Shown: positions 1-64,000 of the stretch, piece after piece
Layout of the letters: the number at the start of each line of letters is the position of its first letter
Position numbering within the stretch: position 1 is the stretch's first letter
Origin: Escherichia phage vB_vPM_PD114
Sequence record: MH675927.1
DNA length: 64,000 nt
Strand: one strand, 5' to 3'
Made by a program: the position numbers and the translations under genes
Notes under the pieces: generated by a model
Databases searched by the model: none
Seen by the model: the letters and a program-made list of their open reading frames with translations, nothing else
Told to the model about the DNA's origin: nothing

Positions 1-747
1 AGCCTACTTTCTTAAAAGCGCAATAAATTAGAATTATCTTGATTTTTAGGGCGTTTTATAGTATAGAAAATATGCAAATGATAATCATTATCAGCTATCT
101 TCCACGGGTGGCACTATTTCACGCAGGAGCATTTCATTTGGCAAGGTGTATATAGATGTTTAGAAATGCCAAGCCATTGATTTACTTAAGATTTATTTGT
201 TTTATTGGGAATAGTGCCTTTATTGCTCAGAAAATAATCAAAAGTCTTATAAGTCATTGAATGATAATGCAAATGATAATAATTCTCATTGATATTTGAG
301 GGGGACGGTCGGCAGAAATCGGGGGGGCGCTAAAAATCGCGTTAAGCACCTCTCGCAAGCGAGCAGTATTTTGCGGCAAGTTATTGATATTATTGACTTT
401 ACGCTTATGAAAAGGGGGTGTGTCGAAATAAATCGGGTATACCGGAAAATTTTTGTGGCATAGATATTTATTTGTCTATATTATGTACAAAGGGGTGTGT
501 TAAAAATAATAGGTATATATAGAATAATTGATAGGGAAATCCTATACTAAATCCTTCATTAATGATGTTCCTATGTTGCTGTTCTTGTAACAGATGAAAA
601 GAAGCTATATGATGTGTGGCATGAAACGTAAATTTATAAGATGCAAATAATGCTTGCATTGAATAGAAATGTCTGTATAGTGGTTTGCATACCGCGCACG
701 ACGCGTTTCCATTTTCAATAAAATGTTAGCATTATGGGAGGTAGAAA
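1..747. other. AT-rich noncoding region with direct repeats upstream of the first + strand gene
   Basis: no ORF with SD; atgcaaatgataat present twice (approx 72-86, 269-283); two copies of aaGGGGTGTGT..AAATAA..GGTATA (approx 410-441, 489-520); promoter-like TTGCAT-N16-TATAGT approx 653-690. Confidence 0.5.
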
Positions 748-1209
748 ATGAGACAACTATCTATACTGGAAGCACATGTGCAATGTGTTGCAGATTATGT
801 CAAAGAACACTCAAGTTTGTTGGATGTAACCTGTGCAGTGCAAAATGATGTAGGTATTGTCTGTGTGCGACATATCTTATCTGAAACTCGTTATGAAGTA
901 TTTCGTGCCAAGTTGTTTGGATGTGATCAAGTGCATGTAAACTTCTTGGATTCCAATTTTCGTTATGCTTTAGAAAATATTGATGATTATCTTCCTTGCT
1001 CTCCGACCGGATATGTGATGATGGCAGCAAATGAAGTAACACCAAGCAACAATGAGCGGGAAACTTTGTTACGGAAGAAAATACGCCAACTGCAAGTGTT
1101 GAATGAAATGAAAGAAGAGATTGAAAAAGAACTGAAAGAAGATTTTGGTATGCTTCCAAAAGATGCTTTGAAATGGTATGATGAACTAGGAGAGGAAAGT
1201 TATGAATAA
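748..1209 (+). CDS. hypothetical protein (paralog of 7246..7497)
   Basis: track ORF; SD ggaggtagaaa before ATG; shares SLL.VT..V.N..G.V.V.H.LS.T.Y.VF pattern with 7246..7497. Confidence 0.6.
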   Translation: MRQLSILEAHVQCVADYVKEHSSLLDVTCAVQNDVGIVCVRHILSETRYEVFRAKLFGCDQVHVNFLDSNFRYALENIDDYLPCSPTGYVMMAANEVTPSNNERETLLRKKIRQLQVLNEMKEEIEKELKEDFGMLPKDALKWYDELGEESYE

Positions 1210-1378
1210 AGAAACTACTGTGTACTTAGTAACAAAGAATACCCCAGGCTGGAGCCAATGCAGCACTGTTCCTTACAAAATCTGTGCAACACTCGAACTA
1301 GCACAACGTGCAGAAGCAGAAGTGAATGCCATGCAATACAGCTATGGTGAAATCATTCCTTTTACTCTTGAACAATAA
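1202..1378 (+). CDS. small hypothetical protein (58 aa)
   Basis: ATG overlapping previous stop (ATGAATAA); fills gap to next gene; below track size cutoff. Confidence 0.35.
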   Translation: MNKETTVYLVTKNTPGWSQCSTVPYKICATLELAQRAEAEVNAMQYSYGEIIPFTLEQ

Positions 1379-1389
1379 GGAGTTGTGTA

Positions 1390-1845
1390 ATGTTTGAAAT
1401 TGGTAAAGTATATCGTTTTAAAAACGCATCTTATATCCGTAAGTTTGCTAATGTGTCTGAGTGCAATAGCAGAATTGCTTCTTTCTTAGGTGATTCCTGC
1501 TTTCGTGTATTAGATGTGGATGATTGGTATGGTGTCACTTCTTTGCAATCCTTAGCAGGAGAACAAGAAATTATCACTCAAAACGAAGGAGACTTTGTTC
1601 TGTGTTACACCTTACTTGCAGAAGCTGAGTTTGAATACTTTGTAGAAGTAGTAGTAGAGGAAGCACCAAAAAGTAAACATGAAGAGAAATACCTGCTCGT
1701 AGTGGACGGAGTTCCAATCATGGAAACCATCTACCGTGAGGAAGTTGAAAAAGAGGCAAAACGTTACAAGCTGGATCGTACACAGAGCGTAGTTGAAGTA
1801 TATTCTCTTATTGGTGTTGCAGATATTCATGTGAACATTGTATAA
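1390..1845 (+). CDS. hypothetical protein
   Basis: track ORF; SD aaggag upstream. Confidence 0.6.
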   Translation: MFEIGKVYRFKNASYIRKFANVSECNSRIASFLGDSCFRVLDVDDWYGVTSLQSLAGEQEIITQNEGDFVLCYTLLAEAEFEYFVEVVVEEAPKSKHEEKYLLVVDGVPIMETIYREEVEKEAKRYKLDRTQSVVEVYSLIGVADIHVNIV

Positions 1846-2059
1846 TATGTGTAATGATAGATACATTCTTCGTGTATCTGATAAGTCTCCAATGTTTGAC
1901 TGGCGGGGCTGGTGGTTACTAGCTCCGATGCAAGGTCTAACAGACGTGGAAAAGGAGGCTTATGTGTATACAAAAGAAGAGATAGAAGATAGCCTTTATT
2001 TGACAGATAATATTAAGAATGGTATCTTTGAGTGTAAATTGAAAGGAGAGGAAGAATGA
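1838..2059 (+). CDS. hypothetical protein
   Basis: track ORF in compact same-strand array; start uncertain. Confidence 0.45.
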   Translation: MYNMCNDRYILRVSDKSPMFDWRGWWLLAPMQGLTDVEKEAYVYTKEEIEDSLYLTDNIKNGIFECKLKGEEE

Positions 2060-2355
2060 CTGTTACAGAAAAACTGCGCTGTATTGCAAAGCAAAGTGGA
2101 GAAGGCTTGTGGTTTCCTATTGATGAAGTTATTCAGGATTGTTATGATCAGGCAAAAACTGGCAAATACTCCAAGGCATTTAAACCATCTGTTTTCGGTT
2201 TGGATGACTATCCGACAAATGAACAAGCAAGGAAACGCCAAGTGGATTTGATTGATCTTGCTATGGAAGCACTGCGAGAGCGTGGACTTAGTAAGGTGTA
2301 TGCTTTAAACACCAAAGAAGGTTTTGTAGATTCAGTGATCGTAGACTGGCATTAA
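2056..2355 (+). CDS. hypothetical protein
   Basis: track ORF; SD aggagaggaaga before ATG; ATGA overlap with upstream stop. Confidence 0.6.
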   Translation: MTVTEKLRCIAKQSGEGLWFPIDEVIQDCYDQAKTGKYSKAFKPSVFGLDDYPTNEQARKRQVDLIDLAMEALRERGLSKVYALNTKEGFVDSVIVDWH

Positions 2356-2364
2356 GGATAGATC

Positions 2365-2733
2365 ATGCAAGAGAATAATAAAGTGTGTAACATGAAAAGC
2401 AGCCCCTATTTGCTACAATTTTATGAGTGGTGGTTAGAACAAGAAGATACAAACTTTAGCAAAAAGCATTATGGTCTTTGCACGTGTCTTGTAGACTTCT
2501 TATACAATATTGCTTGGATAAAAGACGTTGAGAATGTAGCAAACCTTCAAGCCTCTGTACGAGAGGAAATGAAGGAACAGTTTAAGAAAGCAGGTTTGAA
2601 CCATTTACATCCATTTAATACAGATTTCTCACATTACTTTACGGAAACAGAGTTAGGCATTGCACACCTTAACAAAGAACGTGTACAATGGGTGATTGAT
2701 CGTATTCGTGATATGGAGGAATACAATGGTTAA
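2365..2733 (+). CDS. hypothetical protein (paralog of 3643..4227)
   Basis: track ORF; shares LLQFY, LHPFN and HLN.KR..WV motifs with 3643..4227. Confidence 0.6.
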   Translation: MQENNKVCNMKSSPYLLQFYEWWLEQEDTNFSKKHYGLCTCLVDFLYNIAWIKDVENVANLQASVREEMKEQFKKAGLNHLHPFNTDFSHYFTETELGIAHLNKERVQWVIDRIRDMEEYNG

Positions 2734-2935
2734 GTTTAAAACTTTCTGTGCAATCTCTGTTTGTCTTATTCTTGCATACGTGTTATTCTCTGGTATCATT
2801 CGTTTAGGTGAGCATATGGCAAGAGAAGCTCGTGAAAGTGAAGCTAAAAAAGAACAGTGTATTGTGTTCAAGCATCAAAGGGATGCTGAAAAATTTCTTG
2901 AACAGGATTGTGGGCGCTATGTGAATTATAATTAG
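2726..2935 (+). CDS. small membrane protein (paralog of 7721..7945)
   Basis: internal ATG overlapping upstream stop chosen over track start 2696; one hydrophobic helix; C.I.KH..AE.FL..C motif shared with 7721..7945. Confidence 0.5.
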   Translation: MVKFKTFCAISVCLILAYVLFSGIIRLGEHMAREARESEAKKEQCIVFKHQRDAEKFLEQDCGRYVNYN

Positions 2936-2944
2936 GAGGGAAGT

Positions 2945-3193
2945 ATGTTAGATATTTTTACCTTTGATCGTGTTGGTACACCGATTACCGAAGAAGAACG
3001 TACCAAAATTGAACAAGAATTGGATGCTTTACGTGCGTCTCTTACAGACACAGCCTCACTACAACGTGAAGCTGCACATCTCACAGAGATCACTGGTATT
3101 CAGTGGAGCACGGAGTGGGTTGTAATTACAATTGAAGCGGATATTTGGGGACATGAAGAGACGCTACGTACCGGAGTAGTAACGATTTGGTGA
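2945..3193 (+). CDS. hypothetical protein
   Basis: track ORF; SD taggaggg upstream. Confidence 0.6.
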   Translation: MLDIFTFDRVGTPITEEERTKIEQELDALRASLTDTASLQREAAHLTEITGIQWSTEWVVITIEADIWGHEETLRTGVVTIW

Positions 3194-3239
3194 TAGATGT
3201 TATTCTTTTGTGTTTCTTGATATATAAATAGGAGGGTTT

Positions 3240-3464
3240 ATGGTAAAACGTCTGGAATGGGATGCGTGTACTGTTCACGCTTGTCACTGCGATATTGTGG
3301 AAGATCCTAATGGAGAAATGGTGTATTATGAAGATTACGAAGCATTGCACAATGCTGTGATTGCTTTGCTGGATGATATTAGCTCACGCTACCCAGGACA
3401 ACAGTTTACGTGTCCACATATTCAACTGTTAGCCAAACTTACGGAGTATCCAAGTGTTCCATAA
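3240..3464 (+). CDS. hypothetical Cys/His-rich protein (paralog of 8606..8869)
   Basis: track ORF; SD aggaggg; shares CDIV.DP.G..V...DY motif with 8606..8869. Confidence 0.6.
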   Translation: MVKRLEWDACTVHACHCDIVEDPNGEMVYYEDYEALHNAVIALLDDISSRYPGQQFTCPHIQLLAKLTEYPSVP

Positions 3465-3465
3465 T

Positions 3466-3633
3466 ATGGGTGTCCCTGAACAACTACTCTTTATTGTAGG
3501 ACTAGTAGGCTTATTGGCGGCTGGAGCTAAAGCCGCTTCTCACACGCGTCACATAATGTTAAGATTTCTATTCCTGCTCCCTTCTATCCTCGTACTACTA
3601 GTCATACTGATCGATAACATTTTTCACAATTAA
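3466..3633 (+). CDS. small hydrophobic protein (55 aa)
   Basis: ORF filling gap 3465-3642; strongly hydrophobic; no clear SD. Confidence 0.3.
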   Translation: MGVPEQLLFIVGLVGLLAAGAKAASHTRHIMLRFLFLLPSILVLLVILIDNIFHN

Positions 3634-3642
3634 GGAGAGGTC

Positions 3643-4227
3643 ATGAGTAAAATTATACCAAGCAGTTATGAATTATTGCAGTTTTATGTATATTATATAG
3701 ACTGGGTTACTAGATCGAATGTTAAAGACAATGCGATGTTTAGTAAAAATATCTGTTTAACGGAAAGTATCTTCCGTTATTGGCACACAGGCAGAAAGTG
3801 TACACACAGTGAAGCTATGCGCATTGTAGGAGAATATCTGGAGCAATTACAAAAAGCAGAACTTCCTGTCCTTCACCCATTCAACGAATCTAAAGAAGAA
3901 TTAGAACAAGAGTGTAGAGAAGGTAAGTGCCATTTGAATGAAAAACGTATTGAATGGGTAAGGCAACGTTTAGCCGATGCAGGAAAGACTCCTAGTGACT
4001 CTGACTATACGTGGTACGATGTAGAGGGTTTAGTTCAAGGTTTTGAGGCTTGTGCTATAGATAATACCAACTTTGCCAAAGTTTTATGCGAGGTTTATGA
4101 TCTGGCAGATAAAATCCGAAATCAAGGATGGAAACAAGAGCATAAAGAATCATATGAACGTCTTGACAAGATTTTCAAACAGATCTATTCTAACCACAAA
4201 GAGATGTTCCAAATGGAGGATGTGTAA
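3643..4227 (+). CDS. hypothetical protein (paralog of 2365..2733)
   Basis: track ORF; SD taaggagagg. Confidence 0.6.
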   Translation: MSKIIPSSYELLQFYVYYIDWVTRSNVKDNAMFSKNICLTESIFRYWHTGRKCTHSEAMRIVGEYLEQLQKAELPVLHPFNESKEELEQECREGKCHLNEKRIEWVRQRLADAGKTPSDSDYTWYDVEGLVQGFEACAIDNTNFAKVLCEVYDLADKIRNQGWKQEHKESYERLDKIFKQIYSNHKEMFQMEDV

Positions 4228-4910
4228 TGAAAGAGACTATGTTTGAAGGTCATCGTTACGAAGTTCCAGACAATGCAAATTTTATGGCTCGTGATATCAC
4301 TGGAGATGTGTTCTGGTTTGAAGATGAACCTGTGTTTTCGAACAAACATTGGTTTTCACAACAATCTTCTTCTGAAAATATGACTTTTGGCTACGTAGAA
4401 CCTAAAGTCCGTTGCAGAGCAGCTTCTTCTTTGGTAAAAATTTCCCAAGATAATGAAGAAAATACTCCAGATGTTGTTAGTGCACTACTGAAGTACATTG
4501 CAGAACTTGAGAAGAAAATTAAAGAAGCAGAAACTAAGGTGAAAGCACGATCAGCAATCATTGAAGCTATGTCTGAACGTATTTTAGAACTAGAAGATTT
4601 GTGTGGAGAGGCTTATCAAGTGGTTGGTGCACTGGCTTGTGAAGCACAAATGTTTGAAACTTCAGAGCAAGTTTCACATATGTTAGATAATTTGAGTGAA
4701 TGTAAAATGATTCATGATGATGTATTGCCATTCTGTTGCAATGTTAACAAAACAGAGCAAACAGAAGATTCAGAAACAGTTTATGTTCCGCTAATGTGTG
4801 TTCCAGATCATCTAAAAGGTGTATTCTCTTGCAAATGGTCACTGTTGAGCGTTACTAATTGTGGTGAAAACTATTCTGCTAACATTGAATTGCTAAAACA
4901 CGTTAAATAA
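4227..4910 (+). CDS. hypothetical protein
   Basis: track ORF; TAATG overlap with upstream gene. Confidence 0.55.
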   Translation: MKETMFEGHRYEVPDNANFMARDITGDVFWFEDEPVFSNKHWFSQQSSSENMTFGYVEPKVRCRAASSLVKISQDNEENTPDVVSALLKYIAELEKKIKEAETKVKARSAIIEAMSERILELEDLCGEAYQVVGALACEAQMFETSEQVSHMLDNLSECKMIHDDVLPFCCNVNKTEQTEDSETVYVPLMCVPDHLKGVFSCKWSLLSVTNCGENYSANIELLKHVK

Positions 4911-4920
4911 GGAGAGTAAG

Positions 4921-5325
4921 ATGTGGTCTGTTAAAATCAAATATAATGCGCAGTATTATGGTGGAAAACCTTACGAAGTTGTTATTTGTGACTGTATCTC
5001 TAAAGAAGTTGCACAGCTTTGTGGTGCTGGTGTTAGTGAAGCTATGAACAAAATGCATAATTCTACTGTGCGTTTCCTGGATCGGGATATTCCAGAAGAT
5101 GTAAATGACTATGGTTACGAAGTTATTTACAGTGAAGGTAAGAAGCTCTCTATTGAAGATGCACTTAAAGCACTACCTGCTATGTGCAACCCGACACCAG
5201 AAGCAGTTAAAGAGATTTTACCAGAATCCAACCCCGATGAATATGCTTCTATGGTTGCTTCAGATATGTGGAATCTCTGTCGAGAAACTATGATTAAAAA
5301 TCTTGTGGAAATGGCACATGAGTAA
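4921..5325 (+). CDS. hypothetical protein
   Basis: track ORF; SD taaggagag. Confidence 0.6.
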   Translation: MWSVKIKYNAQYYGGKPYEVVICDCISKEVAQLCGAGVSEAMNKMHNSTVRFLDRDIPEDVNDYGYEVIYSEGKKLSIEDALKALPAMCNPTPEAVKEILPESNPDEYASMVASDMWNLCRETMIKNLVEMAHE

Positions 5326-5536
5326 AACGCACTTTATACATCCGTTTGATCCAAAGAACAAGGCGGTTATACACCGCCGTTGGACTGAAACGCGCATTAC
5401 AAAATGTCCTGTGCCAGCAGCACAGGAATATAACAAAACATATAAAGCAGAATTTGTGGAGTACACCTTTGTGAATAACAAAGGGAAGGAGGTTTATGTT
5501 CCAGAATACTGCCTTTGGATAAAATGGGAGGAGTAA
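5318..5536 (+). CDS. hypothetical protein
   Basis: track ORF 5303..5536 trimmed to ATG overlapping upstream stop. Confidence 0.5.
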   Translation: MSKTHFIHPFDPKNKAVIHRRWTETRITKCPVPAAQEYNKTYKAEFVEYTFVNNKGKEVYVPEYCLWIKWEE

Positions 5537-5703
5537 TGCAAACATTTTTTATCGACAAGTTCAACAAAAATATGAACACGTGGATGGCAACATTCACTAT
5601 GCAATTTGCGTCATTTAAAGAGGCTCAAGAATGGTGCGATCAACACAAGGATTTTGATTTTTACTATCAAATTAATCCAAATCTCTCTCCAGAGGAGAAA
5701 TAA
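5536..5703 (+). CDS. hypothetical protein
   Basis: track ORF 5515..5703 trimmed to internal ATG preceded by ggagg. Confidence 0.5.
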   Translation: MQTFFIDKFNKNMNTWMATFTMQFASFKEAQEWCDQHKDFDFYYQINPNLSPEEK

Positions 5704-5704
5704 C

Positions 5705-6055
5705 ATGTTGGCTGATATTGAAATCCTTATGTACCGACAAGGTATGATCAAGATGTGGCTGGATTCTTTTAGCAACATATACTGCACAGTGCGATCAGCA
5801 GAGGAGCGTAAAACGCTTATTTTATCTGCTATTGTTGATAAACAACGTTTCTTCAAAGAAGTTTTGCAAACAGGATTCTCCGATGCAGGAGTAGAGATTG
5901 CAACTCTTAGTCTTGGGGTGCTGTCTTACTTGGAGTCCGTTGTTTTATATGTCTTCTCTTTAGAAGAAGACTTGCAATTGGAAGCATTAAAACTTATTCT
6001 AAATGCTGCAATTGACATAGAACAAAACAGAATTGATTCTTTTGAAGAAAAATAA
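5705..6055 (+). CDS. hypothetical protein
   Basis: track ORF 5606..6055 trimmed to ATG just after upstream stop. Confidence 0.5.
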   Translation: MLADIEILMYRQGMIKMWLDSFSNIYCTVRSAEERKTLILSAIVDKQRFFKEVLQTGFSDAGVEIATLSLGVLSYLESVVLYVFSLEEDLQLEALKLILNAAIDIEQNRIDSFEEK

Positions 6056-6065
6056 GGAGAAAACT

Positions 6066-6524
6066 ATGCAAGAGGTTAAACATTATCCACATGGTCGTAG
6101 TTTTGTAGCTGTATGGCATGTTCCGGCTCGTAATGAACTTTTTTGTGCATCTTTTCATTATAAAGATGGACAATATTTCACCTATGACGAAACGATGGAT
6201 GATTTTATCCCAGAGTGCGATCATGGGTATACACCAATGTTCTTTAAACGTATGAAAGCTCGTTTCTTCGTTACAGATGTTGATGGTGAACCTACTTGGC
6301 ACATCGAAGAAGATTGGCAAGATTCTGTGGATATTAAAGAAGCCCCAGAATGGGCTACACTACTGGTACACGTCAAAACCCCTACCCTTGACGTTATGGC
6401 GTGGGTTAATCATGATGACACCCATTTCCAATACATAAATAGTAGCACAGAAATTTCTGGCGAGATTATTGGTCGTTGGAAGCCTACGAATCAGGTTGCT
6501 ATTGTCGGGTATAAGACTGTATAA
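6066..6524 (+). CDS. hypothetical protein
   Basis: track ORF 6033..6524 trimmed to ATG preceded by aaggagaaaac. Confidence 0.55.
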   Translation: MQEVKHYPHGRSFVAVWHVPARNELFCASFHYKDGQYFTYDETMDDFIPECDHGYTPMFFKRMKARFFVTDVDGEPTWHIEEDWQDSVDIKEAPEWATLLVHVKTPTLDVMAWVNHDDTHFQYINSSTEISGEIIGRWKPTNQVAIVGYKTV

Positions 6525-6525
6525 T

Positions 6526-6720
6526 ATGAAAAATAGCGTAGATTGGGATGATTTATCCGATTTTGAAAAATGGTTCTTAGGTAGTGGTTGTTATGCAGAT
6601 GAGGATCTCGAAAGAGATCCTTCTGGAAACTACACTATGCCATTAACCCAAGGTTTTTATGAGTGCTGGTGCGCAGCACAAGACAACGTACTGAATAAGG
6701 AGACAACACAATGCAATTAA
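6526..6720 (+). CDS. hypothetical protein
   Basis: track ORF 6469..6720 trimmed to ATG after upstream stop. Confidence 0.5.
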   Translation: MKNSVDWDDLSDFEKWFLGSGCYADEDLERDPSGNYTMPLTQGFYECWCAAQDNVLNKETTQCN

Positions 6721-6950
6721 ACATCGGACAACCAATTTTTGATGCAGATACTGGTCAATATGCAGTAATTGTTGCTCGTATGAGCAATGATGACTTTATT
6801 GTTTCAGAACTACTTGAATCAGATCCGCAACTGCGCGTAGTTTGTGACCTATATCTTCGAGACGAAAGTGATCGCATTGCACTGAAAGAAGATGGTGTGC
6901 TCTACTACACCTGGACTAGAGATCCTGGGGTAACGGAGGTAGAGGTATAA
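6711..6950 (+). CDS. hypothetical protein
   Basis: track ORF; SD aaggagac upstream. Confidence 0.55.
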   Translation: MQLNIGQPIFDADTGQYAVIVARMSNDDFIVSELLESDPQLRVVCDLYLRDESDRIALKEDGVLYYTWTRDPGVTEVEV

Positions 6951-7249
6951 TGGTAAGGAATAGGGGTTTACATAAAAGAAGACACCTTACTTACTGGCAT
7001 CGCAAAGTACATGAACCTGTATCAAAGAAAGAATGGCAATACCTGCCTTATGGAAAGGAGCGAAGAAAGTATTTGTTGGCTCATTTAAGGGTACATGGTT
7101 CGCTTCCTGTTAACAGTAAGTGGCAATTGCAAACAGCTTATGACGAAGATATGAAATATTTGTTAAAGAGAGGCATTATTTGCCTTGTTAAGATAGGGCG
7201 ATGGAAATCTCGTCAATCCTATATCGTACTTAAACAGGAGAAACCATGA
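6950..7249 (+). CDS. hypothetical basic protein
   Basis: track ORF; SD ggaggtagagg; Lys/Arg/His-rich. Confidence 0.55.
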   Translation: MVRNRGLHKRRHLTYWHRKVHEPVSKKEWQYLPYGKERRKYLLAHLRVHGSLPVNSKWQLQTAYDEDMKYLLKRGIICLVKIGRWKSRQSYIVLKQEKP

Positions 7250-7497
7250 ATATCAAAGATGTTGTAGCATACGTAGAAGATGAAGTTAAAAACCATACAA
7301 GTTTACTGAAAGTAACGGTTGTGGTTAAAAATGGTATTGGACAAGTAAACGTACAACATGTCTTATCTGACACTGTATATAATGTGTTTGAATGTAAAGA
7401 AACACCTCATGGAGTACGTGTGGTTTATATTGATAACAATTTCAAAGAATGTGTGAGACATACTTTAAAAAATGAGCTAAGGATCACAACCTTATGA
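7246..7497 (+). CDS. hypothetical protein (paralog of 748..1209)
   Basis: track ORF; SD caggag. Confidence 0.6.
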   Translation: MNIKDVVAYVEDEVKNHTSLLKVTVVVKNGIGQVNVQHVLSDTVYNVFECKETPHGVRVVYIDNNFKECVRHTLKNELRITTL

Positions 7498-7667
7498 GTT
7501 ATTATGTTGTACCTTATGCCAATAAGTGGAGAGTAAGAGAAACTTGTTTTCTATTCTCCTGGTGGGCTACATTCGGAGATGGTTGTGGAAATGATACAGG
7601 AAAGCCTGTAGAGTATGACACAAAAGAAGAATGTGAACAGTGGATAAAATTAACACAAAGATGTTGA
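7494..7667 (+). CDS. small Cys/Trp-rich hypothetical protein (57 aa)
   Basis: ATGA overlap with upstream stop; fills gap before promoter at 7664. Confidence 0.4.
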   Translation: MSYYVVPYANKWRVRETCFLFSWWATFGDGCGNDTGKPVEYDTKEECEQWIKLTQRC

Positions 7668-7692
7668 CACGATCTTAACTTCTTGTTAGTAT
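7664..7692 (+). promoter_or_regulatory. sigma70-like promoter (TTGACA-N17-TAGTAT)
   Basis: near-consensus -35/-10 with 17-nt spacer upstream of 7721 gene. Confidence 0.5.
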
Positions 7693-7720
7693 CAATGTGT
7701 ACTAACGATAAGGAGGGTTT

Positions 7721-7945
7721 ATGAAGTCTGTAAACAAGTTGCAACAATTTTTGTTATCAACAGCAATCTTTTTGCTTTTGTTAATTGGTATTCTGTATGG
7801 TGCATCTAACTTATACAATCTACACAACAATGTAGAACATAACATAGAGAAGTGCACCATTCTAAAACACAATAAACAAGCAGAAGATTTCTTAAAGAAT
7901 AAATGTTACAACTACATTGATTATGAGGAGACAAATAATGATTAA
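7721..7945 (+). CDS. small membrane protein
   Basis: track ORF; SD taaggaggg; N-terminal hydrophobic helix. Confidence 0.6.
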   Translation: MKSVNKLQQFLLSTAIFLLLLIGILYGASNLYNLHNNVEHNIEKCTILKHNKQAEDFLKNKCYNYIDYEETNND

Positions 7946-8180
7946 AGAATTAGGCATGCGAGTATACAGTGAGTGGACTCCAAGCAATGGCCCAGGAGTT
8001 GTTGCAGCTAAGTGTATCAATGGTCGTATTGAGTACCTGGAAGGTTATGAAGATAATGAAGAGTTAGTAGATTATGCTAAATCTTTTATTGAAGATGATA
8101 CAGACTTTATTGTATTATATGATACAGGAGAGTTAGAGTATGGATATGATGGAGATGGGGATATCTTTGAACTTCAATAA
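7938..8180 (+). CDS. hypothetical acidic protein
   Basis: track ORF 7917..8180 trimmed to ATG after gaggag. Confidence 0.55.
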   Translation: MIKELGMRVYSEWTPSNGPGVVAAKCINGRIEYLEGYEDNEELVDYAKSFIEDDTDFIVLYDTGELEYGYDGDGDIFELQ

Positions 8181-8387
8181 GAGTAGTAAGTAAGATATAA
8201 AGAGTATATAGTTAGTTATAGAGTTAGTAACATTACATATACTCTTTCCATGTATAACATGGAATATTCTCTACCTCGCTATCGCTCGGTATATAAGATT
8301 AGGGTAGCATGTTTTTTACGAAAAGTAAAACTGTTTGTACCGATTGATAGCAGGTTTTTAATAGATTTTATCTATGAGGAGTAGAAA

Positions 8388-8606
8388 GTGTACAAATTAT
8401 ATAAAGCAAAAGATAAGTTTACGGGTAATACATCTGGTTTTTATGTAACACCTCGTGGTGTTGCTGTGTTCGATTGGATCTCCGGTACTCCAGATCGTGA
8501 AATGATCTCTCTTGTAAAACTGTCGGAACAAGAGTACACTTACGGTGACATTACAACATTCTATTCTCGTGCAGAAAATCCAAAACTGATTGCGGAGTGG
8601 GAATAA
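8388..8606 (+). CDS. hypothetical protein
   Basis: track ORF; GTG start after gaggag. Confidence 0.5.
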   Translation: MYKLYKAKDKFTGNTSGFYVTPRGVAVFDWISGTPDREMISLVKLSEQEYTYGDITTFYSRAENPKLIAEWE

Positions 8607-8869
8607 TGGTTACACGATATGGCTTAGAGGTGTACAGCCAAGGTGCTGCTGGTCAGTGTGATATTGTACCAGATCCAGAAGGGGATTATGTTCTTCTTGC
8701 TGATTACAATAAACTAGAAGAAAGACTTCTGGCTGTGTATGCTAAAGAGAACAAAACAATCTGCCCTTATTGCAGTGGAATGGGTTGGGTAGTTGCAGAT
8801 GTTGGACAAATGTATGAATGTGTGCCTTGTAAAACCACAGGATTTATTGAAAAGGATACTGACAAATGA
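8606..8869 (+). CDS. hypothetical Cys-rich protein (CxxC pairs)
   Basis: track ORF 8597..8869 trimmed to ATG overlapping upstream stop; CPYCSG and CVPCK motifs. Confidence 0.55.
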   Translation: MVTRYGLEVYSQGAAGQCDIVPDPEGDYVLLADYNKLEERLLAVYAKENKTICPYCSGMGWVVADVGQMYECVPCKTTGFIEKDTDK

Positions 8870-9114
8870 CTGTAGCAGATAAAATGAGAGAACTGGCAGA
8901 AAACGCAGAACTTAACAAAGCAAAGGATAGTCTACAAAATATCTACTCGTATATTGAGAGAGCAGCTAAAGATGGAGACAGAGAAGTTGCTATATACACG
9001 CTTTATCCAACTTTTGTAAAAGTTAACTTGGATGCTGAAGGTTTTTCAACTTTTATTGATACAGAAACATCTCATTACGATGAAAACTTTACTCGAATAG
9101 TTATTCGATGGTAA
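8866..9114 (+). CDS. hypothetical protein
   Basis: track ORF; ATGA overlap. Confidence 0.55.
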   Translation: MTVADKMRELAENAELNKAKDSLQNIYSYIERAAKDGDREVAIYTLYPTFVKVNLDAEGFSTFIDTETSHYDENFTRIVIRW

Positions 9115-9129
9115 ATTTCTGACATTTAT

Positions 9130-9190
9130 GCGCCCTGGCTACCTGGGCGTAATAAATTCAGCTTATATTTGATCCGCGCCTTCGGCGCTT
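9130..9190 (+). promoter_or_regulatory. two GC-rich hairpins in intergenic region (second with UUCG tetraloop)
   Basis: cgccc-N9-gggcg and gcgccTTCGgcgc; no downstream T-run. Confidence 0.35.
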
Positions 9191-9219
9191 AGGCAAAGCC
9201 ACGCCACACAGGAGGGTTT

Positions 9220-9630
9220 ATGTTCAAATGGTTAAAAGGGTTTCTAACATCTTTGGCAGAACCTAAGCAAGATGTTATTAAAAGCTCTATCACAGGAAAA
9301 CCGCTTGTTATAGTCACAGGCGGCTTTGGTCATGGGTTTTCTCTTAAACAAACAGATATAGGTTTACAGGGGTGTCTGATTAGCTTTAGAATCACTCAAT
9401 TAGGAGATAATAGACAAACAATCTTAGATCTTTTCAATGGGGAGTTTGATGATTATTTATCTAAGAGTGATAAAGAACGTCTGATCGAGCATATAAAACA
9501 CCGATATGAGCGTGGTGGCTACTATTTAGAGACAAAACGTAATTCACAAGGTGATCTTGACATAGTTAGCATAGCGTGGGATAATGAATTTAAAACTAAA
9601 CTTGGTAAACTTCTGGAGGAGTTATGGTAA
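9220..9630 (+). CDS. hypothetical protein
   Basis: track ORF; SD caggaggg. Confidence 0.6.
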   Translation: MFKWLKGFLTSLAEPKQDVIKSSITGKPLVIVTGGFGHGFSLKQTDIGLQGCLISFRITQLGDNRQTILDLFNGEFDDYLSKSDKERLIEHIKHRYERGGYYLETKRNSQGDLDIVSIAWDNEFKTKLGKLLEELW

Positions 9631-9806
9631 ATATTAAAACAGGTGATATTGTACGTCTTGCCAGCGAAGAAATGTTAATGACTGTAATGGTATCTACTTA
9701 CGATACTTGCGAAGTGGTGTGGTTTGATGTTAATGAGCAACTACAGAAAGCTACATTTGATAAACGTATGCTTCGTAAAGTTGAAGAAGTGAAGGAGGAA
9801 GAATAA
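9624..9806 (+). CDS. hypothetical protein
   Basis: track ORF; SD ggaggag. Confidence 0.55.
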   Translation: MVNIKTGDIVRLASEEMLMTVMVSTYDTCEVVWFDVNEQLQKATFDKRMLRKVEEVKEEE

Positions 9807-9807
9807 T

Positions 9808-10020
9808 ATGGGAATGTTGCTTCGTGTTTTTGTGTTTCTTATGTTCTGGATTATCGTTGGTAACGGTATTGTATTTTTGATTTTTCCTGAAGTGATGACA
9901 GGTAATGAAAATAAGGCAGTGCCTTACATTATGCTTATCGGTTACGGTATTGGTACACTTGGACTATTGTTTGCTGATTGGTTAATCAATACTTTGTTCT
10001 CTAAGTACAGGAACAACTAA
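9808..10020 (+). CDS. small membrane protein (two hydrophobic helices)
   Basis: track ORF; hydrophobic segments. Confidence 0.55.
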   Translation: MGMLLRVFVFLMFWIIVGNGIVFLIFPEVMTGNENKAVPYIMLIGYGIGTLGLLFADWLINTLFSKYRNN

Positions 10021-10021
10021 T

Positions 10022-10294
10022 ATGTCGGAAAACTTACCTAATGTTTTCTTTTGTTTTGTAGATTGTGTTACACAAGAAATTATAGTTGACGAAGAAGGTA
10101 TGTTTACTTATTTTGCATCTGAAGAAGAGGCAAAACTATCAGCTATGAAATGTATAAGCCAATTGTCAGTACCTGCTGTCAACAGGTTCGGTATTGCCCA
10201 GGTGTATAAAACAGTAACAGAGTTTACACCAGATCGAAAACTAACTTTTCTTAACGTTCACTTTGTTTGTAAGTTTAGTGAACTACGACATTAA
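10022..10294 (+). CDS. hypothetical protein
   Basis: track ORF directly after upstream stop. Confidence 0.5.
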   Translation: MSENLPNVFFCFVDCVTQEIIVDEEGMFTYFASEEEAKLSAMKCISQLSVPAVNRFGIAQVYKTVTEFTPDRKLTFLNVHFVCKFSELRH

Positions 10295-10308
10295 AATCAG
10301 GAGTAAAA

Positions 10309-10908
10309 ATGAAAGAATATTGGAGTGGTGAGAAGGGCTTGCTAAAGCCAGGAATGCTTTTGCGAGTAAAGAACATGTTGATCACACAAGATTACATAAT
10401 GCCTAATCCTGGAGCATTAGTGGAATTCCTTACTGCGCGAGATCAACCTGGGGTTGGTGAAATGTGGATTGTAACGTGGATATCTCTCGATAGTAAATTG
10501 CGCGTTGCTCCTATTGACCCAAAACACTTGGAATCTCCTTACGCCAGCATTGATTCTCGGATCATAGATTTGGCTAGAGTTTATAAGGCTAGGACTGGTG
10601 TAGAATTAGATGTAGAAATTTTAAATCAATGTATTGACTTCTTACCTGAAAAAGTGCATAATGCACAACAAGAAGATAGCGGTTTAGAAGTTATTCTTCT
10701 GAATGATGGGATGTTCTCTGGTTTGGCATCTGTAGATTTTCCAATAACATTAAGATTGTTACCTGGGGAATACGTACTGGATGAAGATACTATTGCTATA
10801 TCCTCTAAAATTTTAGAACTCATTCCAGGTGCAAGGTGTGTTGGTGATACATCTTCCTTGCTGTTTACTCTGAATGAAGAAGCCATTATAGTTAAAAAGG
10901 AGAAGTAA
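10309..10908 (+). CDS. hypothetical protein
   Basis: track ORF; SD caggag. Confidence 0.6.
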   Translation: MKEYWSGEKGLLKPGMLLRVKNMLITQDYIMPNPGALVEFLTARDQPGVGEMWIVTWISLDSKLRVAPIDPKHLESPYASIDSRIIDLARVYKARTGVELDVEILNQCIDFLPEKVHNAQQEDSGLEVILLNDGMFSGLASVDFPITLRLLPGEYVLDEDTIAISSKILELIPGARCVGDTSSLLFTLNEEAIIVKKEK

Positions 10909-11013
10909 ATGATGACGTTTATTGTTGGTGTTGTTGTTGGTTATTTTGGTCACAAGTATCAGGATGTTATCATCGCTAAAGTTGACGAAGTAATCGAAAA
11001 ATTTAAACACTAA
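10909..11013 (+). CDS. small hydrophobic peptide (34 aa)
   Basis: ATG immediately after upstream stop; hydrophobic N-terminus. Confidence 0.3.
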   Translation: MMTFIVGVVVGYFGHKYQDVIIAKVDEVIEKFKH

Positions 11014-11064
11014 TTTTCTAAAAGGCTGTACTATTGTGCAGCCTATCTTTTAAAGGAGAGTAAA

Positions 11065-11238
11065 ATGTTCAAAGATACCAATTATAAATGTGTACATTGT
11101 GGTAAATCTTTTGGTGATCACCAAGCTAAGACGTTCAATTGTCCACGAAAAGGGCGAGGTAGCTTTAAAGGTTTTAATCCATCCCACGTTTATTCTCCCA
11201 ACTACGAGAAACCAGAAGAAGAAAAATTTGTAATCTGA
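11065..11238 (+). CDS. small zinc-ribbon-like protein (57 aa)
   Basis: SD taaaggagag before ATG; CVHCG..NCPRKG Cys pairs. Confidence 0.45.
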   Translation: MFKDTNYKCVHCGKSFGDHQAKTFNCPRKGRGSFKGFNPSHVYSPNYEKPEEEKFVI

Positions 11239-11247
11239 GGAGGCAAT

Positions 11248-11535
11248 ATGGAACTAGTACAAGAAGTTTATGAAAAACTAAAAGAAGAGAATCTTGATTG
11301 GCCTGAACATGCTCTTATTGTCGTCAAAGATACTAATGGTGAAATAAAATTCTCAAGTGTAAGTGAAGACGATGTTGTTTTAAGTCCTACAGGATATTAT
11401 ATGAGAGGTGTTACGTGTCTGTTCAACACCAAAGTGTATCCTGAAGTTAAACTTAGTTACGGTGAACCTGATCATCCAGAAATCGTTACACGTAATGAAT
11501 ATGAAAATTATTATTTTGCTCGTGAAAGCAAATAA
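11248..11535 (+). CDS. hypothetical protein
   Basis: track ORF; SD gaggagg. Confidence 0.6.
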   Translation: MELVQEVYEKLKEENLDWPEHALIVVKDTNGEIKFSSVSEDDVVLSPTGYYMRGVTCLFNTKVYPEVKLSYGEPDHPEIVTRNEYENYYFARESK

Positions 11536-11543
11536 GGAAAACT

Positions 11544-11867
11544 ATGCAAAAAATAAATACTGGTTCTCGTCCTAAACAGAAGCAAACAAAAGCAAGGGTA
11601 TCTTATGTTGATAACTCTTGTTATAATTTCAAAAATGTTAAAGAAGTTATCATTGATGAAAAAGAAGGTTTGATTCACATTTCATCTGAACGTTTGAAAG
11701 GTAGTGTTACTCTTCGTGAGAATGTATCTATACCTATGAAAGTTGTGGTTACACTCTGTGTTGATAAGCCCGATGTTGTTAACTATTATGTGTTCCGTGA
11801 TAGTTGTATTTCATCACATAATAAGATTTTTAAATCTTCGCACGTTAAAACAAAACACATTGTGTAA
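11544..11867 (+). CDS. hypothetical protein
   Basis: track ORF. Confidence 0.55.
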   Translation: MQKINTGSRPKQKQTKARVSYVDNSCYNFKNVKEVIIDEKEGLIHISSERLKGSVTLRENVSIPMKVVVTLCVDKPDVVNYYVFRDSCISSHNKIFKSSHVKTKHIV

Positions 11868-11872
11868 CACAT

Positions 11873-11897
11873 AAACCCGCTTCGGCGGGTTTTCTTG
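11873..11897 (+). terminator. rho-independent terminator
   Basis: cccgcTTCGgcggg hairpin followed by TTTTCTTG. Confidence 0.6.
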
Positions 11898-11952
11898 TAT
11901 ATACGCTCTTTATCTGTTATAAACACTTTTACCATAAACAATAGGAGGTATT

Positions 11953-12174
11953 ATGTCTGTAGTTGTAGAAGGTAGTATTGGTTTCTTAGTAGATAACCCT
12001 CACCCTTTCGTGGTTAAGGTTCATATTCAAGAAAAGGTAAGCAACAATACGTGGCTGTGTTTGTTAGATAGTAAGATACACTCTTATACAGAGGTTTATC
12101 TTCACACTTGGCAAATTGGTACGATAACAGCAGAGGATGAATTGATAATTGAACTATATGAACGAGATCTATAG
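11953..12174 (+). CDS. hypothetical protein
   Basis: track ORF; SD ataggagg. Confidence 0.55.
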   Translation: MSVVVEGSIGFLVDNPHPFVVKVHIQEKVSNNTWLCLLDSKIHSYTEVYLHTWQIGTITAEDELIIELYERDL

Positions 12175-12254
12175 ATGACTTTACTAGAGAGTATCGTAGT
12201 GTTAATCATCTTTATCATTGTTGTCATAGGATATTTTACAGAAGACTAAAATAA

Positions 12255-12284
12255 AGCCCCTAGAAGCGATTCTAGGGGCTTTTG
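12255..12284 (+). terminator. rho-independent terminator ending the + strand early block
   Basis: gcccctaga-agcgat-tctaggggc hairpin then TTTTG. Confidence 0.6.
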
Positions 12285-12349
12285 TTTGCATTAGGTAGGG
12301 AAACGTATTACTAAAATAAAAAGTGCGTTAGAATGCGTTACAGGAGGTT

Positions 12350-12607
12350 TTAGGAATGCATAAAATCTTCTTCAGGGCAGGTTGAGAGATAAGAGATGCA
12401 CGTTGGGACAACAACAACATTATCTTTAAGGTTTTCAACCAAGCCTTTTGTGATTCCAGCCACTGCCCCGTTAATATCTGCTTGACGGATACCAAAACCT
12501 TGTTGTGCGGATAGATAACAAAATCCCTCACCTTTCTGTTGATTGTTATTGAAGTAATAAACGTAGTGCATCATAAAATGGTCTTTAACGATTTGTTCTG
12601 TGGTCAT
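12350..12607 (-). CDS. hypothetical protein
   Basis: track ORF; SD aggag upstream. Confidence 0.5.
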   Translation of the reverse strand: MTTEQIVKDHFMMHYVYYFNNNQQKGEGFCYLSAQQGFGIRQADINGAVAGITKGLVENLKDNVVVVPTCISYLSTCPEEDFMHS

Positions 12608-12618
12608 AATATTCTCCT

Positions 12619-12644
12619 ATAAGAAAAGGGGCTTTCGCCCCCTT
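12619..12644 (-). terminator. rho-independent terminator downstream of SIR2-like gene
   Basis: ggggc/gcccc hairpin followed by T-run on the - strand. Confidence 0.45.
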
Positions 12645-12651
12645 GGTTAAG

Positions 12652-13464
12652 TTATTTAGTCAAATGATCTTCTATCATTTTTATGAAAGCAGGATTGCTA
12701 AAAGCATCTGCGGCCTTTTCTCGATAAACAAAGACTCCTCTATCTTCGTAAAGAAGAGTTTCTTCGTAATTAATTCCTGGGTTAACAACAATCATTTTTG
12801 TACCCATACTAAGTGCAGGGAATAATTCCCAATTAAAATTGATAACTTGGTTTGAACATCCCACTACAACAACCAAATCTTGCATGGTCAAAGTATCAAA
12901 AATATGATACATATCCGTGTAAAGTGGAGCAGCTTCCCCAAAGAAAATTACATTAGGTTTTACATAATGGTAGTCATCTACATCTATAGCTTGATAACCA
13001 ACATCTTTTACAATTGTAGGTTGTCCAGCTTTTCTTTGAAAAGTAATTTCAGGAAGAAAACCGTGCACATGTAGCACTTCTTCCCTATCTACTCCTGCTC
13101 GTTCAAGGAGGTCATCCACGTTAGTAGTAATGTTAATAATTCGTTCTGGGCCATATTTTTTGAACCATTCTCCAATCTGAAGATGTGCTGGATTCGGGTC
13201 AACTTTCTCTAATTCCACGCGACGTTTATTGTAAAAGTCGTGAGTTTTACGGTAGAGGTTATATCCTTCTGCATCTAAACCACCCATAGCATCAAGAACA
13301 CCTTGTTCTTGCTGATAACCGTCACGGAAGTTGAAAATGTCACAGACCTCAAAAAGATCATAAGAAGACCATAACGCCTTCCCTGAAGAAGTATCTGTTC
13401 TAAAAGCTGAGATACCGCTATCCACAGATAGTCCTGCACCACTGACAAAAATTACTCTTCGCAT
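12652..13464 (-). CDS. SIR2-like (sirtuin fold) NAD-binding protein
   Basis: GAGLSVDSGISAFR glycine-rich NAD loop near N-terminus, VHG and VIFFGE motifs as in sirtuins; no Zn-ribbon Cys pairs; SD aagagga. Confidence 0.6.
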   Translation of the reverse strand: MRRVIFVSGAGLSVDSGISAFRTDTSSGKALWSSYDLFEVCDIFNFRDGYQQEQGVLDAMGGLDAEGYNLYRKTHDFYNKRRVELEKVDPNPAHLQIGEWFKKYGPERIINITTNVDDLLERAGVDREEVLHVHGFLPEITFQRKAGQPTIVKDVGYQAIDVDDYHYVKPNVIFFGEAAPLYTDMYHIFDTLTMQDLVVVVGCSNQVINFNWELFPALSMGTKMIVVNPGINYEETLLYEDRGVFVYREKAADAFSNPAFIKMIEDHLTK

Positions 13465-13475
13465 TCAATATCCTC

Positions 13476-14006
13476 TTAGTAATCATCATCCCAAGAAGAT
13501 GCGTCGTAACGCTCTTCCTCTTCGAAATCCCAATTAATTTCTACTCCAAAATCTAAAAACAATTTAACAATGTTTTCTGTAGAGTAGTATTTATCATAAG
13601 CGTTAGCTAGTTCCCAATACTTGTCACTCAATTTTTTATAATTAGGATCATTATAATCATGAGCTACTTTATCACCATAATCATACATCTCTTGTTCAGC
13701 TTTAAGCATAGCTTCTGGTGTAAGAAGATTAGGGAACGGACGATTTCTTTCTTTTAACTTAAAAGCAATCCAGTTTGCAACATTCGCCACTTCACCATCT
13801 CGATTATCACCTAAACAACTTGCATAATCTCCATCTTCGTAAGTGCCTAAATCCCCACTGACTTCATGTACAATAGATGAATACGATCCACACGTTTCAC
13901 AATCTGAAAAAGTGTCTACTGTTGTAATATCAATAGATAAAACTGGTAAAGCCATAGCTTCTTTCACACAAGCCTCCTCATATAATAACATATCATCAAA
14001 ACCCAT
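13476..14006 (-). CDS. hypothetical acidic protein
   Basis: track ORF trimmed to ATG after ggagg; very acidic C-terminus. Confidence 0.5.
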   Translation of the reverse strand: MGFDDMLLYEEACVKEAMALPVLSIDITTVDTFSDCETCGSYSSIVHEVSGDLGTYEDGDYASCLGDNRDGEVANVANWIAFKLKERNRPFPNLLTPEAMLKAEQEMYDYGDKVAHDYNDPNYKKLSDKYWELANAYDKYYSTENIVKLFLDFGVEINWDFEEEERYDASSWDDDY

Positions 14007-14017
14007 ATATCCTCCAG

Positions 14018-14043
14018 ACAAATAAAGCCCCTGGTTGGGGGCT
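14018..14043 (-). terminator. hairpin with T-rich tail
   Basis: agcccc/ggggct stem, T-rich downstream on - strand. Confidence 0.35.
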
Positions 14044-14061
14044 TTGGTTAAGTTTTACGGA

Positions 14062-14673
14062 TTATACCAGACTTTTAAGGTAGTTGTCAAGGGCTTCTTG
14101 ATCACCTTGACAAACATAGCAACGGAAATCTTGAGCAGAAGGTTCTTTGTCCTCCTCCCAATCCCAATAGACAGTACCTTTATAGCGTGAGCCTGGGAAC
14201 TCGAAGTATGCTACATGGGTAATATGGTGTGGGCCACCCCAAAACTCTGTAAAAGTAAATTGAGGATACGCTGCTTTAACTGTATTTTCAAACCAAGTTT
14301 TACGATCTAATGCTTCGTTTATAAAATAAGCATGGCGTTCCATTTCATCCCAATCTTTCCAAACGCATTTTTCATCCAGAGAAAAAACAAAATTTTCACT
14401 GTTAAAATCGTCTGTATCTGATTCCAAAATATCATAATCATGTGCGCTAGGTATCCACCATCCAGCTTCTAATAGTGCTTTCGCAGGTACAAAACCTTTT
14501 TCAGCGTATTGATCAAATTCTTTTACTCTACGTACAGTGCAGTATTCATCTTCACCACCAATGTCCAGTAGACAAGCGCCTTTGCGTCTTGCTGCAAGAC
14601 CATGTGTATCAAAAACTACAACACTACCTTCACCATCTTCACGATCTACTTGATATGCAACTTTTTGAGTCAT
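14062..14673 (-). CDS. hypothetical protein (Trp/acidic-rich)
   Basis: track ORF. Confidence 0.5.
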   Translation of the reverse strand: MTQKVAYQVDREDGEGSVVVFDTHGLAARRKGACLLDIGGEDEYCTVRRVKEFDQYAEKGFVPAKALLEAGWWIPSAHDYDILESDTDDFNSENFVFSLDEKCVWKDWDEMERHAYFINEALDRKTWFENTVKAAYPQFTFTEFWGGPHHITHVAYFEFPGSRYKGTVYWDWEEDKEPSAQDFRCYVCQGDQEALDNYLKSLV

Positions 14674-14796
14674 ATTACCCCCAATGTATATGGGAAATTA
14701 ACCAAAAGATAAATTCCCAAAAACACCAACCAAGAAAAGTTAATGGAATTATAAAAGCTATCAGAGCAGTCTTCCAGCCTTTCCACAATGTTTCCA

Positions 14797-15786
14797 TCAT
14801 TCCTCCATACACTTAAGAATATGTGCAATGACAGGTATAGTCCAACCATTACCTAACATCTTATATGCTTGTGTGTTACTACTCACTTTAAAGTAATCAT
14901 CTGGAACACCTTGTAAGCGGCAACACTCTTTAACCGTTAACTTTCTATAATGCACACCTTCACTCAATTTTTCAAAGGCATCCAGATATCTTCCAGGTGG
15001 AATGTAAGCTAACAGTACGTCTTTAGGCACAGTCGTGAGGCAACGAGTTTTTTCACTGTCCTGAACTTCCAAGCAATGTACCAAACGATCAGCTTTAGAT
15101 GTACTACGTTTGCCATTTTCATTAATTCTACGCCCATATATTGCTGCCGGATAAAAAGCTAGTTGTCTGCGGCTCTTTTCAAAATACTGTTCTATATTAC
15201 CACCTTTGGCATAATTTGCATCTATGCAATAAGCCTTATCCCTGTCTACAATACTATCATCTTCAATGATATCTTGCAACACTTCATTGGTAATATCCCA
15301 AGGTTTTATTTCCCAATTGCACCAGTATAAACGTTGTCTATTCTGTGCAGTGAAATCTGCGGAGTTAATGAATACGGGATCAACACCTAAGTAACTTGTG
15401 ATCACGTTTTCCCACTCCACCTTCATCTTAACGTTTTCAAGCATGAACTTAACATTAGGGTTAAACTTTTTAATATGTTCAAGAATTTCAACATATTCAA
15501 AGAACAGTTTAGATCGCGGATCTTGAAAGTTCAAACCCTTACCAGAAGAAGAGAAGCCTTGGCACGGGCTACCGCCTAACAAAATATCAATTTCTCCCCA
15601 CGGGATATCCCATTCTCTCCATTTTGTAACATCACCTAATTGAATAATATCTGGAAAATTGGCTTGGCTTTCAGCTATGGCAAATTTGTCCAATTCTGAG
15701 GCATAATACTTATCTACTTCAATACCTGCACTTTTTAGTGCAAGCATTCCTCCTGACATACCATCAAAAAGACTTAAAACTTTCAT
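14797..15786 (-). CDS. DNA cytosine-5 methyltransferase
   Basis: motif I FDGMSGG, motif IV GGSPCQGFS, motif VI ENV in canonical order. Confidence 0.8.
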   Translation of the reverse strand: MKVLSLFDGMSGGMLALKSAGIEVDKYYASELDKFAIAESQANFPDIIQLGDVTKWREWDIPWGEIDILLGGSPCQGFSSSGKGLNFQDPRSKLFFEYVEILEHIKKFNPNVKFMLENVKMKVEWENVITSYLGVDPVFINSADFTAQNRQRLYWCNWEIKPWDITNEVLQDIIEDDSIVDRDKAYCIDANYAKGGNIEQYFEKSRRQLAFYPAAIYGRRINENGKRSTSKADRLVHCLEVQDSEKTRCLTTVPKDVLLAYIPPGRYLDAFEKLSEGVHYRKLTVKECCRLQGVPDDYFKVSSNTQAYKMLGNGWTIPVIAHILKCMEE

Positions 15787-16199
15787 TATTGCTTCTTCTC
15801 CTTAACACTAGCTGGTAATTCTGCCTTAAGGCAGAAGTTTAAACGGTAAGCCTCATTTTCATTTAAAAGTACAGATTCACACGATAACCAGAACAAGAGA
15901 TCCTCAATACTAGGACTGTGAAGCCAACAGTGCAGAAGAGAATGTTGTTCTATATCAATGTAATTTAGCAACAAGCCTTGTAAGGCGTAACTAGTTCCTG
16001 TCGTTTTTGCTTTTTCAAGGATGATATTGTGTTTACTAACAACCTTCTTTCTAAGACCAAACCATTTATTAACAACAACAGTCTCTTCTTGTAGTTGTTT
16101 TCTTATTTTCTCACATTCTTTAACTACAATCTGCATCTTATCCACTGCTGATTGAAGTTGTTCTTTTGTTGGGTTTACAAAATAGTCACTATAATACAT
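15786..16199 (-). CDS. hypothetical protein
   Basis: track ORF; SD gaagaggag; TAATG overlap with methyltransferase. Confidence 0.55.
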   Translation of the reverse strand: MYYSDYFVNPTKEQLQSAVDKMQIVVKECEKIRKQLQEETVVVNKWFGLRKKVVSKHNIILEKAKTTGTSYALQGLLLNYIDIEQHSLLHCWLHSPSIEDLLFWLSCESVLLNENEAYRLNFCLKAELPASVKEKKQ

Positions 16200-16225
16200 A
16201 CTAATCTCCTCTTCTGTTTTTGTGT

Positions 16226-16254
16226 AGTTTATTCGAAAAAACTGGTGTTGTCAA
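16226..16254 (-). promoter_or_regulatory. sigma70-like promoter on - strand (TTGACA-N17-TAAACT)
   Basis: reverse complement of 16226-16254 upstream of gene starting at 16199. Confidence 0.45.
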
Positions 16255-16277
16255 CAAAAAACCCGCCGAAGCGGGTT
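16252..16277 (-). terminator. rho-independent terminator
   Basis: aacccgcCGAAgcgggtt hairpin with T-run on - strand. Confidence 0.55.
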
Positions 16278-16281
16278 TATA

Positions 16282-16539
16282 TTATTCTACAGGAATTTCT
16301 TCACCAAGAGAAACTTCCAAACGGAATGCTTTACTTTCAATACATTCACTACCTTTTAAGAAATCGAATTGCACTATAGACTGACTTAATAGAATAGATA
16401 GAATCACATCGCAATCTTCACTAGGAGCCAGATGTTTGTATTCTTCCTTCAAGGTAACATCATAAAAACATAAATCCCCTACTCCTAGTTCATCCCATCC
16501 TTCCCACGCATCTACAAAGTTAAACTCTAAACCTTTCAT
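16282..16539 (-). CDS. hypothetical acidic protein
   Basis: track ORF; SD gaggagg. Confidence 0.55.
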   Translation of the reverse strand: MKGLEFNFVDAWEGWDELGVGDLCFYDVTLKEEYKHLAPSEDCDVILSILLSQSIVQFDFLKGSECIESKAFRLEVSLGEEIPVE

Positions 16540-17060
16540 ACAACCTCCTCGTAATTGTTATTGTGTTTTACTGTCTCAACATACAATAAAGATTCCATCT
16601 GTAAGACATTACCAGAAATAATAAACCCATAAGCCATTTCAGATGTGTCTATATCGTATGCCCCATCTTCCGGTTTAGCAAAGTGTAAAACCATTTCATC
16701 TGGGTTTTCTTCATCCCATATTTTAGAAATTTTCCGAACCAGAATATTAGCTAAAATAGTTGACATTCGGGATAAAGCTGTATCCTCGTATCTTTTAAAA
16801 CCTAACCAATAGAGGTTAAGAATTTCTACTTCTTCTTGTGTTAAGTTTTTGTCTAAAGTAATCAGATCTGTAGTGCACGGCGTTTTTGTTGAACCTACTG
16901 TTACAAAACCTGGAGTGTTATGAAAAACAATCTTAACTTTATCACGTATGAAGTTTAAACCTTGTGCCTCCACTATATATTGTATTGTAGGTACAATATC
17001 GTTTGTTACATCAATAAAGCTATCTTTGATGACGCTTATATTATTTCTGGACAAGACCAT
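16536..17060 (-). CDS. hypothetical protein
   Basis: track ORF; SD agaggaga. Confidence 0.55.
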   Translation of the reverse strand: MVLSRNNISVIKDSFIDVTNDIVPTIQYIVEAQGLNFIRDKVKIVFHNTPGFVTVGSTKTPCTTDLITLDKNLTQEEVEILNLYWLGFKRYEDTALSRMSTILANILVRKISKIWDEENPDEMVLHFAKPEDGAYDIDTSEMAYGFIISGNVLQMESLLYVETVKHNNNYEEVV

Positions 17061-17619
17061 TCTCCTCTAAAATAGGTTTAATAAATTCGAAGATTTGTTT
17101 TTTACTTTTACCTCGAATATTAAAACAAGGAACATTAAACTTTTTAGCCAACATCCAAGCTGTTCTTGTACCACCCAAAGGATCTCCATTTTTATCTGTA
17201 TTTGCACAAGCTAAAAGAAAACAAGACGGTTTTGGATTCTCAAGATCTTTGCCAAGAACTTGGTGGATATTCCTTTGATGTAATTTTTTAGCACCTTGAG
17301 ATAATCTGTCCCAAGCCGGATGCAATTCTTTTGCATATTGCAAGGTTAGAGCATAGTTTACACTATCTGGTCTGTCAAGAACAATAACCTCTCCCTCTAT
17401 CTCATTACCTTTAAACGAAGGCCAAGGAATGTATATTTCTTTCTTTGTATTATTTCCACTATCATATACCCCGCATTCAAATGCGGAATCTGCACCTTCT
17501 GCTTTACCAGATCGCAAAATGAACCATGTAGATAACCATTTTGCAACAGCTACCATAGTGTCCCATTCTTCGTCTGTAATATCTCTGCTACCAACACCTG
17601 TGTAGAATAAATCGCTCAT
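17041..17619 (-). CDS. DprA/Smf-like Rossmann-fold protein
   Basis: GVGSR and SGKAEGADSAFE motifs resembling the DprA nucleotide-binding core; track ORF 17041..17724 trimmed to ATG after taaggagaaaac. Confidence 0.45.
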   Translation of the reverse strand: MSDLFYTGVGSRDITDEEWDTMVAVAKWLSTWFILRSGKAEGADSAFECGVYDSGNNTKKEIYIPWPSFKGNEIEGEVIVLDRPDSVNYALTLQYAKELHPAWDRLSQGAKKLHQRNIHQVLGKDLENPKPSCFLLACANTDKNGDPLGGTRTAWMLAKKFNVPCFNIRGKSKKQIFEFIKPILEENGLVQK

Positions 17620-17629
17620 GGTTTTCTCC

Positions 17630-17938
17630 TTAACAAGTAATACTGGGAGTAACAATTGGATTAATAGGATACGTATACCAAGGGCTTCCAATTTCCCAAG
17701 GGTTATAAGGTGTACGAGGATCAAATGGAGGCGTTACTTGAGGCTTTTTCCAAATCTCCGCTAGTTGTTTCTTCCATTTATCCCTTGCTGTATCGTTATC
17801 TTCATCCAACTGTTCGTCATTATCTTTTATTTCTGATTTTGGAAATAAAAGCTCTTTGACTAACTCAACGTCTTCCGTTTCAATAGTAGTTTCTTTCGTA
17901 ATATTCCCTACCGTCTCTTTAATTGTGACTTTATACAT
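17630..17938 (-). CDS. hypothetical protein
   Basis: track ORF; SD agaggagg. Confidence 0.55.
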   Translation of the reverse strand: MYKVTIKETVGNITKETTIETEDVELVKELLFPKSEIKDNDEQLDEDNDTARDKWKKQLAEIWKKPQVTPPFDPRTPYNPWEIGSPWYTYPINPIVTPSITC

Positions 17939-18684
17939 TAGTCCTCCTCTAAAGTAGAATAAAATTGTAACGTATTTGAATCATCAAAATATGCAAAGGT
18001 TAAATTACCATTGAACACAGACCCAGTATCCATATATACCCTATTACTGCTAATTACAGGTTTAGGAACATAAGAATGCCCGTGAAATACATAATCTACT
18101 CCTGAAACTCTAGGAAGAAGAATCCCTTCAAGTGCGCAATCTATCATATCACGATCCCACATTAAAGATTCTGTGAATCGAGAAACTTGCTCTTTATCCA
18201 TATTCAAACAAAATGGCAAAACTTCTGTCACTGGTAAATGTTCCAAAACTGAAGGATATCCACCGTGAATAAAGCCTAGTTTCATATTACGATAATTGAC
18301 AACAAGTACAACAGGTAAGTCTTCTAGCATCAAAGCAAGAGCAGTTGCACCTTCTTCTCCACACTCGTTTAGAACTGTATGGCCTCCGTTCTGAAACCAA
18401 CATTCGTAATATCGCCTATCACCTTCTAGCAACCCTTTAATCATCATATCTTCGTGATTTCCACGAATAGCATAGCGATTTAGTTTTCTGGTGAATTCAA
18501 CGGTACAACGAAAATTCTGCTTGCCGCGATCTGTAAGATCTCCTAAAGATACAACAACATCTTGATCTCGGATACCTAAAGTATTAACACCTTTCTGGTA
18601 TAAATCAAAGCAACCATGTAAATCACCAATAATAAACAGGTCTTGATCATCTTTTACACTAATTTCTTGATATACTAGCATCAA
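17938..18684 (-). CDS. Ser/Thr protein phosphatase (PPP, calcineurin-like)
   Basis: GDLHG, GDLTDRG and RGNHE metal-binding motifs in canonical order. Confidence 0.8.
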   Translation of the reverse strand: MMLVYQEISVKDDQDLFIIGDLHGCFDLYQKGVNTLGIRDQDVVVSLGDLTDRGKQNFRCTVEFTRKLNRYAIRGNHEDMMIKGLLEGDRRYYECWFQNGGHTVLNECGEEGATALALMLEDLPVVLVVNYRNMKLGFIHGGYPSVLEHLPVTEVLPFCLNMDKEQVSRFTESLMWDRDMIDCALEGILLPRVSGVDYVFHGHSYVPKPVISSNRVYMDTGSVFNGNLTFAYFDDSNTLQFYSTLEED

Positions 18685-19007
18685 CTCTCCTCAAAATCCA
18701 TAAGTATAAAGATATTAACTTTACCTTCTATATTATGTTCTACAACAAGATCTGCAAATTCTTTGTAGGCTTTTTCTTCTATTTGTTCAATGTGAGACGC
18801 TACATCTTTATATATAGCGTCACCATCTACTTTAACAAGGAGGAATAGAGATCTTACCTCAATCTCTTTATTTTTGCGGGGTAGAAAATCGACGGCTTCT
18901 TGTATACGCCAGCCGAGATACCCTGGAGTCCTTTGAATATCCTCCAAATGACTTTCTAAGATTTCCCTTCCTTTGTCTATTAAAGCCTGTTCTGTCGTTA
19001 TTTTCAT
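18681..19007 (-). CDS. hypothetical protein
   Basis: track ORF; SD taaggagaagggg. Confidence 0.55.
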   Translation of the reverse strand: MKITTEQALIDKGREILESHLEDIQRTPGYLGWRIQEAVDFLPRKNKEIEVRSLFLLVKVDGDAIYKDVASHIEQIEEKAYKEFADLVVEHNIEGKVNIFILMDFEES

Positions 19008-19017
19008 CCCCTTCTCC

Positions 19018-19590
19018 TTAATGTGTTAATGAAACTGCGTAACTAAACACAGGTTCAGATATTACATCGGCTACAGTAATAAAAACGTCCTCATCTTGCG
19101 TTGTTTCTACACGACATACAGTTACACCATTTACTACAAATTCAACGCAATGTGGAATATCTTCACAAACGAATGTAGTGTAAGTAACACCCAAAGCATC
19201 ATACAAAGATTTAACAGTATTTGCAAGTGCCGCAGTTTCTTCTTTTTCTGAGACAATGAATGCTGTAACAACAAGATTGTTTGCATAGTTTAGACTGTCC
19301 TCTATAGCCAATGATTTACAAGGTAGTAATGCAAAATATTTACCTGGTTTAATCAGACCTGCTTCCCATTGATTCAAAATTGCCTGGGATGGTTTAGTAA
19401 TATAAAACAGATTTTCACTTGGGTTATCAATATTACTTCTGGCGATACAACGTGAAGGATTATTAATATCGAACACATGATCAAAATCTACACAAACTGG
19501 TAAACTGAAAGGTGTAAATTTTTTACCTAATAATCCTACTGCTGACAATATGTTTGCTGTGCTTATCTTCCCGTTAAAAGCTAAACGCAT
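19018..19590 (-). CDS. hypothetical protein
   Basis: track ORF; SD aaaggag. Confidence 0.55.
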   Translation of the reverse strand: MRLAFNGKISTANILSAVGLLGKKFTPFSLPVCVDFDHVFDINNPSRCIARSNIDNPSENLFYITKPSQAILNQWEAGLIKPGKYFALLPCKSLAIEDSLNYANNLVVTAFIVSEKEETAALANTVKSLYDALGVTYTTFVCEDIPHCVEFVVNGVTVCRVETTQDEDVFITVADVISEPVFSYAVSLTH

Positions 19591-19601
19591 ATTTAACTCC
19601 T

Positions 19602-19805
19602 TTAACTAGCAACCGTAACTTCCGAACTTTCTTCTTTCGTACTGTCTACGATATGCCTGGTGGCAATATACGAGACTTGCCAGTTACCATCTGGTGTAGT
19701 CTCAATAAGTACCCTATCTACTTCGAGAAAATGCAAAAATTCAACCATCGCTCGCTTCGATAGGAATTGTTTTTTAACAGTCTCCTCAAAAGATTGAACT
19801 GCCAT
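19602..19805 (-). CDS. hypothetical protein
   Basis: track ORF; SD aaggagg. Confidence 0.55.
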   Translation of the reverse strand: MAVQSFEETVKKQFLSKRAMVEFLHFLEVDRVLIETTPDGNWQVSYIATRHIVDSTKEESSEVTVAS

Positions 19806-19814
19806 GTTTCCTCC

Positions 19815-20477
19815 TTATTTAATATTCAATTTTGCACAAAGACGTTGTACCGCTTTGGCATCGAACAAACTCCCACGAATAGTTCTCTTTCCTGATTCAT
19901 TCAGATGCTTTGCAATCGTCATATATGGCGTTTTACAAGCTCTGTATGCAACTAAAGAATCTTTTAAAGAAAGCGCAAACTCTTTTGAGCGTTTTGCTTC
20001 TTCCGTTTTCGTATAATCTGTTCTTTTGTATTTAGGGTTTGCTGCACCAAGAAGCGTTCCCTTCGCTTTTGCTACCTTAAGGCTCTTCTTAACACGATCA
20101 GATATTGCACGAGCCTCTTCTTCTGCCAGAACTGCTAAAATATTTATTATCATATTTTCAGCGGAGGGCATAGTTGCTATCCGTACATTAATCATCTCTA
20201 ACAAGGTTGCAACAGAAGCTGTGTTACGTCCAAGACGGTCAACCTTAGCAACAACAAGTGTAGCACCTGTTTCTTTGCAAAGATTAACAGCTTTTACAAG
20301 CTCTCTACGTTGCTTCCAATCGCCTTTACCAGAATAAAACTCTGCAAAGCTACCTACAATAGTATAGTTTTCTTGTGAATCCAGGAAGCGTTGGATATCT
20401 GCTTCCTGTGATTCTATACCATACTGGTTGCCTTGTTGTTTCTTCTTAGAAAGTCGATGATACAGTACAAACTTCAT
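19815..20477 (-). CDS. serine recombinase (resolvase/invertase family)
   Basis: N-terminal YHRLSKKKQ with candidate catalytic Ser, VVAKVDRLGR motif, C-terminal helix-turn-helix-like region. Confidence 0.7.
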   Translation of the reverse strand: MKFVLYHRLSKKKQQGNQYGIESQEADIQRFLDSQENYTIVGSFAEFYSGKGDWKQRRELVKAVNLCKETGATLVVAKVDRLGRNTASVATLLEMINVRIATMPSAENMIINILAVLAEEEARAISDRVKKSLKVAKAKGTLLGAANPKYKRTDYTKTEEAKRSKEFALSLKDSLVAYRACKTPYMTIAKHLNESGKRTIRGSLFDAKAVQRLCAKLNIK

Positions 20478-20534
20478 AATACCCTCCTGTTCTGTTGCAG
20501 GAAGTATGCACTACCTTAATGTTAAAGTCAACAG

Positions 20535-20738
20535 TTAAGTAGTGGTAATATCATCTTCTTGAATACCAGGGTCAACTTCTGCAAAGATAGCCTCTACAGG
20601 AATTTCTTCACCTGCTATTCTAGAAAGAAGCACTGAACCAATAGCTTTTGCGTGTTCTTCGGATTCCGCATAAACATTAGTTCCTGTGTCTTTTTTCTTA
20701 GTTTCGTTAAAATATACCAGATAGTAATTGTATGCCAT
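20535..20738 (-). CDS. hypothetical acidic protein
   Basis: track ORF. Confidence 0.45.
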   Translation of the reverse strand: MAYNYYLVYFNETKKKDTGTNVYAESEEHAKAIGSVLLSRIAGEEIPVEAIFAEVDPGIQEDDITTT

Positions 20739-20968
20739 TATTCATCCCAATCGTTGTTGCGAGCACTTTCAAGAACCTTGACAACTTCTGCATACTCTAC
20801 AGCTAAACCAGCACACACTTCAGCTTGTTTTGCAATTGCTTGCTTAAAGAACATAGCGATTGCAACACTCTGTGTTGTGTGAATGTTATCTGCTTTAGTT
20901 GATACATGAAGATCAAAATCTTCTTCATCAAAGGTGAGTTCCATAGTAACAATAAATTTCTCGGTCAT
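20738..20968 (-). CDS. hypothetical acidic protein
   Basis: track ORF 20738..20989 trimmed to ATG after aagaggag. Confidence 0.5.
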   Translation of the reverse strand: MTEKFIVTMELTFDEEDFDLHVSTKADNIHTTQSVAIAMFFKQAIAKQAEVCAGLAVEYAEVVKVLESARNNDWDE

Positions 20969-20981
20969 AAAAATGCTCCTC

Positions 20982-21491
20982 TTAAACAAAATAGAAAGGT
21001 TGAGTTAAACCCAGCCTGTTTTTTGGGTCGTAGACGTACCAAGCATATGCTGTCTTATCAGTACCACCTGCAACAAAAGATGGTCGTTCAGAAAGAACAA
21101 TCAAATTTGTTGGTGGGTTCTGTTTATGGAATTCCCTTCGTTTAATAGACTCTAGGAACCCAAGACGCAACAAGTATATGCAAACGTCTGCTTCTTTTAA
21201 GCTCTTTTGCAAGAACTCAAGTGCAAGTCTGAATGGTGGATTTGTGATTATAATATCCGGCTTAGTATGCCATTCGTGGTTAAAATAATCCTTCCCCTCT
21301 TCTAACTCACAATATTCTGATCCTTCTGGAAAATGTTGATAAATTGCAGCAGCAGCGCCTTTACACGGTTCTGCAAAAATAAAACCTTCTTCTTTAAGGT
21401 TATTAAAATCTATTACACTAAATAATGCATTTATACATTTTTGTGGAGTAGGATAGTAATCAGTTGGTGGACGATCATACTTATTTGCCAC
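20982..21491 (-). CDS. DNA N6-adenine methyltransferase (phage Dam-like)
   Basis: DYYPTP near N-terminus and catalytic IITNPPF (NPPF) motif; about 170 aa; GTG start. Confidence 0.65.
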   Translation of the reverse strand: MANKYDRPPTDYYPTPQKCINALFSVIDFNNLKEEGFIFAEPCKGAAAAIYQHFPEGSEYCELEEGKDYFNHEWHTKPDIIITNPPFRLALEFLQKSLKEADVCIYLLRLGFLESIKRREFHKQNPPTNLIVLSERPSFVAGGTDKTAYAWYVYDPKNRLGLTQPFYFV

Positions 21492-21909
21492 TACTTAAAA
21501 TCTCCTCTTTTGTGATTTCAGGGTTTTCTTCAAAAACCATAATATCTCTTAAGAACGTTAATTCTTCCATAGATACTGGTATTGTATCTTCTTCTGTTTT
21601 TCGTTTACATAAGTCGTCAAGAAAGTTTTTAACGCTTTCTGACACATCGTAAAATTTCAACCGTTGATAATCACAGGAGGAGATCCTATCTAGTTCTAAC
21701 ATTCTTTCTAAGATATTTTCTGTGTTGCCGTACAACACACGAACTTCTCCGAAAGGGTTGACTAAATATTGTGAAGTTCTGAACCATCCCTTTTTAGATA
21801 CAGTATAACGCTGTTCTGCTAAACTTTCAATAAAATTTTTAGCCCTTTTACAGTTTTGTTCTAAAGAGTAGTAGGCTTTTTCTACAAAGATTACAGGTAC
21901 TGGTAACAT
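21481..21909 (-). CDS. hypothetical protein
   Basis: track ORF; SD aggaggag. Confidence 0.55.
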   Translation of the reverse strand: MLPVPVIFVEKAYYSLEQNCKRAKNFIESLAEQRYTVSKKGWFRTSQYLVNPFGEVRVLYGNTENILERMLELDRISSCDYQRLKFYDVSESVKNFLDDLCKRKTEEDTIPVSMEELTFLRDIMVFEENPEITKEEILSSGK

Positions 21910-21948
21910 ATCTCCTCCTAATAACCCCGTGAGGGGGTTTATGTTAGA

Positions 21949-22602
21949 TTAATTATCAGAGGATACTTTATCAAGTTTTTCAGAGACTGTCAATACTTTT
22001 TCTTGTGATTCTTTCATTTCTGCTAAAATACTTTCAGCTTCATCACTATCAGGATCACCAGTCAACAGCATACTAATTAGTTGCTCCTTGCTGAAGTTCA
22101 GAATATCTTCCGCTGTTAGCTCCAGTTGTTCTTCGATCTCTTCAACAAAAGTTTCACCGCCTGAAAAAGCATCTCGTAGTTTTGCAACTTCCATCGCTTC
22201 TTCTGGGGTTGCCCCAGCGTCTAAAGCTGCTAAAGCAAAATCTGCCCCACTACCAACAGCATAGTAATCTTCAGTTAAAGGATATGCTCGCGTTGGATTA
22301 TTACCCTCGTGCATATAAATTTTACCGTCTGGGTGAACAACCAATGCCACAAACTCTTCATCTTCTTTATCAGGGTCTGATTGGATCACCAAACCTGGGA
22401 TTGTCTCTTGTGCTGCCTGGCACTGTAAGTTTTGTTCAAACCAAGAAAAGAAAGTCAGGATAGAAGACAGACGTCCTGCACCACCAACAAGGTAATCCCC
22501 AATTTTACGCACTTTCTTGAAATTTAAAGTGTCTACTCGATTACCTACTGTTACTTTACCGTCAGATAGAATTTTGTTATGTGTTGCAATAATTGTTGTC
22601 AT
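21949..22602 (-). CDS. HslV/proteasome beta-like Ntn-hydrolase peptidase
   Basis: N-terminal MTTIIA (Thr directly after initiator Met), GGAG and AVGSGA motifs as in HslV. Confidence 0.55.
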   Translation of the reverse strand: MTTIIATHNKILSDGKVTVGNRVDTLNFKKVRKIGDYLVGGAGRLSSILTFFSWFEQNLQCQAAQETIPGLVIQSDPDKEDEEFVALVVHPDGKIYMHEGNNPTRAYPLTEDYYAVGSGADFALAALDAGATPEEAMEVAKLRDAFSGGETFVEEIEEQLELTAEDILNFSKEQLISMLLTGDPDSDEAESILAEMKESQEKVLTVSEKLDKVSSDN

Positions 22603-23093
22603 TGTACTTCCTCCTGTAGTGTTTTAAGGACTGCTTTACCACCGCTTACATACTTACGTAGGTAATCAATAGCTCTTAGTGTTTCTTTATCCACAAGAAT
22701 TTTATTGGTTCTTGTTAGTGGATGATTTAGTAAATCACTGCAATTTCTTACTAACATAGATTTCTTGTGAAAGATACTGCTAAGAAAAAGAAGTTTAGAA
22801 TCTTCTTCATCAATCAGGAGTAATTCTGAATTAGACCCAGCTACATTTATTATACACTCAAACAAGCCTTCTTGACTATCAGATAATTCCTGGTAATATT
22901 TAGTTAGCCAATCCTCTCCTTTTAACCAACTAAAAAACATCTGAACTTTTTGCAAAGTTGTCATGTTCTCTAAACGAAGAGATATTTCTTTTTCAATCTT
23001 GTCAATATAAATCTGTCTAAACTCATTCGGCTTAACTAAGCCAGCTTGATAGCATTCATCAATACCATTGCGATCAATCTCAATTAGCGTCAT
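22599..23093 (-). CDS. hypothetical protein
   Basis: track ORF; SD tggagg. Confidence 0.55.
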   Translation of the reverse strand: MTLIEIDRNGIDECYQAGLVKPNEFRQIYIDKIEKEISLRLENMTTLQKVQMFFSWLKGEDWLTKYYQELSDSQEGLFECIINVAGSNSELLLIDEEDSKLLFLSSIFHKKSMLVRNCSDLLNHPLTRTNKILVDKETLRAIDYLRKYVSGGKAVLKTLQEEVQ

Positions 23094-23129
23094 TTAACCT
23101 CCATAATAGGCATCCTTGCCTTGTAATTA

Positions 23130-23882
23130 TTAATATACTTCCGTGATGAACTGAGACAAACGGGAACGTTGGTTATCAGCAGTTGTCATTTCAACATAAC
23201 CAATAAAATCTACAATAGCTTCCCTTTCTCCTTCTTCGTTAATAGGAACAACACGATCTAACAAATCACCTAACCCGTTAGCTCTTCGTTTAATTGCATA
23301 TGTTTGATTAACATCGCCCATAATGACAATACGTGTATTAAGACCTGCTCGCTCAAGGAGAAGTTTTACTGTGTTTGGTGACATAAGTTGAACTTCATCA
23401 ATAAGAATAATGCTGTTATCCCACGTAGCACCTAGTGCATAGTTCGGAATATTAAGTTCAATTTTGCCACTTGCAATATCGTTTTCCAATTTATTTGCAG
23501 TCATAAACTGTTGGAAAATTCGTTTAGTTGATTCGTAGTGTGCTGCTAGTTTATCAGTCTTATCTCCAGATAAGAAACCGATTTGGTCATCACCTACTTC
23601 TGTCGGGTTTTTAAGGAAAATCAACTTTCTGAAGTCACCAGCTTTAAGCATTTGTAATGCTTTCCATAGTGCTGTTGTCGTTTTTCCTGTTCCTGCTGGG
23701 GCATTAACAATGGTTAAATCATTCCAAACCATGCTTCTTACAATAGCTTCTTGATTCCCAACAGGGGTAAATTCATCAAGACGGTAATCATCATTTCCTA
23801 CTGCTTTAGCCGCATAACGACTGGCACGTTTGTCATCATTGGCTGCTGATTGACGACGAGCCTTTGCGGTTTTATTTCCCAT
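23130..23882 (-). CDS. phoH: PhoH-like ATPase
   Basis: Walker A APAGTGKTT, Walker B ILIDEVQ. Confidence 0.8.
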   Translation of the reverse strand: MGNKTAKARRQSAANDDKRASRYAAKAVGNDDYRLDEFTPVGNQEAIVRSMVWNDLTIVNAPAGTGKTTTALWKALQMLKAGDFRKLIFLKNPTEVGDDQIGFLSGDKTDKLAAHYESTKRIFQQFMTANKLENDIASGKIELNIPNYALGATWDNSIILIDEVQLMSPNTVKLLLERAGLNTRIVIMGDVNQTYAIKRRANGLGDLLDRVVPINEEGEREAIVDFIGYVEMTTADNQRSRLSQFITEVY

Positions 23883-23892
23883 GTTTGCACTC

Positions 23893-23918
23893 CTTATAAA
23901 AGGGGCTTTCGCCCCTTT
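23893..23918 (-). terminator. rho-independent terminator after lysozyme gene
   Basis: aaaggggcTTTCgcccctt hairpin with T-run on - strand. Confidence 0.5.
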
Positions 23919-23920
23919 GT

Positions 23921-24421
23921 TTAGTTATAAGCGTCTAATGTTCCAGTTTTAAGCACCTGAATTACACGCTCTGCGCGATTAGGCGTTTGGCGATACCATT
24001 TACTTTTACGTAAATTTATAGAGGCTTGAGTATAATATGAATTACTCACTAAAGTCAAGCTATTTTTGAAAGATTCTGCACCTTTCAATCCCATTTGAAA
24101 TACCATATTGATAATAGCCATTTTACGATTAGGACTTACTTTATCGTAAATAGGAGATAATATGGTACTTGAATGGATTTGTTGTATCGCTTTCTTTACG
24201 TCACCCTCAAAGATTTTTCTAGCTTCCGCTTCAGTAATAACCCCATTAGTTTTTCTACCTACTAAGTTATCAAGAATGCGTATAGCTTCTGATTTATCTT
24301 TAAGTTTTGTCAGAAGGTGTCCAATACCAACCGTCCAATACCCTTCGGTATCAGTATATACAGTTAGCTTTAGTCCTTCATCAAAACGTAACATATCAAA
24401 CACATCAACTACTTTAGCCAT
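23921..24421 (-). CDS. endolysin, T4 e-type lysozyme (GH24)
   Basis: DEGLKLTVYTDTEGYWTVGIGHLLTK catalytic region and INMVFQMG, WYRQTPNRA blocks matching T4 lysozyme. Confidence 0.85.
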   Translation of the reverse strand: MAKVVDVFDMLRFDEGLKLTVYTDTEGYWTVGIGHLLTKLKDKSEAIRILDNLVGRKTNGVITEAEARKIFEGDVKKAIQQIHSSTILSPIYDKVSPNRKMAIINMVFQMGLKGAESFKNSLTLVSNSYYTQASINLRKSKWYRQTPNRAERVIQVLKTGTLDAYN

Positions 24422-24433
24422 GTTTTCCTTATA

Positions 24434-24577
24434 TTAGTCGCCCTCCCCATGATCTAGCTCTTGAAACAGTAGGTGTTCAGGAGACATTTCACGTTTAGGC
24501 TTCGTCTTTTTAGTTTGGGACTTAAGCTCTGTTGCCAAAGCACGAGAAAAGATCTTACGTTTCTGTTTACCTTTCAT
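24434..24577 (-). CDS. small basic protein (47 aa)
   Basis: ATG after SD ggagtaac; fills gap between glutaredoxin and lysozyme. Confidence 0.3.
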   Translation of the reverse strand: MKGKQKRKIFSRALATELKSQTKKTKPKREMSPEHLLFQELDHGEGD

Positions 24578-24581
24578 ATTG

Positions 24582-24848
24582 TTACTCCGCAATCTGAGCC
24601 ATGAATTCACGTAGTTCAGAAAAACCTCCTACGTGGGTTAGCTGTTCACCATCTTCCACAAAAATCTGAGGGAATGTGCGTGGTAGAACACCTGTTTTCT
24701 CTAAAACCAGATTCTGAATCTGATCTAAAGAATAGTCTTCATCTAAGGTAAGATATTTAAAATCCTGTTCACGCTGTTCCAGTAGAATCTTAGCGTTAGT
24801 GCAGAAAGGACAATTTGGTTTACCGTAGATAATAAAATTCATTTTCAC
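24582..24848 (-). CDS. glutaredoxin/NrdH-like redoxin
   Basis: CPFC active site near N-terminus, about 88 aa; SD aaggag. Confidence 0.75.
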   Translation of the reverse strand: MKMNFIIYGKPNCPFCTNAKILLEQREQDFKYLTLDEDYSLDQIQNLVLEKTGVLPRTFPQIFVEDGEQLTHVGGFSELREFMAQIAE

Positions 24849-25675
24849 TCCTTGTTTAAAAGTATAGTTAAAGTTCTTACAATACCGCTATCAACACTTC
24901 GCGGATTTAAAGTAGGATCTGTTTTTAAATAAGATGTTGCTGGTCTGACTGCTTTAGAATTATAGGTTGAAGCAGATACAGGATTAACTGTAACAGATAA
25001 ATCTATAACAAGAAATATCTTACGTGCAAAATCATACCAAGAAATATAATCTGCACCTGCATAGTGTACAATTTTACTATTTACACCATCTTTTACAAGT
25101 TTAAAAATTGTTTCTGCCAGATCAGGTGCATAAGTAGGACATGATAAATGATCACATACTACATTAAATTCTTTTTGACCACCGTTGTAGCGTTCCAACA
25201 TAGTTTTCAAAAAGTTATGTCCAAATTCACTATAAACAGAAGCTGTTCTGATAATAAGTGCTGTAGGACAAACTGTTTGTACTAAAGTTTCACCTAATTG
25301 TTTACTGTAACCATAGGTGTTCAAGGGGTTTGTTTTACTATCTTCTGTGCCAGCGACATGCCCATCAAAAACATAGTCTGTTGAAATATGTACAAACTGT
25401 ATCAGTAAATCATTACATGCTTTGGCAATGTTTGTTGCACCGTATGCATTAACATTTATACAGGTGTTAACATCTTCTTCAGCTTTATCTACTGCCGTGT
25501 AAGCCGCACAATTCACAACAACATCAGGCACATGCTGTACAAGACTATTCATAACATCTTTAAAGTTGGTAATGTCTACATCACTTGCTTCAATCAAAAT
25601 AACATCTTCGGGCGCAACTTTTGCCAAAGACTGTCCTAATTGACCTTTTGAACCAAAGATTAAAAATTTTGTCAA
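24845..25675 (-). CDS. rmlD: dTDP-4-dehydrorhamnose reductase
   Basis: N-terminal Rossmann FGSKGQLG; RmlD-like length; non-ATG start per track with SD aaggagatc. Confidence 0.7.
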   Translation of the reverse strand: MTKFLIFGSKGQLGQSLAKVAPEDVILIEASDVDITNFKDVMNSLVQHVPDVVVNCAAYTAVDKAEEDVNTCINVNAYGATNIAKACNDLLIQFVHISTDYVFDGHVAGTEDSKTNPLNTYGYSKQLGETLVQTVCPTALIIRTASVYSEFGHNFLKTMLERYNGGQKEFNVVCDHLSCPTYAPDLAETIFKLVKDGVNSKIVHYAGADYISWYDFARKIFLVIDLSVTVNPVSASTYNSKAVRPATSYLKTDPTLNPRSVDSGIVRTLTILLNKE

Positions 25676-26226
25676 AATATGATCTCCTTTAGTGTTTTGG
25701 CTTGCTGATCTTTTTGTGACAAGATAGGTTTAAAATTAATATCATTAAAGATTAAATCAAAACCCCAGTCTATATTGATATCTGGATCATTCCACGCAAG
25801 ACTACACTCTGAAGTCGGATCGTAATATTCTGTACATTTATATTCAAAATCAGCAATGTCGCTAATCACAACAAAGCCATGAGCGAAACCAGGAGGAATC
25901 CAAAATTGTGTTTTATTCTTTTCAGATAAGAGAACACCTACCCATTCTCCAAATGTTGGACTACCAACCCTAATATCTACAGCAACATCATAAACTTCAC
26001 CACGAACACAACGTACTAACTTCCCTTGTGGGTTTTTCTTTTGAAAATGAAGCCCACGTAGAACTCCTCGAATAGAACGTGAGTGGTTATCCTGGACAAA
26101 GTTTTGTTTACCTATGTATTGATCATATAAAGCCTGATTAAAACTTTCTAAGAAAAAGCCACGTTCATCTCCGTAAACGTCAGGTTGAATGATCAACAAA
26201 TCTTCGATTTTTGTTGCTTGAATCAT
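25672..26226 (-). CDS. rmlC: dTDP-4-dehydrorhamnose 3,5-epimerase
   Basis: DERGFFLE and cupin-type RmlC blocks; 184 aa. Confidence 0.75.
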   Translation of the reverse strand: MIQATKIEDLLIIQPDVYGDERGFFLESFNQALYDQYIGKQNFVQDNHSRSIRGVLRGLHFQKKNPQGKLVRCVRGEVYDVAVDIRVGSPTFGEWVGVLLSEKNKTQFWIPPGFAHGFVVISDIADFEYKCTEYYDPTSECSLAWNDPDINIDWGFDLIFNDINFKPILSQKDQQAKTLKEIIF

Positions 26227-26238
26227 TTAATTCCCCCT

Positions 26239-27108
26239 TTATTTTAATTTAAGTAAATACTTACCGTAGTCTGTTTTACTTAAAACCTCTCCAGAACTTT
26301 TTACAGAGTCTAAAGTAATCCATTCATTTTTAAAAGCAATCTCTTCTAGGCATGCAACCTTCATACCTTGTTGCTTTTCTATCGCATGAACAAATTGAGA
26401 TGCTTCCATAAGACTTTCATGTGTTCCTGTATCCAGCCAAGTGAAACCTCTTCCTAGTTTACAGACACGTAAAGTCTTTTCTTTCCAGTACATCTCATTT
26501 ATATCTGTAATCTCTAACTCCCCTCTAGCAGAAGGTTTAACGCTCTTAGCTTTCTGTATAACAGAATTATCGTAAAAGTACAAGCCTGTGATTGCGTAGT
26601 TGCTTTTTGGTGCTTTTGGTTTTTCTTCAATACTCACCACTGTACCTTCAGAATCAAACTCAACAACACCAAATCTTTCAGGATCATTTACGTGATACCC
26701 AAAAATATTAGCTCCACCATTCTTTTCAATATGTTCTTTAGCAGAATCTAAAATGCTACCAAAACTCTGACCAAAGAATAAATTATCACCTAGCACAAGT
26801 GCTACAGAATCTTCACCAATAAAGTTCTCACCAATAATAAATGCTTCTGCTAAACCTTTTGGGCTGTTCTGTACTGCATACTGTAGGGAAATACCAAAAG
26901 AAGAACCATCACCTAAAAGATTTACAAAATTAATTTGATCTTCTGGTGTTGTAATTATTAGTATTTCCCTAATTCCAGAAAGCATTAGGACAGAGAGTGG
27001 ATAATAAATCATAGGCTTATCGTAAATTGGTAATAGTTGTTTACTAACCCCTTTAGTAACTGGGTAAAGTCTTGTTCCGCTACCACCTGCTAAGATAATA
27101 CCTTTCAT
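26239..27108 (-). CDS. rmlA: glucose-1-phosphate thymidylyltransferase
   Basis: [38 protein letters not shown]; high similarity to enterobacterial RmlA as recalled. Confidence 0.85.
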
Positions 27109-27116
27109 ACTCCTCC

Positions 27117-28106
27117 TTAAACTTTATTTTCCCACCACTCTTTGTTATCTACATACCAATCAATGGTTGAATAAAGTTTTTCTTCAAATGTGCCTTTAGC
27201 TTTCCACCCTAATTCCTTTTCGATCTTATAAGGATTCACTTCATATCTCAGATCATGCCCAGGTCTATCTGTAACCATCTCAATTAGGCTACAAGCATCT
27301 GTTTCAGATGGATACACCGCATCCATATAATCACAAATCATATAGATTACATCAATATTAGTTCTAGGGTTTCTGCTTCCAATATTATATGTCTCTCCAG
27401 ATTTGCCTTTAGTTACTACTAGGTGTAATGCTTCTGCGTGATCGTCAACGTATAACCAGTCTCTTACTTGAAGACCATTGCCATAAACAGGGATTGGTTT
27501 ATTCATCAAGATATTTGTTATCGTTTTAGGTATTAGTTTTTCTGGATGATGATATGCTCCAAAATTATTTGAACAATTTGTTATAACTGTCGGAATACCA
27601 TAAGTACGATGCCACGCTCTTACCAAATGATCGCTTGCTGCCTTAGATGCAGCATATGGACTACTTGGCTTATAAGGATTCTGTTCTGTAAACGGATAAT
27701 CCCCTTCTTCCATATCACCATATACTTCATCTGTTGAAATATGATGGAACATTTTAAGATTTGATTTATCTCCCATTAAACGAACAGCTTCTAGGAGATT
27801 AAATGTCCCAACAATATTTGAATTTATAAAAACACTCGGTGATGCTATTGAATTATCTACGTGACTTTCTGCTGCAAGATGCATTATATAATCTGGATTA
27901 ACATCTGCCACAATCTTAGCAGTTAACTGCGCATTTGTCAAGTCAACACGACAAAACTTTACATTGGGTGTTTCTGATAAATTTCTAGGGTCTGAAGCGT
28001 AACCCCATTTATCTATAACGTAAATATCATTTTTAGTATTTTTAGCCAGGAAACGAACTACCGCACTTCCAATAAAGCCTAAACCACCTGTTACTAAGTA
28101 TTTCAT
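27117..28106 (-). CDS. rmlB: dTDP-glucose 4,6-dehydratase
   Basis: TGGLGFIGS Rossmann, [20 protein letters not shown] (YxxxK) SDR motifs. Confidence 0.8.
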
Positions 28107-28300
28107 TTAGTCTCCTTCCAATTATTCCCTTCAGTAAAAATAATACCTTCATAAAACAACCATCTGGAACCTTTTTCAACAGGAACAGGAAGCTCTTCTT
28201 CAGTAAAGTTATAAACCTCTTTAGCATCTTCTAAAAGTGATGCAAATGTTTTTGGACTTACTGTTACGCGAGGAGCATTGATCAGTTGATCTAGCATCAT
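28103..28300 (-). CDS. hypothetical protein
   Basis: track ORF 28103..28393 trimmed to internal ATG after aaggagg to remove overlap. Confidence 0.45.
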   Translation of the reverse strand: MMLDQLINAPRVTVSPKTFASLLEDAKEVYNFTEEELPVPVEKGSRWLFYEGIIFTEGNNWKETK

Positions 28301-28313
28301 TCTACTATCCTCC

Positions 28314-28640
28314 TTACCAAACGTGTTGAGAAATAATAGTTTCCGTTTCAATGTTATATTTTTCAAGAAGTTGTGCATAGGCTTCTTTTGCATTCTTATT
28401 TAGTTGCTCAAGATCTACAGCTACACTTCCTTCGCCACCTTCTAAATAAATCCCATATATGCAATAAGATGCATCAGCGTCATAGAAAGGTGAGATACGG
28501 CTTAAATCAAGACCTTCTTGTAAGAACCAATTAAAATCTCCATCAAATTCTTCTTCAATTCTAGGATCTTCTCCTACAGCCTCTTCCCATTTATTAAAAG
28601 GTGCACCCTGTAACATACGCCATTCAGTGGCAACTCCCAT
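28314..28640 (-). CDS. hypothetical acidic protein
   Basis: track ORF; SD gaggagg. Confidence 0.55.
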   Translation of the reverse strand: MGVATEWRMLQGAPFNKWEEAVGEDPRIEEEFDGDFNWFLQEGLDLSRISPFYDADASYCIYGIYLEGGEGSVAVDLEQLNKNAKEAYAQLLEKYNIETETIISQHVW

Positions 28641-28776
28641 TATCTTCCTCCTCTTCTTTTTCTTCCGTGTGAACGAAGCCTAAACCGTTACAATTCCAAC
28701 ACGGAATAAATTGTTCCATACTAACAATAAAATTCCCAGTACCACCGCAGATAGGACAAATACTTACATCATCCAT
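28624..28776 (-). CDS. small zinc-ribbon protein (50 aa)
   Basis: CPICGG..CWNCNG Cys pairs; SD gaggag; overlaps downstream start by 17 nt. Confidence 0.4.
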   Translation of the reverse strand: MDDVSICPICGGTGNFIVSMEQFIPCWNCNGLGFVHTEEKEEEEDNGSCH

Positions 28777-28778
28777 TA

Positions 28779-28961
28779 TTAAAGCTCCTCAATCTTTTCT
28801 AACATCTGTTTTAACTCATTCTCTGTTAACAGAATTTCTGTGATACCATCATAAGTTTCTACCATCAGAGTAAAACATTTTTCTCCATCTGAACACACAA
28901 AAGCACCACCTTCATCTTCTGTTAAGTCAGAATTAATATCTACATCAACAAAATCAATCAT
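28779..28961 (-). CDS. hypothetical acidic protein
   Basis: track ORF 28779..28985 trimmed to ATG overlapping upstream stop. Confidence 0.5.
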   Translation of the reverse strand: MIDFVDVDINSDLTEDEGGAFVCSDGEKCFTLMVETYDGITEILLTENELKQMLEKIEEL

Positions 28962-29172
28962 CTTTTTCTCCTTTGATAATTTCAAACTTGGCTACACCAT
29001 TAACTATAATGTGACCACAAGACATAACTCCTAGCCAATGATCACCATTCTTTTTTAAACGTTTACCGTAAACATCACAGAAACCATTCTGTAATTCGGA
29101 AGCCTCATAAGAGGCTCCCTTTTCGAAAACGTCTTTGAAGTCAGAAATTAATCCAACACAAAGTAGTTTCAT
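28954..29172 (-). CDS. hypothetical protein
   Basis: track ORF; SD gaggag; ATGA overlap with nrdB stop. Confidence 0.5.
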   Translation of the reverse strand: MKLLCVGLISDFKDVFEKGASYEASELQNGFCDVYGKRLKKNGDHWLGVMSCGHIIVNGVAKFEIIKGEKDD

Positions 29173-30257
29173 TAAAAGTCTAACTCCTCGTCATCACTTA
29201 CATCTTTATTTGCTGAATTCAGTTTGTAAGCTGTAATTTGGATCTCCTGTGCTGCTGCTTGAATTTGATCTGGATTTAACCAAACATCCATCCAAGGCAG
29301 TGGACTTTTCTTCGGTGCACGGAATTTGTGTTTCATTTTCAGTCTGCGATAGATAGGCGCAGCATTGAAGTAAACCCAAAGTTTGAACAACTCTGCGTTA
29401 CCACCAACGATAATCCTTCCTTCACTAAACAGATAGTCACACCAGTCTTCCTCTTGTCCAACTACCGTGTCAAGAATTTCTGTCAGAACGTCGATATTAT
29501 CTTCGTATACTTTTCTCCAAACAGGATCTTTCAGCAGTGCATCAATAATAGCATAATCCATTTTAACGTGCAATAGTTCATCCAACATAATTTTTTGAAT
29601 GAGTTTAGCTGCACCTACAAACAGTTGCTGCTCTGCTAAAGCAAATGTTGCAGCAAAAGAGGATATGAATTGAATGCCTTCCAGACCGATAAGTGCAATC
29701 ATTCCTTTCAGGATCAGTAGACGAAGGTTATCATCCTTCTCAATCAGACCTAGAGCATATTTATGTCCTGCTTCTGCCAGATCACTCATTACCTCTTCAA
29801 CTATACCCATCCTCTGGAAGATTCTTTCATTCTCCATAATCTGATCGATAACTTCATTTGGATTAGGGATACACTGACGAATAATTTCAGAATATGTCAA
29901 AGCGTGTAAAACTTCCATTTCTGATTGCTTCATCATCATTGCACATGCTTCGTTGTTGCTTAAAAATGGTGCAAACAAAGTGATGATTGATTTAGCAAGT
30001 GAATCATTTTCCCATTGGAAAGATAGGTTTTTGATCATAACATCGTAGTTGCTTTTAGAACAAGCTACGAAATCTTTTCGTGTCTGATCTAAGTCTACTT
30101 CGTTTTCATCCCAATCTTGCTGTTTTTGTAGTTTGTACAGACGATGCATTTCTGGGTATGTTACATTAATAGAATCAAAAATACCTAACTGTTCTCCCAA
30201 AAATACAGGATAGAAACCTTCTTTGTAAGTGTCGTTGTATAAATTAATTGCTGCCAT
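29172..30257 (-). CDS. nrdB: ribonucleotide reductase class Ia beta subunit
   Basis: ferritin-like di-iron protein with EVLHAL and DELLHVK carboxylate/His blocks, acidic C-terminal tail; adjacent to nrdA. Confidence 0.8.
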   Translation of the reverse strand: MAAINLYNDTYKEGFYPVFLGEQLGIFDSINVTYPEMHRLYKLQKQQDWDENEVDLDQTRKDFVACSKSNYDVMIKNLSFQWENDSLAKSIITLFAPFLSNNEACAMMMKQSEMEVLHALTYSEIIRQCIPNPNEVIDQIMENERIFQRMGIVEEVMSDLAEAGHKYALGLIEKDDNLRLLILKGMIALIGLEGIQFISSFAATFALAEQQLFVGAAKLIQKIMLDELLHVKMDYAIIDALLKDPVWRKVYEDNIDVLTEILDTVVGQEEDWCDYLFSEGRIIVGGNAELFKLWVYFNAAPIYRRLKMKHKFRAPKKSPLPWMDVWLNPDQIQAAAQEIQITAYKLNSANKDVSDDEELDF

Positions 30258-30271
30258 TTAAAATTCTCCTC

Positions 30272-30296
30272 AATAAAAAAGGGGCCGAAGCCCATT
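30272..30296 (-). terminator. hairpin with T-run
   Basis: gggcTTCGgccc followed by TTTTTTATT on - strand. Confidence 0.4.
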
Positions 30297-30301
30297 TATA
30301 T

Positions 30302-30958
30302 TTAGCCTCGAAATACTGTTTTTGTTTCCGCCAGGTGACAATAGAAATCCGCTTTGTTTACAAGAGTGTTGTACACCTCTGGATAAAAATGTTCTTCCTC
30401 TTTGTAACGATCCGCTGTTTCCCTGATTGACTTAGCTTTATCCTTTAGCCAAGCAAAGTGTGCCTCTTCCTCTGTAGCGAAGTAGCCTAAATGCTTACCT
30501 TTACTTCCAGAGGCTTTTGCATAAATCTTACCATCTTTCCTAACATGTGCTCCTAGTAAGTATTTTCTTTCATACCTTTTAGCATAACTTAAGAGTGTAT
30601 TTATGTAAGGAGGAACAAACCTACAATATTCAGGACAATAAACAGTATTTCCTTCAAGAACAAGATCTTTATCTAAAACAAAGCCTTCCACGCTATGTTC
30701 CTGATACCAGTTATCAAAGTTTGAAAAGGTGAACCAAGCATCACACACGGTAACATCTTTATAACCTGGTCTAATGTTTTCCATATTATATGCACGATTA
30801 AACATACCCTTCCAAGCTGCATAAGAAGGGTCTATGAATGTATTAACCCTTTTCCCATTGATAACACCACCTTCCCACAATCTACGTTCAACATCCACAA
30901 TCAAGGGGATTTCTCCCCTCTCTGTGAGAACGGTAACTTTACGTTTACCCTTCTTCAT
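30302..30958 (-). CDS. putative homing endonuclease with AP2-like DNA-binding domain
   Basis: free-standing ORF between nrdA and nrdB; HLGYFATEEEAHFAW resembles AP2 domain; SD aggagaa. Confidence 0.45.
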   Translation of the reverse strand: MKKGKRKVTVLTERGEIPLIVDVERRLWEGGVINGKRVNTFIDPSYAAWKGMFNRAYNMENIRPGYKDVTVCDAWFTFSNFDNWYQEHSVEGFVLDKDLVLEGNTVYCPEYCRFVPPYINTLLSYAKRYERKYLLGAHVRKDGKIYAKASGSKGKHLGYFATEEEAHFAWLKDKAKSIRETADRYKEEEHFYPEVYNTLVNKADFYCHLAETKTVFRG

Positions 30959-30969
30959 CTGTTCTCCTA

Positions 30970-33234
30970 CTACATTTTACAGGCACTACATCCTTCGTCT
31001 TCAGAATCTTCTTGTGCAAAAGAGTCTGCTGATTTTGTTCTACTATTTAGATAGTACAAAGATTTACCACCAAGTTTTGCAAACTGAAGGATATATTGCA
31101 TTTCTGATTTAATGGATAAACGACCACCTTCCATCTTAGAATAGTCAATCCACTTATCACATGATGCGCCTTGATCTAAGAATTTAGTCAATAGTCCATA
31201 TGCTTCAGCCATATCTTTATCTGGCGTATCCCAAGCCGATTGGTAAATATCTTTTAGTTTATCATAGTCTGGCACAATAAACAGGACATTACCTTTTTGG
31301 CTTTGTTTATAAACTATAGTATCACGTACAGGATACACAGAGTTAGTCGTATTACTTACAAGACTACTGGACTCATTCGGAGCAATAGCTGCTAATACAC
31401 TATTTCGGATACCGCCTTGTGCAATGATATCTTGTCGTAAACCTTCCCAATCCATTTTAAGTTTAAAATTGCCAATATCGTCTACAGCTTTAGCGTAGGT
31501 GTCAATAGGCAACCATCCTTCAGGCCATTTGGTTTTATGCATCCATTCTGCATTACCCTTCTCTTTTGCCAAACGAAGAGAAGCTCTTGCTAACCAGTAA
31601 TAATGCCTTTCTGCTAATTCGTGAATTAGTTTTTTGCCGTAAGGATCTGAATAAGTAACAAAATTACTTGCCAGATAATGTGCAAGGTTTGTAATACCTA
31701 CACCGATAGACCTACGTGCTTTAGCAGTGATTTCGTTATGTTTAAACGGATACTGCATTGTTTCAATAACATTATCAATAGTTAGAACTGTATAATATGC
31801 AACATCTTCATATTCTTCTGGTGTAACACGACCAGCTACAATAGAAGACAGGAAGCATAATGCCAATTCTTGATCTTCTGTATTCTCACCTGTGAAAAGA
31901 TCAGTCATATTGTGAAATGCTTTCGTAGGTAAGAAAATTTCTTGGCACAAGTTTGACTGATAAATAACATCCTTAAACGGAGTATGCCTATTAGCATTAT
32001 CCGCAAAGAACATATAAATACGTCCTGTCTCTGCTCTTTGTGTAATAATTTCTGCCAGAAGATCTCGTGCTTTTACAAACTTCTTCTTAATACGTTTGCG
32101 ACTAACTTTTTCATATACTTCTTCAAACTCTTCCTCGCTTTTATAAAGCGCCTCATAGAGTTCTGGTGCTTCGTCATAACTAACTAGCATCCAATCTTTA
32201 CCTTTTGCTGCACGGCGCAGGAAAGCATTGTTTACTACGATAGAGTAATCAAGTTTATCTACTCGTTTTTCACTAACAGTAGTTGGGTTTTTCAAACGTA
32301 CCAAATCTTCAAAATCAGGTTCTAATATTGTAAACGTTACTGTTGCACTTCCACCACGACTTGCTTGTTTTGATGCTCCAACACTTGTCTCCATCCATTT
32401 CAGATATGGTAAAAGACCACCGTGAACGATACGGTTGTTCTTAACACCTTGTCCTGTGGCACGGGTTTGAAGGTTAACACCAATACCTGCATTATTCAAT
32501 GTATATTCATGCGCAAGATAGTTAGCAATTGCTAAAGATTCTGCTGTATCATCTGCTCTAAACAGACAACAAGAAGCACTACCTTTAATCTTAGTACGCA
32601 AAGTTGTTAAATAAGGCGATGGTAAATTAATCTTAAGATCACTTACGTAGGTATATAGACGTTTAATGTCTTCTACTCTGCGATCTTTTGGTTGGATTTC
32701 CATTACCTTCATTGCTACACCAATGAATAAAAACTGTGGTGATTCAAAAACAACATCATTGATCGCATCTTTCACAAGATACTTATCAACCATCTGGCGC
32801 AGTACGGAATAACCATAAGTTAGGTTTTTATCGTGATTGACAATTTTACCAATCTCAATAATTTCTTCTTCTGTATAATCCATTTTTCCCCAATAGCCTT
32901 TACTTACAGACATATTGTAGAAATCCAGGAGGGAGGGGATATTATGATATCCCCCATGAGCCTGTTTATAAATCATACCAAGAAGTAACCGACCTGCCAT
33001 ATCACTATATGCCTGATCTTTCTTATCAATACATGCTGCTATCATAGCTTTATGTAAATCACGAGTAGGCACACCGTCGTAACAACGTTTAACAGCTTCA
33101 AGTTCAATTTCAGACCAATTTAATTTACCAGCAGCAAACTCTGACCATTTACGAAGTTTTTCTGGATTAAATTCTTCTTTCTTGCCGTTTGTTTTTGTTA
33201 CATAACGGATAGATTTGCTTAGATACTGAGTCAC
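30970..33234 (-). CDS. nrdA: ribonucleotide reductase class Ia alpha subunit
   Basis: 754 aa; active-site NLCQE, C-terminal CSACKM redox pair; start codon at 33234 not verified. Confidence 0.85.
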   Translation of the reverse strand: MTQYLSKSIRYVTKTNGKKEEFNPEKLRKWSEFAAGKLNWSEIELEAVKRCYDGVPTRDLHKAMIAACIDKKDQAYSDMAGRLLLGMIYKQAHGGYHNIPSLLDFYNMSVSKGYWGKMDYTEEEIIEIGKIVNHDKNLTYGYSVLRQMVDKYLVKDAINDVVFESPQFLFIGVAMKVMEIQPKDRRVEDIKRLYTYVSDLKINLPSPYLTTLRTKIKGSASCCLFRADDTAESLAIANYLAHEYTLNNAGIGVNLQTRATGQGVKNNRIVHGGLLPYLKWMETSVGASKQASRGGSATVTFTILEPDFEDLVRLKNPTTVSEKRVDKLDYSIVVNNAFLRRAAKGKDWMLVSYDEAPELYEALYKSEEEFEEVYEKVSRKRIKKKFVKARDLLAEIITQRAETGRIYMFFADNANRHTPFKDVIYQSNLCQEIFLPTKAFHNMTDLFTGENTEDQELALCFLSSIVAGRVTPEEYEDVAYYTVLTIDNVIETMQYPFKHNEITAKARRSIGVGITNLAHYLASNFVTYSDPYGKKLIHELAERHYYWLARASLRLAKEKGNAEWMHKTKWPEGWLPIDTYAKAVDDIGNFKLKMDWEGLRQDIIAQGGIRNSVLAAIAPNESSSLVSNTTNSVYPVRDTIVYKQSQKGNVLFIVPDYDKLKDIYQSAWDTPDKDMAEAYGLLTKFLDQGASCDKWIDYSKMEGGRLSIKSEMQYILQFAKLGGKSLYYLNSRTKSADSFAQEDSEDEGCSACKM

Positions 33235-33245
33235 TTCCTCTCCTA

Positions 33246-33506
33246 TTAATTGTGCATGTTTAGAACATCTACATCATAACCGCCACGCATCTCATTATAT
33301 AAGCCATTTGCGTATAGAAAACCTTCAAAATGATCTATACCTTCAAAACCTTTTGCCTTTGCTTTGCGGTCTGCTTCTTGTCTTTTTGGGGATAATCTTT
33401 TAGATGTATCAAGGATAACTGTTACATTGCAACCTAATGTTTCATCAAAATAGACTTCAATTTCACAGCCTTCATATTTATTACTTTCTGTCATTTGGCC
33501 TCTCAA
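33246..33506 (-). CDS. hypothetical protein
   Basis: track ORF. Confidence 0.5.
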   Translation of the reverse strand: MRGQMTESNKYEGCEIEVYFDETLGCNVTVILDTSKRLSPKRQEADRKAKAKGFEGIDHFEGFLYANGLYNEMRGGYDVDVLNMHN

Positions 33507-33917
33507 TTAGAATTCAGAATCATCATCTCGTGATGGATCATGTTCATTTCCGAAGTCTTCCATTTTGATATGAGAGCTACCCCAACCTGTAAAATCTTCT
33601 TCTCCAAAGTGCAAAATATCTACACCTTGATAGATTCGCTTATATTTATAGTCTTGTCGAACTGGGAAAGTATACAATGTAGTATTTGCAAACACCACAC
33701 GTCGATTGTTGTTACTACGAATATTAACACCACGTTCTACTGTATAATGTCCATCGGTAGACATACCAAGCATTACTAATGCTGCTCGCAATGTAGTGTT
33801 ATGATACTCGTGAGGAATTTTTCCTCCGTGTTTTTTAGCCATTTCTTTCCAGATCGGTGTAGCCTTAATGGTAGACATACTTACGGTCGCCCAAATGGTT
33901 GTATTAATTAGTGACAT
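33507..33917 (-). CDS. hypothetical protein
   Basis: track ORF; SD gaaggag. Confidence 0.55.
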   Translation of the reverse strand: MSLINTTIWATVSMSTIKATPIWKEMAKKHGGKIPHEYHNTTLRAALVMLGMSTDGHYTVERGVNIRSNNNRRVVFANTTLYTFPVRQDYKYKRIYQGVDILHFGEEDFTGWGSSHIKMEDFGNEHDPSRDDDSEF

Positions 33918-34014
33918 AAATTCTCCTTCTCTCTTTTAAGGAGAGCATAGCTCTCCTAACGTTAGCCTATACTACACGAATCTCAATTAAAAGTCAACTA
34001 TAATTTTAAGTTGA

Positions 34015-34986
34015 TCACCATTTTGTATGGTTAGTCAAAAGTTGACGATGTTGAATCCAACCACAGAAGTTTCCACTCCATAAACGATGTTTACGATCCA
34101 TATGTGTAATACCTTCTTCCCAAGAAGTAGGGAACGGAGGAATATTAATACCACCTTTCTGTTGTTTTAATCCTGACAAATCCATTTCTTTCATTGGTGT
34201 TGCCTGGTGTTCAAACGGGGATGCATGTACCTTTTGTCCAGACAGCAAACGAGAATAGATATCCAATGCTTTATCTTTAGTATCATTCAACTTACGATAA
34301 CTTACCTGAGCGCAACAAGAAGCTGAAATAGCTTTTGCTTCATCTTCTGTCAACATTTTCTCGTTGGAGAAGGTTTCACCCAAGAAATAACGGATCATAC
34401 CAGTTTCTGGATCTCGATCACGATTAACGTAAGGTGTATGCCATTCTCCTGGGAAAAGAAGATATGGTTCAGAAGATTCATACAGTTTTTTAATTTCTTT
34501 AGCAAGAGCCTCAATAGTAGGATCTGCATCAGCATCTACGCGCAACCACAAGAAGTTTTCTAGCTCTGTAGTGGTTACTACAGTCTTCATACGCTGAAAT
34601 GGTTCTAGTAGTCGGTTTGCAACCTGTTTATGATAACCAGCAAGGGCAAACTCTTCTGCAAAACGTGCAGCACTTAGCGCAGCCAAGTCCCACCATTCTT
34701 TTGCAGTATAACCTGCATCAATCAGGGCATCGTGATCTGTGCCTTTATCTTGCATACCTGGTTGGTTAGCACCAAAGCGATAAGGACGTGCTGGAGATTG
34801 CCGTACCATTTCAATTAGAGTTTTAACAGGGATAGCTCGACTTGATGCGGCATTACGAGAAAACAAACGATGCGTCATCAATTCAGAGTGAATGATTCGA
34901 GGATATTCAAGTTCAAAGGTAACAATATCCTTACCTTCGGATGTTTGAGAGTGTGCAATAATTTTTGCTGAAATAGAATTTGTCAT
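34015..34986 (-). CDS. thyX: flavin-dependent thymidylate synthase
   Basis: ThyX signature MTHRLFSRNAASSRAIP (RHR...S). Confidence 0.8.
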   Translation of the reverse strand: MTNSISAKIIAHSQTSEGKDIVTFELEYPRIIHSELMTHRLFSRNAASSRAIPVKTLIEMVRQSPARPYRFGANQPGMQDKGTDHDALIDAGYTAKEWWDLAALSAARFAEEFALAGYHKQVANRLLEPFQRMKTVVTTTELENFLWLRVDADADPTIEALAKEIKKLYESSEPYLLFPGEWHTPYVNRDRDPETGMIRYFLGETFSNEKMLTEDEAKAISASCCAQVSYRKLNDTKDKALDIYSRLLSGQKVHASPFEHQATPMKEMDLSGLKQQKGGINIPPFPTSWEEGITHMDRKHRLWSGNFCGWIQHRQLLTNHTKW

Positions 34987-34995
34987 TATTTCTCC

Positions 34996-35586
34996 TTAAG
35001 GTAGTAAAATACTTTCAATTTCTTCCCACTGATTATCTAAACCAGTGATAATTACATTAGGAAGTTTCTTTAACTCTTCCAAATATGGATCTTCGTAAAT
35101 AGTGTTGAAATATATTTTCAACGTTTCATCTGGAAACAGGACAAGATTTTCAGCCCTATCGTCAATAGTTACATCGCAAGGTAATAAGTATTTTTCTTTT
35201 GTTGCGAAAAAACCATTACCAGATGTTCTACTAAAATCCACTTTATCTAAAGATCGTGTTACGTGTCTATATTTAGAACTAAGGTGTCCACCCTTAGTGT
35301 GGCTTGCTATAGATATATTAGCTCCATTTGCAATTATACGATGAACAACATCTGTACTATTAGGTACTACTCCCATAGTATCATATAGATGTTGGTTATC
35401 CCAAAAAGAGTAAGGATCTACACCAAATTGCTTTTTAAAATCAGGGAAATATTTCGTAATATCATAGTGCACAGTTTTATGTGTCTTATCAAATTTGATA
35501 TTAGATCTACTTACCGCATTTAACCAATTTAACCATTCTATATCCGCTGGAGCTATTACTAAATCCCAATCACATACTAGACGCAT
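34996..35586 (-). CDS. putative HAD-family 5'-nucleotidase
   Basis: DWD (DxD) near trimmed N-terminus and IDDR near C-terminus; track ORF 34996..35700 trimmed to ATG after aggagaa. Confidence 0.4.
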   Translation of the reverse strand: MRLVCDWDLVIAPADIEWLNWLNAVSRSNIKFDKTHKTVHYDITKYFPDFKKQFGVDPYSFWDNQHLYDTMGVVPNSTDVVHRIIANGANISIASHTKGGHLSSKYRHVTRSLDKVDFSRTSGNGFFATKEKYLLPCDVTIDDRAENLVLFPDETLKIYFNTIYEDPYLEELKKLPNVIITGLDNQWEEIESILLP

Positions 35587-36133
35587 TATTTCTCCTGTTA
35601 TAACATTTTCTACACATTGTTTCGTAAATGTCTTCTCCTCCAATAACAATCTGTTCTTTAGAGTCGATAAGTCTAGCATTGAAAATAGCTTTTCTTCCAC
35701 ATTTACAAATGCTTTTCAATTCTGTAATTGAATCTGCTATGGCTAATAACCGTTCAGAACCTTCAAACAATTCTGTAGCAAAATCTGTTTTAAGTCCATA
35801 GCAGAATACAGGAATATCGTAATTATCTACCACATCTCCAAGAATGTCAACCATATCTTTAGTTAGGAATTGTGATTCGTCCACAAATACTGCATCTACT
35901 GGATTTTCTTTAAGTTGTGTATAAATTTCCAGCATATCTTCTTTTGTTTTAACTGGTTTTGCTTCCTCTTTAATACCTATCCTGGAAGCAATAGCACCAC
36001 CAGATCTGGTATCTAAAGCTGAAGTTAAAAGAAGAACTTTCATATTTCTTTCTTTATAGTTCCAAGCTGTTTGTAGCAGATGTGTGCTTTTACCACTGTT
36101 CATTGGACTATATCGGAAATAAAGTTTAGCCAT
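35570..36133 (-). CDS. tdk: thymidine kinase
   Basis: P-loop YSPMNSGKST, C-terminal CKCGRK...CRKCY zinc site. Confidence 0.85.
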   Translation of the reverse strand: MAKLYFRYSPMNSGKSTHLLQTAWNYKERNMKVLLLTSALDTRSGGAIASRIGIKEEAKPVKTKEDMLEIYTQLKENPVDAVFVDESQFLTKDMVDILGDVVDNYDIPVFCYGLKTDFATELFEGSERLLAIADSITELKSICKCGRKAIFNARLIDSKEQIVIGGEDIYETMCRKCYNRRNNASSM

Positions 36134-36178
36134 ATTTTCTCCTCTAACGCTCCCATTTGTGGGAGCGATAATACTTTA

Positions 36179-36754
36179 TTATTTTTCTTCATCAAGAAGA
36201 ATTTTTACTATTTGTTTTCTTCGCTTACTTACTGTACTTTCTGGTGAAATTCCGCGCTTCGTTAGCCAATTTTTATCCTTTTTAGACTGGCATAAAGCTA
36301 TCGCTTCCTTCTCCGCTTTTGCTTCCCTGAATGTCATATCGTGCTTGTCAGCATAAGCTAGGATAGCGTTACACTGCTTACAAACTACACGCAGGTCGTC
36401 TTCTGTTACATACAATAGGCGTAAAACAAAACTTGGGATATCTTCATAACAGGTTAATGTACCTGCTGCATTAATATGGTCTACTTGAAAGTCTTTCATA
36501 CCTCCTGTATGTCCACACAATTCACATTTACAATTCCAAACCTGTTTCGGTTTGCCTGTTTTCTTATCTAAAACTACATTGCCATCTTTGTCCAACCTAT
36601 CGGCTTTAAATCGTACAGATTGGATCTTTTTTATCTTATTCGGGTGTCTCACCCATGCTTTCCTTAAGCAACCCCTTAAATATGTATAAAAGGCTGCTTG
36701 AGTTTTCCAAGGTGTTCCATCTCCCCAAATAATTTTAGGTTCTTTATTTTCCAA
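36179..36754 (-). CDS. HNH endonuclease (free-standing)
   Basis: CELCGH...DHINAAG...CKQCN HNH/zinc motifs; alternative start codon per track. Confidence 0.65.
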   Translation of the reverse strand: MENKEPKIIWGDGTPWKTQAAFYTYLRGCLRKAWVRHPNKIKKIQSVRFKADRLDKDGNVVLDKKTGKPKQVWNCKCELCGHTGGMKDFQVDHINAAGTLTCYEDIPSFVLRLLYVTEDDLRVVCKQCNAILAYADKHDMTFREAKAEKEAIALCQSKKDKNWLTKRGISPESTVSKRRKQIVKILLDEEK

Positions 36755-36938
36755 TAGTGCTCACCTTTTTAGCTACATAATCTCCAGGTGGAATGTTATA
36801 TTTAAAGAAAAGCATACGGTCTAAACCAGCCTTACACATGTTTTCTGGGATTGTGATTGTATATAGGAGTTTATCTCCACGTTTATTGTATATTTTATAT
36901 ACTTCACCCTCTCCGTATTGTTTACCGTGAGAAGCCAT
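36744..36938 (-). CDS. hypothetical protein
   Basis: track ORF; SD gaaggagag. Confidence 0.5.
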   Translation of the reverse strand: MASHGKQYGEGEVYKIYNKRGDKLLYTITIPENMCKAGLDRMLFFKYNIPPGDYVAKKVSTIGK

Positions 36939-37323
36939 CTACACTCTCCTTCAATTGTTCAATAGCATCTGCTGCTTCAATATACTTACCTTTATACATT
37001 GCTTTTAAAGCCTTACGAACAAGATTATCGTCTGTGTATAAATCAATTAGCTGATTAGCTAACTCAATTTTTACAGGATTTTTTAAGTTAGGGTAGGCTT
37101 CATACAACATATTGTAATATTTATCACTCAATTCTTTTTCAATATGAATAACGTGAATCGCTTTGTTTAGGTTGATCACACGATCACCTTTGTTTCGACA
37201 AGCATACTTAGCTAACTTAGTGAAACAAGGAGTTGCACCAATTAGATATGCAAGTTCCAAAGGTTGCATACGCATACGTTTGTAGTGATCACCATCAATT
37301 TGAATATCCAGTGCTGTAGTCAT
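36922..37323 (-). CDS. hypothetical protein
   Basis: track ORF; SD tggagg. Confidence 0.55.
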   Translation of the reverse strand: MTTALDIQIDGDHYKRMRMQPLELAYLIGATPCFTKLAKYACRNKGDRVINLNKAIHVIHIEKELSDKYYNMLYEAYPNLKNPVKIELANQLIDLYTDDNLVRKALKAMYKGKYIEAADAIEQLKESVDGFSR

Positions 37324-37332
37324 AAATCCTCC

Positions 37333-37362
37333 AAAAATAAAGGGGCTTTCGCCCCTTTTTAT
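37333..37362 (-). terminator. hairpin terminator, possibly bidirectional
   Basis: aaaggggcTTTCgcccctttt with T/A runs on both sides. Confidence 0.5.
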
Positions 37363-38324
37363 TAAATTCCAATAACAGTGTTTACACGCTTCTCTTTGCT
37401 ACGCAAATTAACACGTCCACGAGACAGGCTATTACATGATGTGCATCTTAGCACTTGGAATGTACTAACCGCTGTTGTGTAAACCTTACCAGGAACAACT
37501 TCAAGGTGCTCTTTACCGCAACGAGGACAACGAAGTTTTTCATCGTCATAGAATGCAGATACGTTAGGATGTTGTGGAATCCACGCACGAAGTTTGATGT
37601 AAAGATCTCTAAGAGAAACAACATCACCATCGTTGTATGTTTGCATACGGAAGAAGGCGTGTCTGTCTCCTTCACAACATGCTTTCCACAAAGGAAAACC
37701 TTCATTATCAAGTTTAAAGTTTTCTGTATCAAAATACAAACACATTTCTTTAAGCGCATTAGAAGGTAGTGCAAACTGCTTCTTAGCTGCCTTGAGTGTA
37801 TCAATCACAACATAGTGTGATGGTGGCTCCATACCGTGAAAAGCAAAACGTTGGTTAATATAAGCCTTATCAAACTTAATACCGTTGTGTGCGATCACAA
37901 TATCTGCATCGTCAAGCAAGTGCCACAGATCTTGACATAATTCCCAATCATCTGTATGATCTATGTCAAACAGAGGATAATTGCTAAGGTTCTTACCTTC
38001 TACTTCTCCTGTTTCTAAATCAGCAGATGAATAGGAAAGCAAGTAACCTCGACGAATAACTTGTTCAGGTGCAATAAAGGCTTTGAAACGTGAGAAGCTA
38101 TACACAATCTCCGGTGCTGTCTCTACGTCAATAATTTTAATTACTGGCCCACCTTTATCTTGGGGAGCACCGCGATGTGGTGAATTTACACGAGCTAAGT
38201 AATCATTTACTGTGCTCTTCTTAGTAGAACTTCCCAACACCTCTTGTGCAATCTTACGCGAAGAATAACCTTGTGCTTTCATAGATACAATCAAGGCTTT
38301 CTGTTCGTCTGTTAATTTACTCAA
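37362..38324 (-). CDS. 3'-5' exonuclease (DEDDh/DnaQ-like)
   Basis: Exo I IIDVETA, Exo II HNGIKFDKAY; C-terminal Cys pairs. Confidence 0.65.
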   Translation of the reverse strand: MSKLTDEQKALIVSMKAQGYSSRKIAQEVLGSSTKKSTVNDYLARVNSPHRGAPQDKGGPVIKIIDVETAPEIVYSFSRFKAFIAPEQVIRRGYLLSYSSADLETGEVEGKNLSNYPLFDIDHTDDWELCQDLWHLLDDADIVIAHNGIKFDKAYINQRFAFHGMEPPSHYVVIDTLKAAKKQFALPSNALKEMCLYFDTENFKLDNEGFPLWKACCEGDRHAFFRMQTYNDGDVVSLRDLYIKLRAWIPQHPNVSAFYDDEKLRCPRCGKEHLEVVPGKVYTTAVSTFQVLRCTSCNSLSRGRVNLRSKEKRVNTVIGI

Positions 38325-39355
38325 TGTTCCTCCTGCTCTGAAATATATGCTTGTAGCATACTTTCAAAAGTTGTTTCATCATTCGCCCAACGTTTCATAT
38401 ATACCAACTGAAAAATTGTCTCTATCCATTCATCAGTTGTCATCTCTACTTCTTCACCATCCCAAGAAGTAAATTTAACGCCATCTGGGAACCATTCATA
38501 ATACTGATCTTTAACTGTCTGAAAAAGTTCAGCCTGTGTTTTACATTTGGAAATAAGATTAAAGCAAGTAATATCTCCAAACTTAACATCGAAATCTTGG
38601 TAAGGTCGAATACTATCTGTCTTATCGCCCATTAGCATTTGATAAGCTAACCAGTAACTACCCCAACCCTTAATTTCTTTTTTCTTACCTTTTTCTACGA
38701 TCCAGATATCGCCAATAGATTCATCAATCAGAATAATACAAGGATTTTTATAAACACCATCCTCTTTATAAAAGTTAAAGAGTAAACTTGGTGTGTGCAA
38801 GCTATCTTTGTCGATAGATGCTACAATATGAGAAAACTTACCAGTTTCCTTGTAGGCTTTATACCCTGCATATCCATAGATTTCTAAAGCATCATCTGCC
38901 TCAATACCAGTAACAACGTCACCGTTATGTTTTTCAACTAGATAATCTTTAGTATCTGATAAATGGATTGGTCTTAAATCTGATCGTTCTGATTTATATT
39001 CTTTTGGCATTTTGAAAGAATGCCGGAAGGTTTTTCCTACCCCGATGACACCGCAATACTTTTGAAGTTTTAGGTGATCCATCATCTGGGTTATTTTTGT
39101 CTTTGCAGCTTGAAACGTAAAAGAAATATTATCTGGGACTATTTGAACATCTTTTATTTCAAAATCTTCTCTAGAGAACAACTTTTTACCAGCAGCTTCG
39201 CGTTGCGCGTTAAGTGCTCCTAACCATCCTCCAATATTTTTTGAAGATTTACCCCAAAAATCTGTTCTTGTTTCAAACTCTTTTACATTACCGGAAGCCT
39301 TGTGTACAGCGTGGATTTTTCTTTGTTCTAAAGCTGAAGACGCTTGGAACGCCAC
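38321..39355 (-). CDS. 5'-3' exonuclease / RNase H (FEN family)
   Basis: GIEADD and MGDKTDSI motifs as in T4 RNase H; alternative start, no clear SD. Confidence 0.65.
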   Translation of the reverse strand: MAFQASSALEQRKIHAVHKASGNVKEFETRTDFWGKSSKNIGGWLGALNAQREAAGKKLFSREDFEIKDVQIVPDNISFTFQAAKTKITQMMDHLKLQKYCGVIGVGKTFRHSFKMPKEYKSERSDLRPIHLSDTKDYLVEKHNGDVVTGIEADDALEIYGYAGYKAYKETGKFSHIVASIDKDSLHTPSLLFNFYKEDGVYKNPCIILIDESIGDIWIVEKGKKKEIKGWGSYWLAYQMLMGDKTDSIRPYQDFDVKFGDITCFNLISKCKTQAELFQTVKDQYYEWFPDGVKFTSWDGEEVEMTTDEWIETIFQLVYMKRWANDETTFESMLQAYISEQEEH

Positions 39356-39447
39356 TTGATCGTAGTCTATTGCAAGAATTGTGTTCTCGTCAACATATTT
39401 GTGCAGGTCTTCCGGTTGGATTAAAATGTAACCGCTAATATTACCTC

Positions 39448-39660
39448 CTATTCATCATCTGAACTCTCTGTTGAGAATGTTCGTGTGTAGGGACACTGAC
39501 GACTTGCAGAAACCTCTATAACCTTGTCGTACATACCGTTAGAGTAAAAACAGTATTTTGTACTTCCAGAAACTTGTTCTCCAGAATTAATTAAAGTTAT
39601 TTGACCAGCATAAGAATAAGAACTGATTACTAAAAGTAAACCGACAAGAAGTTTTTTCAT
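39448..39660 (-). CDS. small secreted protein with signal peptide
   Basis: MKKLLVGLLLVISSYSYA signal-like N-terminus; SD aaggagac. Confidence 0.55.
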   Translation of the reverse strand: MKKLLVGLLLVISSYSYAGQITLINSGEQVSGSTKYCFYSNGMYDKVIEVSASRQCPYTRTFSTESSDDE

Positions 39661-39734
39661 GGTGTGTCTCCTTAAAAGCCCACCTAACTAAGTAGGTAGG
39701 CATATTAACACATATTAAATTAGTAAGTCAAGTA

Positions 39735-40619
39735 TTATTTTTGAATAGTTGACTTGATAAGGTCTTGCATAATACCACGGATTTCGTTAAAGCACAGAAG
39801 GACAGATGCTTCAAAAGATCCTTCTTCATCATTAAAGTATTTAGGGAATTTAATACCACTCAACTTAAATTCTTTATCAACAATAAAGTTAACGAAACCG
39901 TCATATTCCAGGCCAATGGCAACAACGTGCTTACCATCTTCCATAAGTTCTACTGCACGAGATTCATAAAGGGACTCTTTACTCCATACAACCACACCTT
40001 CCGAATCTTCAAGTTTAATATAATTACCCAGGGTCAGTCGTTCAGCCTCATGTTCTTCTAAGATGGTATCAAAACCTTTAATAATGGCTTCTTCGTGTAC
40101 ACTAAACGGCAGAACTGGGAAAGTACCCAACACCTCACGAAGAAATACAGCAATATCTTCACTAATTTTCTTAGTACCATTAAGAACATAGGTAATACTG
40201 TTTTCAGTGTCTACAACAACATAGTTATAGAAATCATCTGCCTCTGTTTCTGGGAGCAGAGAAAACACAATATCAGCCTCAATTGCTTTTTTGCTTTCTT
40301 TGTCCAAGAAGAACTCTTTAGTAGGATTTGCAGCAATAAACTCTTGTTCCATCTCCTGGAGTTTTTCATTAAGAATGCGTTTAACTTTCTTCTTATTAAC
40401 TTTCTTAACAGACTGCCCTACTTTAATAACCTCTAAACCAGAGAACACTTTTACATAGGAACCATCATCTTCAAAACGAACAAGACCAATGGTATGTGCT
40501 TGTTGCCCCTGTGCCACAACAAAATCCAGCGGTTTGTCTGTTACTGTGTTCAGTGCTGAAATAGACAGACCATCACCAGAAATCAGGGTTACGCAAGATT
40601 TGAAATTTTTAGCAAACAT
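39735..40619 (-). CDS. hypothetical protein
   Basis: track ORF 39735..40640 trimmed to ATG after gaggag. Confidence 0.55.
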   Translation of the reverse strand: MFAKNFKSCVTLISGDGLSISALNTVTDKPLDFVVAQGQQAHTIGLVRFEDDGSYVKVFSGLEVIKVGQSVKKVNKKKVKRILNEKLQEMEQEFIAANPTKEFFLDKESKKAIEADIVFSLLPETEADDFYNYVVVDTENSITYVLNGTKKISEDIAVFLREVLGTFPVLPFSVHEEAIIKGFDTILEEHEAERLTLGNYIKLEDSEGVVVWSKESLYESRAVELMEDGKHVVAIGLEYDGFVNFIVDKEFKLSGIKFPKYFNDEEGSFEASVLLCFNEIRGIMQDLIKSTIQK

Positions 40620-40629
40620 AGTTTTCTCC

Positions 40630-40908
40630 TCAAATAACAACTACAAAATATTTTACACCATCATATTCGACAATATGATCAGGATATTTAAATCCTTTAT
40701 AAGATTTACCAAACAGACTAACAGCTTCATTAGCTTTGTTTTGCGGATTACTCAACCACTGTTCTTCTGTGTAAAACTTAAATTCTGTTCTCTTACCTTC
40801 TTTTTCTAAACCAACAATTTCCTGTGTGATATCTTCAATACCTGCATTCTTCAAGGATTTGATCACCTGACGCAAACCGTGTTTAAAGATATCTTCTGCT
40901 GTTAACAT
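40630..40908 (-). CDS. hypothetical protein
   Basis: track ORF; SD tggagg. Confidence 0.55.
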   Translation of the reverse strand: MLTAEDIFKHGLRQVIKSLKNAGIEDITQEIVGLEKEGKRTEFKFYTEEQWLSNPQNKANEAVSLFGKSYKGFKYPDHIVEYDGVKYFVVVI

Positions 40909-40944
40909 AATACCTCCAATAAGCCCCCGAAGGGGCTTTATTTC

Positions 40945-41667
40945 TTAAGCAATGATTGCTGCGATATTAGGTTTAACAAAGGTAGATGGCTTCATAATTT
41001 TACCTTTGTCATCAAAGAATACGTATACCTTTTGAACTTCGTTATATACAGCATGTACTCCAGTATAAGAACCTTCTGCACGATCTTTGCTTCGCATCTC
41101 GATAGCATCACACTCTTTTTCAAGAGCTTCAACAATATCCTTAGTTTCCCAAATAGCCAGGAGTTGCTTCTTGGTAGGATACTTGGACTCATTGCTATTC
41201 AACACTTCACGCATAACCTTCTTCTCGTTATAAACAGAACGCACCAAAGTATCTCGTGCCATACGTGTAAGTGTAAGAGACATTAGGGCAAATTGCAAGT
41301 CATTTTCTACCATTTTATCAAATTCAATGATAACATCGTAAATGTTTTCTGCCAGAACATCTCCTGTCGGCATTTCCAGGGCTTTATCAACACCTTCTTT
41401 ACCAAAGAACATAAATGCCAGGTAGGATGCTACCACAAAAATATCTGCTGCTGCATCAAGTAATTCAACGTGATCATTTTCCTGTGCTGCTGCTTGGAAC
41501 TCTTTTAGTTCTTCTCGTACAAAAGAAAGTTGAGCTTCAAACATCTCTTGAGTAAATTCTGGGGTTACGCCACCACGTGCCTTAGCATTCCAAGCAACAA
41601 TTTGATCGGCAGCTTTGATAAAGAAGCTATTGTCCACTTTTACTTGTTTGAAAAAATTCTCGATCAT
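40945..41667 (-). CDS. hypothetical protein (possible nucleotide pyrophosphohydrolase)
   Basis: track ORF; SD aaggagaa; function is a weak guess from helical EEL..E..DA composition. Confidence 0.5.
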   Translation of the reverse strand: MIENFFKQVKVDNSFFIKAADQIVAWNAKARGGVTPEFTQEMFEAQLSFVREELKEFQAAAQENDHVELLDAAADIFVVASYLAFMFFGKEGVDKALEMPTGDVLAENIYDVIIEFDKMVENDLQFALMSLTLTRMARDTLVRSVYNEKKVMREVLNSNESKYPTKKQLLAIWETKDIVEALEKECDAIEMRSKDRAEGSYTGVHAVYNEVQKVYVFFDDKGKIMKPSTFVKPNIAAIIA

Positions 41668-41865
41668 TGTTTCTCCTTATTTAAAATATTGTTCTAACAA
41701 AACACTAATGCGAACTACCGATTCGCCCATATACGCCCCAGCACAGAGGAAAACAACAAATCTACAAAAATTGCAGTACCATTTGTTCACTGGAAACGAG
41801 GCTAACATTATAATTGCAATAGCAATTAACATCATAAGAACTGTTACTAATACCATATTTACCTC

Positions 41866-42981
41866 TTACTCTGCTGGTTCCCAAGTACCTGGAATCATCT
41901 TACGTACACGTACCCCAACAGGCTTGGTAGGAATACCTTCGTCTGAAAATTCTTCGTACTCAATTTCAACAAATTGACCAATAAGTGTCAAAGCATTTTC
42001 TTCTTTACGATAGTTAATGGTTTCATCTGAATCCTTACGCATCAGGAATTCGACTACTTTACCATTTTCCATCTCGCCTGTCAATACCCCGTCACCATTT
42101 TTATCACGCTTTGCACTTACCACCTTAACTTCAAGCGTCTGCCGTGGTTTACGTTTAATAACATCATAAGAACGTTTATCAAACTCGTAAACACCTTGTG
42201 CATTACGATACACCACACCTTCCGCTTTCTCACGCAGAGCTTTTGCATAGAATTCATCAAACTGCTCTTGGTTTTCAATGTACTCTGTATGTACTACACA
42301 AATAAGTTCGTCTAAACCTTTATCTTGAACAACTTCTTTTAGAGCAGCCAAAACTTCAACCCTCTTCTCAAATGGTACAGATGGCACAGGAACATCATAT
42401 ACATAGTATTTAAGAAGCGGAGTGTTAGCATTATGCTTTTTCCACGCACTATTAATTTGTTGAAGGCTAAGAACACCCAAACCAGCAAAAACTTCACCGT
42501 CAAGAGGATGACCAACTACTTCTTTAATGAAGGTTGGAATTTCTTTCCAGTGAGGTGGAAGTTTATATACTTCCCCAGCTTTAGATAAGCATTCACCTTG
42601 CATGTTAATCATTGAACGTAGACCATTCAATTTATACTGTGCATAACCTGGAAACAAAACACGATCAGCATAATCTTTATAATCCTGACATTTCATGGGT
42701 GTGGAAGGAACATGGTTTTCAGCTTCCTCTTTTGTTTTATAATACCCATTCTTAAGTTGCTTTGTCCATTTGGCAAGAGCTTCTATTTCAGCTTGTTCTT
42801 CTGCTGTTGTTTCATTTGAGCGACCAATATTTTTAGGTTCTGCTGTATAAGATTTGCTAGTAATCTTTCCACCTAATTGACCATGAGTAACAGTTACAAC
42901 ACTACCTTCGGTATAGACTGACCACTGTTTAATTTTACCTGTAGAAGTTTTACCATACAATGTAGGATTAGTTTGTTTCAT
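41866..42981 (-). CDS. ATP-dependent DNA ligase (nucleotidyltransferase superfamily)
   Basis: motif I YKLNG (KxDG-type lysine), size about 370 aa; track ORF trimmed to ATG after tggagg. Confidence 0.6.
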   Translation of the reverse strand: MKQTNPTLYGKTSTGKIKQWSVYTEGSVVTVTHGQLGGKITSKSYTAEPKNIGRSNETTAEEQAEIEALAKWTKQLKNGYYKTKEEAENHVPSTPMKCQDYKDYADRVLFPGYAQYKLNGLRSMINMQGECLSKAGEVYKLPPHWKEIPTFIKEVVGHPLDGEVFAGLGVLSLQQINSAWKKHNANTPLLKYYVYDVPVPSVPFEKRVEVLAALKEVVQDKGLDELICVVHTEYIENQEQFDEFYAKALREKAEGVVYRNAQGVYEFDKRSYDVIKRKPRQTLEVKVVSAKRDKNGDGVLTGEMENGKVVEFLMRKDSDETINYRKEENALTLIGQFVEIEYEEFSDEGIPTKPVGVRVRKMIPGTWEPAE

Positions 42982-43156
42982 CTTTAACCTCCAGTTGCGA
43001 AAGAACCCATTTAGCCATTTCAATTTCACCGTGTAGTCTGCCTAGTTCATAGGCATCATCAATATTACCACCAGTGTAATCATCCACCATAAAGTAAGGA
43101 TCTTCGCTACTGTTAGGTGCGTTTGCAATTCTCGTTAGTTCTTCAATAAATGTCAT
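42968..43156 (-). CDS. hypothetical protein
   Basis: track ORF trimmed to ATG. Confidence 0.45.
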   Translation of the reverse strand: MTFIEELTRIANAPNSSEDPYFMVDDYTGGNIDDAYELGRLHGEIEMAKWVLSQLEVKDETN

Positions 43157-43164
43157 AGTTACCC

Positions 43165-43389
43165 TTACCAATTATACACAAGAGTTTGAATCTCTTCCAT
43201 CAAATCTTCAAGATCTGTATCAACGTATTCAGAAGATGTTGCCATAAAGTATGTAATCATTGTGAACCCTTCCGAAGAAAGAGCATCAAGGATATCATTA
43301 AACATATCTTCCATTTCAGTATTCTCACCAAATGAGAATAACATTTGTTGGTCTTCGCTTACACCTTTAACATAGATAGCTGTACTCAT
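43165..43389 (-). CDS. hypothetical acidic protein
   Basis: track ORF; SD aaggatt. Confidence 0.5.
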   Translation of the reverse strand: MSTAIYVKGVSEDQQMLFSFGENTEMEDMFNDILDALSSEGFTMITYFMATSSEYVDTDLEDLMEEIQTLVYNW

Positions 43390-43392
43390 ATA

Positions 43393-43713
43393 TTAATCCT
43401 TAAGACGTTCATTTAAATCTGCAATAACATCACCTAAATCTTCACATTCCAGTGTTAACTCTGAAACTTGTTCATTCAAACAAGAAACTTCTTCGTTTAG
43501 ATCTGAAATAATGTTTTCTAATGAATCTACTTGGTCATCATATGAACGTTTTGTTTCTTCAAGTTCTTCCGTAAGATCATTAATCAAACGGAGCAAAGAT
43601 AAGATATAGCCGTCTCCTGTCTCGTTCCTCCACTCACTTCCGTAGCGATAAATAATAATTTCACCATTATCGACTACTGTAAAATACTTACCTTCACCAG
43701 AATAAATTTCCAT
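43393..43713 (-). CDS. hypothetical coiled-coil protein
   Basis: track ORF; SD aaggagag. Confidence 0.55.
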   Translation of the reverse strand: MEIYSGEGKYFTVVDNGEIIIYRYGSEWRNETGDGYILSLLRLINDLTEELEETKRSYDDQVDSLENIISDLNEEVSCLNEQVSELTLECEDLGDVIADLNERLKD

Positions 43714-43722
43714 ACACTCTCC

Positions 43723-44127
43723 TTATTGTAGCTTAAGTGAACTGCGAAGACGTTTCTCTTGCTGATCACGAATATGTTGTGGAACCTCATGAATTGAGTC
43801 GTTACCGTGCCTATTTTCAACAACTAAAGAGATAACTTGATAACCAAACTCTTCAGCAAGAGTAAAATAAGGTTTAAGTTCTTTCTCTGTGGTTGAAGTG
43901 TTAGAGACAATAATCTTTTTAATATTAGATGCCATAGCATCACGAACAATACTCTGACACCATGCGTGTGCTTTACCTACATTTTCTGGCTTCCAATCGT
44001 AAACACCACTTTCTGTGTAATGATATTGATCTGCCTCACAGATAGGCCAATAACCTTCAGAAATAATTTCTGCTACTGTAGATTTACCTGCACCTGAAAC
44101 ACCACGTAAAATGATAAGTTGTTTCAT
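43723..44127 (-). CDS. P-loop polynucleotide kinase-like protein
   Basis: N-terminus MKQLIILRGVSGAGKST resembles T4 Pnk kinase domain start; SD tggagg. Confidence 0.6.
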   Translation of the reverse strand: MKQLIILRGVSGAGKSTVAEIISEGYWPICEADQYHYTESGVYDWKPENVGKAHAWCQSIVRDAMASNIKKIIVSNTSTTEKELKPYFTLAEEFGYQVISLVVENRHGNDSIHEVPQHIRDQQEKRLRSSLKLQ

Positions 44128-45060
44128 TTAGCCTCCAAAGAAGTTTTCTATTTCTTTACGTCGCTCTTGTGGATCTAAAGCAGCCCATTGAGTCTTGGTA
44201 AAGTTGTTTCGAAGCCATTCTAGCAAAGTATAATATTCTTCGTCAACAATTTGTTTAGCATTTTTTGGGTTGTCCCAAATCATATCCCACTTCTTATTGC
44301 CACCACGCATAAGGAATTTCTTAGCAAGATAGTATGGTGACTTAATCTTTAACAGCAAGTTAAACGGATAGTTTGTTTCACGAACTACAAACCCTTCGTG
44401 CTTACATTGTTTAGACATTTCAACAACATCTGAAAATTTAATCATCTGATAAACTTCAGGACGTTTAAATTTTGTAACAGATGCAATCCCATCGAGCACA
44501 CCTTCAGGTAGCATGAAACTTGTCCCATCATCATTTTGAATTCTTGCTCCGATTAAGTATGCACCTGGTTCTTCTTCAACAATATGTGGATCAGAAGGAT
44601 CACAGATTTCAAAAAGGAAAGTTGCTTTTGCACTTTCTGTCCACTTAATGAAATATTCTATGTCATCACACTCGGAAACAATATGGTTCTTGGCAAGAGT
44701 TGCAAAATCTGACTCTAGGCTCCCTGTTGTTGATACAATAAGTTGCCCTTTGTACACACCTACAGATGCCATAAAACCGTTTACTTTACGGACAGCATCT
44801 ACAAGTTGGTCTGCTGGAAGATCTGTACCATTCTCAAAACGATTAAAGATTTTAGTAAAAGGCCAAATAACAACATTGTCTTCTGAGTCAACAACCAACC
44901 CACGACAATCTAGAAGTCGTTTGTCAACGTTCCACAAGTTATCCCAGAATACATTGTTTTTGTATTTAAGTACAGCAAGACCAGCATACTCTCCAGATTT
45001 AACTTCTTTTTTATGCACTAAACCTTTTGCAATCAGGTCATCACAATTGAACTTAGCCAC
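44128..45060 (-). CDS. RNA ligase (Rnl1-like nucleotidyltransferase)
   Basis: motif I KVNGFMASV followed by Gly-rich segment as in T4 Rnl1; GTG start after aaggag. Confidence 0.55.
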   Translation of the reverse strand: MAKFNCDDLIAKGLVHKKEVKSGEYAGLAVLKYKNNVFWDNLWNVDKRLLDCRGLVVDSEDNVVIWPFTKIFNRFENGTDLPADQLVDAVRKVNGFMASVGVYKGQLIVSTTGSLESDFATLAKNHIVSECDDIEYFIKWTESAKATFLFEICDPSDPHIVEEEPGAYLIGARIQNDDGTSFMLPEGVLDGIASVTKFKRPEVYQMIKFSDVVEMSKQCKHEGFVVRETNYPFNLLLKIKSPYYLAKKFLMRGGNKKWDMIWDNPKNAKQIVDEEYYTLLEWLRNNFTKTQWAALDPQERRKEIENFFGG

Positions 45061-45061
45061 C

Positions 45062-45613
45062 TTAATCTCCTTTGATTATCTTATGATGGTCTACAACAAC
45101 AATATCACGCTTATCCATAATAGAGATGATTTCGTCAAAATGCAAGATTTTTCCGTGTGCGTCCCAACCAACGTCCAACATTTTCCCATACAAATGATCA
45201 GGGAATGATCCGTGAGAGTGCCCGTGTAGCATGATTGATCCATGCCCTTGTTTATTCCAGGAAGCCATAGGGTAATGACTTAAGACGAAGAACAGTTTCT
45301 GATATTTCACTTCGTCATAATACACCACCTCGCCATATTCTGCAAGCACTTCTCGGTGTTTGCTGTAATCATGGTTCCCAACACAGTAAGTGATATCACC
45401 TTGAAGACGTGAAGCAATTTTACGGGTATCTTCTTCAGTCCCGAAACAGAAGTCGCCCAAGTGCCACATCTTGACACCAGGACTCGTAGCACATTTATTC
45501 CATGCTTCAATCAGTGCTTCTGTCATATGATCCATATCTTCCCACGGGCGATATTCAGGAGCAAACTCTCGAATACGTTTGTGCATAAAATGCAAATCAC
45601 TTGTAATAAACAT
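45062..45613 (-). CDS. calcineurin-like metallophosphoesterase
   Basis: DLHF, GDFCFG and GNHD metal-binding motifs. Confidence 0.7.
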   Translation of the reverse strand: MFITSDLHFMHKRIREFAPEYRPWEDMDHMTEALIEAWNKCATSPGVKMWHLGDFCFGTEEDTRKIASRLQGDITYCVGNHDYSKHREVLAEYGEVVYYDEVKYQKLFFVLSHYPMASWNKQGHGSIMLHGHSHGSFPDHLYGKMLDVGWDAHGKILHFDEIISIMDKRDIVVVDHHKIIKGD

Positions 45614-45972
45614 TAGTATAATCCCTCGCTGAATAGTTCACTGTCGTGACCATTTCTTTCATAGTTAATTTGTTTGGCGTTATCTGCAATGATATAAGCA
45701 TCTTTGCGACTCCACCAATTATAATACTGATCAATAAACCCTTGATTATCAGGTAAGCAAAACAGCTTATCAATCAATCCTGCATCTTTTAAAACATTAA
45801 GTTGTGCAGATAGTACAGGATTTGCATGCCTAACACAAAGAATAATCAATTCTTCGCCATTGTTGAGAATATACTTATTCGCAGCGCATACTATAACACG
45901 TTGAGCATAGTGATCCTCACCAATCCAAGTAAGAGGTTGGTAACAAATATCATGTTGATTAGTAGCGCACAT
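45613..45972 (-). CDS. hypothetical protein
   Basis: track ORF 45613..45975 trimmed by one codon to ATG. Confidence 0.5.
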   Translation of the reverse strand: MCATNQHDICYQPLTWIGEDHYAQRVIVCAANKYILNNGEELIILCVRHANPVLSAQLNVLKDAGLIDKLFCLPDNQGFIDQYYNWWSRKDAYIIADNAKQINYERNGHDSELFSEGLY

Positions 45973-46121
45973 CAATTTTCTCCGTACTCTTTTAATCTAT
46001 CAGCGAAAAAACTGTAATCAGGAAGTAAAAGATCATTACTCGTATCGTTACAGTTTTCTTCATCTTTATAGATAAAACGCCCTTCATCCTCTTCTTGCTC
46101 TGACCAAACTGAGTAATGCAT
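45972..46121 (-). CDS. small acidic protein (49 aa)
   Basis: ORF filling gap; stop overlaps downstream start. Confidence 0.3.
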   Translation of the reverse strand: MHYSVWSEQEEDEGRFIYKDEENCNDTSNDLLLPDYSFFADRLKEYGEN

Positions 46122-46130
46122 AATACCTAC

Positions 46131-46472
46131 TTAATAGTTAACACGTTTAATTTCAACACCATAGGATGAAATAAAATTTTCCTTAGCTAACATATATTTA
46201 CCGGCAGCAGAAGGATTTGATGTATGAACATAGATAGTTTTAAGAGCATCCCATTCACCAGCGTACAACATACATTCTACGTCTAAGAACGCATGATATC
46301 CTTCTTGATCTTCTCCAAGATCATTATCGAAGTGTATCTCTGAGATATTATTGAAATTATCTTCATCTGAAACAAAAGATAACCAATCCTCAAAAGATTT
46401 TAACCAAATGGCATCCTCATAACCATAATCTTTAGGATCTCTTAAATCGTCTAACCAAAGAATTTTAGCCAC
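46131..46472 (-). CDS. hypothetical protein
   Basis: track ORF 46131..46505 trimmed to GTG after aggaagggg. Confidence 0.5.
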   Translation of the reverse strand: MAKILWLDDLRDPKDYGYEDAIWLKSFEDWLSFVSDEDNFNNISEIHFDNDLGEDQEGYHAFLDVECMLYAGEWDALKTIYVHTSNPSAAGKYMLAKENFISSYGVEIKRVNY

Positions 46473-46474
46473 TA

Positions 46475-46666
46475 TCAACCCCCTTCCTGTTTCTCTTCTT
46501 TCCAAGTTTTACCATTATCTACCAACTTCTTAGAAACAGCAAATCTTTCTCCATTGATATAAAACAAATAAAGAATAAAGGATTTTCCTATAGTTACAGT
46601 ATCTACTACTTTTACACGCTTCACACCTTGCATGTATTTGGCTTTACCTGAATAAATAAGGAACAT
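46475..46666 (-). CDS. hypothetical protein
   Basis: track ORF; SD aaggaata. Confidence 0.5.
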   Translation of the reverse strand: MFLIYSGKAKYMQGVKRVKVVDTVTIGKSFILYLFYINGERFAVSKKLVDNGKTWKEEKQEGG

Positions 46667-46944
46667 TACTTATTCCTTTTGTTGTTGATCACATCTAAAG
46701 CTGTGTAAGGTTTGTTTGTACCGCTGTATTCAAGAATAATTGGTACATATTCATAGACCAACTCAAAAGTACCATACATAGAATCTGCAACTGAAATAAG
46801 CATTTCAGTGCCTTTGTCGTTCTTAATTAATGAAAATCTTGCCCCTGGTTTATTGAGCACTTCATATTTCTTACCTGCTGTCAGCAAACCTGAATACCAT
46901 TCATTTTGCACAACAGACAAACACTTCAGATAAGTTTTTCTCAT
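46666..46944 (-). CDS. hypothetical protein
   Basis: track ORF; SD gaaggag. Confidence 0.55.
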   Translation of the reverse strand: MRKTYLKCLSVVQNEWYSGLLTAGKKYEVLNKPGARFSLIKNDKGTEMLISVADSMYGTFELVYEYVPIILEYSGTNKPYTALDVINNKRNK

Positions 46945-47276
46945 TTCTTTTTGCTCCTTCTTTTAGGTTTCTCGTATAAACCTAACACAGCCGATTCTTT
47001 TGCGCAAATAGGAACTGACTTCATTCCTCGTTTTTTAGCTTCTGGTAGATTCAAAACCCACCAGCCAAACCAGTACAATTCATCTTCTGTGAAAGGATCT
47101 GCCATAGGATCTGCATCACGTTCCTCAAATTTAGCAAGAGCTTCTTCTATCTTTTCTATTGGAGTATCAAAGACAAAAGCCTCTGTGTCAAATTTTTGTT
47201 TCTTAGGAGCGGCTTTTGCCGCCCCATCTTTAGATGCGCGCTTTGTTACGGATCGCTTCTTCGGTGTTTTCGCCAT
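46941..47276 (-). CDS. hypothetical Lys-rich basic protein
   Basis: track ORF 46941..47282 trimmed to ATG after ggagg; overlaps end of upstream gene by 47 nt. Confidence 0.5.
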   Translation of the reverse strand: MAKTPKKRSVTKRASKDGAAKAAPKKQKFDTEAFVFDTPIEKIEEALAKFEERDADPMADPFTEDELYWFGWWVLNLPEAKKRGMKSVPICAKESAVLGLYEKPKRRSKKK

Positions 47277-47469
47277 CAACAACCTCCATGCGGTGTAAGA
47301 AATCTTGCTGGAATCGCCAATACTGTTGACCAGTCCTTACATCTTCGTAGATCACAACAGGATCAAATACTTTAGATACACCCGCTGGTTTAGGAAAGCC
47401 AACTACACGATATAAACCGCCTTTGCTAATACAAGAATATGTTACATCAGTTAAAATTTCTTTTTTCAT
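47230..47469 (-). CDS. hypothetical protein
   Basis: track ORF; SD ggag. Confidence 0.5.
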   Translation of the reverse strand: MKKEILTDVTYSCISKGGLYRVVGFPKPAGVSKVFDPVVIYEDVRTGQQYWRFQQDFLHRMEVVDGENTEEAIRNKARI

Positions 47470-47663
47470 TTCTTAATAAACTCCAATACAGGTACGTGAT
47501 CAGCAGTTAAAGTTACACAATTGTAACTTACCTTTTCAACTTCAGAGAATGCTTCAACCCATAGCAAGAAATTCTCTTTAGCTTCTTCATAATTCAATGT
47601 TGACTTAACAACATGGAACTCACCAAGGATTACTCTATAGATTGTTTGCATAGTTTGATTCAT
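47466..47663 (-). CDS. hypothetical protein
   Basis: track ORF; SD aaagga. Confidence 0.5.
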   Translation of the reverse strand: MNQTMQTIYRVILGEFHVVKSTLNYEEAKENFLLWVEAFSEVEKVSYNCVTLTADHVPVLEFIKK

Positions 47664-47729
47664 TTATTTTTCCTTTGTTTAAAATGTGTTAAACAATCGC
47701 AAATGCTTGTGACGCACTTTGTGATCCCA

Positions 47730-48098
47730 CTAATTAACGTCAGCACTATGATTGTTGAGAGTATAGGATACTCCATCGCCCAAGTCAACATGAATCTCAA
47801 CTCCTAATTGTCTTTCTAATGGTAAACGTTTTGAGAATTGATAATTACAAAGTTTACAGTCTAAGTCAAGCAACTCATGTTTGCTTAAACCTGCAACGAT
47901 AACTTTGCTTCCTACTGTCCACTCAATACCTTCAAAGTTATCTCTTCTTTTCAAAATGTCAAGTAAGAAGATGATTTGTTGCCATTCCGTAGACAAGTCT
48001 TCTTCATAGAATGCAGAACAAAAAGTTTTATCATCGTAGAAAGCATACATTATGCCTCCATCTATTGTTTCACTTCTAACGTAACGTGTGACCCTCAT
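47730..48098 (-). CDS. hypothetical protein
   Basis: track ORF 47730..48137 trimmed to internal ATG after caggaggg; first gene of the - strand block. Confidence 0.5.
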   Translation of the reverse strand: MRVTRYVRSETIDGGIMYAFYDDKTFCSAFYEEDLSTEWQQIIFLLDILKRRDNFEGIEWTVGSKVIVAGLSKHELLDLDCKLCNYQFSKRLPLERQLGVEIHVDLGDGVSYTLNNHSADVN

Positions 48099-48437
48099 TA
48101 TTCCCTCCTGTATGGCTCTGTAACGAGCTAATAGCACCTAAGATATGCAATCACCTTACCTCACAGTAAAACTCGTTACAATCGTTTTTAGGAGGTTCAG
48201 GTTGTACTTAAAAATAATCTAAAAGGTGTTGACAAACGCAAAAAAGTATGCTACCCTAACCCCCGAAAAACGCCGAGCGCAGCGAGGGGGTGTTATCTAA
48301 TCTTGTGATACATGATCTAACAGACAACTGAGTAGTCTACATATAGCACTATGTTATGTCTATAATACTAACATACATGCTCTATACTAACAATAGATTA
48401 TTTATTAATTTTATTATTAATTAAATAATAAATATCT

Positions 48438-48466
48438 ATTGACTTTAGATCTATCTGTATGTAGAG
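48438..48466 (+). promoter_or_regulatory. sigma70-like promoter (TTGACT-N17-TAGAGT)
   Basis: near-consensus hexamers upstream of 48507 gene, preceded by AT-rich tract. Confidence 0.5.
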
Positions 48467-48506
48467 TAGAGAACATAAAGTCCTAACGCAACTAAGGAGA
48501 TAAAGA

Positions 48507-49400
48507 ATGAAAGTTAGTATTCTGCATGGTGTTGACTGTTATGTTACTGATGTAGACGTTAAAGTGTTTACATTCTCTGGTGGAGAACAACATGTTCAAT
48601 TAGATACGAATCTATCAGGTTTCAATCATGCTACAGACAGAATCTTACTCACTTTAGAAGTAAGATCTGCTAAAGACTTGATGACTTTGGTTATGACTAA
48701 GAATGCATTGGACAATATGCTATATCATAAACCATATTGTGTTGATTTACTCATGTTGTATGTGCCGTATGCACGACAAGACAGAGTGTGTGAGCCTGGG
48801 GAAGCATTCGGAGTTAAAGCATTTGCTTCTATAATTAATTCATTAAATTTCTCACGTGTTATCGTTGCTGATCCGCATAGTGATGTTACTCCAGCAGTGT
48901 TTGACAGACTCTGTGTAATACCTCAAGAGGAGATTGCTTACGAAACTTTAAAGTGGAAGTTACGTATGGAGAATTTTGCTCTTGTTAGCCCTGATGGTGG
49001 TGCTCTTAAGAAAATATTTAAATTATCTAAGAAAATGTCTTTAGATGTGTTCTGTGCAGAGAAGGTTAGAGATACCGCAACAGGTGCTATTGTTCGTACA
49101 GACATTTCTGTACAGGATTTCAATAAGCGTAACCTGATGATCGTAGATGATATCTGTGATGGTGGTAGAACTTTTATTGAATTGGCTAAAGTGCTACGTG
49201 CTCGTAACGCAGGTAAGATTGAGTTATATGTTACACACGGTATCTTCTCTAAAGGTCTTAAAGAGTTGAGTGAACACTTTGACTGCATTCATTCTCTTAA
49301 TGTGTGGGAAGATAACATCCAAGAAGATTCCGGTGTTCTTGTTAAGAATCAGTCAGATTTGCAACAACAAATTGTATCTCCATACGTGTGGAATTTTTAA
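48507..49400 (+). CDS. ribose-phosphate pyrophosphokinase-like enzyme (Prs homolog; Adps-type candidate)
   Basis: YARQDR motif and PRPP-binding loop LMIVDDICDGGRT; SD taaggagataaaga. Confidence 0.75.
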   Translation: MKVSILHGVDCYVTDVDVKVFTFSGGEQHVQLDTNLSGFNHATDRILLTLEVRSAKDLMTLVMTKNALDNMLYHKPYCVDLLMLYVPYARQDRVCEPGEAFGVKAFASIINSLNFSRVIVADPHSDVTPAVFDRLCVIPQEEIAYETLKWKLRMENFALVSPDGGALKKIFKLSKKMSLDVFCAEKVRDTATGAIVRTDISVQDFNKRNLMIVDDICDGGRTFIELAKVLRARNAGKIELYVTHGIFSKGLKELSEHFDCIHSLNVWEDNIQEDSGVLVKNQSDLQQQIVSPYVWNF

Positions 49401-49410
49401 ATAATAAGTG

Positions 49411-49439
49411 TTGACAATAGGGAGTATGCTTAGTAAGAT
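49411..49439 (+). promoter_or_regulatory. sigma70-like promoter (TTGACA-N17-TAAGAT)
   Basis: near-consensus hexamers upstream of 49472 gene. Confidence 0.5.
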
Positions 49440-49471
49440 ACTCCCACATTAACAAACAAGGAGACATAACT

Positions 49472-51205
49472 ATGAATATTTTTGCACCTTTTGCTACTGA
49501 TTGGTACAAACCTGGTCACAAGCAGATGTACAATCAAAATACAAAACTCATTTTCTCTAATTTAACTCCTCGTAATGATAAAAACTTTGCACACTATGCA
49601 GATCGTGAAGCACGTGGTGTGATTGTTTTAGGTATTCGTCGAGCAGTCACTGATGCTCTTGTAACTATGTGGGATAGCTTCTTTAAAATGTCTCGTAGTG
49701 CAGCAGTAAATAAATTTTATCGTATGTCTAAAAATGCATTAGGTGCTTCTGCTCCTTCTGCTGAATGTTGGGGAGAATTGCACGATTTAGGTTATCTTCC
49801 GCTGGAAGTTCGATCTCTGCCAGAAGGTGTTTTGTGTCCTATTGGTGTTCCTGTGTTTACTGTGCATAATACTTTAGAAAAATTCTTTTGGTTAACTAAC
49901 TATGTGGAAACACTGTTGTCAGATGAAACTTGGAAGACAATGACTAATGCCACAGCAGCTTTTCAGTATAAGCGTATCGCTATGGCATATGCGATGGCAA
50001 CGTGTGATAATATTGATCACGTTAACTTCCAGTGTCATGACTTTAGCCTACGTGGTTTAAGTAATATCGAAGATGGTTATAAGAGTGGTATCGCTCACTT
50101 GGCATCGTTCACAGGAACAGATAATATTCTGGCTATTGAAACTGTGCATGACTATTATGGTATTGATTATGATCAGTTTGTTGCAGGTTCTATTCCGGCA
50201 ACAGAACATTCAGTAGCAACGACTAACATTGGAGCTATTGTTGAAGATCTGAAGAAACATTTCCCACATCTTAAAGATGATGTAGATGGGCTTCGTTATG
50301 TAGCAGAAAAAGAGTTTCTTCGTCGTTATATCGAAGAAATTGTTCCAGAAGGTTTTTGTTCATATGTAGCAGACTCTTATGACTATTGGGCTGTATTGAC
50401 TCGCATTCTGGTAGAATTGAAAGATTCCATTATGTCACGAAATGGTCGTCTTGTTATTCGTCCAGATTCAGGAGATCCGGTTAAAGTTGTTGCAGGATAC
50501 AATGTTGAATCTTTTGATAACTATGAAGACCTCTTAAATAATGGTATTGCGACAGCCACTGAAGTAGTTCATTTGGCTGATGTTAATAAGTATTACAATG
50601 TTCTTCAGGATTGCAGTGTTGCTGACTGTATTGATGAAACTTATGAGATTCCTTATTGTGAAGCAGTAGGTTCTATTCAAATCCTTTGGGAAGTGTTTGG
50701 TGGTACTATCAACCGAAAAGGCTACAAGGTTCTTGATCAGCATATCGGTATGATTTATGGTGATTCTATTACTGTTGAACGAGAACACGAGATCTTACGC
50801 CGACTGAAGAAGAAAGGTTTTGCAGCTTCCAATATTGTATTTGGTGTTGGTAGTTATACTTATCAGTTCAATACACGAGATACTTTTGGTTTTGCTGTTA
50901 AAGCAACAGGTAGTATTATCGGTGAACACGAAATTTTGGTAAGTAAGGAGCCTAAAACTGATCCTGGTAAACGCTCTGCAAAAGGTTTTATTAAGGTTGT
51001 TAAGGATACCAATGGTAATCTGTCTCTTGTAGATAATCTTTCTTTTAAAGATATCCAGGATGAAGACAATGAGTTACAAGTTATCTTCAAGGATGGTAAG
51101 GTTATTACACCACAAGTAGAAGGCCGTGATGAAACATTCACTGATATCCGCAACCGTGTTGACGTAGAGGTTCTTCGTACTATGGGAACCATCCAGGTTG
51201 ACTAA
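49472..51205 (+). CDS. nicotinamide phosphoribosyltransferase family enzyme (Nampt homolog; Namat-type candidate)
   Basis: Nampt-family blocks HDFSLRG, LVIRPDSGDP, GMIYGDSIT, KTDPGKRSAKG; 577 aa with N-terminal extension. Confidence 0.8.
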   Translation: MNIFAPFATDWYKPGHKQMYNQNTKLIFSNLTPRNDKNFAHYADREARGVIVLGIRRAVTDALVTMWDSFFKMSRSAAVNKFYRMSKNALGASAPSAECWGELHDLGYLPLEVRSLPEGVLCPIGVPVFTVHNTLEKFFWLTNYVETLLSDETWKTMTNATAAFQYKRIAMAYAMATCDNIDHVNFQCHDFSLRGLSNIEDGYKSGIAHLASFTGTDNILAIETVHDYYGIDYDQFVAGSIPATEHSVATTNIGAIVEDLKKHFPHLKDDVDGLRYVAEKEFLRRYIEEIVPEGFCSYVADSYDYWAVLTRILVELKDSIMSRNGRLVIRPDSGDPVKVVAGYNVESFDNYEDLLNNGIATATEVVHLADVNKYYNVLQDCSVADCIDETYEIPYCEAVGSIQILWEVFGGTINRKGYKVLDQHIGMIYGDSITVEREHEILRRLKKKGFAASNIVFGVGSYTYQFNTRDTFGFAVKATGSIIGEHEILVSKEPKTDPGKRSAKGFIKVVKDTNGNLSLVDNLSFKDIQDEDNELQVIFKDGKVITPQVEGRDETFTDIRNRVDVEVLRTMGTIQVD

Positions 51206-51276
51206 ATAAAAACTTCGTGATAAGATTAAGGTAAGGAGAGCCTACAACTGCCCTGGATGGGCTTCACGAAGGATTT

Positions 51277-51498
51277 ATGAAACAACATAATTTTTATTTT
51301 CGTTGCCGAGCCTGTAACAGACACTTGACTAATCATTCCCGTAGAGACAGGAATGGTAATATTCAAGAGTCGGATCTATGCTCGATTTGTACAAGTTTGG
51401 CATTCGATGACAGTCCCGAAAGGGTTTATCAACATCAAAGTGTAACTGATCTTCTTCTAAATTACACAACACCAGAGGAGGAATTAGATTTCACATAA
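51277..51498 (+). CDS. hypothetical Cys-rich protein
   Basis: track ORF; CRACNRH and CSICTS Cys pairs. Confidence 0.5.
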   Translation: MKQHNFYFRCRACNRHLTNHSRRDRNGNIQESDLCSICTSLAFDDSPERVYQHQSVTDLLLNYTTPEEELDFT

Positions 51499-51511
51499 TT
51501 AAGGAAACAGT

Positions 51512-51622
51512 ATGTCTACAGAAATTATTTTTGGCTTATCTGTTTTTATTGCTATTGTATCTTTTGTATGCGGTTATACACTAGGTTACAGATCAAGAAA
51601 AAATATTGTAAAAACTAGTTGA
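51512..51622 (+). CDS. small hydrophobic peptide (36 aa)
   Basis: SD taaggaaacag before ATG; hydrophobic. Confidence 0.35.
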   Translation: MSTEIIFGLSVFIAIVSFVCGYTLGYRSRKNIVKTS

Positions 51623-51648
51623 CAACATAGCTAGTTATTTGCTAAGAT
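51619..51648 (+). promoter_or_regulatory. sigma70-like promoter (TTGACA-N18-TAAGAT)
   Basis: upstream of 51679 gene. Confidence 0.45.
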
Positions 51649-51678
51649 AAGCACAAGTTAAACAAAAAGGAGAAAACT

Positions 51679-51945
51679 ATGACAGAACGTACTTATGGTA
51701 AAGAATTGATTGAGAAGCACGTATTGATTGATAATAAAGGTGGAGCAATCTTTATTTTTGAACCTGAATCAGTTCTTACTGAAAACGAAAATGGTAGCGT
51801 TAGCCTTAAAACAGAAAGTTTGGTAATTGACTTCCTTGCTCTTCTGGATGAAATGGGGCTTCCGCACGAAGAAGAAGCAGCTATTGCTTTGATTACAGTT
51901 CTTCTGGAGAAACGCGAAGCTGGTGAAATGACCCAGTATGCTTAA
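51679..51945 (+). CDS. hypothetical protein
   Basis: track ORF; SD aaaggagaaaac. Confidence 0.55.
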   Translation: MTERTYGKELIEKHVLIDNKGGAIFIFEPESVLTENENGSVSLKTESLVIDFLALLDEMGLPHEEEAAIALITVLLEKREAGEMTQYA

Positions 51946-51952
51946 TATTCAA

Positions 51953-52028
51953 GGTTCCATAGCTCACTGACGAGAGCGCACACCTCATAAGTGTCGAGGG
52001 CAGGGATTGTAACCCTGGGGAACCACCA
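51953..52028 (+). tRNA. tRNA with CAT anticodon (Met or Ile-lysidine), atypical T-loop
   Basis: acceptor GGTTCC/GGAACC, D-arm GCTC-actgacga-GAGC, anticodon loop CTCATAA, 3' ACCA; T-loop ATTGTAA non-canonical, 7:66 mismatch. Confidence 0.45.
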
Positions 52029-52059
52029 TTTAAAAGGAGATGCTATGCATCTCCTATAT

Positions 52060-52145
52060 GCAAGTGTGGTGGAATTGGTGATACACATTGTGCTTAAAAC
52101 GCAACGCTTAAATGATTGAGGGTTCGAATCCCTCCACTTGCACCA
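52060..52145 (+). tRNA. tRNA-Leu (TAA)
   Basis: 7-bp acceptor GCAAGTG/CACTTGC, anticodon loop CTTAAAA, long variable arm, T-arm GAGGGTTCGAATCCCTC, encoded CCA. Confidence 0.7.
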
Positions 52146-52147
52146 AC

Positions 52148-52253
52148 GCCTAGTAGGGTATTTGGTAATTCCGAGGCCATCAAAGCCTGAAAAATATGTT
52201 AGACCGCTTTGTCTAACTAAATACGAAATATGGTTCGATTCCATAACTAGGCT
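52148..52253 (+). ncRNA. atypical 106-nt tRNA-like RNA (possible TCA anticodon hairpin, long extra arm)
   Basis: perfect 7-bp acceptor GCCTAGT/ACTAGGC and canonical T-arm TATGGTTCGATTCCATA but about 30 nt too long; 7-bp extra hairpin gttagac-cgcttt-gtctaac; fold not computed. Confidence 0.3.
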
Positions 52254-52285
52254 TCAATTTAAATAATAATTTTAGTAAAAATATC

Positions 52286-52314
52286 TTGACATTCACTTAG
52301 TTTTTTGTTATAGT
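52286..52314 (+). promoter_or_regulatory. sigma70-like promoter (TTGACA-N17-TATAGT)
   Basis: about 12 nt upstream of tRNA-like gene at 52326. Confidence 0.5.
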
Positions 52315-52325
52315 TACTGTGAAAA

Positions 52326-52407
52326 CGGGGTGTATCTCACCTGACTTCTAATCAGGCGTTAACCGAGTAATTGGAGTATGCAGGTTCGAATCCTGTCACC
52401 CCGACCA
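52326..52407 (+). ncRNA. atypical tRNA-like RNA with TCT (Arg-type) anticodon hairpin, no canonical D-arm
   Basis: 7/7 acceptor CGGGGTG/CACCCCG, T-arm GCAGGTTCGAATCCTGT, ACCA end; anticodon-like hairpin cctga-CTTCTAA-tcagg begins at position 15. Confidence 0.35.
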
Positions 52408-52425
52408 AAAAGTTTTAAAAACTAC

Positions 52426-52454
52426 TTGACAAGCAAGATAGTTTTATGTTAGAT
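52426..52454 (+). promoter_or_regulatory. sigma70-like promoter (TTGACA-N17-TTAGAT)
   Basis: upstream of tRNA-Ser at 52471. Confidence 0.5.
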
Positions 52455-52470
52455 TTAAAGTATGATAACG

Positions 52471-52560
52471 GGAAGGTAGGGCGCAGCGGTGCGCAACCAG
52501 GTTTGAACCCTGGCCCATTGTAGCGATACGGTGATGGTTCGACTCCATTATCTTCCTCCA
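52471..52560 (+). tRNA. tRNA-Ser (TGA)
   Basis: acceptor GGAAGGT/ATCTTCC (one GU), D-stem GCGC, anticodon stem CCAGG/CCTGG loop TTTGAAC, long variable arm, T-arm, CCA; anchored to ORF track at 52531. Confidence 0.65.
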
Positions 52561-52578
52561 AATTCAACTAGGAGCTTT

Positions 52579-52731
52579 ATGAATTATAAAACTATTGGAC
52601 AGGTTGTTACCGGAGTTAAGATTGTAGATAATAAAGTTGTTTATGAGTATTCTAATCTTCAACAATCTGAAGATGGTAAAAATATTCGTATGGTAAAAGC
52701 AGAACAAAAAGATTCCGGTTGTTTTGAATAA
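52579..52731 (+). CDS. hypothetical protein (50 aa)
   Basis: track ORF 52531..52731 overlaps tRNA-Ser; trimmed to ATG after taggagc. Confidence 0.45.
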   Translation: MNYKTIGQVVTGVKIVDNKVVYEYSNLQQSEDGKNIRMVKAEQKDSGCFE

Positions 52732-52739
52732 TTAAGAAC

Positions 52740-52825
52740 GGTAGATTGGTGAAATGGTAGCCACAACAGTTTGCTAAACTGTCGTCGGAAACGGCGTGTA
52801 GGTTCAAGTCCTACATCTACCGCCA
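52740..52825 (+). tRNA. tRNA-Ser (GCT)
   Basis: perfect acceptor GGTAGAT/ATCTACC, anticodon stem ACAGT/ACTGT loop TTGCTAA, long variable arm, T-arm GTAGGTTCAAGTCCTAC, CCA. Confidence 0.7.
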
Positions 52826-52845
52826 AATTTATGCGAGGAGGATGT

Positions 52846-53226
52846 ATGCCAAGCAATGATTATATGCGGGAATACATGAAAACTCGGTGGCAGAAGCGAA
52901 GAGCTTCCGCAATCCTCCAGCTTGGAGGTAAATGTGTTAATTGTGGGTCTGTAGATGACTTGGAATTTGATCATAAAGATTCAAGCGAGAAGAAGTTTTA
53001 TATTAGTCGAATGAGTTCATGCTCTGAGGCTAAATGGCAGGAAGAACTTGCCAAATGTCAACTTTTGTGCCATGACTGTCACATGAAGAAGACAAGAATA
53101 TCCCAAGACATGGGAAACAGAATTAGAACAACGGTGTGTGTTTGCGGGGCAGTATTTTATAGTACAAAGGCTTATGCTGGACATACACGGTGGTGTAAAG
53201 AGTATGCATCGTTAGCCAAGCGGTAA
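52846..53226 (+). CDS. HNH endonuclease (free-standing, inside tRNA cluster)
   Basis: CVNCGS..DHKD..CHDCH HNH motifs; track ORF 52771..53226 begins inside tRNA-Ser, trimmed to ATG after gaggagg; 3' end overlaps tRNA-Lys by about 21 nt. Confidence 0.65.
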   Translation: MPSNDYMREYMKTRWQKRRASAILQLGGKCVNCGSVDDLEFDHKDSSEKKFYISRMSSCSEAKWQEELAKCQLLCHDCHMKKTRISQDMGNRIRTTVCVCGAVFYSTKAYAGHTRWCKEYASLAKR

Positions 53227-53280
53227 GGCACTTGACTTTTAATCAAGGGAGCGAAGGTTCGAATCCTTCACGATGTACCA
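53206..53280 (+). tRNA. tRNA-Lys (TTT)
   Basis: acceptor GCATCGT/ACGATGT (G1-U72), anticodon stem CTTGA/TCAAG loop CTTTTAA, T-arm GAAGGTTCGAATCCTTC, CCA. Confidence 0.7.
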
Positions 53281-53285
53281 AACAC

Positions 53286-53372
53286 GTAGGTATCGCATAG
53301 CGGCAATTGCTGGAGACTGTAAATCTCCTGCCCTTCGGGGCTTCGTTGGTTCGAGTCCAACTACCTGCACCA
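53286..53372 (+). tRNA. tRNA-Tyr (GTA)
   Basis: acceptor GTAGGTA/TACCTGC, anticodon stem GGAGA/TCTCC loop CTGTAAA, long variable arm, T-arm, CCA. Confidence 0.7.
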
Positions 53373-53379
53373 AATTAAA

Positions 53380-53463
53380 GATGGATTGGCCTAGTGGTTG
53401 GGCGACGGACTGTTAATCCGTGAACGAAAGTTCTAGCAAGGTTCAAATCCTTGATCCATCGCC
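53380..53463 (+). tRNA. type II (long variable arm) tRNA with GTT anticodon (Asn-decoding)
   Basis: perfect acceptor GATGGAT/ATCCATC, anticodon stem ACGGA/TCCGT loop CTGTTAA, extra arm gaac-gaaa-gttc, T-arm CAAGGTTCAAATCCTTG, CCA. Confidence 0.5.
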
Positions 53464-53471
53464 AGAATTAT

Positions 53472-53548
53472 GGACTTGTAGAGTTAAGGTAAACCCTCAG
53501 TCGCAAAGAGGCTTCTGGAATTGCAGGTATCGAATCCTGCCGAGTCCA
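53472..53548 (+). ncRNA. degenerate tRNA-like element
   Basis: acceptor GGACTTG/CGAGTCC and 8-nt T-loop GCAGG-TATCGAAT-CCTGC but no canonical 5-7-5 anticodon arm; no CCA. Confidence 0.3.
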
Positions 53549-53554
53549 ATTATT

Positions 53555-53629
53555 GCTCCTATCGTATAACGGCTATTACGGTTGCCTTGTAAGCAACTTA
53601 TCAGGGTTCGAGTCCTTGTGGGAGCACCA
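53555..53629 (+). tRNA. tRNA-Thr (TGT)
   Basis: acceptor GCTCCTA/TGGGAGC, D-arm GTA..TAC, anticodon stem GTTGC/GCAAC loop CTTGTAA, T-arm, CCA. Confidence 0.7.
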
Positions 53630-53652
53630 ATTTTAACTCTAAAGGAGTGTAT

Positions 53653-53976
53653 GTGACAGAAAAAGAGTTAGAGAAATATTTTAATATCAATGTTTTCGAT
53701 GGTTTTGATGATATTGAAGATGTTGAAAGATATTATGAAGTAGAGTTAGATAAGGATAACATTGTAATTCTTTCTGCCACTTATGATTGTGCATATTATG
53801 AAGGTGAATCTCACGTTTATTTTTATGATATGAAAACATCTTTGTTTTATGAAGTACACGCATATCATTGTTCTTGTTATGGTTTAGAAGGTCAGTGGGA
53901 ACCTGAAGAAATAGGTGATTTGAGCTTTACGGTTGCATATCTAAACAGACGTGGTGCATCTACTATTTTAAAATAA
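53653..53976 (+). CDS. hypothetical protein
   Basis: track ORF 53647..53976; probable start at second GTG after aaaggag. Confidence 0.5.
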   Translation: MTEKELEKYFNINVFDGFDDIEDVERYYEVELDKDNIVILSATYDCAYYEGESHVYFYDMKTSLFYEVHAYHCSCYGLEGQWEPEEIGDLSFTVAYLNRRGASTILK

Positions 53977-53990
53977 ATATTAAAAGCCTC

Positions 53991-54020
53991 TTGACAAAGG
54001 GGCTAATAATATGTTAGAGT
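53991..54020 (+). promoter_or_regulatory. sigma70-like promoter (TTGACA-N17-TTAGAG)
   Basis: upstream of tRNA-Gly. Confidence 0.5.
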
Positions 54021-54031
54021 AATATTGTTAA

Positions 54032-54106
54032 GCGGGTATAGTGTTAATGGTAGCATATGAGGTTTCCACCCTCCAGGTGCAGGTTCAAGTCCTGTTACTC
54101 GCTCCA
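54032..54106 (+). tRNA. tRNA-Gly (TCC)
   Basis: acceptor GCGGGTA/TACTCGC (one GU), anticodon loop TTTCCAC, T-arm GCAGGTTCAAGTCCTGT, CCA. Confidence 0.7.
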
Positions 54107-54537
54107 AGATTATTTAAATGGAATCGCTAGAGAAAATTTCTCTTTTCGCTCATGGTTTTCTCCTTCAAACTCTAGCGGTTCTTTTTAAGTGATTTTTTAG
54201 TTTATTGGAGATTCACTGCCTTAGTGTGAGCTAAAATCGAGGAGCCATCGAACTGTCTGATTAATGATTTGCGAATCATTATAGTTTTAAGACCCCGGCA
54301 GTTTTATGGTGTACCTCTTGAATGTGAATGATGACGGGTTTATGGTTATCCTGGTCGTTAAATATCCAAAAACCTATGTTCCCCTTGAGGGCTTGCGCAG
54401 GCAATGCCAATAAGTCCTGCATTTTCATTTAAAAGAGAATTTATAATGGAAAAAGATGAACTTAAGTATGCTAAGCCTCTGGCTTCTGCTGCACGAAAAG
54501 CAGTTCGTCACTTTGTGGTAACACTGAAGTAATTTAT
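54107..54537 (+). other. structured noncoding spacer inside tRNA cluster (candidate small RNAs)
   Basis: 8-bp stem cgctagag/ctctagcg then U-tract (approx 54125-54190); hairpin taatgatt-tgcg-aatcatta (approx 54259-54278); gcagg..cctgc hairpin plus U-tract (approx 54393-54430); no convincing ORF. Confidence 0.35.
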
Positions 54538-54612
54538 TGGAGATTAGCCTAGTGGGAAGGCAACGGCCTTTGAAGTCGTGATGACTAGGTTCGATTCCTA
54601 GATCTCCAGCCA
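54538..54612 (+). tRNA. tRNA-Gln (TTG)
   Basis: perfect acceptor TGGAGAT/ATCTCCA, D-stem GCC/GGC, anticodon loop CTTTGAA, T-arm CTAGGTTCGATTCCTAG, CCA. Confidence 0.7.
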
Positions 54613-54619
54613 AGATTTA

Positions 54620-54695
54620 CAGTGCGTAGCGCAGTTGGTAGCGTGGGAGCCTTGGACGCTTCAGGTCGCAGGTTCGAGTCCTGCCGCACTGACCA
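54620..54695 (+). tRNA. tRNA-Pro (TGG)
   Basis: perfect acceptor CAGTGCG/CGCACTG, D-arm GCGC-AGTTGGTA-GCGT, anticodon loop CTTGGAC, T-arm GCAGGTTCGAGTCCTGC, CCA. Confidence 0.75.
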
Positions 54696-54700
54696 AATTT

Positions 54701-54775
54701 GCAGAGATAGCTGAGACGGATTAGTGCTACCCTGAAAAGGTAGAAAGGATGGATCGTTACCATCTCTCTGCACCA
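54701..54775 (+). tRNA. tRNA-Phe (GAA)
   Basis: perfect acceptor GCAGAGA/TCTCTGC, anticodon stem CTACC/GGTAG loop CTGAAAA, T-arm GATGGATCGTTACCATC, CCA. Confidence 0.7.
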
Positions 54776-54852
54776 AATAACACCATCCAAGGAGTAGACT
54801 TGGTTAACTGTCAATAGCACATTGAGGCTTCTTACAGTGGTGTACTTATTAT

Positions 54853-54937
54853 GGCTAAGTGGTGGAATGGTATACACGATACGCTTAGAACGTATTGCCC
54901 CAAGGGATTGTGAGTTCGAGTCTCACCTTAGCTACCA
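54853..54937 (+). tRNA. tRNA-Leu (TAG)
   Basis: acceptor GGCTAAG/CTTAGCT (G1-U72), anticodon stem ATACG/CGTAT loop CTTAGAA, long variable arm, T-arm GTGAGTTCGAGTCTCAC, CCA. Confidence 0.7.
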
Positions 54938-54952
54938 AATTATTACAGATTG

Positions 54953-55031
54953 CGCGGGATAGAGGAGTCTGGTCGTCCTCGCCAGTTTCATATGCTGGAG
55001 ATCATCGGTTCAAATCCGATTCCCGCCTCCA
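54953..55031 (+). tRNA. tRNA-Met (CAT), possible initiator type
   Basis: acceptor CGCGGGA/TCCCGCC with 1:72 mismatch, D-stem GAGG/CCTC, anticodon loop TTCATAT, T-arm ATCGGTTCAAATCCGAT, CCA. Confidence 0.55.
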
Positions 55032-55089
55032 CTAAATACCTCCCTTCTGGTGTAATGATTAAATTACATTGACACCTCAAGGAACTCAT

Positions 55090-55172
55090 AGCTGGGTAGA
55101 TTTAAAAGAGTATGGTACTCAATATGGCTCCAAACCATAGATCAAGGGGTTCGATTCCTCACCTTGCTGCCA
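55090..55172 (+). ncRNA. tRNA-Trp-like (CCA anticodon) with irregular 5' region
   Basis: anticodon arm TATGG-CTCCAAA-CCATA, D-like arm GAG-TATGGTA-CTC, T-loop TTCGATT, 3' CCTTGCT-G-CCA; only 6/7 acceptor candidate, separated from D-arm by about 11 nt. Confidence 0.35.
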
Positions 55173-55177
55173 ATTAT

Positions 55178-55253
55178 TGTGGTATCGTACAGATGGTTAG
55201 TACACTCGACCGATAATCGAGAAACAACGGTTCGACTCCGTTTACCACGACCA
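55178..55253 (+). tRNA. tRNA-Ile (GAT)
   Basis: 76 nt; acceptor TGTGGTA/TACCACG (U1-G72), D-stem GTAC, anticodon stem CTCGA/TCGAG loop CCGATAA, T-arm AACGGTTCGACTCCGTT, CCA. Confidence 0.6.
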
Positions 55254-55366
55254 AACTCCGTGCCAGCGGTGTCTTCGAAGAACAAGCCTAGTTCCTTCTG
55301 AGATGGAGGGGTGCGACTCCTTAACGCACAATTCTAATAAAGCATTTCAACTTAACAGTATTTATT

Positions 55367-55390
55367 AGCCTCCTTATTGGAGGCTTTTTG
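55367..55390 (+). terminator. rho-independent terminator closing the tRNA operon
   Basis: agcctcc-ttatt-ggaggct hairpin followed by TTTTTG. Confidence 0.6.
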
Positions 55391-55408
55391 CTATTTATTG
55401 AATAAAAC

Positions 55409-55437
55409 TTGACTTATTATTTTTTATATGTTATCCT
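55409..55437 (+). promoter_or_regulatory. sigma70-like promoter (TTGACT-N17-TATCCT)
   Basis: upstream of 55458 gene. Confidence 0.45.
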
Positions 55438-55457
55438 TAAGTAAGGAGGTGCATATT

Positions 55458-55748
55458 ATGCCTAAATTGAAAAGAGGTCGAGGTAGACCTACAGCCGAAA
55501 TGCAACAGATTTATGCTATGGATGCTGCACAGGCGCAAGTAAAAGAAATTTTTGCTGGTCGTTATTTAGATGCTATGCGTTACATTGCAGATCTTGTTGT
55601 AGATGAAAAGGCTTCTGCTAATATTAAGTTGACTGCTTCTAAGATCATCAAAGAACAAGTAGAAGAATGGCTGGAAGAACATTATGAATCTATGGAAGAA
55701 GAAGATATTCTTCCAGAAAATTCTCCCCCTCAAAAAATCGTTATCTAA
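55458..55748 (+). CDS. hypothetical protein with basic N-terminus (small terminase candidate)
   Basis: track ORF 55428..55748 trimmed to ATG after taaggagg; MPKLKRGRGRP basic start; function is a positional guess. Confidence 0.5.
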   Translation: MPKLKRGRGRPTAEMQQIYAMDAAQAQVKEIFAGRYLDAMRYIADLVVDEKASANIKLTASKIIKEQVEEWLEEHYESMEEEDILPENSPPQKIVI

Positions 55749-55793
55749 TTCTCCTCTCTTGGGAACTTTGTTCCCCCCTCTCCTTGTTAATTA

Positions 55794-55830
55794 ACACCCC
55801 TTTCCGAAAGGTTAGGGGGTTTTTTATTTA
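55794..55830 (+). terminator. rho-independent terminator
   Basis: acccc..ggggg hairpin followed by TTTTTTATTT; preceded by gggaac-tttg-ttccc hairpin. Confidence 0.5.
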
Positions 55831-55886
55831 TACCTATTGCTTTTATATATGTTTTTATGATATGATTAATACAGGAGGACTATAAA

Positions 55887-56060
55887 ATGAGAAACTATGT
55901 AGCTAAACACGATTTCAATAGGGCTTCTTATCACAGAGATAAGAAGAACAGTTATTCGCGTAAATGGGATCTGGAGGAAGAATTAGATTATGATTACAGA
56001 AGAACAATGGAAGGAGATTTTGGAGAATGCACAACCGATGGTAGTGAAGAAGATAGTTAA
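55887..56060 (+). CDS. small hypothetical protein (57 aa)
   Basis: SD aggagg before ATG; below track cutoff. Confidence 0.4.
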   Translation: MRNYVAKHDFNRASYHRDKKNSYSRKWDLEEELDYDYRRTMEGDFGECTTDGSEEDS

Positions 56061-56095
56061 TAATTCACCAAGTCTCCCTAAAGTAAAATTTAAAG

Positions 56096-56527
56096 ATGAT
56101 GATACTGATTATGTTAATAAACCTACTGAAGAATAAATGGGTTAGGTATTTTGTTCTTATTATAGCATTGTTTGGTGGTTTGTATATTGGTTTAAACAAA
56201 TTACACGATGATGTGTATGCACAAGGCTACAACGCAGGTGTTGCTAAACAAGAACAAATATTACAACAAAACCAAATTAAAGCAAAACAGCAATTCGATA
56301 TTTTACAAGCAAAAGCAGATTCAGAAAGATCTAAATTGAATGAAAAAATTCATTCATTAACGAAAGAAAAAAATGATCTTCTTATACAATTGGATAAGAA
56401 GAGTAATAACATAACACAAGAGAGAATAGATTATGCGAAAACATCTTCTGGCGCTATGTCTTGTTTTAGCCCTAATGATGACGGGTTGCGCATCATCAAC
56501 AACAGCTTCCCAGCCTCTACTGATTGA
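56096..56527 (+). CDS. Rz-like inner-membrane spanin
   Basis: N-terminal transmembrane helix then Gln/Lys-rich coiled coil; contains embedded Rz1-like ORF. Confidence 0.55.
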   Translation: MMILIMLINLLKNKWVRYFVLIIALFGGLYIGLNKLHDDVYAQGYNAGVAKQEQILQQNQIKAKQQFDILQAKADSERSKLNEKIHSLTKEKNDLLIQLDKKSNNITQERIDYAKTSSGAMSCFSPNDDGLRIINNSFPASTD

Positions 56528-56762
56528 GCAGTGTAAAGCTGTAGCAACACAACAAATAAAAGCCCCTGATTCTGTTAGTATGGAGAAACCATCTACCCCT
56601 GTTTTATATACTCCTAATCAAATAAAGAAAGGAGTTACAAGATCAGAGGTAGTTGATAATCAAACTTTAAACAACGCTTTGTGGGAAAAAGATAGGATAA
56701 AACTTATCAGTTTGCAAAACTATATTAAAACATTACAAAGCGAAGGAATAATTTCTAATTAG
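56433..56762 (+). CDS. Rz1-like outer-membrane lipoprotein spanin
   Basis: signal peptide with lipobox LMMTGC; starts inside Rz in another frame and extends beyond it. Confidence 0.55.
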   Translation: MRKHLLALCLVLALMMTGCASSTTASQPLLIEQCKAVATQQIKAPDSVSMEKPSTPVLYTPNQIKKGVTRSEVVDNQTLNNALWEKDRIKLISLQNYIKTLQSEGIISN

Positions 56763-56770
56763 GAGGAGAT

Positions 56771-57999
56771 GTGGCAAGGAAACCTGTCAAACAATCTTTT
56801 GAAAATGTAGATATTGAAGTTAAAGCCCAACCTGGCAAACAAACACTAGCTATGGATCTTATGCCTGAAGTAATGATTTATGGTGGTGCGGCAGGTTGTG
56901 TTTCAGCAGAAACAGAATACTTAACAAGAGACGGTTGGAAACAAATAAGTGAATATGATGGTGAGGATATTTATCAATACAATCCAAGAAACAAACGTCT
57001 TGAATTAGTTACACCATCTTTTGTAGAATATGATGCTAAAGATAATCTGTATTGTATTACAAACGGAGTAGGTGTCTTCCAAGAATTAAGTATGGAACAT
57101 CGCTTTGTTTTCTACAAGAAGAAAAAATCCAAAAAACATTTTGAAATTCTTGTTGGGGATCTTATTGCACTACAGCAAGCAGGACACCCATTACGAGGAT
57201 ATATTGAAAATCCTTTTGGTAAACGTGTTCCGTTTAACATTCAAGGTAAACCTAGCACATATCTAAAAATTCATGAGGTAATGACAAGTGATGATAAGAA
57301 ATATTGCTTTGAAACTCCAAGCAGTTATGTCGTGTTTAGACGTGGCGATCACATCTTCGTTACTGGGAATAGCGGCAAAAGCCGTCTGCTACTTCTAAAA
57401 GCACTTAAATACGCATATAAAGATCCACTGTTTGGTGGTATTCTTTTCCGTAAAAATACAACAGCTTTACGTAAATCTGGTGGTTTGTTTACTGAAGCTA
57501 AAAAACTTTATCTACCATTAAAGCCTCACGTAAGAGAACAGGCTATGGAGATGGAGTTCAGAGCCACAAAAGGTGGCACACTTAAATTTGACCATCTTGA
57601 AAATGATAACGTAACTGCTGAAACTAACCATCAAGGTACACAGTATTCGATGGTAGGGTTTGACGAACTTACACATTTTACACAATATGAAATGCTGTAT
57701 CTGTTAGGGCGTATGCGTTCTGAATCAGAAACATCTTTTATGCTGTGTACTTGTAACCCTGATGCTGACAGTTGGGTGTTGAAATGGGTACTTCCTTATT
57801 TGGATGAAGCTGGTTATCCACGGGAAGATATGTGTGGCAAACAGCTATACTTTCTTATTGTGCAAGATGAACCAGTATTTGCTGAAACAGCAGAAGAGTT
57901 GAAAGAAAAGTATCCTGAAAACTGTTTTATGCAAAACCCAAACACAGGTGAAACAGTGGTTATTGAACCACAAACATTTGTGTTCATTGGTGGAACCAT
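56771..57999 (+). CDS. terL: terminase large subunit, exon 1 (ATPase domain, contains intein)
   Basis: Walker A split as GGAAG | intein | SGKS; track ORF runs to stop at 58009 but inferred 5' splice site follows T at 57999. Confidence 0.65.
56897..57370 (+). other. mini-intein (158 aa) inserted in TerL Walker A loop
   Basis: begins CVSAETEYLTRDG (intein block A-like), internal T..H block (ITNGVGVF..MEHRFV), ends ..DHIFVTGN followed by Ser; excision gives GGAAGSGKS. Confidence 0.65.
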
Positions 58000-58064
58000 T
58001 AATCAATAGTGGCTTTGTGCAGCGATGCACATCGAATAACTTTGTTAATTGCTGGGAAGTCTAT

Positions 58065-58093
58065 TGACAAATAGATAATCAGCAGCTATAATC
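58065..58093 (+). promoter_or_regulatory. sigma70-like promoter inside intron (TTGACA-N17-TATAAT)
   Basis: consensus hexamers about 30 nt upstream of homing endonuclease ATG. Confidence 0.55.
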
Positions 58094-58124
58094 ACTTCTC
58101 CAAAAATATTAGTAGGAGAGTAAA

Positions 58125-58805
58125 ATGAAAAACTTAGATTTCATCGGATACCCGCATTATTGCGCCACATACGATGGTCGTATTTTTAGTTTATACACCC
58201 AAAAATTCCTAAGCGAAAATAAGATGCTTGGAGATTACAAGGGAGTAACCATTTGTGAAAATGGTAACAGGATAGAAGAATTACAGCACAGGTTGATAGC
58301 AAAAGCATTTGTGCCTAACCCTGAAAATAAGCCTTTTGTTAATCACAAAGATGGCAACAAACTTAATAATTGTGCAGACAATCTTGAGTGGACAACAGAA
58401 CAAGAGAATACTCTTCACGCTATGTCCACAGGGTTAAGACGAACAGAAGTCATAAATGACTACAGACCTATTCCAGACACTGTTGCTGTGGAAATTTGCA
58501 AACTGTTAGAGCAAGGATCACGTAACAAAGATATCTGTCAGATGTATAATGTGGCACAATCTGTTGTTAGTGATATAAAAGCTGGCAGAACATATAAAGA
58601 CATTTCACAAGACTTTAACTTTAGAAAAATACCCTCTTCCAACAGAATAAGTGAAGATAAAGTCTTAGGGATTTGTGAAAAGCTGCAAGAAAATATTCTA
58701 TCAATAAATAAAATAGCTAAAAAATACGGCGTAAGTTTTAATGTAGTTAAGAGTATTAAAGATAGGAAAACCTATACGTACTTATCTAATAACTACAATT
58801 GGTGA
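58125..58805 (+). CDS. HNH homing endonuclease (intron-encoded)
   Basis: HNH block HRLIAKAFVPNPENKPFVNHKDGNKLNNCADNLEW; SD taggagag; located inside the terL intron. Confidence 0.75.
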   Translation: MKNLDFIGYPHYCATYDGRIFSLYTQKFLSENKMLGDYKGVTICENGNRIEELQHRLIAKAFVPNPENKPFVNHKDGNKLNNCADNLEWTTEQENTLHAMSTGLRRTEVINDYRPIPDTVAVEICKLLEQGSRNKDICQMYNVAQSVVSDIKAGRTYKDISQDFNFRKIPSSNRISEDKVLGICEKLQENILSINKIAKKYGVSFNVVKSIKDRKTYTYLSNNYNW

Positions 58806-58992
58806 TGTAGTTCAACGACTATCCCGAAAGGGAGTAGGGCAGAAGCAAATGCTGCTCGAAAAGCAAAGCATCTCTTAGGAGATGATGATATAGTCTATTC
58901 TGCACAGTGATGTGCAGCAGTTCATAAGAGAACGTGGAGTAGAGTTGCGACTACTCCAGAATAAAAAGATTTGATAACCCTGAACTAATAAG

Positions 58993-59824
58993 ACTTAACC
59001 CTAAATACTTAGCTTCTTTGAAGGCTCAAACCGCCGTTAAGAGAGCACAGCTTTTAGATGGTTGTTGGTTTGCTCGTGCGCAAGAAGAGAGTTTCTTTAA
59101 CAGAGAATGGTTACACGTTATCAAGTTTAAAGATTTACCAAACAATCTTAAATATATGCGAGCGTGGGATAAAGCAGTATCTGTTCCAACAGAATCTTAT
59201 CGTTATCCTGACTACACAACATCTGTTAAAATGGCTAAAGACTCTGATGGAAATTATTACATTTTTGGTGATTATGATTATGATGCTCACGATGAAGGTA
59301 GTAAAATTTTTGGTAGATTCAGAAGACTACCAGGTGATCGAGATAATTTAATTCTAAACCAATGTAAGATTGATGGAGATGAAGTTACAGTTGTATTGCC
59401 AAAAGATCCTTCTGGTGCTGGTTTGATTGAATATACAGAATCAGCTAAAAAACTAATTGCTGAAGGGTTTGTTGTTAAACCAGACGCTATGCCTGGTAAC
59501 AAGAAAAAGTTACAACGCTTTATGCCATTTAGTAGTGCTTGTCAAAATGGTTTTGTTTATATTGTAGAAGAATCTTTCCCTAATAAAGAAACTCTTGATC
59601 ATTTCTATAAAGAGATGGAGTCGTTTAATGGAGAAAGATCTACAGCAACATTAAAAGATGATATTCCAGATGCTGCTGCATCTTGCTTTAATACTTTGTC
59701 AAAAGAACAGATGTTTAAAGCAGTAGCAATACCTTCTGCAACAAATGCATTAACAGGGTATGGTAAGATGGGTGGAAGATCAAGAAACTCTTTATCTTCT
59801 CCATATAGTATCAGAGGAAGATAA
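58993..59824 (+). CDS. terL: terminase large subunit, exon 2 (nuclease domain)
   Basis: open frame from 58994 continuous with track ORF 59018..59824 (alternative start); acidic DDIPDAAAS motif; joins exon 1 in frame via junction codon ATA. Confidence 0.55.
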
Positions 59825-59827
59825 ATC

Positions 59828-59857
59828 TTGACAAAACTATTTAAAATATGTTAAAGT
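59828..59857 (+). promoter_or_regulatory. sigma70-like promoter (TTGACA-N18-TAAAGT)
   Basis: upstream of portal candidate. Confidence 0.4.
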
Positions 59858-59921
59858 AGCATTATATGTCTACCCCTTCAATGGGGTAGAGTCATTTGTC
59901 CAGCATTAGCGGAGGTTCTGA

Positions 59922-61490
59922 GTGTCTACAGGTAAGCGTAAGTACACTAAAAGATCGGATTACTGGAACAAAGGCTCAACTGAAAAAGCTGCACTGTCTC
60001 CAACACAAAGTGCAACTAAAGAGAAGAACTTGGTACTTTCACCAGAAATAGGTACTATTGGTCTTAATTCGATTAAAGCCTTTACGAACTTCATGCAACC
60101 GTATGAAACTCGCTTCCCAGAAAACATCCGAACATACAAAGAAATGGGAGAAGACCCTGACGTAGCTACTGCTCTTGATGCTACGTATATCTTTGTAGAT
60201 AGAGCATTCTTTGATTTTAAAATAAAATACAATGTTAGTTCAGCTAAGTCAAGACGTGCTGCAAAGTTTGTAGACTACACACTTCGCAACATGAATGCAC
60301 CACTAAGACAGTATGTACGCTCCTTGCTAACATATAAGCAATTTGGGTTTGCATTTGCAGAAAAGGTGTATGAACTTGATGAAGATCCAAAAAGCCCGTA
60401 TTTTGGTTATTACCGTCTTGTTAAATTGGCGTTTAGACCCCAGGATACAATTGATTTGGCACAACCTTTCACCTATTCTGATGACGGTCGCACTATTCTT
60501 ACGGTAAACCAAAACATTACTAATGCAATGGTAAGCCCCGGTACTAACGCAACTCTGATAGGAAGAAAAGAAATTCCTATGGAGAAAGTTATTTACGTAG
60601 GGAGCAACATTACAGAGAATAATCCATTAGGTGTAAGCCCACTTCTTGCAGTATATAGAAGTTGGCGTGAAAAATCTCTGATTCAAGAATACGAAGTTGT
60701 TGGTGTTTCGAAAGACTTAGGCGGTATGCCAGTGTTGATGGTTCCAAGTGATATTCTCAACAGGGCATCACTAAACCCAAGCGGGGATGAAGCACAATCT
60801 TTACGTGTTCTGCAAGCAAATATCGCTAACTTACACGCAGGTGAACAATCTTATATGGTGTTACCTTCTGATGTTTATGAAGGTACTGTTATGCGCCAGT
60901 ATGATCTTGTATTCCAAGGTGTTGAGGGTAGTGGTAAGCAATTCGATACACAGGCTCTAATAAAACAACGTAAATTAGATATCTACAACAGATTTGGTGC
61001 AGGTGTTCTGATTATGGGTGATGGAGAAGGTGGTAGTTACTCTTTGTCAGATAACAAACAAACCCTTCTTTCACATTTTATTGAGCGTGATGTAGATATT
61101 ATTACAGAAGCACTAAATACTCAAGTAATTCCCCAACTTCTACGTTTGAACGGTATTTTCTTATCTCAAGAAGATATGCCTAAATTTGTTAGTGACGATA
61201 TTGGTGATCCTGATATTGAAGTTAATGCTAAGGCAATCCAACAAATCGTAGCTGCTGGTGCAATACCATTAACGCCAGAAGTAATTAATGAATTCTTCGA
61301 ACGTTTAGGTTTCAATTATAGAATACCTGATGATATTGTTGCTGATCCAGATAAGTTCCAAGAGTTCCTTGAGACTTTTATGCCAGATAAGACTTCAAGA
61401 TCTGGTGATGGTTTAGCGGCTGGTGCTGGTAATGGAACGTCAACATCTCCTGCTGCATTAGATACATCGGCAGCAAATTTGGCAAATTAA
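59922..61490 (+). CDS. portal protein (candidate)
   Basis: 522-aa ORF directly downstream of terL; alternative start after ggagg; no motif recognised, assignment by position and size. Confidence 0.5.
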   Translation: MSTGKRKYTKRSDYWNKGSTEKAALSPTQSATKEKNLVLSPEIGTIGLNSIKAFTNFMQPYETRFPENIRTYKEMGEDPDVATALDATYIFVDRAFFDFKIKYNVSSAKSRRAAKFVDYTLRNMNAPLRQYVRSLLTYKQFGFAFAEKVYELDEDPKSPYFGYYRLVKLAFRPQDTIDLAQPFTYSDDGRTILTVNQNITNAMVSPGTNATLIGRKEIPMEKVIYVGSNITENNPLGVSPLLAVYRSWREKSLIQEYEVVGVSKDLGGMPVLMVPSDILNRASLNPSGDEAQSLRVLQANIANLHAGEQSYMVLPSDVYEGTVMRQYDLVFQGVEGSGKQFDTQALIKQRKLDIYNRFGAGVLIMGDGEGGSYSLSDNKQTLLSHFIERDVDIITEALNTQVIPQLLRLNGIFLSQEDMPKFVSDDIGDPDIEVNAKAIQQIVAAGAIPLTPEVINEFFERLGFNYRIPDDIVADPDKFQEFLETFMPDKTSRSGDGLAAGAGNGTSTSPAALDTSAANLAN

Positions 61491-61521
61491 AAATATTTTT
61501 AAAAATTTTTTAATTTAGGTA

Positions 61522-61550
61522 TTGACAAATAAGCAAATATCCTGTAGACT
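61522..61550 (+). promoter_or_regulatory. sigma70-like promoter (TTGACA-N17-TAGACT)
   Basis: upstream of 61587 gene. Confidence 0.45.
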
Positions 61551-61586
61551 AAGATTTATGGGATATTTGTTTTTATGAGGAACCGT

Positions 61587-62066
61587 ATGGAACTTAATAA
61601 AGACACGCTTTGGGAACTCTATAAAACGTTCAGTGGAACGAAAGAGAAAAAGCAAACCCAACAAAATTCCACTCCAGAAGAAACACCTGCTACTATCGTC
61701 AAACAAAATAAATTTGACGAAGAAAAAATGCAAGTGATTGAAGTGATGTATTGTCCACCAGAACACGATGACCTCCACGGTGAACGTATGTCTGAAATTG
61801 AAATCAGAAAGATGGTTGACAACTTCAACGCAAATATTACTAACGTAAGTGGTAATCTTGGTCATATCAAAAACACCGATAAATTTAAACCAGTTAAGGC
61901 TTGGGTTAATGAAGTCGATTGTTATATTGGTGACGAGTTTGTTGTTGAAGGAACACCACTCGTTAAAATTCAATTCTATGATCCTGAACTGTATGAAGCA
62001 AGAAAGAACGGCGTTCTTAAAGGTTTAAGCATTGGTGCAGTAGGATGTAAAGTGAAGAAGGATTAA
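61587..62066 (+). CDS. head morphogenesis protein (function unassigned)
   Basis: track ORF 61575..62066 trimmed to ATG after gaggaa; between portal and scaffold-like gene. Confidence 0.5.
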   Translation: MELNKDTLWELYKTFSGTKEKKQTQQNSTPEETPATIVKQNKFDEEKMQVIEVMYCPPEHDDLHGERMSEIEIRKMVDNFNANITNVSGNLGHIKNTDKFKPVKAWVNEVDCYIGDEFVVEGTPLVKIQFYDPELYEARKNGVLKGLSIGAVGCKVKKD

Positions 62067-62068
62067 TT

Positions 62069-63184
62069 GTGGCACATACATATCTAGCTGACGTAGACTT
62101 TTCGGGTAAAGCTACGGAAGATTCTTGCGGAGCACACATTGCTTACACCTTCGAATTTCAAGGTGGTGCTGCTTCTGGCTTTAATACCCCTCTACTTTTT
62201 AAATCTGGCGACAACCCAGACATTAGCTTCACTAAATTAGAAGCTCTAGAAAAAATGGGTGAAGACGTTACTGAATTACGTAAATCATATATGAACCAAC
62301 TTATGGGATCATTATCTGATGCCGTTCGTGAAAAATACGAATCTGGTTGGGATTGGGTTTATGTAGTCGATGCCGATTTTGATAATGGCATTGTTATTTT
62401 CTGTTCTGACTATGGAATGTTCTCTACTGATTTTACCATTAACGGACTTCTTGTTGAAGTTGGTGATGTTGCAAAACCAGTAGTACAAACAACGGACTAT
62501 GAAGTAGTAGACGGTGATGTTTTAGTTTCCCTGGATTTCTTTGATAACTTGATTGATGATGCTCTAGGTGATTTAGTTAAGAGCGCAATTAAGTTTGATC
62601 ACGTAAAAGATTATTTAGTAAAAGCTCACGAAGCTCGTACTAATAAAGACTCTGTGATTGCAGAGGATAATCCAGCAGATCTTGAATCTGCAAACACAAC
62701 CGATATAAATAAAGGAGATACCCCTTTGGAAAATATTAACAAAGAAGAATTCCTGAAATCTGCTGAGGTGCAAGACCTTATTAAAGCACAGATTGCAGAA
62801 GCGGTAGAAAAAGCTGCTGCTGAAGCTCGTGCAGAGGCAGAAGCTAAAGCACAGGAAGAAATCAACAAAGCTAAGGCAGAAGCCGAAGAACTTCGTAAAG
62901 CAGAAATTGCTCGTATCGAAGAAGACTATACCAATGTAATTAAGTCTTATGGCTATGTTGAAGAAGACAAAGTTGAAGCACTTGTTAAATACCTAGTAGA
63001 TAACAAAGAAATTGCTGAAACTGTTGTTACTGCATTTGAAAAAGCTCGCGAAGAAGTTGAAACAGTTAAGAAAGAATTTGGCAAAGAAGTAGGTGTTGAT
63101 GTTGAAAACAAAGAACCTGTTGCTAAATCTGCTTCTGAACTGATTCGTCAAAAAGCTGCTGAACTTAAAAAAGCCCAGAAATAA
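62069..63184 (+). CDS. putative scaffolding protein (possibly protease-scaffold fusion)
   Basis: C-terminal Ala/Glu/Lys-rich coiled coil (AEARAEAEAKAQEEINKAKAEAEELRK); alternative start; upstream of capsid gene. Confidence 0.45.
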   Translation: MAHTYLADVDFSGKATEDSCGAHIAYTFEFQGGAASGFNTPLLFKSGDNPDISFTKLEALEKMGEDVTELRKSYMNQLMGSLSDAVREKYESGWDWVYVVDADFDNGIVIFCSDYGMFSTDFTINGLLVEVGDVAKPVVQTTDYEVVDGDVLVSLDFFDNLIDDALGDLVKSAIKFDHVKDYLVKAHEARTNKDSVIAEDNPADLESANTTDINKGDTPLENINKEEFLKSAEVQDLIKAQIAEAVEKAAAEARAEAEAKAQEEINKAKAEAEELRKAEIARIEEDYTNVIKSYGYVEEDKVEALVKYLVDNKEIAETVVTAFEKAREEVETVKKEFGKEVGVDVENKEPVAKSASELIRQKAAELKKAQK

Positions 63185-63202
63185 TCTAAGGAGATTTAAT
63201 TA

Positions 63203-63595
63203 ATGGCAACTGGAATTTCTTTATCAAACTACCGCCAGGAATTTGGACACCTTGTTCTGGGTGGAGTATTTAGTTCTGACCTAGGTCACTGTGTTCGTGA
63301 AGTGAACCTGGTTAAAACTGCAACCATGAAAATTGGTTCTGTACTGAAAGCTGACAACACAGAAGCTGCTTCTGCTGGTGAAGCTGTTAAAGTTCTGCTG
63401 TGGACTGACGCACTGTTCGGGATCGATGATGTTGCAGTAGGTGACACTTTCACCGCAGTTGTTGGTGTACGTGACCTGACTCTCAACCGTTATGCAGTTT
63501 ACTACAAGAGTGGTGATCTGATTGATGACGCTGGCGTTGCAGCACTGGAAACTCACGATCTGAAACTGACTGAAAAAGTTGTTTTCACTTCTTAA
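63203..63595 (+). CDS. putative head decoration protein
   Basis: 130-aa ORF with SD aaggag directly upstream of major capsid gene; positional inference. Confidence 0.4.
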   Translation: MATGISLSNYRQEFGHLVLGGVFSSDLGHCVREVNLVKTATMKIGSVLKADNTEAASAGEAVKVLLWTDALFGIDDVAVGDTFTAVVGVRDLTLNRYAVYYKSGDLIDDAGVAALETHDLKLTEKVVFTS

Positions 63596-63616
63596 TTTTT
63601 AATAGGAGATTTATAC

Positions 63617-64000
63617 ATGCCAGCTATTATCTTAGATCAGGTTGTTGACTTTAGCCCAATGATTGAGCTACAAGAAACTCCTGATACACTTATCGCAAGT
63701 CTGAACCTGTTTGATGTTCAGTATCATGCTACCACTGCTATCGAAATTGGCAGACAGAAAAATGCAGATGGTCTGATCCCAGCACGTGAACGTGGTGGTG
63801 AGCGTAACTTCCTGACTATGGACGCTCCAAGCGTTAAAGTCTTCCGTATTCCGTTCTTCCCTCTGGATAAGAACATTAAGGCACAGGATATTCAATCCTT
63901 CCGTAGCTTCGCTATGGGTGGCATCAATGATAACCTGCGTACCGAAGCGGAAGTTGTTAACCGCTATATGACTCAAATCCTGCGTGATGTTGCAAAAACT
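63617..64000 (+). CDS. major capsid protein (N-terminal part, truncated by window end)
   Basis: ORF begins ATG at 63617 after SD taggag and is open to window end; follows scaffold and decoration-like genes. Confidence 0.55.
   Translation, partial: MPAIILDQVVDFSPMIELQETPDTLIASLNLFDVQYHATTAIEIGRQKNADGLIPARERGGERNFLTMDAPSVKVFRIPFFPLDKNIKAQDIQSFRSFAMGGINDNLRTEAEVVNRYMTQILRDVAKT

Follow-up and report, generated by a model that had tools for sequence, protein, structure and literature searches.

A dTDP-L-rhamnose gene cluster in the phi92-like Escherichia phage vB_vPM_PD114 and its possible role in phage-directed glycosylation

What does a phage gain from four genes of dTDP-L-rhamnose synthesis placed among its genes for nucleotide metabolism? 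The question is raised by a stretch of 64,000 nucleotides (hereafter the window) from Escherichia phage vB_vPM_PD114 (MH675927.1), the whole of which belongs to a phi92-like myovirus (Justusliebigvirus, Stephanstirmvirinae). The rml cluster itself is already known, both from GenBank annotation and from Olsen 2020 (PMC7552041), who pointed it out in phi92/phAPEC8-type phages, and the window adds no gene beyond the known Stephanstirmvirinae rml module. What is new is a link to a cluster of glycosyltransferase (GT) genes and the existence of variants that have only rmlC and rmlD.

The four rml genes and the glutaredoxin gene are five adjoining open reading frames (ORFs), all on the minus strand (Table 1). 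Their surroundings are as first described from the sequence: ORF positions and Pfam matches place nrdAB, thyX, tdk, grx and lysozyme genes around the cluster, in a region that is phage-like throughout. Each gene of the cluster is preceded by an AGGAG-type ribosome-binding site, that of rmlD (AAGGAG) lying 8 nt upstream. The true start of grx is likely the ATG at 24842 (86 aa), matching the annotation of relatives. Two of the small ORFs between nrdB and rmlB were tested against Pfam and gave no match; counterparts of these ORFs are found in phAPEC8, Tr1, nepoznato and KP2025, and all five are part of the rml insertion described below and probably of the same transcription unit. Apart from the two hairpins listed, no hairpin of terminator type is present on the minus strand from 23921 to 30257. 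As read from the sequence, nrdB is probably the first gene of a transcription unit (nrdB...rmlBACD-grx-lysozyme) that would end at the hairpin 3' of the lysozyme gene.

Table 1. Features of the rml locus and its neighbourhood, in window coordinates
Feature	Position	Strand	Remarks
PhoH	23130-23882		
Terminator-like hairpin, GGGGC-GAAA-GCCCC then TTTTAT	23899-23918	-	3' of lysozyme gene; predicted function
Lysozyme	23921-24421		
grx, glutaredoxin	24582-24848	-	Pfam Glutaredoxin 9.4e-12
rmlD, dTDP-4-dehydrorhamnose reductase	24845-25675	-	276 aa; TTG start; 4-nt overlap with rmlC stop
rmlC, dTDP-4-dehydrorhamnose 3,5-epimerase	25672-26226	-	184 aa
rmlA, glucose-1-phosphate thymidylyltransferase	26239-27108	-	289 aa
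rmlB, dTDP-glucose 4,6-dehydratase	27117-28106	-	329 aa
Five small ORFs, nrdB to rmlB	28103-28393, 28314-28640, 28624-28776, 28779-28985, 28954-29172	-	From ORF list
nrdB	29172-30257	-	Class Ia RNR beta subunit in annotation of all relatives; upstream edge of rml insertion
Terminator-like hairpin, GGGC-TTCG-GCCC then T6	30272-30291	-	Just upstream of nrdB ribosome-binding site; read from sequence; predicted function
nrdA	30970-33234		
ThyX	34015-34986		Divergent; Pfam Thy1
tdk	35570-36133		

Enzymes were assigned with NCBIfam equivalog models and their curated cut-offs, and the Pfam matches agree. The proposal of four neighbouring Rml genes is borne out, all four products scoring above the respective cut-off: RmlB (TIGR01181, 443 bits, cut-off 365), RmlA (TIGR01207, 473 bits, cut-off 361), RmlC (TIGR01221, 260 bits, cut-off 156) and RmlD (TIGR01214, 254 bits, cut-off 224). 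Alignment to solved enzymes shows that RmlB is 57% identical to Salmonella RmlB (1g1a) and keeps TDE and YxxxK; RmlA is 66% identical at the amino acid level to Salmonella RmlA (1iim) and keeps GGSGTRL, LGDN, EEKP and LDTGT; and RmlC is 62% identical to Salmonella RmlC (1dzr) and keeps the catalytic His, Lys and Tyr. The best solved relatives of RmlD are those of Bacillus anthracis (3sc6, 37%) and Clostridium (1vl0), with GxxGxxG, T and YxxxK kept.

Inactivation, a possibility allowed for by the sequence-only reading, is not seen: the rml ORFs are full length, with no frameshift or internal stop in alignments to the solved enzymes, and their catalytic motifs are intact. Compared with phage PaulScherrer, the rml genes have 39 synonymous and 6 nonsynonymous differences (pooled pN/pS 0.04), with 15 synonymous and none nonsynonymous in rmlB; all four genes are under strong purifying selection. 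The four genes would form a working phage-borne pathway, the product of which is very probably dTDP-L-rhamnose. dTDP-6-deoxy-L-talose is considered as an alternative product because RmlD scores only 30 bits above its cut-off, and at 37% identity to the nearest solved enzyme the stereochemistry of C4 reduction is a prediction.

The segment is syntenic and 97-99% identical at the nucleotide level over 7.5 kb in more than 50 independently sequenced Justusliebigvirus genomes, including the near-identical relatives UAB_1, phi92, alia and PaulScherrer, in which gene content and order are the same. The order nrdB-small ORFs-rmlBACD-grx-lysozyme-phoH is shared with phAPEC8 and Citrobacter phage Tr1, and the rml segment is kept in three lineages of the subfamily. 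In the outgroups Vequintavirus JohannBauhin and Seunavirus PVP-SE1, grx comes immediately after nrdB and there are no rml genes. This comparison indicates that the cluster was inserted into an ancestral nrdB-grx junction; glutaredoxin is therefore a member of the nrd module rather than of the rml unit with which it had initially been grouped.

A pathway to a nucleotide sugar calls attention to the enzymes that might use it. As the sequence-only reading had noted, the window holds no recognisable GT: tblastn found no GT homolog within the 64 kb (all E>1). The rest of the genome, which that reading had proposed to search, was approached through UAB_1 and other relatives, and four soluble GT genes were found beyond the window (two GT4-like GT-B paralogs and two small GT-A-like genes). 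They lie approximately 39 kb past the window end in UAB_1, which is 99% identical, adjoin a primase/helicase gene and are present in all relatives examined. The GT genes co-occur with rml across the subfamily; this co-occurrence amounts to few independent events, because it is largely co-inheritance within one subfamily.

The GT proteins match PHROG 'glycosyltransferase' families at 1e-79 to 1e-149, with weak Pfam GT matches, and no transmembrane segment was found in any of the four. In the GT-A-like protein the DDD and YGxED motifs are invariant. This protein also has 60 tblastn matches to Mycobacterium phage records, which are significant but distant (25-30% identity, E 6e-8 to 6e-6); the matches listed are annotated as GTs and include those of cluster-F-type phages such as Pacc40 and Llij. 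AlphaFold models of the GTs (pLDDT 88.8 and 94.1) have as their nearest structural analogs, for both GT types, many enzymes that act on lipid-linked glycans (GlfT2, PglA, PglH/WlaC, WbnH, WaaG, PimA), and the GT-A-like model also matches Mimivirus R699 and R655 and a domain of PBCV-1 A64R. These are generic GT-A and GT-B fold matches, by which neither donor nor acceptor is identified.

The most informative relatives are those with an incomplete set. Exactly rmlB and rmlA are missing from roughly a third of the Phapecoctaviruses, among them nepoznato, WPEC1 and ZCKP1, in which rmlC, rmlD and the GTs are intact; ESCO37 has independently been noted as being without rmlA and rmlB (PMC10269720). 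The rmlBA-less junction is a GGAGA microhomology that places the rmlB ribosome-binding site on rmlC. Klebsiella phage KP2025 represents a second such lineage. RmlC is distributed across phages as the GT genes are, with tblastn record counts for Escherichia and Klebsiella, respectively, of 105 and 8 for RmlC, 106 and 9 for GT-A, and 106 and 10 for GT-B; for RmlA the counts are only 88 and at most 1. As the variants are without rmlB and rmlA but keep the other genes, RmlC and RmlD together with the GTs form the conserved core. For rmlD in the Phapecoctaviruses with this reduced set, constraint is not demonstrated, because synonymous changes are few (2 synonymous and 7 nonsynonymous differences in one comparison, 7 and 5 in another).

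The reading that we favour, and consider moderately likely on the gene content, is that the cluster supplies dTDP-L-rhamnose for phage-directed glycosylation. The genes, which probably share a transcript with nrdB, grx and the endolysin gene, would convert glucose-1-phosphate and dTTP via RmlABCD to dTDP-glucose, dTDP-4-keto-6-deoxy-glucose, dTDP-4-keto-rhamnose and finally dTDP-L-rhamnose, guaranteeing a supply in any enterobacterial host. Enterobacteria make the precursor for enterobacterial common antigen (ECA) with RffH and RffG. RmlA and RmlB would merely boost this precursor, already made by every enterobacterium, and the indispensable phage share would be RmlC and RmlD, steps absent from many E. 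coli and Klebsiella strains. That the product feeds the four co-inherited soluble GTs is likely; these would assemble a glycan that contains rhamnose on an acceptor in the cytoplasm. Among them, the plausible rhamnosyltransferases are the GT-A-like enzymes only, since GT4 enzymes are as a rule retaining and take UDP- or GDP-sugars as donors. Against the supply model, the rml and GT clusters are approximately 70 kb apart and not one operon, and the homology to mycobacteriophage GTs is weak at 25-30% identity.

As acceptor we would rank virion proteins above host envelope glycans, and these above DNA. One or more virion proteins are proposed tentatively, because of the analogy and distant homology to the GTs of cluster-F mycobacteriophages: Che8 and Rita, of cluster F1, bear capsid-linked glycans (Freeman 2023, as cited in PMC11256854). 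The sole lead to a particular virion acceptor is a Ser/Thr/Asn-rich C-terminus in the tail sheath and portal proteins, and no biochemical or mass-spectrometry report of a glycan on phi92-like or phAPEC8-like phages was found in the literature. A virion glycan would be the first such system in Gram-negative phages. Coliphages of the phi92 and phAPEC8 types have a broad host range and are frequently isolated with therapy or biocontrol in view, and rhamnose on their virions could have consequences for neutralisation by antibodies, binding to mucus, stability and pharmacokinetics. The role is now easy to test, because natural variants with all four genes or with rmlC and rmlD only exist and candidate transferases have been identified.

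The product might instead be directed at the host envelope, RmlC and RmlD diverting dTDP-4-keto-6-deoxy-glucose from Fuc4NAc and ECA, the GTs rhamnosylating undecaprenyl-linked ECA, O-antigen or LPS-core intermediates, or both. These phages have ECA in common as primary receptor, and an LPS-core glucose serves as the terminal one (PMC8594841). The conserved core acts, from what is known of the pathway, exactly at the ECA branch-point intermediate, and the lipid-linked substrates of so many GT structural analogs also fit. However, the four GTs have no membrane anchor, the annotation of the curated PaulScherrer genome contains no flippase, polymerase or ligase, phages with rmlA and rmlB would raise the ECA precursor and not deplete it, and the time that a strictly lytic phage has for surface remodelling is short. 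We regard both routes as unlikely; if either is used, a lytic phage would be manipulating receptors in a new way, altering on infected cells the receptor that it uses itself and so leading to superinfection exclusion or to fewer progeny lost on debris.

Glycosylation of phage DNA with dTDP-L-rhamnose as donor, perhaps at particular sequence motifs, is less probable still. Olsen 2020 put this role forward on the model of glucosyl-hmC in T4 (PMC7552041), and it was also among the roles first considered here. The phi92-like phages Bas60-62, however, are 'exceptionally susceptible' to restriction-modification systems (Maffei 2021, PMC8594841), which disfavours bulk modification. Nor would the bases offer a hydroxyl acceptor, because the thymidylate synthase is ThyX rather than a hydroxymethylase of ThyA type, and a scan of 30 larger ORFs from the window and from PaulScherrer revealed neither a TET/JBP enzyme nor a 2OG-dioxygenase. 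The match of a GT to TAGT (PF20691) is below threshold (23.3 bits, gathering score 27.5) and covers the N-terminal nucleotide-binding part only, and the T4 GTs, AGT and BGT, are not among the top fold matches but take ranks 17 and 31, behind many non-DNA GT4 enzymes. All DNA glycosylations known to us use UDP-sugars. The rhamnose pathway and the four GTs may form a glycosylation system whose acceptor class is undescribed for Gram-negative phages. Its less extreme form, which we hold to with the reserve expressed above, is a rhamnose-containing glycan on coliphage virion proteins; its extreme form, quite improbable, has phage DNA rhamnosylated at particular motifs, for instance via the phage C5-methyltransferase and an unrecognised oxidase. 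The latter would be the first DNA modification to depend on a dTDP-sugar, and would evade the restriction assays carried out so far.

Control of the nucleotide pool, in which RmlA consumes dTTP or the pathway buffers dTDP/dTTP and no glycan is needed, is suggested by the use of dTTP by RmlA and by the position of the cluster between nrdAB/thyX/tdk and grx. That position is explained by insertion into the nrdB-grx junction. The variants described above, in Phapecoctaviruses and in the KP2025 lineage, have lost or never possessed exactly rmlA and rmlB; the RmlC and RmlD that remain are useless for dTTP consumption, and all four steps are under purifying selection. The conserved core therefore disfavours this role, which we consider highly improbable.

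There remains the proposal of host acquisition made for RmlA. An enterobacterial RmlA is indeed the best match, but at only 66% amino acid identity any acquisition was at best ancient; Pseudomonas and archaeal RmlA score nearly as high as the Salmonella enzyme, and RmlD is nearest to Bacillus and Clostridium enzymes. Although the best solved-structure matches of RmlA, RmlB and RmlC are Salmonella and E. coli enzymes, the possibility that the segment is host DNA inserted recently, or a chimera of assembly, and does nothing for the phage is excluded for practical purposes by the synteny in more than 50 phages and three subfamily lineages, by a best E. coli DNA match of approximately 65-67% nucleotide identity that never takes in rmlD (5,426 E. 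coli genomes), by the different gene order (B-A-C-D in the phage, rfbB-D-A-C in the host), by a flat GC content of about 36% with rml GC3 of 0.19-0.25, like that of neighbouring genes, and by phage-like codon usage (r = 0.89).

Among known systems, T-even glucosylation and TAGT likewise have GTs near replication and nucleotide-metabolism genes, and share the GT-B fold with sub-threshold sequence matches. They differ in having a hydroxymethyl-base pathway, none of which was found here, and in using UDP-glucose and not a dTDP-sugar as donor; the phages studied here are also restriction-hypersensitive. A seroconversion module of the GtrABC/Oac type was considered and rejected: the GTs have no transmembrane segment, and the PaulScherrer annotation contains no gtr- or oac-like gene and no integrase-based lysogeny module. 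Mycobacteriophages with virion glycosylation (Che8, Rita) also encode soluble GTs, and Mycobacterium phage GTs are distant homologs of the GT-A-like protein of phi92-like phages. The mycobacteriophages are temperate siphoviruses of Actinobacteria which, to our knowledge, use host nucleotide sugars and have no rml genes, and glycosylation of the virion, shown for them, is a proposal for phi92-like phages. Mimivirus has a UDP-L-rhamnose pathway, and chloroviruses such as PBCV-1 have their own GTs. Giant viruses thus resemble the phage in encoding both nucleotide-sugar synthesis and GTs, a relationship of analogy; they differ in their eukaryotic hosts and in using UDP- and GDP-sugars rather than dTDP-sugars.

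Partial pathways occur in unrelated cyanophages and metagenomic phages: Synechococcus phages S-B43 and RN05-S have RmlC homologs (46% identity) beside genes for dTDP-glucose or GDP-mannose 4,6-dehydratase, and a 595-kb uncultured phage has an RmlA homolog. The bacterial rml (rfb) operon has the same four families at the equivalog level, and in the phage too they have intact motifs and are tightly packed and translationally coupled. The phage cluster differs from it in lying in a lytic myovirus, between nrdB and grx and outside an O-antigen locus, with no adjoining Wzx, Wzy or rhamnosyltransferase, and from the rfbBDAC operon of E. coli and Salmonella in its B-A-C-D order, its 57-66% amino acid identity and its Firmicutes-like RmlD. 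The closest system is the rml module of Stephanstirmvirinae (phi92/phAPEC8 type), of which the window is a member with no material difference.

The rml cluster of vB_vPM_PD114 is genuine, intact and conserved, but it is not new: it has already been annotated and discussed for this phage group (PMC7552041, PMC8594841). Five closely spaced ORFs occupy positions 24582-28106 of the - strand in the ORF list of the window. The products of the first four exceed the NCBIfam equivalog cut-offs for RmlB, RmlA, RmlC and RmlD, and Pfam gives the same four assignments and identifies the fifth ORF as a glutaredoxin gene (grx). The Rml catalytic signatures are complete in alignments to solved enzymes, and an AGGAG-type ribosome-binding site precedes each gene. 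Together with the equivalog scores, these features confirm the four intact - strand rml genes proposed in a sequence-only reading; as judged from the ORFs themselves, none of the cluster genes is inactivated. The rmlC/rmlD and rmlD/grx ORFs overlap or abut, suggesting translational coupling.

Features of the window and of related phages (positions refer to the window unless a piece with local numbering is named)
Feature	Position	Strand	Remark
rmlB	27117-28106	-	TIGR01181, 443 bits (cut-off 365)
rmlA	26239-27108	-	TIGR01207, 473 bits (cut-off 361)
rmlC	25672-26226	-	TIGR01221, 260 bits (cut-off 156)
rmlD	24845-25675	-	TIGR01214, 254 bits (cut-off 224)
grx	24582-24848	-	glutaredoxin
Sir2-family protein	12652-13464	-	upstream of the cluster
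C5-cytosine DNA methyltransferase	14797-15786	-	upstream of the cluster
Calcineurin-like phosphoesterase	17938-18684	-	upstream of the cluster
Proteasome/HslV-like protein	21949-22602	-	upstream of the cluster; weak
50-aa ORF	28624-28776	-	between nrdB and rmlB
218-aa ORF	30302-30958	-	between nrdA and nrdB; no Pfam match
ThyX	34015-34986	-	323 aa
NT5C-like 5'-nucleotidase	34996-35700		weak; adjoins ThyX
PRPP-synthetase-like gene	48507-49400	+	by position and length against PaulScherrer annotation
Nicotinamide phosphoribosyltransferase gene	49472-51205	+	by position and length against PaulScherrer annotation
Four-gene glycosyltransferase cluster	PaulScherrer segment 45000-58000, local 2581-5757		two GT4-like paralogs, one GT2/GT27-like GT-A, one small DID-motif protein
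Tellurite-resistance-like set	PaulScherrer pieces L004, local 7763-11576, and L002, local 8354-12103		TerD, vWA-TerF-like, TelA, TerC
Tail sheath gene	PaulScherrer piece L001, local 10170-11576
Portal gene	PaulScherrer piece L001, local 2858-4426 (window 59922-61490)
rmlB+rmlA gap	phAPEC8 piece 5000-6879 against nepoznato piece 2411-2421		sequence comparison

Over the 7.5 kb around the cluster, more than 50 phi92-like myoviruses (UAB_1, phi92, alia, PaulScherrer/Bas60 and others) share 97-99% identity with the window, and GenBank relatives (Justusliebigvirus, Stephanstirmvirinae) already carry rml labels on the four genes. The order nrdA-nrdB-small ORFs-rmlB-A-C-D-grx-small ORF-lysozyme-phoH recurs in phAPEC8 (Phapecoctavirus) and Citrobacter phage Tr1, whose proteins share 54-79% amino-acid identity with those of the window. 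No experimental study of rhamnose, glycosylation or pathway function was found in the literature on Stephanstirmvirinae. The useful new handles are a link to glycosyltransferases and natural variants retaining only rmlC and rmlD, one instance of which others have mentioned in passing. Some matching records have doubtful host labels: MG065639, MG065645, MG065656 and MG065689 ("Campylobacter phage"), OR584014 ("Pseudomonas phage PsgM04F") and OP562383 ("Acinetobacter phage ABPW7"). Records so labelled are 98.5% identical to these coliphages (Phapecoctavirus type 80-84%), which suggests contamination or mis-assignment.

In the outgroups Vequintavirus JohannBauhin and Seunavirus PVP-SE1, which lack rml genes, the order is thyX...nrdA-nrdB-grx-nrdD-nrdG. 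The rmlBACD genes and some small ORFs were thus inserted where nrdB and grx ancestrally adjoined, and the glutaredoxin is a ribonucleotide-reductase partner; its earlier listing with the rml unit does not hold. Immediately upstream of nrdB, and again directly behind the lysozyme gene, there is a terminator-like GC hairpin with a T-tract, and the interval has no other. This placement suggests that nrdB, rml, grx and the lysozyme gene form a single transcription unit. A promoter scan was uninformative, as it returned 36 sites where chance alone would give 41.

Several other genes in this region were noted. The 218-aa ORF, followed by a terminator-like hairpin, aligns across in few relatives (UAB_1, ESCO9, phi92, VivaForever), most alignments ending at approximately position 30275; PaulScherrer has a 111-aa ORF in its place. 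This ORF resembles a variable insertion and may be a gene of the homing-endonuclease type. The product of the 50-aa ORF has an acidic tail and two copies of the CxxCxGxG repeat, CPICGGTG and CWNCNGLG, in a pattern like that of a DnaJ-type zinc finger. ThyX, the thymidylate synthase, is divergent and unusually long (Pfam Thy1, E = 3.9e-9, profile positions 59-186). Further along, the PRPP-synthetase-like and nicotinamide phosphoribosyltransferase genes would, by PaulScherrer annotation, form an NAD salvage pair, and are followed by a tRNA cluster.

A homolog search bore out the earlier remark that the 64-kb window contains no glycosyltransferase. Such genes are found elsewhere: curated PaulScherrer has four adjoining genes beside a primase/helicase gene, two annotated as "putative disaccharide synthase" and two as "putative glycosyltransferase". 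In UAB_1 (99% identical), the GT-A-like gene lies approximately 39 kb beyond the point matching the window end. All four match PHROG glycosyltransferase families (1e-79 to 1e-149) and, weakly, Pfam ones; two are paralogs with 41% identity, the small fourth protein contains a DID motif, and none of the four has a transmembrane segment. A PDB sequence search with the four proteins returned no match. Fold searches with predicted models of the GT-A-like and GT-B-like proteins confirm GT2/GT27-like and GT4-like folds, respectively, assignments that concern fold class and not donor or acceptor; in BFVD, the predicted structures matched were mostly unnamed phage GT2-like proteins. Below threshold, the GT-A-like protein also weakly matches TAGT and, separately, the T-even HMC glucosyltransferase PHROG. 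Its tblastn matches to glycosyltransferases of Mycobacterium phages number 60 and are significant but distant; the ones listed include the cluster-F-type Pacc40 and Llij. Glycans linked to the capsid are reported for two phages of the F1 cluster, Che8 and Rita, in a citing paper (PMC11256854). The glycosyltransferase-primase-polymerase synteny, with the same glycosyltransferase arrangement, recurs in 20 kb of a JGI metagenome contig. Just past the PaulScherrer glycosyltransferases is the tellurite-resistance-like set, followed by genes for a phosphoribosyltransferase, a HAD-like protein and a macrodomain protein. "Ter" neighbourhoods of this kind are predicted to make a nucleoside-like metabolite.

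The glycosyltransferase cluster is co-inherited with rmlC and rmlD across the subfamily. In the phage collection, the GT-A-like protein has 106 Escherichia and 9 Klebsiella records, the GT-B-like protein 106 and 10, and RmlC 105 and 8; for RmlA the counts fall to 88 and at most 1, because some phages lack rmlB and rmlA. The nrdB-phoH region of phAPEC8 is matched at 95% identity or more by 65 records, of which only 44 cover at least 80% of it and the remainder lack approximately 1.87 kb; in nepoznato and WPEC1 the missing piece is exactly rmlB plus rmlA, with rmlC and rmlD full-length. ESCO37 has independently been described as lacking just these two genes (PMC10269720). Overall, this pair is missing, with rmlC and rmlD intact, from roughly a third of the Phapecoctavirus genomes and from one Klebsiella-phage lineage; the more distant Klebsiella phage KP2025 reads nrdB-small ORFs-rmlC-rmlD-grx-lysozyme-phoH. 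The Phapecoctavirus junction falls in a GGAGA microhomology between two Shine-Dalgarno sites, so that the ribosome-binding site of rmlB now serves rmlC. In phages with only rmlC and rmlD, rmlC is under strong constraint (15 synonymous versus 1 nonsynonymous change); change counts for rmlD are very small. The counts and variants together define a conserved core of RmlC, RmlD and the four glycosyltransferases, and by this genomic evidence RmlA and RmlB are dispensable. All enterobacteria make dTDP-4-keto-6-deoxy-glucose for enterobacterial common antigen (ECA), via RffH and RffG. Host supply of this precursor makes sense of the dispensability, and the rmlA/rmlB part is matched in every complete E. 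coli genome searched, consistent with such a supply.

These results narrow the roles proposed earlier. The end product, dTDP-L-rhamnose, would be the target of selection, and its simplest use would be as donor for the co-inherited glycosyltransferases; we favour, with moderate confidence, dTDP-L-rhamnose supply for phage-directed glycosylation. As acceptor, a virion protein is our tentative first choice, given the soluble glycosyltransferases, their homology to mycobacteriophage enzymes and a giant-virus precedent. The PaulScherrer tail sheath has a Ser/Thr/Asn-rich end (NRTANSQNSNSSTVSS) and the portal has the C-terminus GNGTSTSPAALDTSAANLAN; if virions are glycosylated, these termini may be O-glycosylation sites, a weak lead. 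A lipid-linked glycan of the host envelope is a less probable acceptor. Here the points in favour are that ECA is the primary receptor of phi92-like BASEL phages (PMC8594841), that RmlC and RmlD act at the ECA branch point and that many lipid-glycan glycosyltransferases appear among the fold matches; the evidence for choosing between virion protein and host glycan is thin. DNA ranks third and is a rather improbable acceptor: motif-restricted modification is possible, but bulk glycosylation is unlikely because phi92-like BASEL phages are "exceptionally susceptible" to restriction-modification systems "despite ... a putative dTDP glycosylation machinery" (PMC8594841), because the thymidylate synthase is ThyX and not a hydroxymethylase, and because no hydroxymethylase, TET/JBP or dioxygenase was found in the 30 larger ORFs scanned. 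Several methyltransferases are encoded by the phage, although restriction sensitivity is reported. Control of the dTTP pool is disfavoured, since some phages keep only RmlC and RmlD, a pair with no dTTP-consuming step.

The earlier suggestion of host acquisition needs correction. Each of the 5,426 complete E. coli genomes matches the cluster, but at only 60-80% nucleotide identity (best 65-67%) and always with less than 80% coverage, and none of the matches includes rmlD. Protein identity to the Salmonella enzymes is 66% for RmlA, 57% for RmlB and 62% for RmlC; the scores of Pseudomonas and archaeal RmlA come close to that of the Salmonella enzyme, and among solved enzymes RmlD is nearest to those of Bacillus and Clostridium (37%). 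GC content is flat across the window (0.33-0.43 in 1-kb windows, approximately 0.35 over the cluster), and the rml genes resemble neighbouring phage genes in GC3 (0.19-0.25) and codon usage (r = 0.89). A comparison of the four rml genes with those of PaulScherrer gives 39 synonymous but only 6 nonsynonymous differences, for a pooled pN/pS of 0.04. Divergence from the host, phage-like codon usage and this low ratio indicate an old, selected, resident phage module. Recent host transfer or an assembly chimera is rejected on the low host identity, the flat composition, the more than 50 syntenic phages and the gene order, which is rfbB-D-A-C in E. coli in contrast to rmlB-A-C-D in the phage.

Follow-up and report, generated by a model that had tools for sequence, protein, structure and literature searches.

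A predicted three-gene RNA repair cassette with an Rnl1-type ligase in Escherichia phage vB_vPM_PD114

Three adjacent genes of Escherichia phage vB_vPM_PD114 probably form the core of a predicted phage RNA repair ("healing and sealing") cassette, consisting of a metallophosphoesterase, an Rnl1-type RNA ligase and a P-loop kinase. They lie within a stretch of 64,000 nucleotides from sequence record MH675927.1, which we call the window. The feature is real and coherent, and it has been computationally predicted before, in rV5-like phages (Iyer et al. 2022, PMC9503650); near-identical phages and GenBank relatives are already annotated with these functions. The value of the cassette is an experimental opportunity and not a new discovery from the window. 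If the reading is true, this widespread trio would give phages a second way, with an architecture of its own, to counter RNA-cutting immunity, the first being the Pnkp and Rnl1 of phage T4. Defences that target tRNA, such as PrrC, RloC, PARIS, retrons and Cas13, are common, and to our knowledge phage counter-measures to them have hardly been tested beyond phage-encoded tRNAs. The genes considered here are the following.

12652..13464, minus strand: sirtuin (SIR2) gene, possible NAD+-dependent partner (Pfam SIR2 2.4e-19; phrog_2162 6.6e-99)
40945..41667, minus strand: MazG-like nucleotide pyrophosphohydrolase (Pfam PRA-PH 3.2e-7; phrog_671 6.4e-28)
43723..44127, minus strand: P-loop kinase of the polynucleotide-kinase clade, predicted 5'-OH RNA kinase (134 aa, ATG start)
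44128..45060, minus strand: Rnl1-family ATP-dependent RNA ligase, predicted sealing enzyme (310 aa, GTG start)
45062..45613, minus strand: binuclear (calcineurin-like) metallophosphoesterase, predicted 2',3'-cyclic phosphodiesterase / 3'-phosphatase (183 aa, ATG start)
45613..45972, minus strand: PF26092 (T4_Y16D) protein (phrog_839 3e-46)
45972..46121, minus strand: 49-aa ORF flanked by the PF26092 and cREC genes (phrog_18323 2.4e-34)
46131..46472, minus strand: cREC (cyclic-phosphate-processing receiver-like) protein, predicted accessory cyclic-phosphate opener (Pfam cREC_REC PF20274 3e-14)

The coordinates and strand that the earlier note gave for three consecutive genes were correct to the base in the ORF check, and the ORFs, each a gene of its own, stand back to back, with the phosphoesterase first, then the ligase and then the kinase. 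The junctions in the trio are 0 nt and 1 nt with a Shine-Dalgarno sequence before each gene, and the kinase starts 0 nt past the ligase stop with GGAGG upstream. From the 49-aa ORF through the kinase, spacing is 0–1 nt or the genes overlap by 1 nt: the 49-aa ORF meets the next gene in a TGATG overlap, and the PF26092 gene meets the phosphoesterase start in a TAATG overlap indicative of translational coupling. The likely start of the cREC gene is the GTG at 46472, preceded by GGAAGGGGG. This operon-like packing supports the repair reading. A promoter scan was uninformative (32 promoter-like sites vs 29 expected), and a terminator scan inside the cassette returned nothing terminator-like on the coding (minus) strand. 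NCBIfam did not usefully name any of the cassette proteins. In the homology searches that had been proposed for the three proteins, the kinase and the ligase scored above their Pfam cut-offs, and the phosphoesterase was recognized by its PHROG family, a PDB match and its motifs. Chance ORFs are ruled out because the E-values are this small and the genes are conserved in hundreds of phages.

The middle gene had been described as an Rnl1-like ligase with a KVNG motif I, and the searches agree. The protein matches Pfam RNA_lig_T4_1 (PF09511; E=5.5e-15, 56.3 bits, cut-off 28.3) and phrog_562 (3.5e-69); a single-sequence search of the PDB gave no match and a profile was needed, with which T4 Rnl1 (2c5u) was found at 4.8e-23. 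Motif I reads R-K92-V-N-G95 with K92 as nucleophile, and R53, K70, K92, G95, E151, E222, G223, K238 and K240 are invariant in 18 diverse homologues. Motifs I, III, IV and V (K92/G95, E151, E222-G223 and K238/K240) correspond to K99/G102, E159, E227-G228 and K240/K242 of T4 Rnl1. Among the Rnl1-specific N-terminal elements, R53, K70 and F72 (the last kept in at least 90% of homologue sequences) correspond to T4 R54, K75 and F77, which makes three of four positions kept when T4 K119 is counted. Wang, Ho & Shuman reportedly found in 2003 that R54, K75, F77, K99, G102, E159, E227, G228, K240 and K242 are essential in T4 Rnl1. K119, another essential position of T4 Rnl1, is replaced by T112, a residue that is itself at least 90% conserved in an S-T-T-G stretch with invariant T111 and G113.

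The AF2 model of the ligase (pLDDT 91.9) was compared with solved structures by Foldseek, and the best matches were Trl1-LIG and T4 Rnl1 (E about 1e-13 to 2e-11), followed by Rnl3 (about 5e-10 to 6e-7), Rnl2 (about 6e-7 and weaker) and Rnl5 (about 3e-5 and weaker). Judged from the model, the overall fold is nearest to the Rnl1 type and not to Rnl2, Rnl3, Rnl5 or DNA ligases. The family profile and motifs point to a true member of the Rnl1 family, predicted to seal 3'-OH/5'-phosphate RNA ends in an ATP-dependent manner. Its C-terminus differs from that of T4 Rnl1: the sequence alignment ends at T4 residue 265, and the T4-type tRNA-specificity domain (T4 residues about 255–374, about 120 aa) is absent from both alignment and model, where a helical module of only about 65 aa (residues 242–307) is found. 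The tRNA-specificity domain is replaced by a module of half the size, and the substrate need not be tRNA.

The kinase matches Pfam AAA_33 above its cut-off (E=1.1e-9), phrog_2071 (1e-57) and phrog_505, "polynucleotide kinase" (6e-9). The claim that its N-terminus resembles T4 Pnk failed at the level of the single sequence, which gave a non-significant E=0.23-0.76 against T4 Pnk in the PDB, and held with the family profile, for which T4 Pnk (1ltq) was the top PDB match at 1.1e-15. Capnocytophaga Pnkp1 (4xrp, 1.3e-14), the tRNA(Sec) kinase PSTK (2.9e-13) and the kinase domain of C. thermocellum Pnkp (4gp6, 5.7e-10) followed, so that the best solved relatives of the profile all act on RNA. An adenylate-kinase P-loop scored 1.4e-4, and APS kinases, gluconokinase/glucokinase and uridine kinase scored 5e-4 or weaker. 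By profile comparison, the closest characterized relatives are polynucleotide kinases and not nucleoside/nucleotide kinases. In the P-loop G9-K15 (Walker A, GxxxxGK[ST]), G9, G12, G14 and K15 are invariant, as is D33, which aligns with the general base D35 of T4 Pnk. Two further T4 Pnk residues, R38 and D85, are said to be essential from mutagenesis in the Shuman laboratory, and neither is kept: the acceptor-binding R38 is H36 in the kinase and H/W/Q/F/R across the proteobacterial-phage clade, and D85 aligns with the Asn of V-S-N-T.

The phosphoesterase scores 22.2 bits against Pfam Metallophos_2, below the cut-off of 27. Its identity as a metallophosphoesterase, which had been called from the sequence as calcineurin-like, was confirmed on other grounds: a match to phrog_547 (7e-55), a match to PDB 1xm7 (Aquifex aq_1665, function unknown; 2.5e-6 with the single sequence, 7e-20 with the profile), and the complete metal-binding signature DxH, GD, GNH[DE], H, GHxH. 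The corresponding residues D6, H8, G53-D54, G79-N80-H81, H113, G131-H132 and H134 are invariant in seven homologues of 33–48% identity. In the PDB profile search aq_1665 was the sole significant match: Rv0805 and GpdQ-type enzymes stayed at E>0.01, neither lambda phosphatase nor the Pnkp phosphatase was found, and no specific relationship to a characterized 2',3'-cyclic phosphodiesterase or 3'-phosphatase was detected. Pfam gave no HAD match. The predicted role in 3' end healing is the least certain assignment of the three, and it is made by context only.

The context in question is the linkage of the three genes across phages. We sampled 80 ligase loci from viral metagenomes in IMG/VR, dereplicated to 42 ligase lineages. 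A kinase is present in 72 and a phosphoesterase in 70 of the 80 loci, and ligase, kinase and phosphoesterase occur together within 2.5 kb in 27 of the 42 lineages, in five gene orders. The trio was found in Vequintavirus, Pakpunavirus, Ralstonia RSP15, Vibrio Thalassavirus, Acinetobacter Saclayvirus and a Limnohabitans phage, and the linkage thus persists in unrelated phage families despite rearrangement. Among 50,697 GenBank phage records, about 750 carry the ligase and about 620 the kinase, with near-identical counts by genus (Escherichia 198/197, Pseudomonas 177/173, Klebsiella 36/36, Acinetobacter 24/24).

Domain fusions give further support. Lactobacillus phage 3-521 encodes kinase, Metallophos and RNA_lig_T4_1 domains in a single 781-aa protein, and cyanobacteria carry the same three domains fused in proteins of about 710–790 aa; in Leptolyngbya, the fused protein is encoded 1.6 kb from an RtcB gene. 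The metallophosphoesterase part of these fusions belongs to another subfamily, PF00149, and went undetected by the cassette-family profile. Outside phages, homologues occur in cyanobacteria and Cardiobacteriaceae, and in the latter a kinase-ligase fusion is followed by a gene of the same phosphoesterase family as in the phage cassette.

We infer the following substrates and order of steps. Metal-independent ribonucleases (anticodon nucleases, HEPN or Cas13-type effectors, toxins) would cut RNA, most plausibly in tRNA anticodon loops, and leave 2',3'-cyclic phosphate and 5'-OH ends. The metallophosphoesterase, possibly with help from cREC, would open the cyclic phosphate and take it off, leaving a 3'-OH, and the P-loop kinase, with K15 in its P-loop and D33 as general base, would place a phosphate from an NTP on the 5'-OH. 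The Rnl1-type ligase would then adenylylate itself on K92, transfer AMP to the 5'-phosphate and seal the break. In vivo such a pathway may serve counter-defence, and anticodon nucleases are candidate targets. A search of the literature returned no activity or phenotype result for any member of the ligase/kinase/phosphoesterase set.

A close precedent is T4 Pnkp and Rnl1, the counter to PrrC, which likewise provides the 5' kinase, 3' end-healing and ATP-dependent sealing activities predicted here. The earlier note had read the three proteins as a split analogue of that pair, and catalytic residues, linkage, fusions and nearest solved relatives agree with it: the ligase belongs to the same family as T4 Rnl1, and the kinase domain of T4 Pnk is the nearest solved relative of the kinase. 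The architecture is distinct. The T4 kinase is fused to a HAD-type (DxDxT) phosphatase, whereas the cassette has a stand-alone kinase and an unrelated binuclear metallophosphoesterase; the ligase module is shorter, T4 Rnl1 K119 and T4 Pnk R38 and D85 are not conserved, and the repair genes abut, whereas T4 pnkp and rnl1 are unlinked.

The bacterial systems C. thermocellum Pnkp/Hen1 and Capnocytophaga Pnkp1-Rnl-Hen1 also combine a kinase, a binuclear metallophosphoesterase and a ligase. The kinases of both were matched, and the fused relatives of the cassette proteins share the Pnkp domain order kinase-phosphoesterase-ligase. Membership in Pnkp/Hen1 was nevertheless rejected. The ligase here is of the Rnl1 type, and neither the sequence matches nor the fold matches listed included the ligase domain of C. 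thermocellum Pnkp; the phosphoesterase is not of the lambda-phosphatase type; the genes are separate and differently ordered; and no Hen1-like protein or methyltransferase was matched among the cassette genes and their immediate neighbours (40.9–48.1 kb).

The cassette is larger than three genes, since cREC, the MazG-like gene and the distant sirtuin belong to a published neighbourhood. Iyer, Burroughs, Anantharaman & Aravind (2022) predicted a type-2, sirtuin-centred phage RNA-repair neighbourhood in Escherichia phage V5 and Proteus phage Mydo (PMC9503650), and its T4-like tRNA ligase, cREC, nucleotide kinase, MazG-type pyrophosphatase, calcineurin-like phosphoesterase and sirtuin are all in the window. 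The cyclic-phosphate function of cREC is a published prediction only (PMC7824862, PMC9503650). The MazG-like gene lies downstream of the trio, and such genes occur in 13 of the 80 ligase loci. The arrangement departs from the published one in several ways. The cREC gene lies two genes upstream of the phosphoesterase gene, separated from it by the PF26092 gene and the 49-aa ORF, and the sirtuin, which is the defining centre of the published system, sits 30 kb from the other genes. The phosphoesterase, "occasional" in that paper (PMC9503650), is a near-constant partner here and in most ligase lineages. In Vequintavirus Bas55, a cREC homologue directly follows the RNA ligase, a sirtuin 48% identical to the one here is two genes after the ligase, and a MazG-like homologue comes after the sirtuin.

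The PF26092 protein (assigned because homologues of the 45613..45972 product carry PF26092) was considered as a core fourth component for its translational coupling to the phosphoesterase. Its AF2 model (pLDDT 91) matched no PDB fold, the family occurs in 2 of the 80 ligase loci, and elsewhere its homologues lie among replication genes, away from the ligase. It is probably a passenger and not a core component. The 49-aa ORF is conserved in close relatives only.

The same proteins could alternatively perform yeast/plant tRNA-splicing chemistry, as Iyer et al. (2022) proposed (PMC9503650), which we consider unlikely. The cREC protein and/or the phosphoesterase would leave a 2'-phosphate/3'-OH end, the ligase would seal it, and the sirtuin would remove the junction 2'-phosphate with NAD+, as Tpt1/KptA does. 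By analogy, the sirtuin would then be an RNA 2'-phosphotransferase and cREC a new cyclic phosphodiesterase, and it is doubtful that cassette, cREC and sirtuin together form such an NAD+-dependent repair system, a bacterial-virus counterpart of Trl1/Tpt1 working through a 2'-phosphate junction. The neighbourhood published for rV5 and Mydo, with its sirtuin, cREC and MazG-like genes all in the window, speaks for this chemistry, and the sirtuin lies 0.3–2.2 kb from the ligase in PVP-SE1-, 4MG- and rV5-type relatives; Streptomyces phage Faust has a sirtuin-like gene about 3.7 kb downstream of ligase and kinase. The ligase model also fits the fungal Trl1-LIG, which requires a 2'-phosphate end and relies on Tpt1, equally well as T4 Rnl1, and Trl1 too joins ligase, kinase and cyclic phosphodiesterase activities, although a 2H enzyme supplies its cyclic phosphodiesterase activity and its kinase and ligase are fused. 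Set against this are the 30 kb between sirtuin and cassette in the present phage and the loci as a whole, in which a sirtuin within 10 kb (11/80) and cREC (10/80) are far rarer than the phosphoesterase. No sirtuin is known as an RNA 2'-phosphotransferase, and we know of no demonstration of that activity for the sirtuin fold or of cyclic phosphodiesterase activity for the cREC fold. A binuclear metallophosphoesterase could in principle remove the phosphate fully, as PMC2190708 reports for C. thermocellum Pnkp. A PRS-like/NAMPT-like gene pair beside the cassette was considered as support for NAD+-dependent repair and set aside, being better explained as NARP1 NAD+-rebuilding counter-defence.

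Returning to complete healing by the trio, its weakest member invites a further alternative, in which kinase and ligase alone repair RNA and the phosphoesterase is a general phage enzyme (e.g., a nuclease, a nucleotidase or a phosphodiesterase of cyclic-nucleotide signals) that just lies nearby, with 3' healing left to cREC or to a host enzyme, or not required. The phosphoesterase family is about twice as widespread in GenBank phage records as the ligase (1405 vs 754); it extends to Staphylococcus, Listeria, Bacillus and Enterococcus phages and mycobacteriophage L5, mostly without ligase and kinase, and in Staphylococcus and Bacillus phages it lacks them as neighbours. In Bacillus phage Troll, it sits between a RecA-like gene and exonuclease genes, and in Staphylococcus phage PM36 it is annotated as "DNA ligase-associated". 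The sub-threshold Pfam score, a sole close solved relative without a known function and the other subfamily in the fused proteins are in line with this as well. Against this reading, no more than 2.5 kb separate the phosphoesterase from the ligase in 34 of the 42 lineages (Proteobacteria-infecting phages), through five gene orders, and the same family directly follows the kinase-ligase fusion of Cardiobacteriaceae. Independent fusions also place some metallophosphoesterase between kinase and ligase, which speaks for such an activity being required by the pathway, and we consider a bystander phosphoesterase quite improbable.

It is very improbable that the cassette serves routine phage RNA processing (maturation or circularization of phage RNA, or repair after the phage's own RNases) or that the ligase acts mainly without catalysis, for instance in attaching tail fibres, as reported for T4 gp63: the name that PHROG gives to its family ("RNA ligase and tail fiber protein attachment catalyst"), the specificity left open by the short C-terminal module and the intolerance of the N-terminal catalytic domain of T4 rnlA to transposon insertion in a laboratory host (bioRxiv 10.1101/2025.11.20.689424), a hint of functions besides defence evasion, are outweighed by the invariance of all ligase catalytic residues in diverse homologues, by the tight linkage or fusion to kinase and phosphoesterase, which makes sense only for end-healing chemistry, and by the closeness of a cellular fused homologue to RtcB, also a repair ligase.

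For the preferred reading, RNA end repair by the trio, the surroundings of the cassette are also relevant. It adjoins 15 tRNA genes and the PRS-like/NAMPT-like pair, and the region may be a counter-defence island because the tRNA cluster and the NARP1-like NAD+-rebuilding pair lie together with the repair genes. The phage tRNA-Lys has the anticodon loop of the host's and would by inference still be open to cleavage, in which case repair and tRNA supply would not duplicate each other. Defence by retron Eco2, which acts by nicking tRNA acceptor stems, remains effective against Stephanstirmvirinae and Vequintavirinae, and the cassette is thus no general antidote to tRNA cleavage. Close relatives of the phage are present in the BASEL collection, with E. 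coli K-12 as their host.

We found that three consecutive open reading frames on the minus strand coincide exactly, in position and order, with the kinase, RNA ligase and phosphoesterase genes of the earlier note:

43723-44127, minus strand, kinase, 134 aa
44128-45060, minus strand, RNA ligase, 310 aa, GTG start
45062-45613, minus strand, phosphoesterase, 183 aa

The reading of this trio as a split RNA repair kit, analogous to T4 Pnkp and Rnl1, is supported by sequence, structure prediction and comparative genomics, as far as these reach. The mechanism would probably be a T4-like healing and sealing reaction carried out by three separate predicted enzymes; its least secure parts are the step assigned to the phosphoesterase and the question of which RNA is targeted. 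The gene junctions are operon-like. A single nucleotide separates the phosphoesterase stop codon from the ligase GTG, which is preceded by AGGAG, and the kinase ATG, preceded by GGAGG, immediately follows the ligase stop codon. Upstream of the trio, two genes share a single base with their neighbors (TGATG and TAATG).

The ligase matches Pfam RNA_lig_T4_1 (5.5e-15, well over the cut-off) and phrog_562 (3.5e-69). Among 18 aligned homologs, with identity down to 23%, R53, K70, K92, G95, E151, E222, G223, K238, and K240 are invariant and F72 is kept in at least 90%; K92 and G95 belong to the KVNG motif I proposed from the sequence alone, which is present as stated. A profile of this alignment matches T4 Rnl1 (2c5u) at E = 4.8e-23 and pairs the conserved residues with T4 R54, K75, F77, K99, G102, E159, E227, G228, K240, and K242, a set that is reportedly essential in the T4 enzyme. 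The exception is T4 K119, which pairs with T112 (conserved in at least 90% of homologs). The top structural matches of the AlphaFold model (pLDDT 91.9, pTM 0.88) are fungal Trl1-LIG (2.4e-13) and T4 Rnl1 (about 1e-12), while Rnl3, Rnl2, Rnl5, and DNA ligases rank lower. Trl1-LIG and T4 Rnl1 represent the two branches within the Rnl1 family that join tRNA. At its C terminus the model has a helical module some 65 residues long (242-307), as compared to about 120 residues for the C-terminal domain of T4 Rnl1, which is said to confer tRNA specificity; the substrate choice of T4 does not simply carry over.

The kinase matches Pfam AAA_33 (1.1e-9), phrog_2071 (1e-57), and the polynucleotide-kinase family phrog_505 (6e-9). 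Its supposed resemblance to T4 Pnk was not recovered with the single sequence (E = 0.23-0.76), but emerged with a profile built from eight homologs (1.1e-15). The same profile matches Capnocytophaga Pnkp1 (1.3e-14), the tRNA(Sec) kinase PSTK (2.9e-13), and the kinase domain of C. thermocellum Pnkp (5.7e-10), and these similarities set the protein firmly among the RNA-end kinases. The P-loop and D33, the counterpart of the T4 general base D35, are invariant. In contrast, T4 R38 is replaced by H36 and T4 D85 by Asn, so that the acceptor site is unlike that of T4.

The phosphoesterase scores 22.2 bits against Pfam Metallophos_2, under the cut-off of 27, and matches phrog_547 at 7e-55. All of its binuclear-metal motifs are invariant (D6-x-H8, G53-D54, G79-N80-H81, H113, and G131-H132-x-H134). 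Its sole significant solved relative in the profile search is Aquifex aq_1665 (PDB 1xm7; 2.5e-6 with the single sequence, 7e-20 with the profile), a protein of unknown function, and this search detected neither lambda phosphatase nor the Pnkp phosphatase domain; it is thus the context of the gene that points to a 3'-healing role.

The trio lies among further genes, which we list with the more distant sirtuin gene and a tRNA gene:

12652-13464, minus strand, sirtuin (SIR2; Pfam 2.4e-19, phrog_2162 6.6e-99)
40945-41667, MazG-like pyrophosphohydrolase, downstream of the trio
41866-43029, minus strand, ATP-dependent DNA ligase (phrog_114, 6e-76), 0.7 kb downstream of the kinase gene
45613-45972, PF26092 ('T4_Y16D') gene, upstream of the phosphoesterase gene
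46131-46472, cREC gene (Pfam PF20274, 3e-14), upstream of the phosphoesterase gene
48507-49400, plus strand, PRS-like gene, divergent from the cassette block
49472-51205, plus strand, NAMPT-like gene, divergent from the cassette block
53206-53280, plus strand, tRNA-Lys(UUU)

A 49-aa ORF accompanies the PF26092 and cREC genes upstream, and three small genes with no assigned function, one of them 'hol-like chemotaxis' in PHROG, lie downstream of the trio. Phage muut carries an HNH endonuclease gene, absent from the window, between its DNA ligase gene and its MazG gene.

The linkage of the three genes extends well beyond close relatives. The trio occurs within about 3 kb in Vequintavirus Bas55, a Pakpunavirus, Ralstonia phage RSP15, Vibrio Thalassavirus Achelous, Acinetobacter phiAbaA1, and Limnohabitans DC31, which are otherwise unrelated to one another. 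GenBank counts of ligase and kinase by genus are nearly equal (Escherichia 198/197, Pseudomonas 177/173, Klebsiella 36/36, Acinetobacter 24/24). Among 80 IMG/VR loci found through the ligase, a kinase lies within 10 kb in 72 and a phosphoesterase in 70; NAMPT-like (43), PRS-like (35), and DNA ligase (31) genes are rarer partners, and MazG (13), sirtuin (11), cREC (10), and PF26092 (2) the rarest. After dereplication at 60% ligase identity, 31 of 42 lineages have the kinase within 2.5 kb of the ligase, 34 the phosphoesterase, and 27 both. With P for phosphoesterase, L for ligase, K for kinase, and a prime for the opposite strand, the complete trio appears in five orders: P-L-K (11 lineages), K-L-P (8), L-K-P (5), P-K-L (2), and P'-K'-L (1). 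This linkage outlives rearrangement, which argues for selection on co-expression. PF26092 was rejected as a core component, since it is rare, lies away from the ligase elsewhere, and, with a confident model, gave no fold match in the PDB.

Related domains are also found fused. Lactobacillus phage 3-521 carries AAA_33, Metallophos, and RNA_lig_T4_1 in a single 781-aa protein, and Leptolyngbyaceae cyanobacteria combine the same domains in proteins about 710-790 aa long. One of these, a 712-aa kinase-metallophosphoesterase-Rnl1-type ligase fusion in Leptolyngbya sp. PCC 7375 (L109:6768-8906), has an RtcB gene 1.6 kb downstream. Cardiobacteriaceae encode a kinase-ligase fusion of about 500 aa (493 aa in a MAG, L092:7446-9576), with a phosphoesterase of the window's family directly after it. 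No Hen1 was seen in the five neighboring ORFs scanned around the cellular fused relatives. The metallophosphoesterase of the three-domain fusions is of another subfamily (PF00149), which the profile of the window's family did not detect. The latter family is itself wide, with 1405 phage records as compared to 754 for the ligase, including phages of Staphylococcus, Listeria, Bacillus, and Enterococcus and mycobacteriophage L5. No ligase or kinase was found near its homolog in Staphylococcus phage PM36 or Bacillus phage Troll, and in Troll its neighbors are a RecA-like gene on one side and exonuclease genes on the other. It thus seems that some metallophosphoesterase is needed for the pathway, but that the window's particular family is not dedicated to this pathway.

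A different, NAD+-dependent repair was proposed by Iyer et al. (PMC9503650), in which the sirtuin would take a 2'-phosphate off the junction, much as Tpt1 does. The ligase fold is equally close to the 2'-phosphate-dependent Trl1-LIG and to T4 Rnl1, and PVP-SE1-, 4MG-, and rV5-type relatives carry a sirtuin 0.3-2.2 kb from the ligase; in Streptomyces phage Faust, a sirtuin-like gene is again present, about 3.7 kb downstream of the ligase. The window sirtuin is 48% identical to that of Bas55, itself two genes after an RNA ligase. However, 30 kb separate sirtuin and cassette in the window phage, where the sirtuin is surrounded by genes of unknown function and a nearby C-5 cytosine DNA methylase gene (14797-15786), and most ligase lineages have no sirtuin within the 10-kb neighborhood. 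Moreover, the adjacent PRS-like/NAMPT-like pair, which begins about 400 nt past the end of the minus-strand block, is laid out as in NARP1 (Adps/Namat), the likeness being one of two-gene layout; NARP1 in Bas63 rebuilds NAD+ against NAD+-depleting defences (bioRxiv 10.1101/2024.02.11.579819). Given this distance, scarcity, and layout, we regard sirtuin-centred repair as an improbable, minority rival.

For T4-like healing and sealing, the putative link to anticodon nucleases is a reasonable one; the literature searched held no experiment on the cassette. Stephanstirmvirinae and Vequintavirinae remain susceptible to retron Eco2, a defence that nicks tRNA in the acceptor stem (PMC12916289), so the cassette is no universal antidote. 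Fifteen tRNA genes lie on the strand opposite to the cassette, on the same side as the PRS-like/NAMPT-like pair. The phage tRNA-Lys(UUU) shares with E. coli tRNA-Lys an identical 7-nt anticodon loop and four of five anticodon-stem pairs, while the rest is only about 80% identical. It is thus unlike the phage tRNAs with mutated loops that van den Berg and colleagues discussed in 2023 (PMC10264068). Since the host-type loop is kept, this tRNA may not escape nucleases that recognize the anticodon loop and may remain cleavable, in which case repair and tRNA supply would be complementary rather than redundant.

The region is 98.7% identical to Enterobacteria phage ECGD1, and many Justusliebigvirus/Phapecoctavirus (Stephanstirmvirinae) coliphages with genomes of about 146-150 kb match it at 96-98% identity. 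Several of these records carry names for the three genes: the ECGD1 record already names a 'putative RNA ligase/RNA repair' and a 'putative phosphoesterase', the BASEL phage JohannJBalmer is annotated 'RNA ligase | putative phosphoesterase | polynucleotide kinase', and Iyer, Burroughs, Anantharaman and Aravind (2022) described the same gene set for phages 'prototyped by Escherichia phage V5 and Proteus phage Mydo'. The novelty of the cassette is therefore low, and its interest is as a widespread, experimentally accessible candidate counter-defence. Four GenBank records labelled 'Campylobacter phage' with host C. jejuni (MG065639, MG065645, MG065656, and MG065689) are 97.5% identical to the coliphage region over 3.1 kb and are probably mislabelled or contaminant assemblies.

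Follow-up and report, generated by a model that had tools for sequence, protein, structure and literature searches.

The two genes at 48507–49400 and 49472–51205 of the window, our term for the whole 64,000-nucleotide stretch of Escherichia phage vB_vPM_PD114 (MH675927.1) that was analyzed, very probably form a canonical two-gene NARP1 module of a phi92-like coliphage, restoring NAD+ against NAD+-depleting defences. The first gene encodes a 297-aa PRPP-synthetase-like protein, assigned by homology as an ADP-ribose pyrophosphokinase (Adps), and the second a 577-aa Nampt-like protein, assigned by homology as a nicotinamide ADP-ribose transferase (Namat) of the ‘long’ form. In the proposed mechanism, NAD+ is first broken down to ADP-ribose and nicotinamide by NAD+-depleting defence systems, among them SIR2-HerA, DSR1/2, type I Thoeris, SEFIR and Kongming. 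Adps would then transfer the β,γ-pyrophosphate of ATP to the 1'' hydroxyl of ADP-ribose, with ADPR-PP and AMP as products, and Namat would convert ADPR-PP and nicotinamide into NAD+ and pyrophosphate. The refilled NAD+ pool would leave the phage able to replicate. We infer both enzymatic reactions and the counter-defence phenotype of the window pair from homology: the reactions and counter-defence have been shown for the homologues from Bas63, SPbetaL1, FADO, ICP1, DyoEdafos and Gary. The window proteins are only 27–47% identical to validated enzymes, and in the literature we found no enzyme or knockout data for the phi92/Bas62-type proteins.

The sequence-only reading had proposed this pairing as a candidate NAD+ reconstitution module of Adps plus Namat. 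The identity holds, in that the selectivity-clamp motif of Namat, the Adps residues and published catalogue entries all agree, but the status of a new candidate does not, as the pair had already been catalogued through phage PHB05 (Osterman et al., Tables S1 and S2). Table S1 lists PHB05 MF805809_00103, phi92 FR775895_00103 and JohannJBalmer MZ501084_00232 with ‘Namat within 10 genes = Yes’, and Table S2 gives the Namat partners of PHB05, phi92 and JohannJBalmer as ‘Adps-associated’ (10.1101/2024.02.11.579819). The window Adps protein is identical to MF805809_00103, and the window Namat gene differs from that of PHB05 at two codons. The pair is the published NARP1 module, a correct but already known assignment that brings no new biology. 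Its main value for the window is correct annotation as Adps plus Namat, versus the Prs and Nampt names that NCBIfam NF006629 and GenBank still attach to the pair; published residue-level signatures make Adps/Namat naming possible from sequence alone. With NARP1, a phage can evade NAD+-depleting defences as an entire class; this is relevant to choosing or engineering therapeutic coliphages, and phi92-like phages are used therapeutically.

Locus organization and conservation

The window belongs to a phi92-like Justusliebigvirus coliphage. Both open reading frames adjoin on the plus strand exactly where the sequence-only reading had placed them, in the order adps to namat with 71 bp between them. 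The motifs it had quoted were located as well: YARQDR at aa 88 of Adps, and HDFSLRG (aa 189), IRPDSGDP (aa 329) and GMIYGDSIT, with YGDSIT inside it at aa 429, in Namat. The gene pair is 99.4% identical to that of vB_EcoM_PHB05, and the same genes occur as gp107/gp108 in phi92, bas62_0248/0249 in the BASEL phage Bas62 (JohannJBalmer) and ATI15842/ATI15843 in PHB05, at 97.8–99.4% nucleotide identity and with no substantive difference from the window. The records of these three phages label the pair PRPP synthetase and nicotinamide phosphoribosyltransferase.

At a nucleotide identity of at least 95%, the pair is kept in 55 phage records. Both genes are under purifying selection: relative to phi92, adps carries 18 synonymous and 2 non-synonymous changes, and namat 34 and 8, respectively. 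The profile matches are far beyond chance (PHROG 619, E 3.8e-91; PHROG 448, E 1.5e-188), and the Pfam families of the pair are Pribosyltran/Pribosyl_synth and NAPRTase.

Namat active site and selectivity clamp

The catalytic core of the window Namat comprises D10, Y12, F191, R194, D217, H246, R330 and D332, all invariant in 44 long-form homologues. In SPbetaL1 Namat, the core consists of D13', Y15', F189, R192, D215, the catalytic His, R306 and D308 (PMC12774641). The structures 9W5X/9W5W, both of SPbetaL1 Namat, rank first in the PDB in sequence as well as in fold, with a sequence score of 398.6 bits (E 4.5e-118), versus 341.9 bits for HdNadV and 174 bits for mammalian Nampt. Namat is 39% identical to the validated Bas63 Namat and 100% identical to a protein of phage SD2. 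At 43% versus 47%, H. ducreyi NadV comes close to Namat in sequence. The AlphaFold2 (AF2) model has a pLDDT of 90.7 and superimposes with TM scores of 0.93 on 9W5X, 0.92 on H. ducreyi NadV and 0.90 on human NAMPT. As these values are nearly equal, fold comparison was dropped as a discriminator between Namat and Nampt, and we relied on motifs and gene context.

A published Namat motif is the selectivity-clamp helix (SCH), or adenine clamp, defined as GS-X-φ-X-φ-X-φ-TRD (PMC12774641). Residues G460-S-Y-T-Y-Q-F-N-T-R-D470 of the window protein, encoded at 50849–50881 on the plus strand, match it at 11 of 11 positions (GSYTYQFNTRD), and by this motif Y462 and F466 would be the aromatic residues that stack on adenine. 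The motif is absent from all four Nampt-type comparators, whose equivalent segments read GGGLLQQLDRD (nt-1), GGGLLQEVTRD (Roth90), GSGGALLQKLTRD (mouse) and GAQTYQRNTRD (H. ducreyi NadV).

A second element, the selectivity-clamp loop (SCL), was placed by alignment at approximately aa 32–51 (TPRNDKNFAHYADREARGVI; 49565–49624, plus strand). According to the published rule, position three is occupied by Arg, Lys or Tyr, with the stacking residue either at that position or at position four (PMC12774641). In the window Namat the third residue is K37, as in Bas63, while the fourth is the non-aromatic Asn38, where Bas63 has Trp. The neighbouring F39 is present in at least 90% of the long-form subfamily.

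An 867-aa protein (P0097) had been considered as an Adps–Namat ‘Rosetta-stone’ fusion; it proved to be a Namat split by an intein-like insertion between RPD and SGDP of the RPDSGDP motif. As a side observation, PHROG 12872 is a possible fused family.

Adps active site and family placement

The 297-aa protein shows the two-domain homology of PRPS-like enzymes by sequence (Pfam Pribosyltran, Pribosyl_synth and Pribosyltran_N). It is 32–39% identical to validated Adps proteins overall, with 36% to Bas63 Adps and 38.7% to ICP1 Adps, and 22% identical to E. coli Prs. Searched against the PDB, its sequence matches ribose-phosphate pyrophosphokinases and one PRPP synthetase-associated protein (E 6e-15 to 1e-5). 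The general model TIGR01251 is passed narrowly, at 118 bits for a cut-off of 113. Against the NCBIfam Prs equivalogs, the best score is 98 bits at cut-offs of 296–297, and the remaining equivalog models give 49–78 bits at cut-offs of 322–536.

Alignment with characterized enzymes places the catalytic β-hairpin lysine at K186 (codon at 49062–49064, plus strand), in the context AEKVRDTATG. The equivalent residues, ICP1 K185 (PMC13586617) and SPbetaL1 K162, are essential by mutagenesis. The PP loop aligns at C217-D-G-G-R-T222 (49155–49172, plus strand). In ICP1 Adps, the corresponding loop C215–S220 is remodelled and serves the ATP donor, distinct from the ribose-5-phosphate loop DTGGT of Prs (PMC13586617). 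The window sequence, CDGGRT, is that of Bas63, compared with CDGAAS in ICP1, IDTGGT in E. coli Prs and SSFGGT in SPbetaL1 Adps.

The ADPR-contact residues of ICP1 Adps are F18, R87, F92, H121, D161, D212 and D213 (PMC13586617), and the window counterparts of the ICP1 functional residues are, by alignment, F23, R90, H124, D163, K186, D214, D215 and F223, the last of these aligning with ICP1 F221. The exception is F92, which is replaced by C95; this position is Met, Cys or a gap in other validated Adps proteins. With 11 of 11 SCH positions matched in Namat and the ICP1 residues conserved in Adps apart from this one, the earlier statement that sequence cannot separate Adps plus Namat from PRPP synthetase plus NadV is outdated. 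Adps enzymes are also marked by loss of the C-terminal α11–α12 filament and regulatory module of PRPS. The C-terminal tail of the window protein fails to align with that of Prs; 49 residues follow the THGIFS motif, versus 61 in E. coli Prs and 22–47 in other Adps proteins.

In a 10-sequence neighbour-joining tree of Adps, the window protein clusters with the ICP1, Erwinia and Aeromonas enzymes, and E. coli Prs is placed beside the Bacillus Adps pair. Since the neighbour-joining trees, of 10 and 11 sequences, are too small for the Prs and HdNadV roots, we cite family placement from the published lists. Judged by the equivalog cut-offs and the lack of a DTGGT loop, the 297-aa protein falls outside canonical Prs.

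Expression signals

Each gene had been described as standing behind its own consensus promoter. A promoter-like site does precede each of them, but ‘consensus’ was an overstatement because the predicted -10 hexamers match at only 4 of 6 positions. The predicted site upstream of adps (TTGACT-17-TAGAGT; 48439–48467, plus strand) ends 39 nt 5' of the ATG, downstream of an AT-rich tract in a 369-bp divergent intergenic region, and is conserved in phi92. The other predicted site (TTGACA-17-TAAGAT; 49411–49439, plus strand) is located in the 71-bp adps–namat spacer, which differs from that of phi92 at one of its 71 nt. The pattern TTGACW-N17/18-TAAGAT has four occurrences in the window, where 0.17 would be expected. 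Both genes have a Shine-Dalgarno sequence AAGGAG on the plus strand, at 48494–48499 for adps and 49458–49463 for namat, about 8 nt from the ATG in each case, and ribosome-binding sites are annotated at the equivalent positions of phi92.

The promoter-like site in the spacer is overlapped by a perfect 8-bp inverted repeat, GGGAGTAT(N10)ATACTCCC (49420–49445, plus strand), whose RNA fold has a predicted energy of -15 kcal/mol (z = -2.1). The lack of a T-run on its 3' side led us to reject this hairpin as an intrinsic terminator. Together, the separate promoter-like site and the hairpin between the genes could permit uncoupled expression of adps and namat. An Rfam search of 47900–52000 at E up to 0.01 returned zero matches, so this interval holds no riboswitch, and a 151-nt ‘hypothetical tRNA’ annotated within phi92 gp108 is unsupported by ARAGORN.

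Insertions of the long-form Namat

Compared with SPbetaL1 Namat, which is the only crystallized Namat and, at about 490 aa, of the short form, the window protein carries two insertions, both delimited by alignment and the AF2 model. Insertion 1 (approximately aa 253–282; 50228–50317, plus strand) is a predicted helical hairpin with high pLDDT that follows the strand of the catalytic His246 and has no counterpart in the SPbetaL1 and ICP1 Namats. Insertion 2 (approximately aa 343–399; 50498–50668, plus strand), a predicted small α/β subdomain, comes directly after the strand bearing the catalytic R330 and D332 and is shared, at variable length, by Bas63, Erwinia pEp_SNUABM_01 and Pseudomonas PaYy-2. 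Both are confidently folded in the model and occupy the same two sites in the validated Bas63 enzyme.

Because the insertions lie in loops after catalytic strands, barrel topology suggests that they should face the active site. It is conceivable, though we consider it rather unlikely, that they act as an additional lid or docking element with a separate role, for example in channelling substrate from Adps, in changing the range of donors or in regulation. If so, the mechanism of long-form NARP1 would not be the same as that of the characterized short form.

Alternative functions of the gene pair

Under the older interpretation, the pair would serve classical salvage, with a 297-aa PRPP synthetase and a 577-aa NadV/Nampt producing NMN, which host NadR/PncC would convert to NAD+. 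The Pfam, NCBIfam and GenBank names all agree with this; the thresholds of TIGR01251 (118 versus 113 bits, just passed) and NF006629 (463 versus 405 bits) are exceeded, and the fold is about as similar to true Nampts as to Namat. Namat enzymes moreover keep PRPP-dependent NMN synthesis in vitro, at roughly half human Nampt's activity (PMC12774641), and the window Namat may likewise make a secondary Nampt-like contribution. As the main function, however, classical salvage is highly improbable. The adenine-clamp motif is present in the window and missing from every Nampt-type comparator, the PP loop is the Adps-type CDGGRT and not the DTGGT of Prs, and the 297-aa protein scores far under every Prs equivalog cut-off. 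The Bas63 homologues, in addition, protect a pncC nadR double-deletion host and yield ADPR-PP, not NMN, and a phage Nmnat is absent from the window. These features support a NARP1 module over a classical Prs plus NadV pair.

We also considered that the pair might boost NAD+ or nucleotide pools for phage metabolism, unrelated to defence, which would extend to the recycling of products made by a SIR2-family enzyme that the phage itself encodes. A CobB-like SIR2-family protein is indeed encoded at 12652–13464 on the minus strand (Pfam SIR2, E 2.4e-19; best PDB match E. coli CobB, 1S5P), the window holds numerous nucleotide-metabolism genes, and NARP1 homologues are found in non-mobile bacterial regions too, suggesting housekeeping roles there. 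Against this, ADPR-PP was seen with Bas63 only in the presence of a defence system, the phenotypes of NARP1 knockouts are defence-specific, and about 35 kb separate the pair from the SIR2 gene, which is on the opposite strand and has no link to the pair. We regard this explanation, too, as very unlikely to account for the pair; pool boosting is in any case compatible with a counter-defence role and does not exclude it. PADLOC returned no meaningful match for the gene pair or the phage SIR2 protein.

Comparison with known NAD+-restoring systems

The NARP1 module of the window appears to be a plain two-gene version, as no accessory domain was found in the window. Among the 113 ORFs scanned with Pfam, none contains an Nmnat, NadR, PnuC, Nudix, Macro or RyR domain, and Macro and RyR gave no match at E up to 0.1 in the 6 upstream and 4 downstream flanking ORFs. 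The earlier observation that no Nmnat is present thus stands at Pfam sensitivity, with no CTP_transf_like domain in the 113 ORFs; the AAA_33 and AAA_18 matches in these scans have no accompanying nucleotidyltransferase domain. Outside the window, coverage was by GenBank annotation of relatives only, namely PHB05 to 109 kb and Bas62 at 125–145 kb, largely the window's own region.

NARP2, NARP1-AP, RyDEP-extended NARP1 and NARP3 are, like the window pair, NAD+-restoring phage pathways. NARP2, consisting of a KVP40-type Nampt and a bifunctional Nmnat, uses a homologous Nampt-family enzyme, but the window has neither Nmnat nor Nudix domain and its SCH is of the Namat type; the confirmed absence of Nmnat is in keeping with NARP1, not with NARP2. 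Both the aromatic SCH motif and an adjacent Adps are missing from a KVP40-type Nampt (nt-1), whereas the window has both. The Macro-domain ADPR-1''-phosphatase (Adpp) of NARP1-AP and the RyR-domain glycosidase of RyDEP-extended NARP1, each encoded inside the respective operon, have no counterpart in the window, which is without Macro and RyR domains. NARP3 comprises a PnuC-like transporter and a NadR-like enzyme (PMC13464706), and the window has no PnuC or NadR domain.

The NARP1 genes 79–80 of Bas63 (JohannRWettstein) share with the window pair the order adps to namat, the strand arrangement, a short spacer and the host species (10.1101/2024.02.11.579819). Bas63 Namat is likewise a long form (593 versus 577 aa) and has both insertion sites in common with the window protein, the PP loop CDGGRT is the same, and the SCH reads GSYTYQYMTRD compared with GSYTYQFNTRD in the window. 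The two systems differ in overall sequence, with Adps and Namat only 36% and 39% identical, respectively, and in the fourth SCL residue (Trp versus Asn). The spacer measures 45 bp in Bas63 and 71 bp in the window, where it has its own promoter-like site and hairpin, and the phages come from different lineages, Ounavirinae for Bas63 and Stephanstirmvirinae for the window phage.

With SPbetaL1 Namat (9W5X/9W5W, PMC12774641), the window protein shares the catalytic residues and the SCH clamp, while the SPbetaL1 SCL has Arg40 where the window has Lys37, and neither insertion is found in the SPbetaL1 enzyme. ICP1 Adps, for which apo and cryo-EM substrate and product structures are available (PMC13586617), is the closest characterized Adps in the compared set at 38.7% identity; its partner Namat is a short form, whereas that of the window is long.

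Integrity, conservation and catalogue membership of the adps–namat pair

The candidate NAD+ reconstitution module consists of two intact genes, adps (48507..49400, + strand, 297 aa) and namat (49472..51205, + strand, 577 aa), each with an AAGGAG ribosome-binding site 8 nt 5' of its ATG. The sequence-only reading had placed both open reading frames (ORFs) exactly as to coordinates, strand and length, and the motifs it quoted are found in both translations. The adps product matches PHROG 619 'ribose-phosphate pyrophosphokinase' (E 3.8e-91) and Pfam Pribosyltran/Pribosyl_synth, while the namat product matches PHROG 448 'nicotinamide phosphoribosyl transferase' (E 1.5e-188) and Pfam NAPRTase. The source is a phi92-like Justusliebigvirus coliphage. 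The 3.1-kb stretch containing the pair is 99.4% identical to vB_EcoM_PHB05; 55 phage records are at least 95% identical to it, every one with a coverage of at least 80%, and the Namat of phage SD2 is 100% identical to the window protein. Relative to phi92, we counted 18 synonymous and 2 non-synonymous codon changes in adps, and 34 and 8, respectively, in namat. The differences pile up at third codon positions, and this synonymous excess indicates that both are functional genes under purifying selection.

NARP1 was defined by Osterman et al. as a pathway in which Adps turns ADP-ribose (ADPR) into ADPR-PP and Namat couples ADPR-PP with nicotinamide to give NAD+; it was validated by deletion of genes 79-80 in the BASEL phage Bas63, by SPbetaL1 enzyme biochemistry and by deletion in phage FADO (bioRxiv 10.1101/2024.02.11.579819). 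Their Supplementary Table 1 of Adps homologues includes PHB05 (MF805809_00103), phi92 (FR775895_00103) and JohannJBalmer (MZ501084_00232), and Table 2 lists the partner proteins of these three as 'Adps-associated' (bioRxiv 10.1101/2024.02.11.579819). The window Adps shows zero amino-acid differences from the PHB05 entry. JohannJBalmer is BASEL phage Bas62, where the pair is bas62_0248/0249. It and PaulScherrer, also in the table, belong to the BASEL collection, in four phages of which the authors noticed the operon (bioRxiv 10.1101/2024.02.11.579819); the two are presumably among those four. Given these entries and the NARP1 model in AntiDefenseFinder, the pair is a known feature that the literature has catalogued as NARP1. 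Our literature search found no experiment on the phi92-type Adps and Namat proteins themselves.

Signature residues of Adps

Structures of ICP1 Adps reveal an ADPR groove formed by F18, R87, F92, H121, D161, D212 and D213, a catalytic lysine of the beta-hairpin, K185 (the K185A mutant is dead), a remodelled PP loop (C215-S220) to which the ATP donor binds, and F221 as a lid (PMC13586617). The K162A mutant of SPbetaL1 Adps is likewise dead. By alignment, the window Adps has the counterparts F23, R90, H124, D163, D214, D215, K186 and F223, and its PP loop, C217-DGGRT-222, is that of Bas63. The sole differing residue is F92, which is C95 in the window, at a position that varies among validated Adps proteins. 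Where E. coli Prs carries DLHAEQ, PDIGGVVR, KRRPRANV, IDTGGT and THPIFS, the window protein and other Adps proteins carry DPHSDV, PD.GA.KK, K.R[DN]..TG.I, CDGGRT and THGIFS.

BLASTP identity is 36% to Bas63 Adps (E 3e-43) and 35% over 176 aa to SPbetaL1 Adps; in a multiple alignment it is 38.7% to ICP1 Adps and 22% to E. coli Prs. The NCBIfam equivalog Prs models are missed widely (e.g. 98 bits vs 297), and of these Prs-type models the broad subfamily model TIGR01251 alone is passed, narrowly (118 vs 113). PHROG 12872 (547 positions) is matched by the window Adps at positions 9-222 and by Namat at 221-536, which suggests that some phages have a fused or truncated Adps–Namat protein family.

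Signature residues and insertions of Namat

The SPbetaL1 Namat structures 9W5X and 9W5W define a 'selectivity clamp' (PMC12774641). Its helix motif reads GSYTYQFNTRD in the window Namat (aa 460-470), GSYTYQYMTRD and GSFTYQYNTRD in the validated Namat proteins of Bas63 and SPbetaL1, and GSYTYQYVTRD in ICP1 Namat. The equivalent Nampt segments are GGGLLQQLDRD in nt-1 (KVP40-like), GGGLLQEVTRD in Klebsiella phage Roth90, GSGGALLQKLTRD in mouse and GAQTYQRNTRD in H. ducreyi NadV (9KE8). In the clamp loop, the 'third' position is Lys37, as in Bas63, and the fourth residue is Asn38 (Trp in Bas63); Phe39, nearly invariant across 44 long-form homologues, may be the stacking residue. The catalytic core is intact (D10, Y12, F191, R194, D217, H246, R330 and D332).

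The best PDB sequence matches are 9W5X/9W5W (398.6 bits), ahead of HdNadV (341.9) and mammalian Nampt (about 174). The AlphaFold2 model (pLDDT 90.7, pTM 0.90) superposes best on 9W5X (TM 0.93), followed by HdNadV (0.92) and human NAMPT (0.90). Namat and Nampt are separated by motif and gene context, not by fold.

The window protein is a long-form Namat: two insertions, near aa 253-282 and 343-399, set it apart from the Namat proteins of SPbetaL1 and ICP1. Both recur, with varying length, in the validated Namat of Bas63 (593 aa), in Erwinia pEp_SNUABM_01 and Pseudomonas PaYy-2, and in long-form metagenomic homologues (555-596 aa) among the matches listed, many on contigs of roughly 150 kb. Both are modelled confidently; the N-terminal one forms a helical hairpin, the other a small alpha/beta unit. 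Because each comes after a catalytic strand (that of His246 and that of Arg330/Asp332), the topology predicts a position on the barrel's active-site face for both. They are not discussed in the Namat structure paper (PMC12774641), and are the sole aspect with some residual novelty. In one metagenomic homologue outside the window (P0097, 867 aa), the catalytic IRPD|SGDP motif is interrupted by some 290 additional aa; with Cys first, CGN last and Ser next, this insertion is intein-like.

Promoter-like sites and neighbourhood

Promoter-like sites lie 39 nt upstream of adps (TTGACT-17-TAGAGT, 48439-48467, +) and before namat within the 71-bp spacer (TTGACA-17-TAAGAT, 49411-49439, +). The proposal that each gene has its own consensus promoter is only partly supported, because the -10 hexamers of these putative promoters, read from the sequence, match at only 4/6 positions. 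The form TTGACW-N17/18-TAAGAT has four copies in the window (27913-27941, -; 49411-49439, 51198-51226 and 51619-51648, +) against 0.17 expected by chance, and may therefore be a genuine phage promoter type. Three of the four cluster around or just downstream of the pair. Palindromes are clear in two of the spacers (GGGAGTAT...ATACTCCC and GCAGTTAACTGC), and a third has a weak 4-bp one.

The adps–namat spacer holds a perfect inverted repeat of 8 bp (49420-49445, +; loop of 10 nt) that overlaps the -10-like hexamer; its RNA fold reaches -15 kcal/mol (z = -2.1) and it is kept in phi92. An intrinsic terminator was ruled out, since a T-run is absent 3' of the repeat, which could be an operator or RNA-processing site.

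A rightward transcription block starts with the pair, and GC skew flips in the 369-bp divergent intergenic region upstream. Downstream come three small ORFs and then 15 tRNA genes (51953-55253, +), starting 750 bp after namat. An Rfam search of 47900-52000 found no element. Directly after namat, 51277-51498 (+) encodes a 73-aa four-Cys zinc-ribbon-like protein (PHROG 37033, E 1.8e-36) annotated in Bas62 and absent from the PHB05 annotation; 51513-51623 (+), read by eye, encodes a 36-aa hydrophobic peptide (gp109 in phi92). The phi92 record FR775895.2 places a 151-nt 'hypothetical tRNA' within gp108 (Namat), at 2965-3115 of the phi92 stretch (about 50064-50214 in the window). ARAGORN found no tRNA at this site and Rfam was likewise empty; the annotation is probably spurious.

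Other features of the window

Within the tRNA array, an HNH homing-endonuclease ORF (52771-53226; PHROG 4234, E 9e-25) has a mechanically called 5' end that overlaps tRNA-Ser(GCT) (52740-52825); its true start is probably downstream of that tRNA, as annotated in Bas62. The terminase large-subunit gene (56771-59824) is split by a 970-bp insertion relative to PHB05 (58000-58969, +), with a group I intron match (RF00028, 58729-58917; E 3.9e-10; its 45.8 bits fall slightly short of the gathering score, 50) and an ORF (58125-58805) that is the presumed source of the HNH_3 Pfam match from its scanned batch. The insertion probably represents a mobile group I intron that carries a homing-endonuclease gene.

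An RNA-repair-like cluster (43723-46505, -), situated a few genes upstream of the pair, combines polynucleotide kinase and phosphoesterase genes with one for an RNA ligase (Pfam RNA_lig_T4_1) and one for a 'cyclic-phosphate processing receiver' protein of 124 aa (46131-46505; cREC_REC, E 3e-14); it plausibly counters tRNA-cleaving defences. At about 24845-28106 (-), the annotation of the near-identical PHB05 record gives four dTDP-rhamnose genes (dTDP-glucose 4,6-dehydratase, glucose-1-phosphate thymidylyltransferase, dTDP-4-dehydrorhamnose 3,5-epimerase and dTDP-4-dehydrorhamnose reductase). This pathway is unusual cargo in a lytic phage. Finally, 12652-13464 (-) encodes a 270-aa SIR2-family protein (Pfam SIR2, E 2.4e-19; best PDB match E. 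coli CobB, 1S5P), an NAD+-consuming enzyme class in the same genome as NARP1. PADLOC gave it no defence-type match, and no Macro domain was found in its neighbours.

Proposed mechanism and alternatives

Signature residues, gene context and the PHB05, phi92 and Bas62 entries in published tables support the Adps plus Namat reading, and the pair very probably forms a functional NARP1. Gene integrity, conservation, signature residues, accessory-gene absence and catalogue membership rest on the present analysis. By homology, Adps would use K186 and the CDGGRT loop to convert ADPR and ATP to ADPR-PP and AMP, and Namat would convert ADPR-PP and nicotinamide to NAD+ and PPi, its Y462/F466 clamp selecting the adenine-bearing donor. 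The phage could thereby escape defences that cleave NAD+ to ADPR and nicotinamide.

Classical salvage by Prs and NadV, the older reading of such a pair, could draw on the PRPP activity that Namat partly retains in vitro (PMC12774641). It is disfavoured by the clamp motif in the window Namat, by an Adps that misses the Prs cut-offs and has CDGGRT in place of the IDTGGT of E. coli Prs, and by the result obtained with the Bas63 homologues in a pncC nadR double-deletion host (bioRxiv 10.1101/2024.02.11.579819). A housekeeping role, such as recycling what the CobB-like SIR2 protein of the phage itself (12652-13464) produces, seems very improbable. For the preferred NARP1 reading, the practical yield is an annotation correction, with Adps and Namat replacing Prs and Nampt.

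Comparison with related NAD+ pathways

Several related systems carry further components. NARP2 requires Nmnat, NARP1-AP adds a Macro-domain ADPR-1''-phosphatase to NARP1 (10.64898/2026.01.28.702374), some NARP1 loci carry the RyR-domain glycosidase RyDEP (10.64898/2026.05.28.727677), and NARP3 comprises PnuC and NadR (PMC13464706). None of the ten flanking ORFs, six upstream of the pair and four downstream, has an Nmnat, Macro, RyR, PnuC or NadR domain; in 99 further ORFs of the window, a Pfam scan found no CTP_transf_like, NUDIX, Macro, RyR or PnuC domain, and the PHB05 annotation up to 109 kb has no such accessory gene. The earlier observation that the window lacks an Nmnat holds at Pfam sensitivity, as CTP_transf_like and NUDIX are absent from flanking and further ORFs alike. 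Following published logic, we infer that the pair would offer the phage no escape from aRES-type defence. Given the absence of accessory domains, and set beside NARP2, NARP1-AP, RyDEP-extended NARP1 and NARP3, whose extra domains it does without, the window pair is a plain two-gene NARP1.
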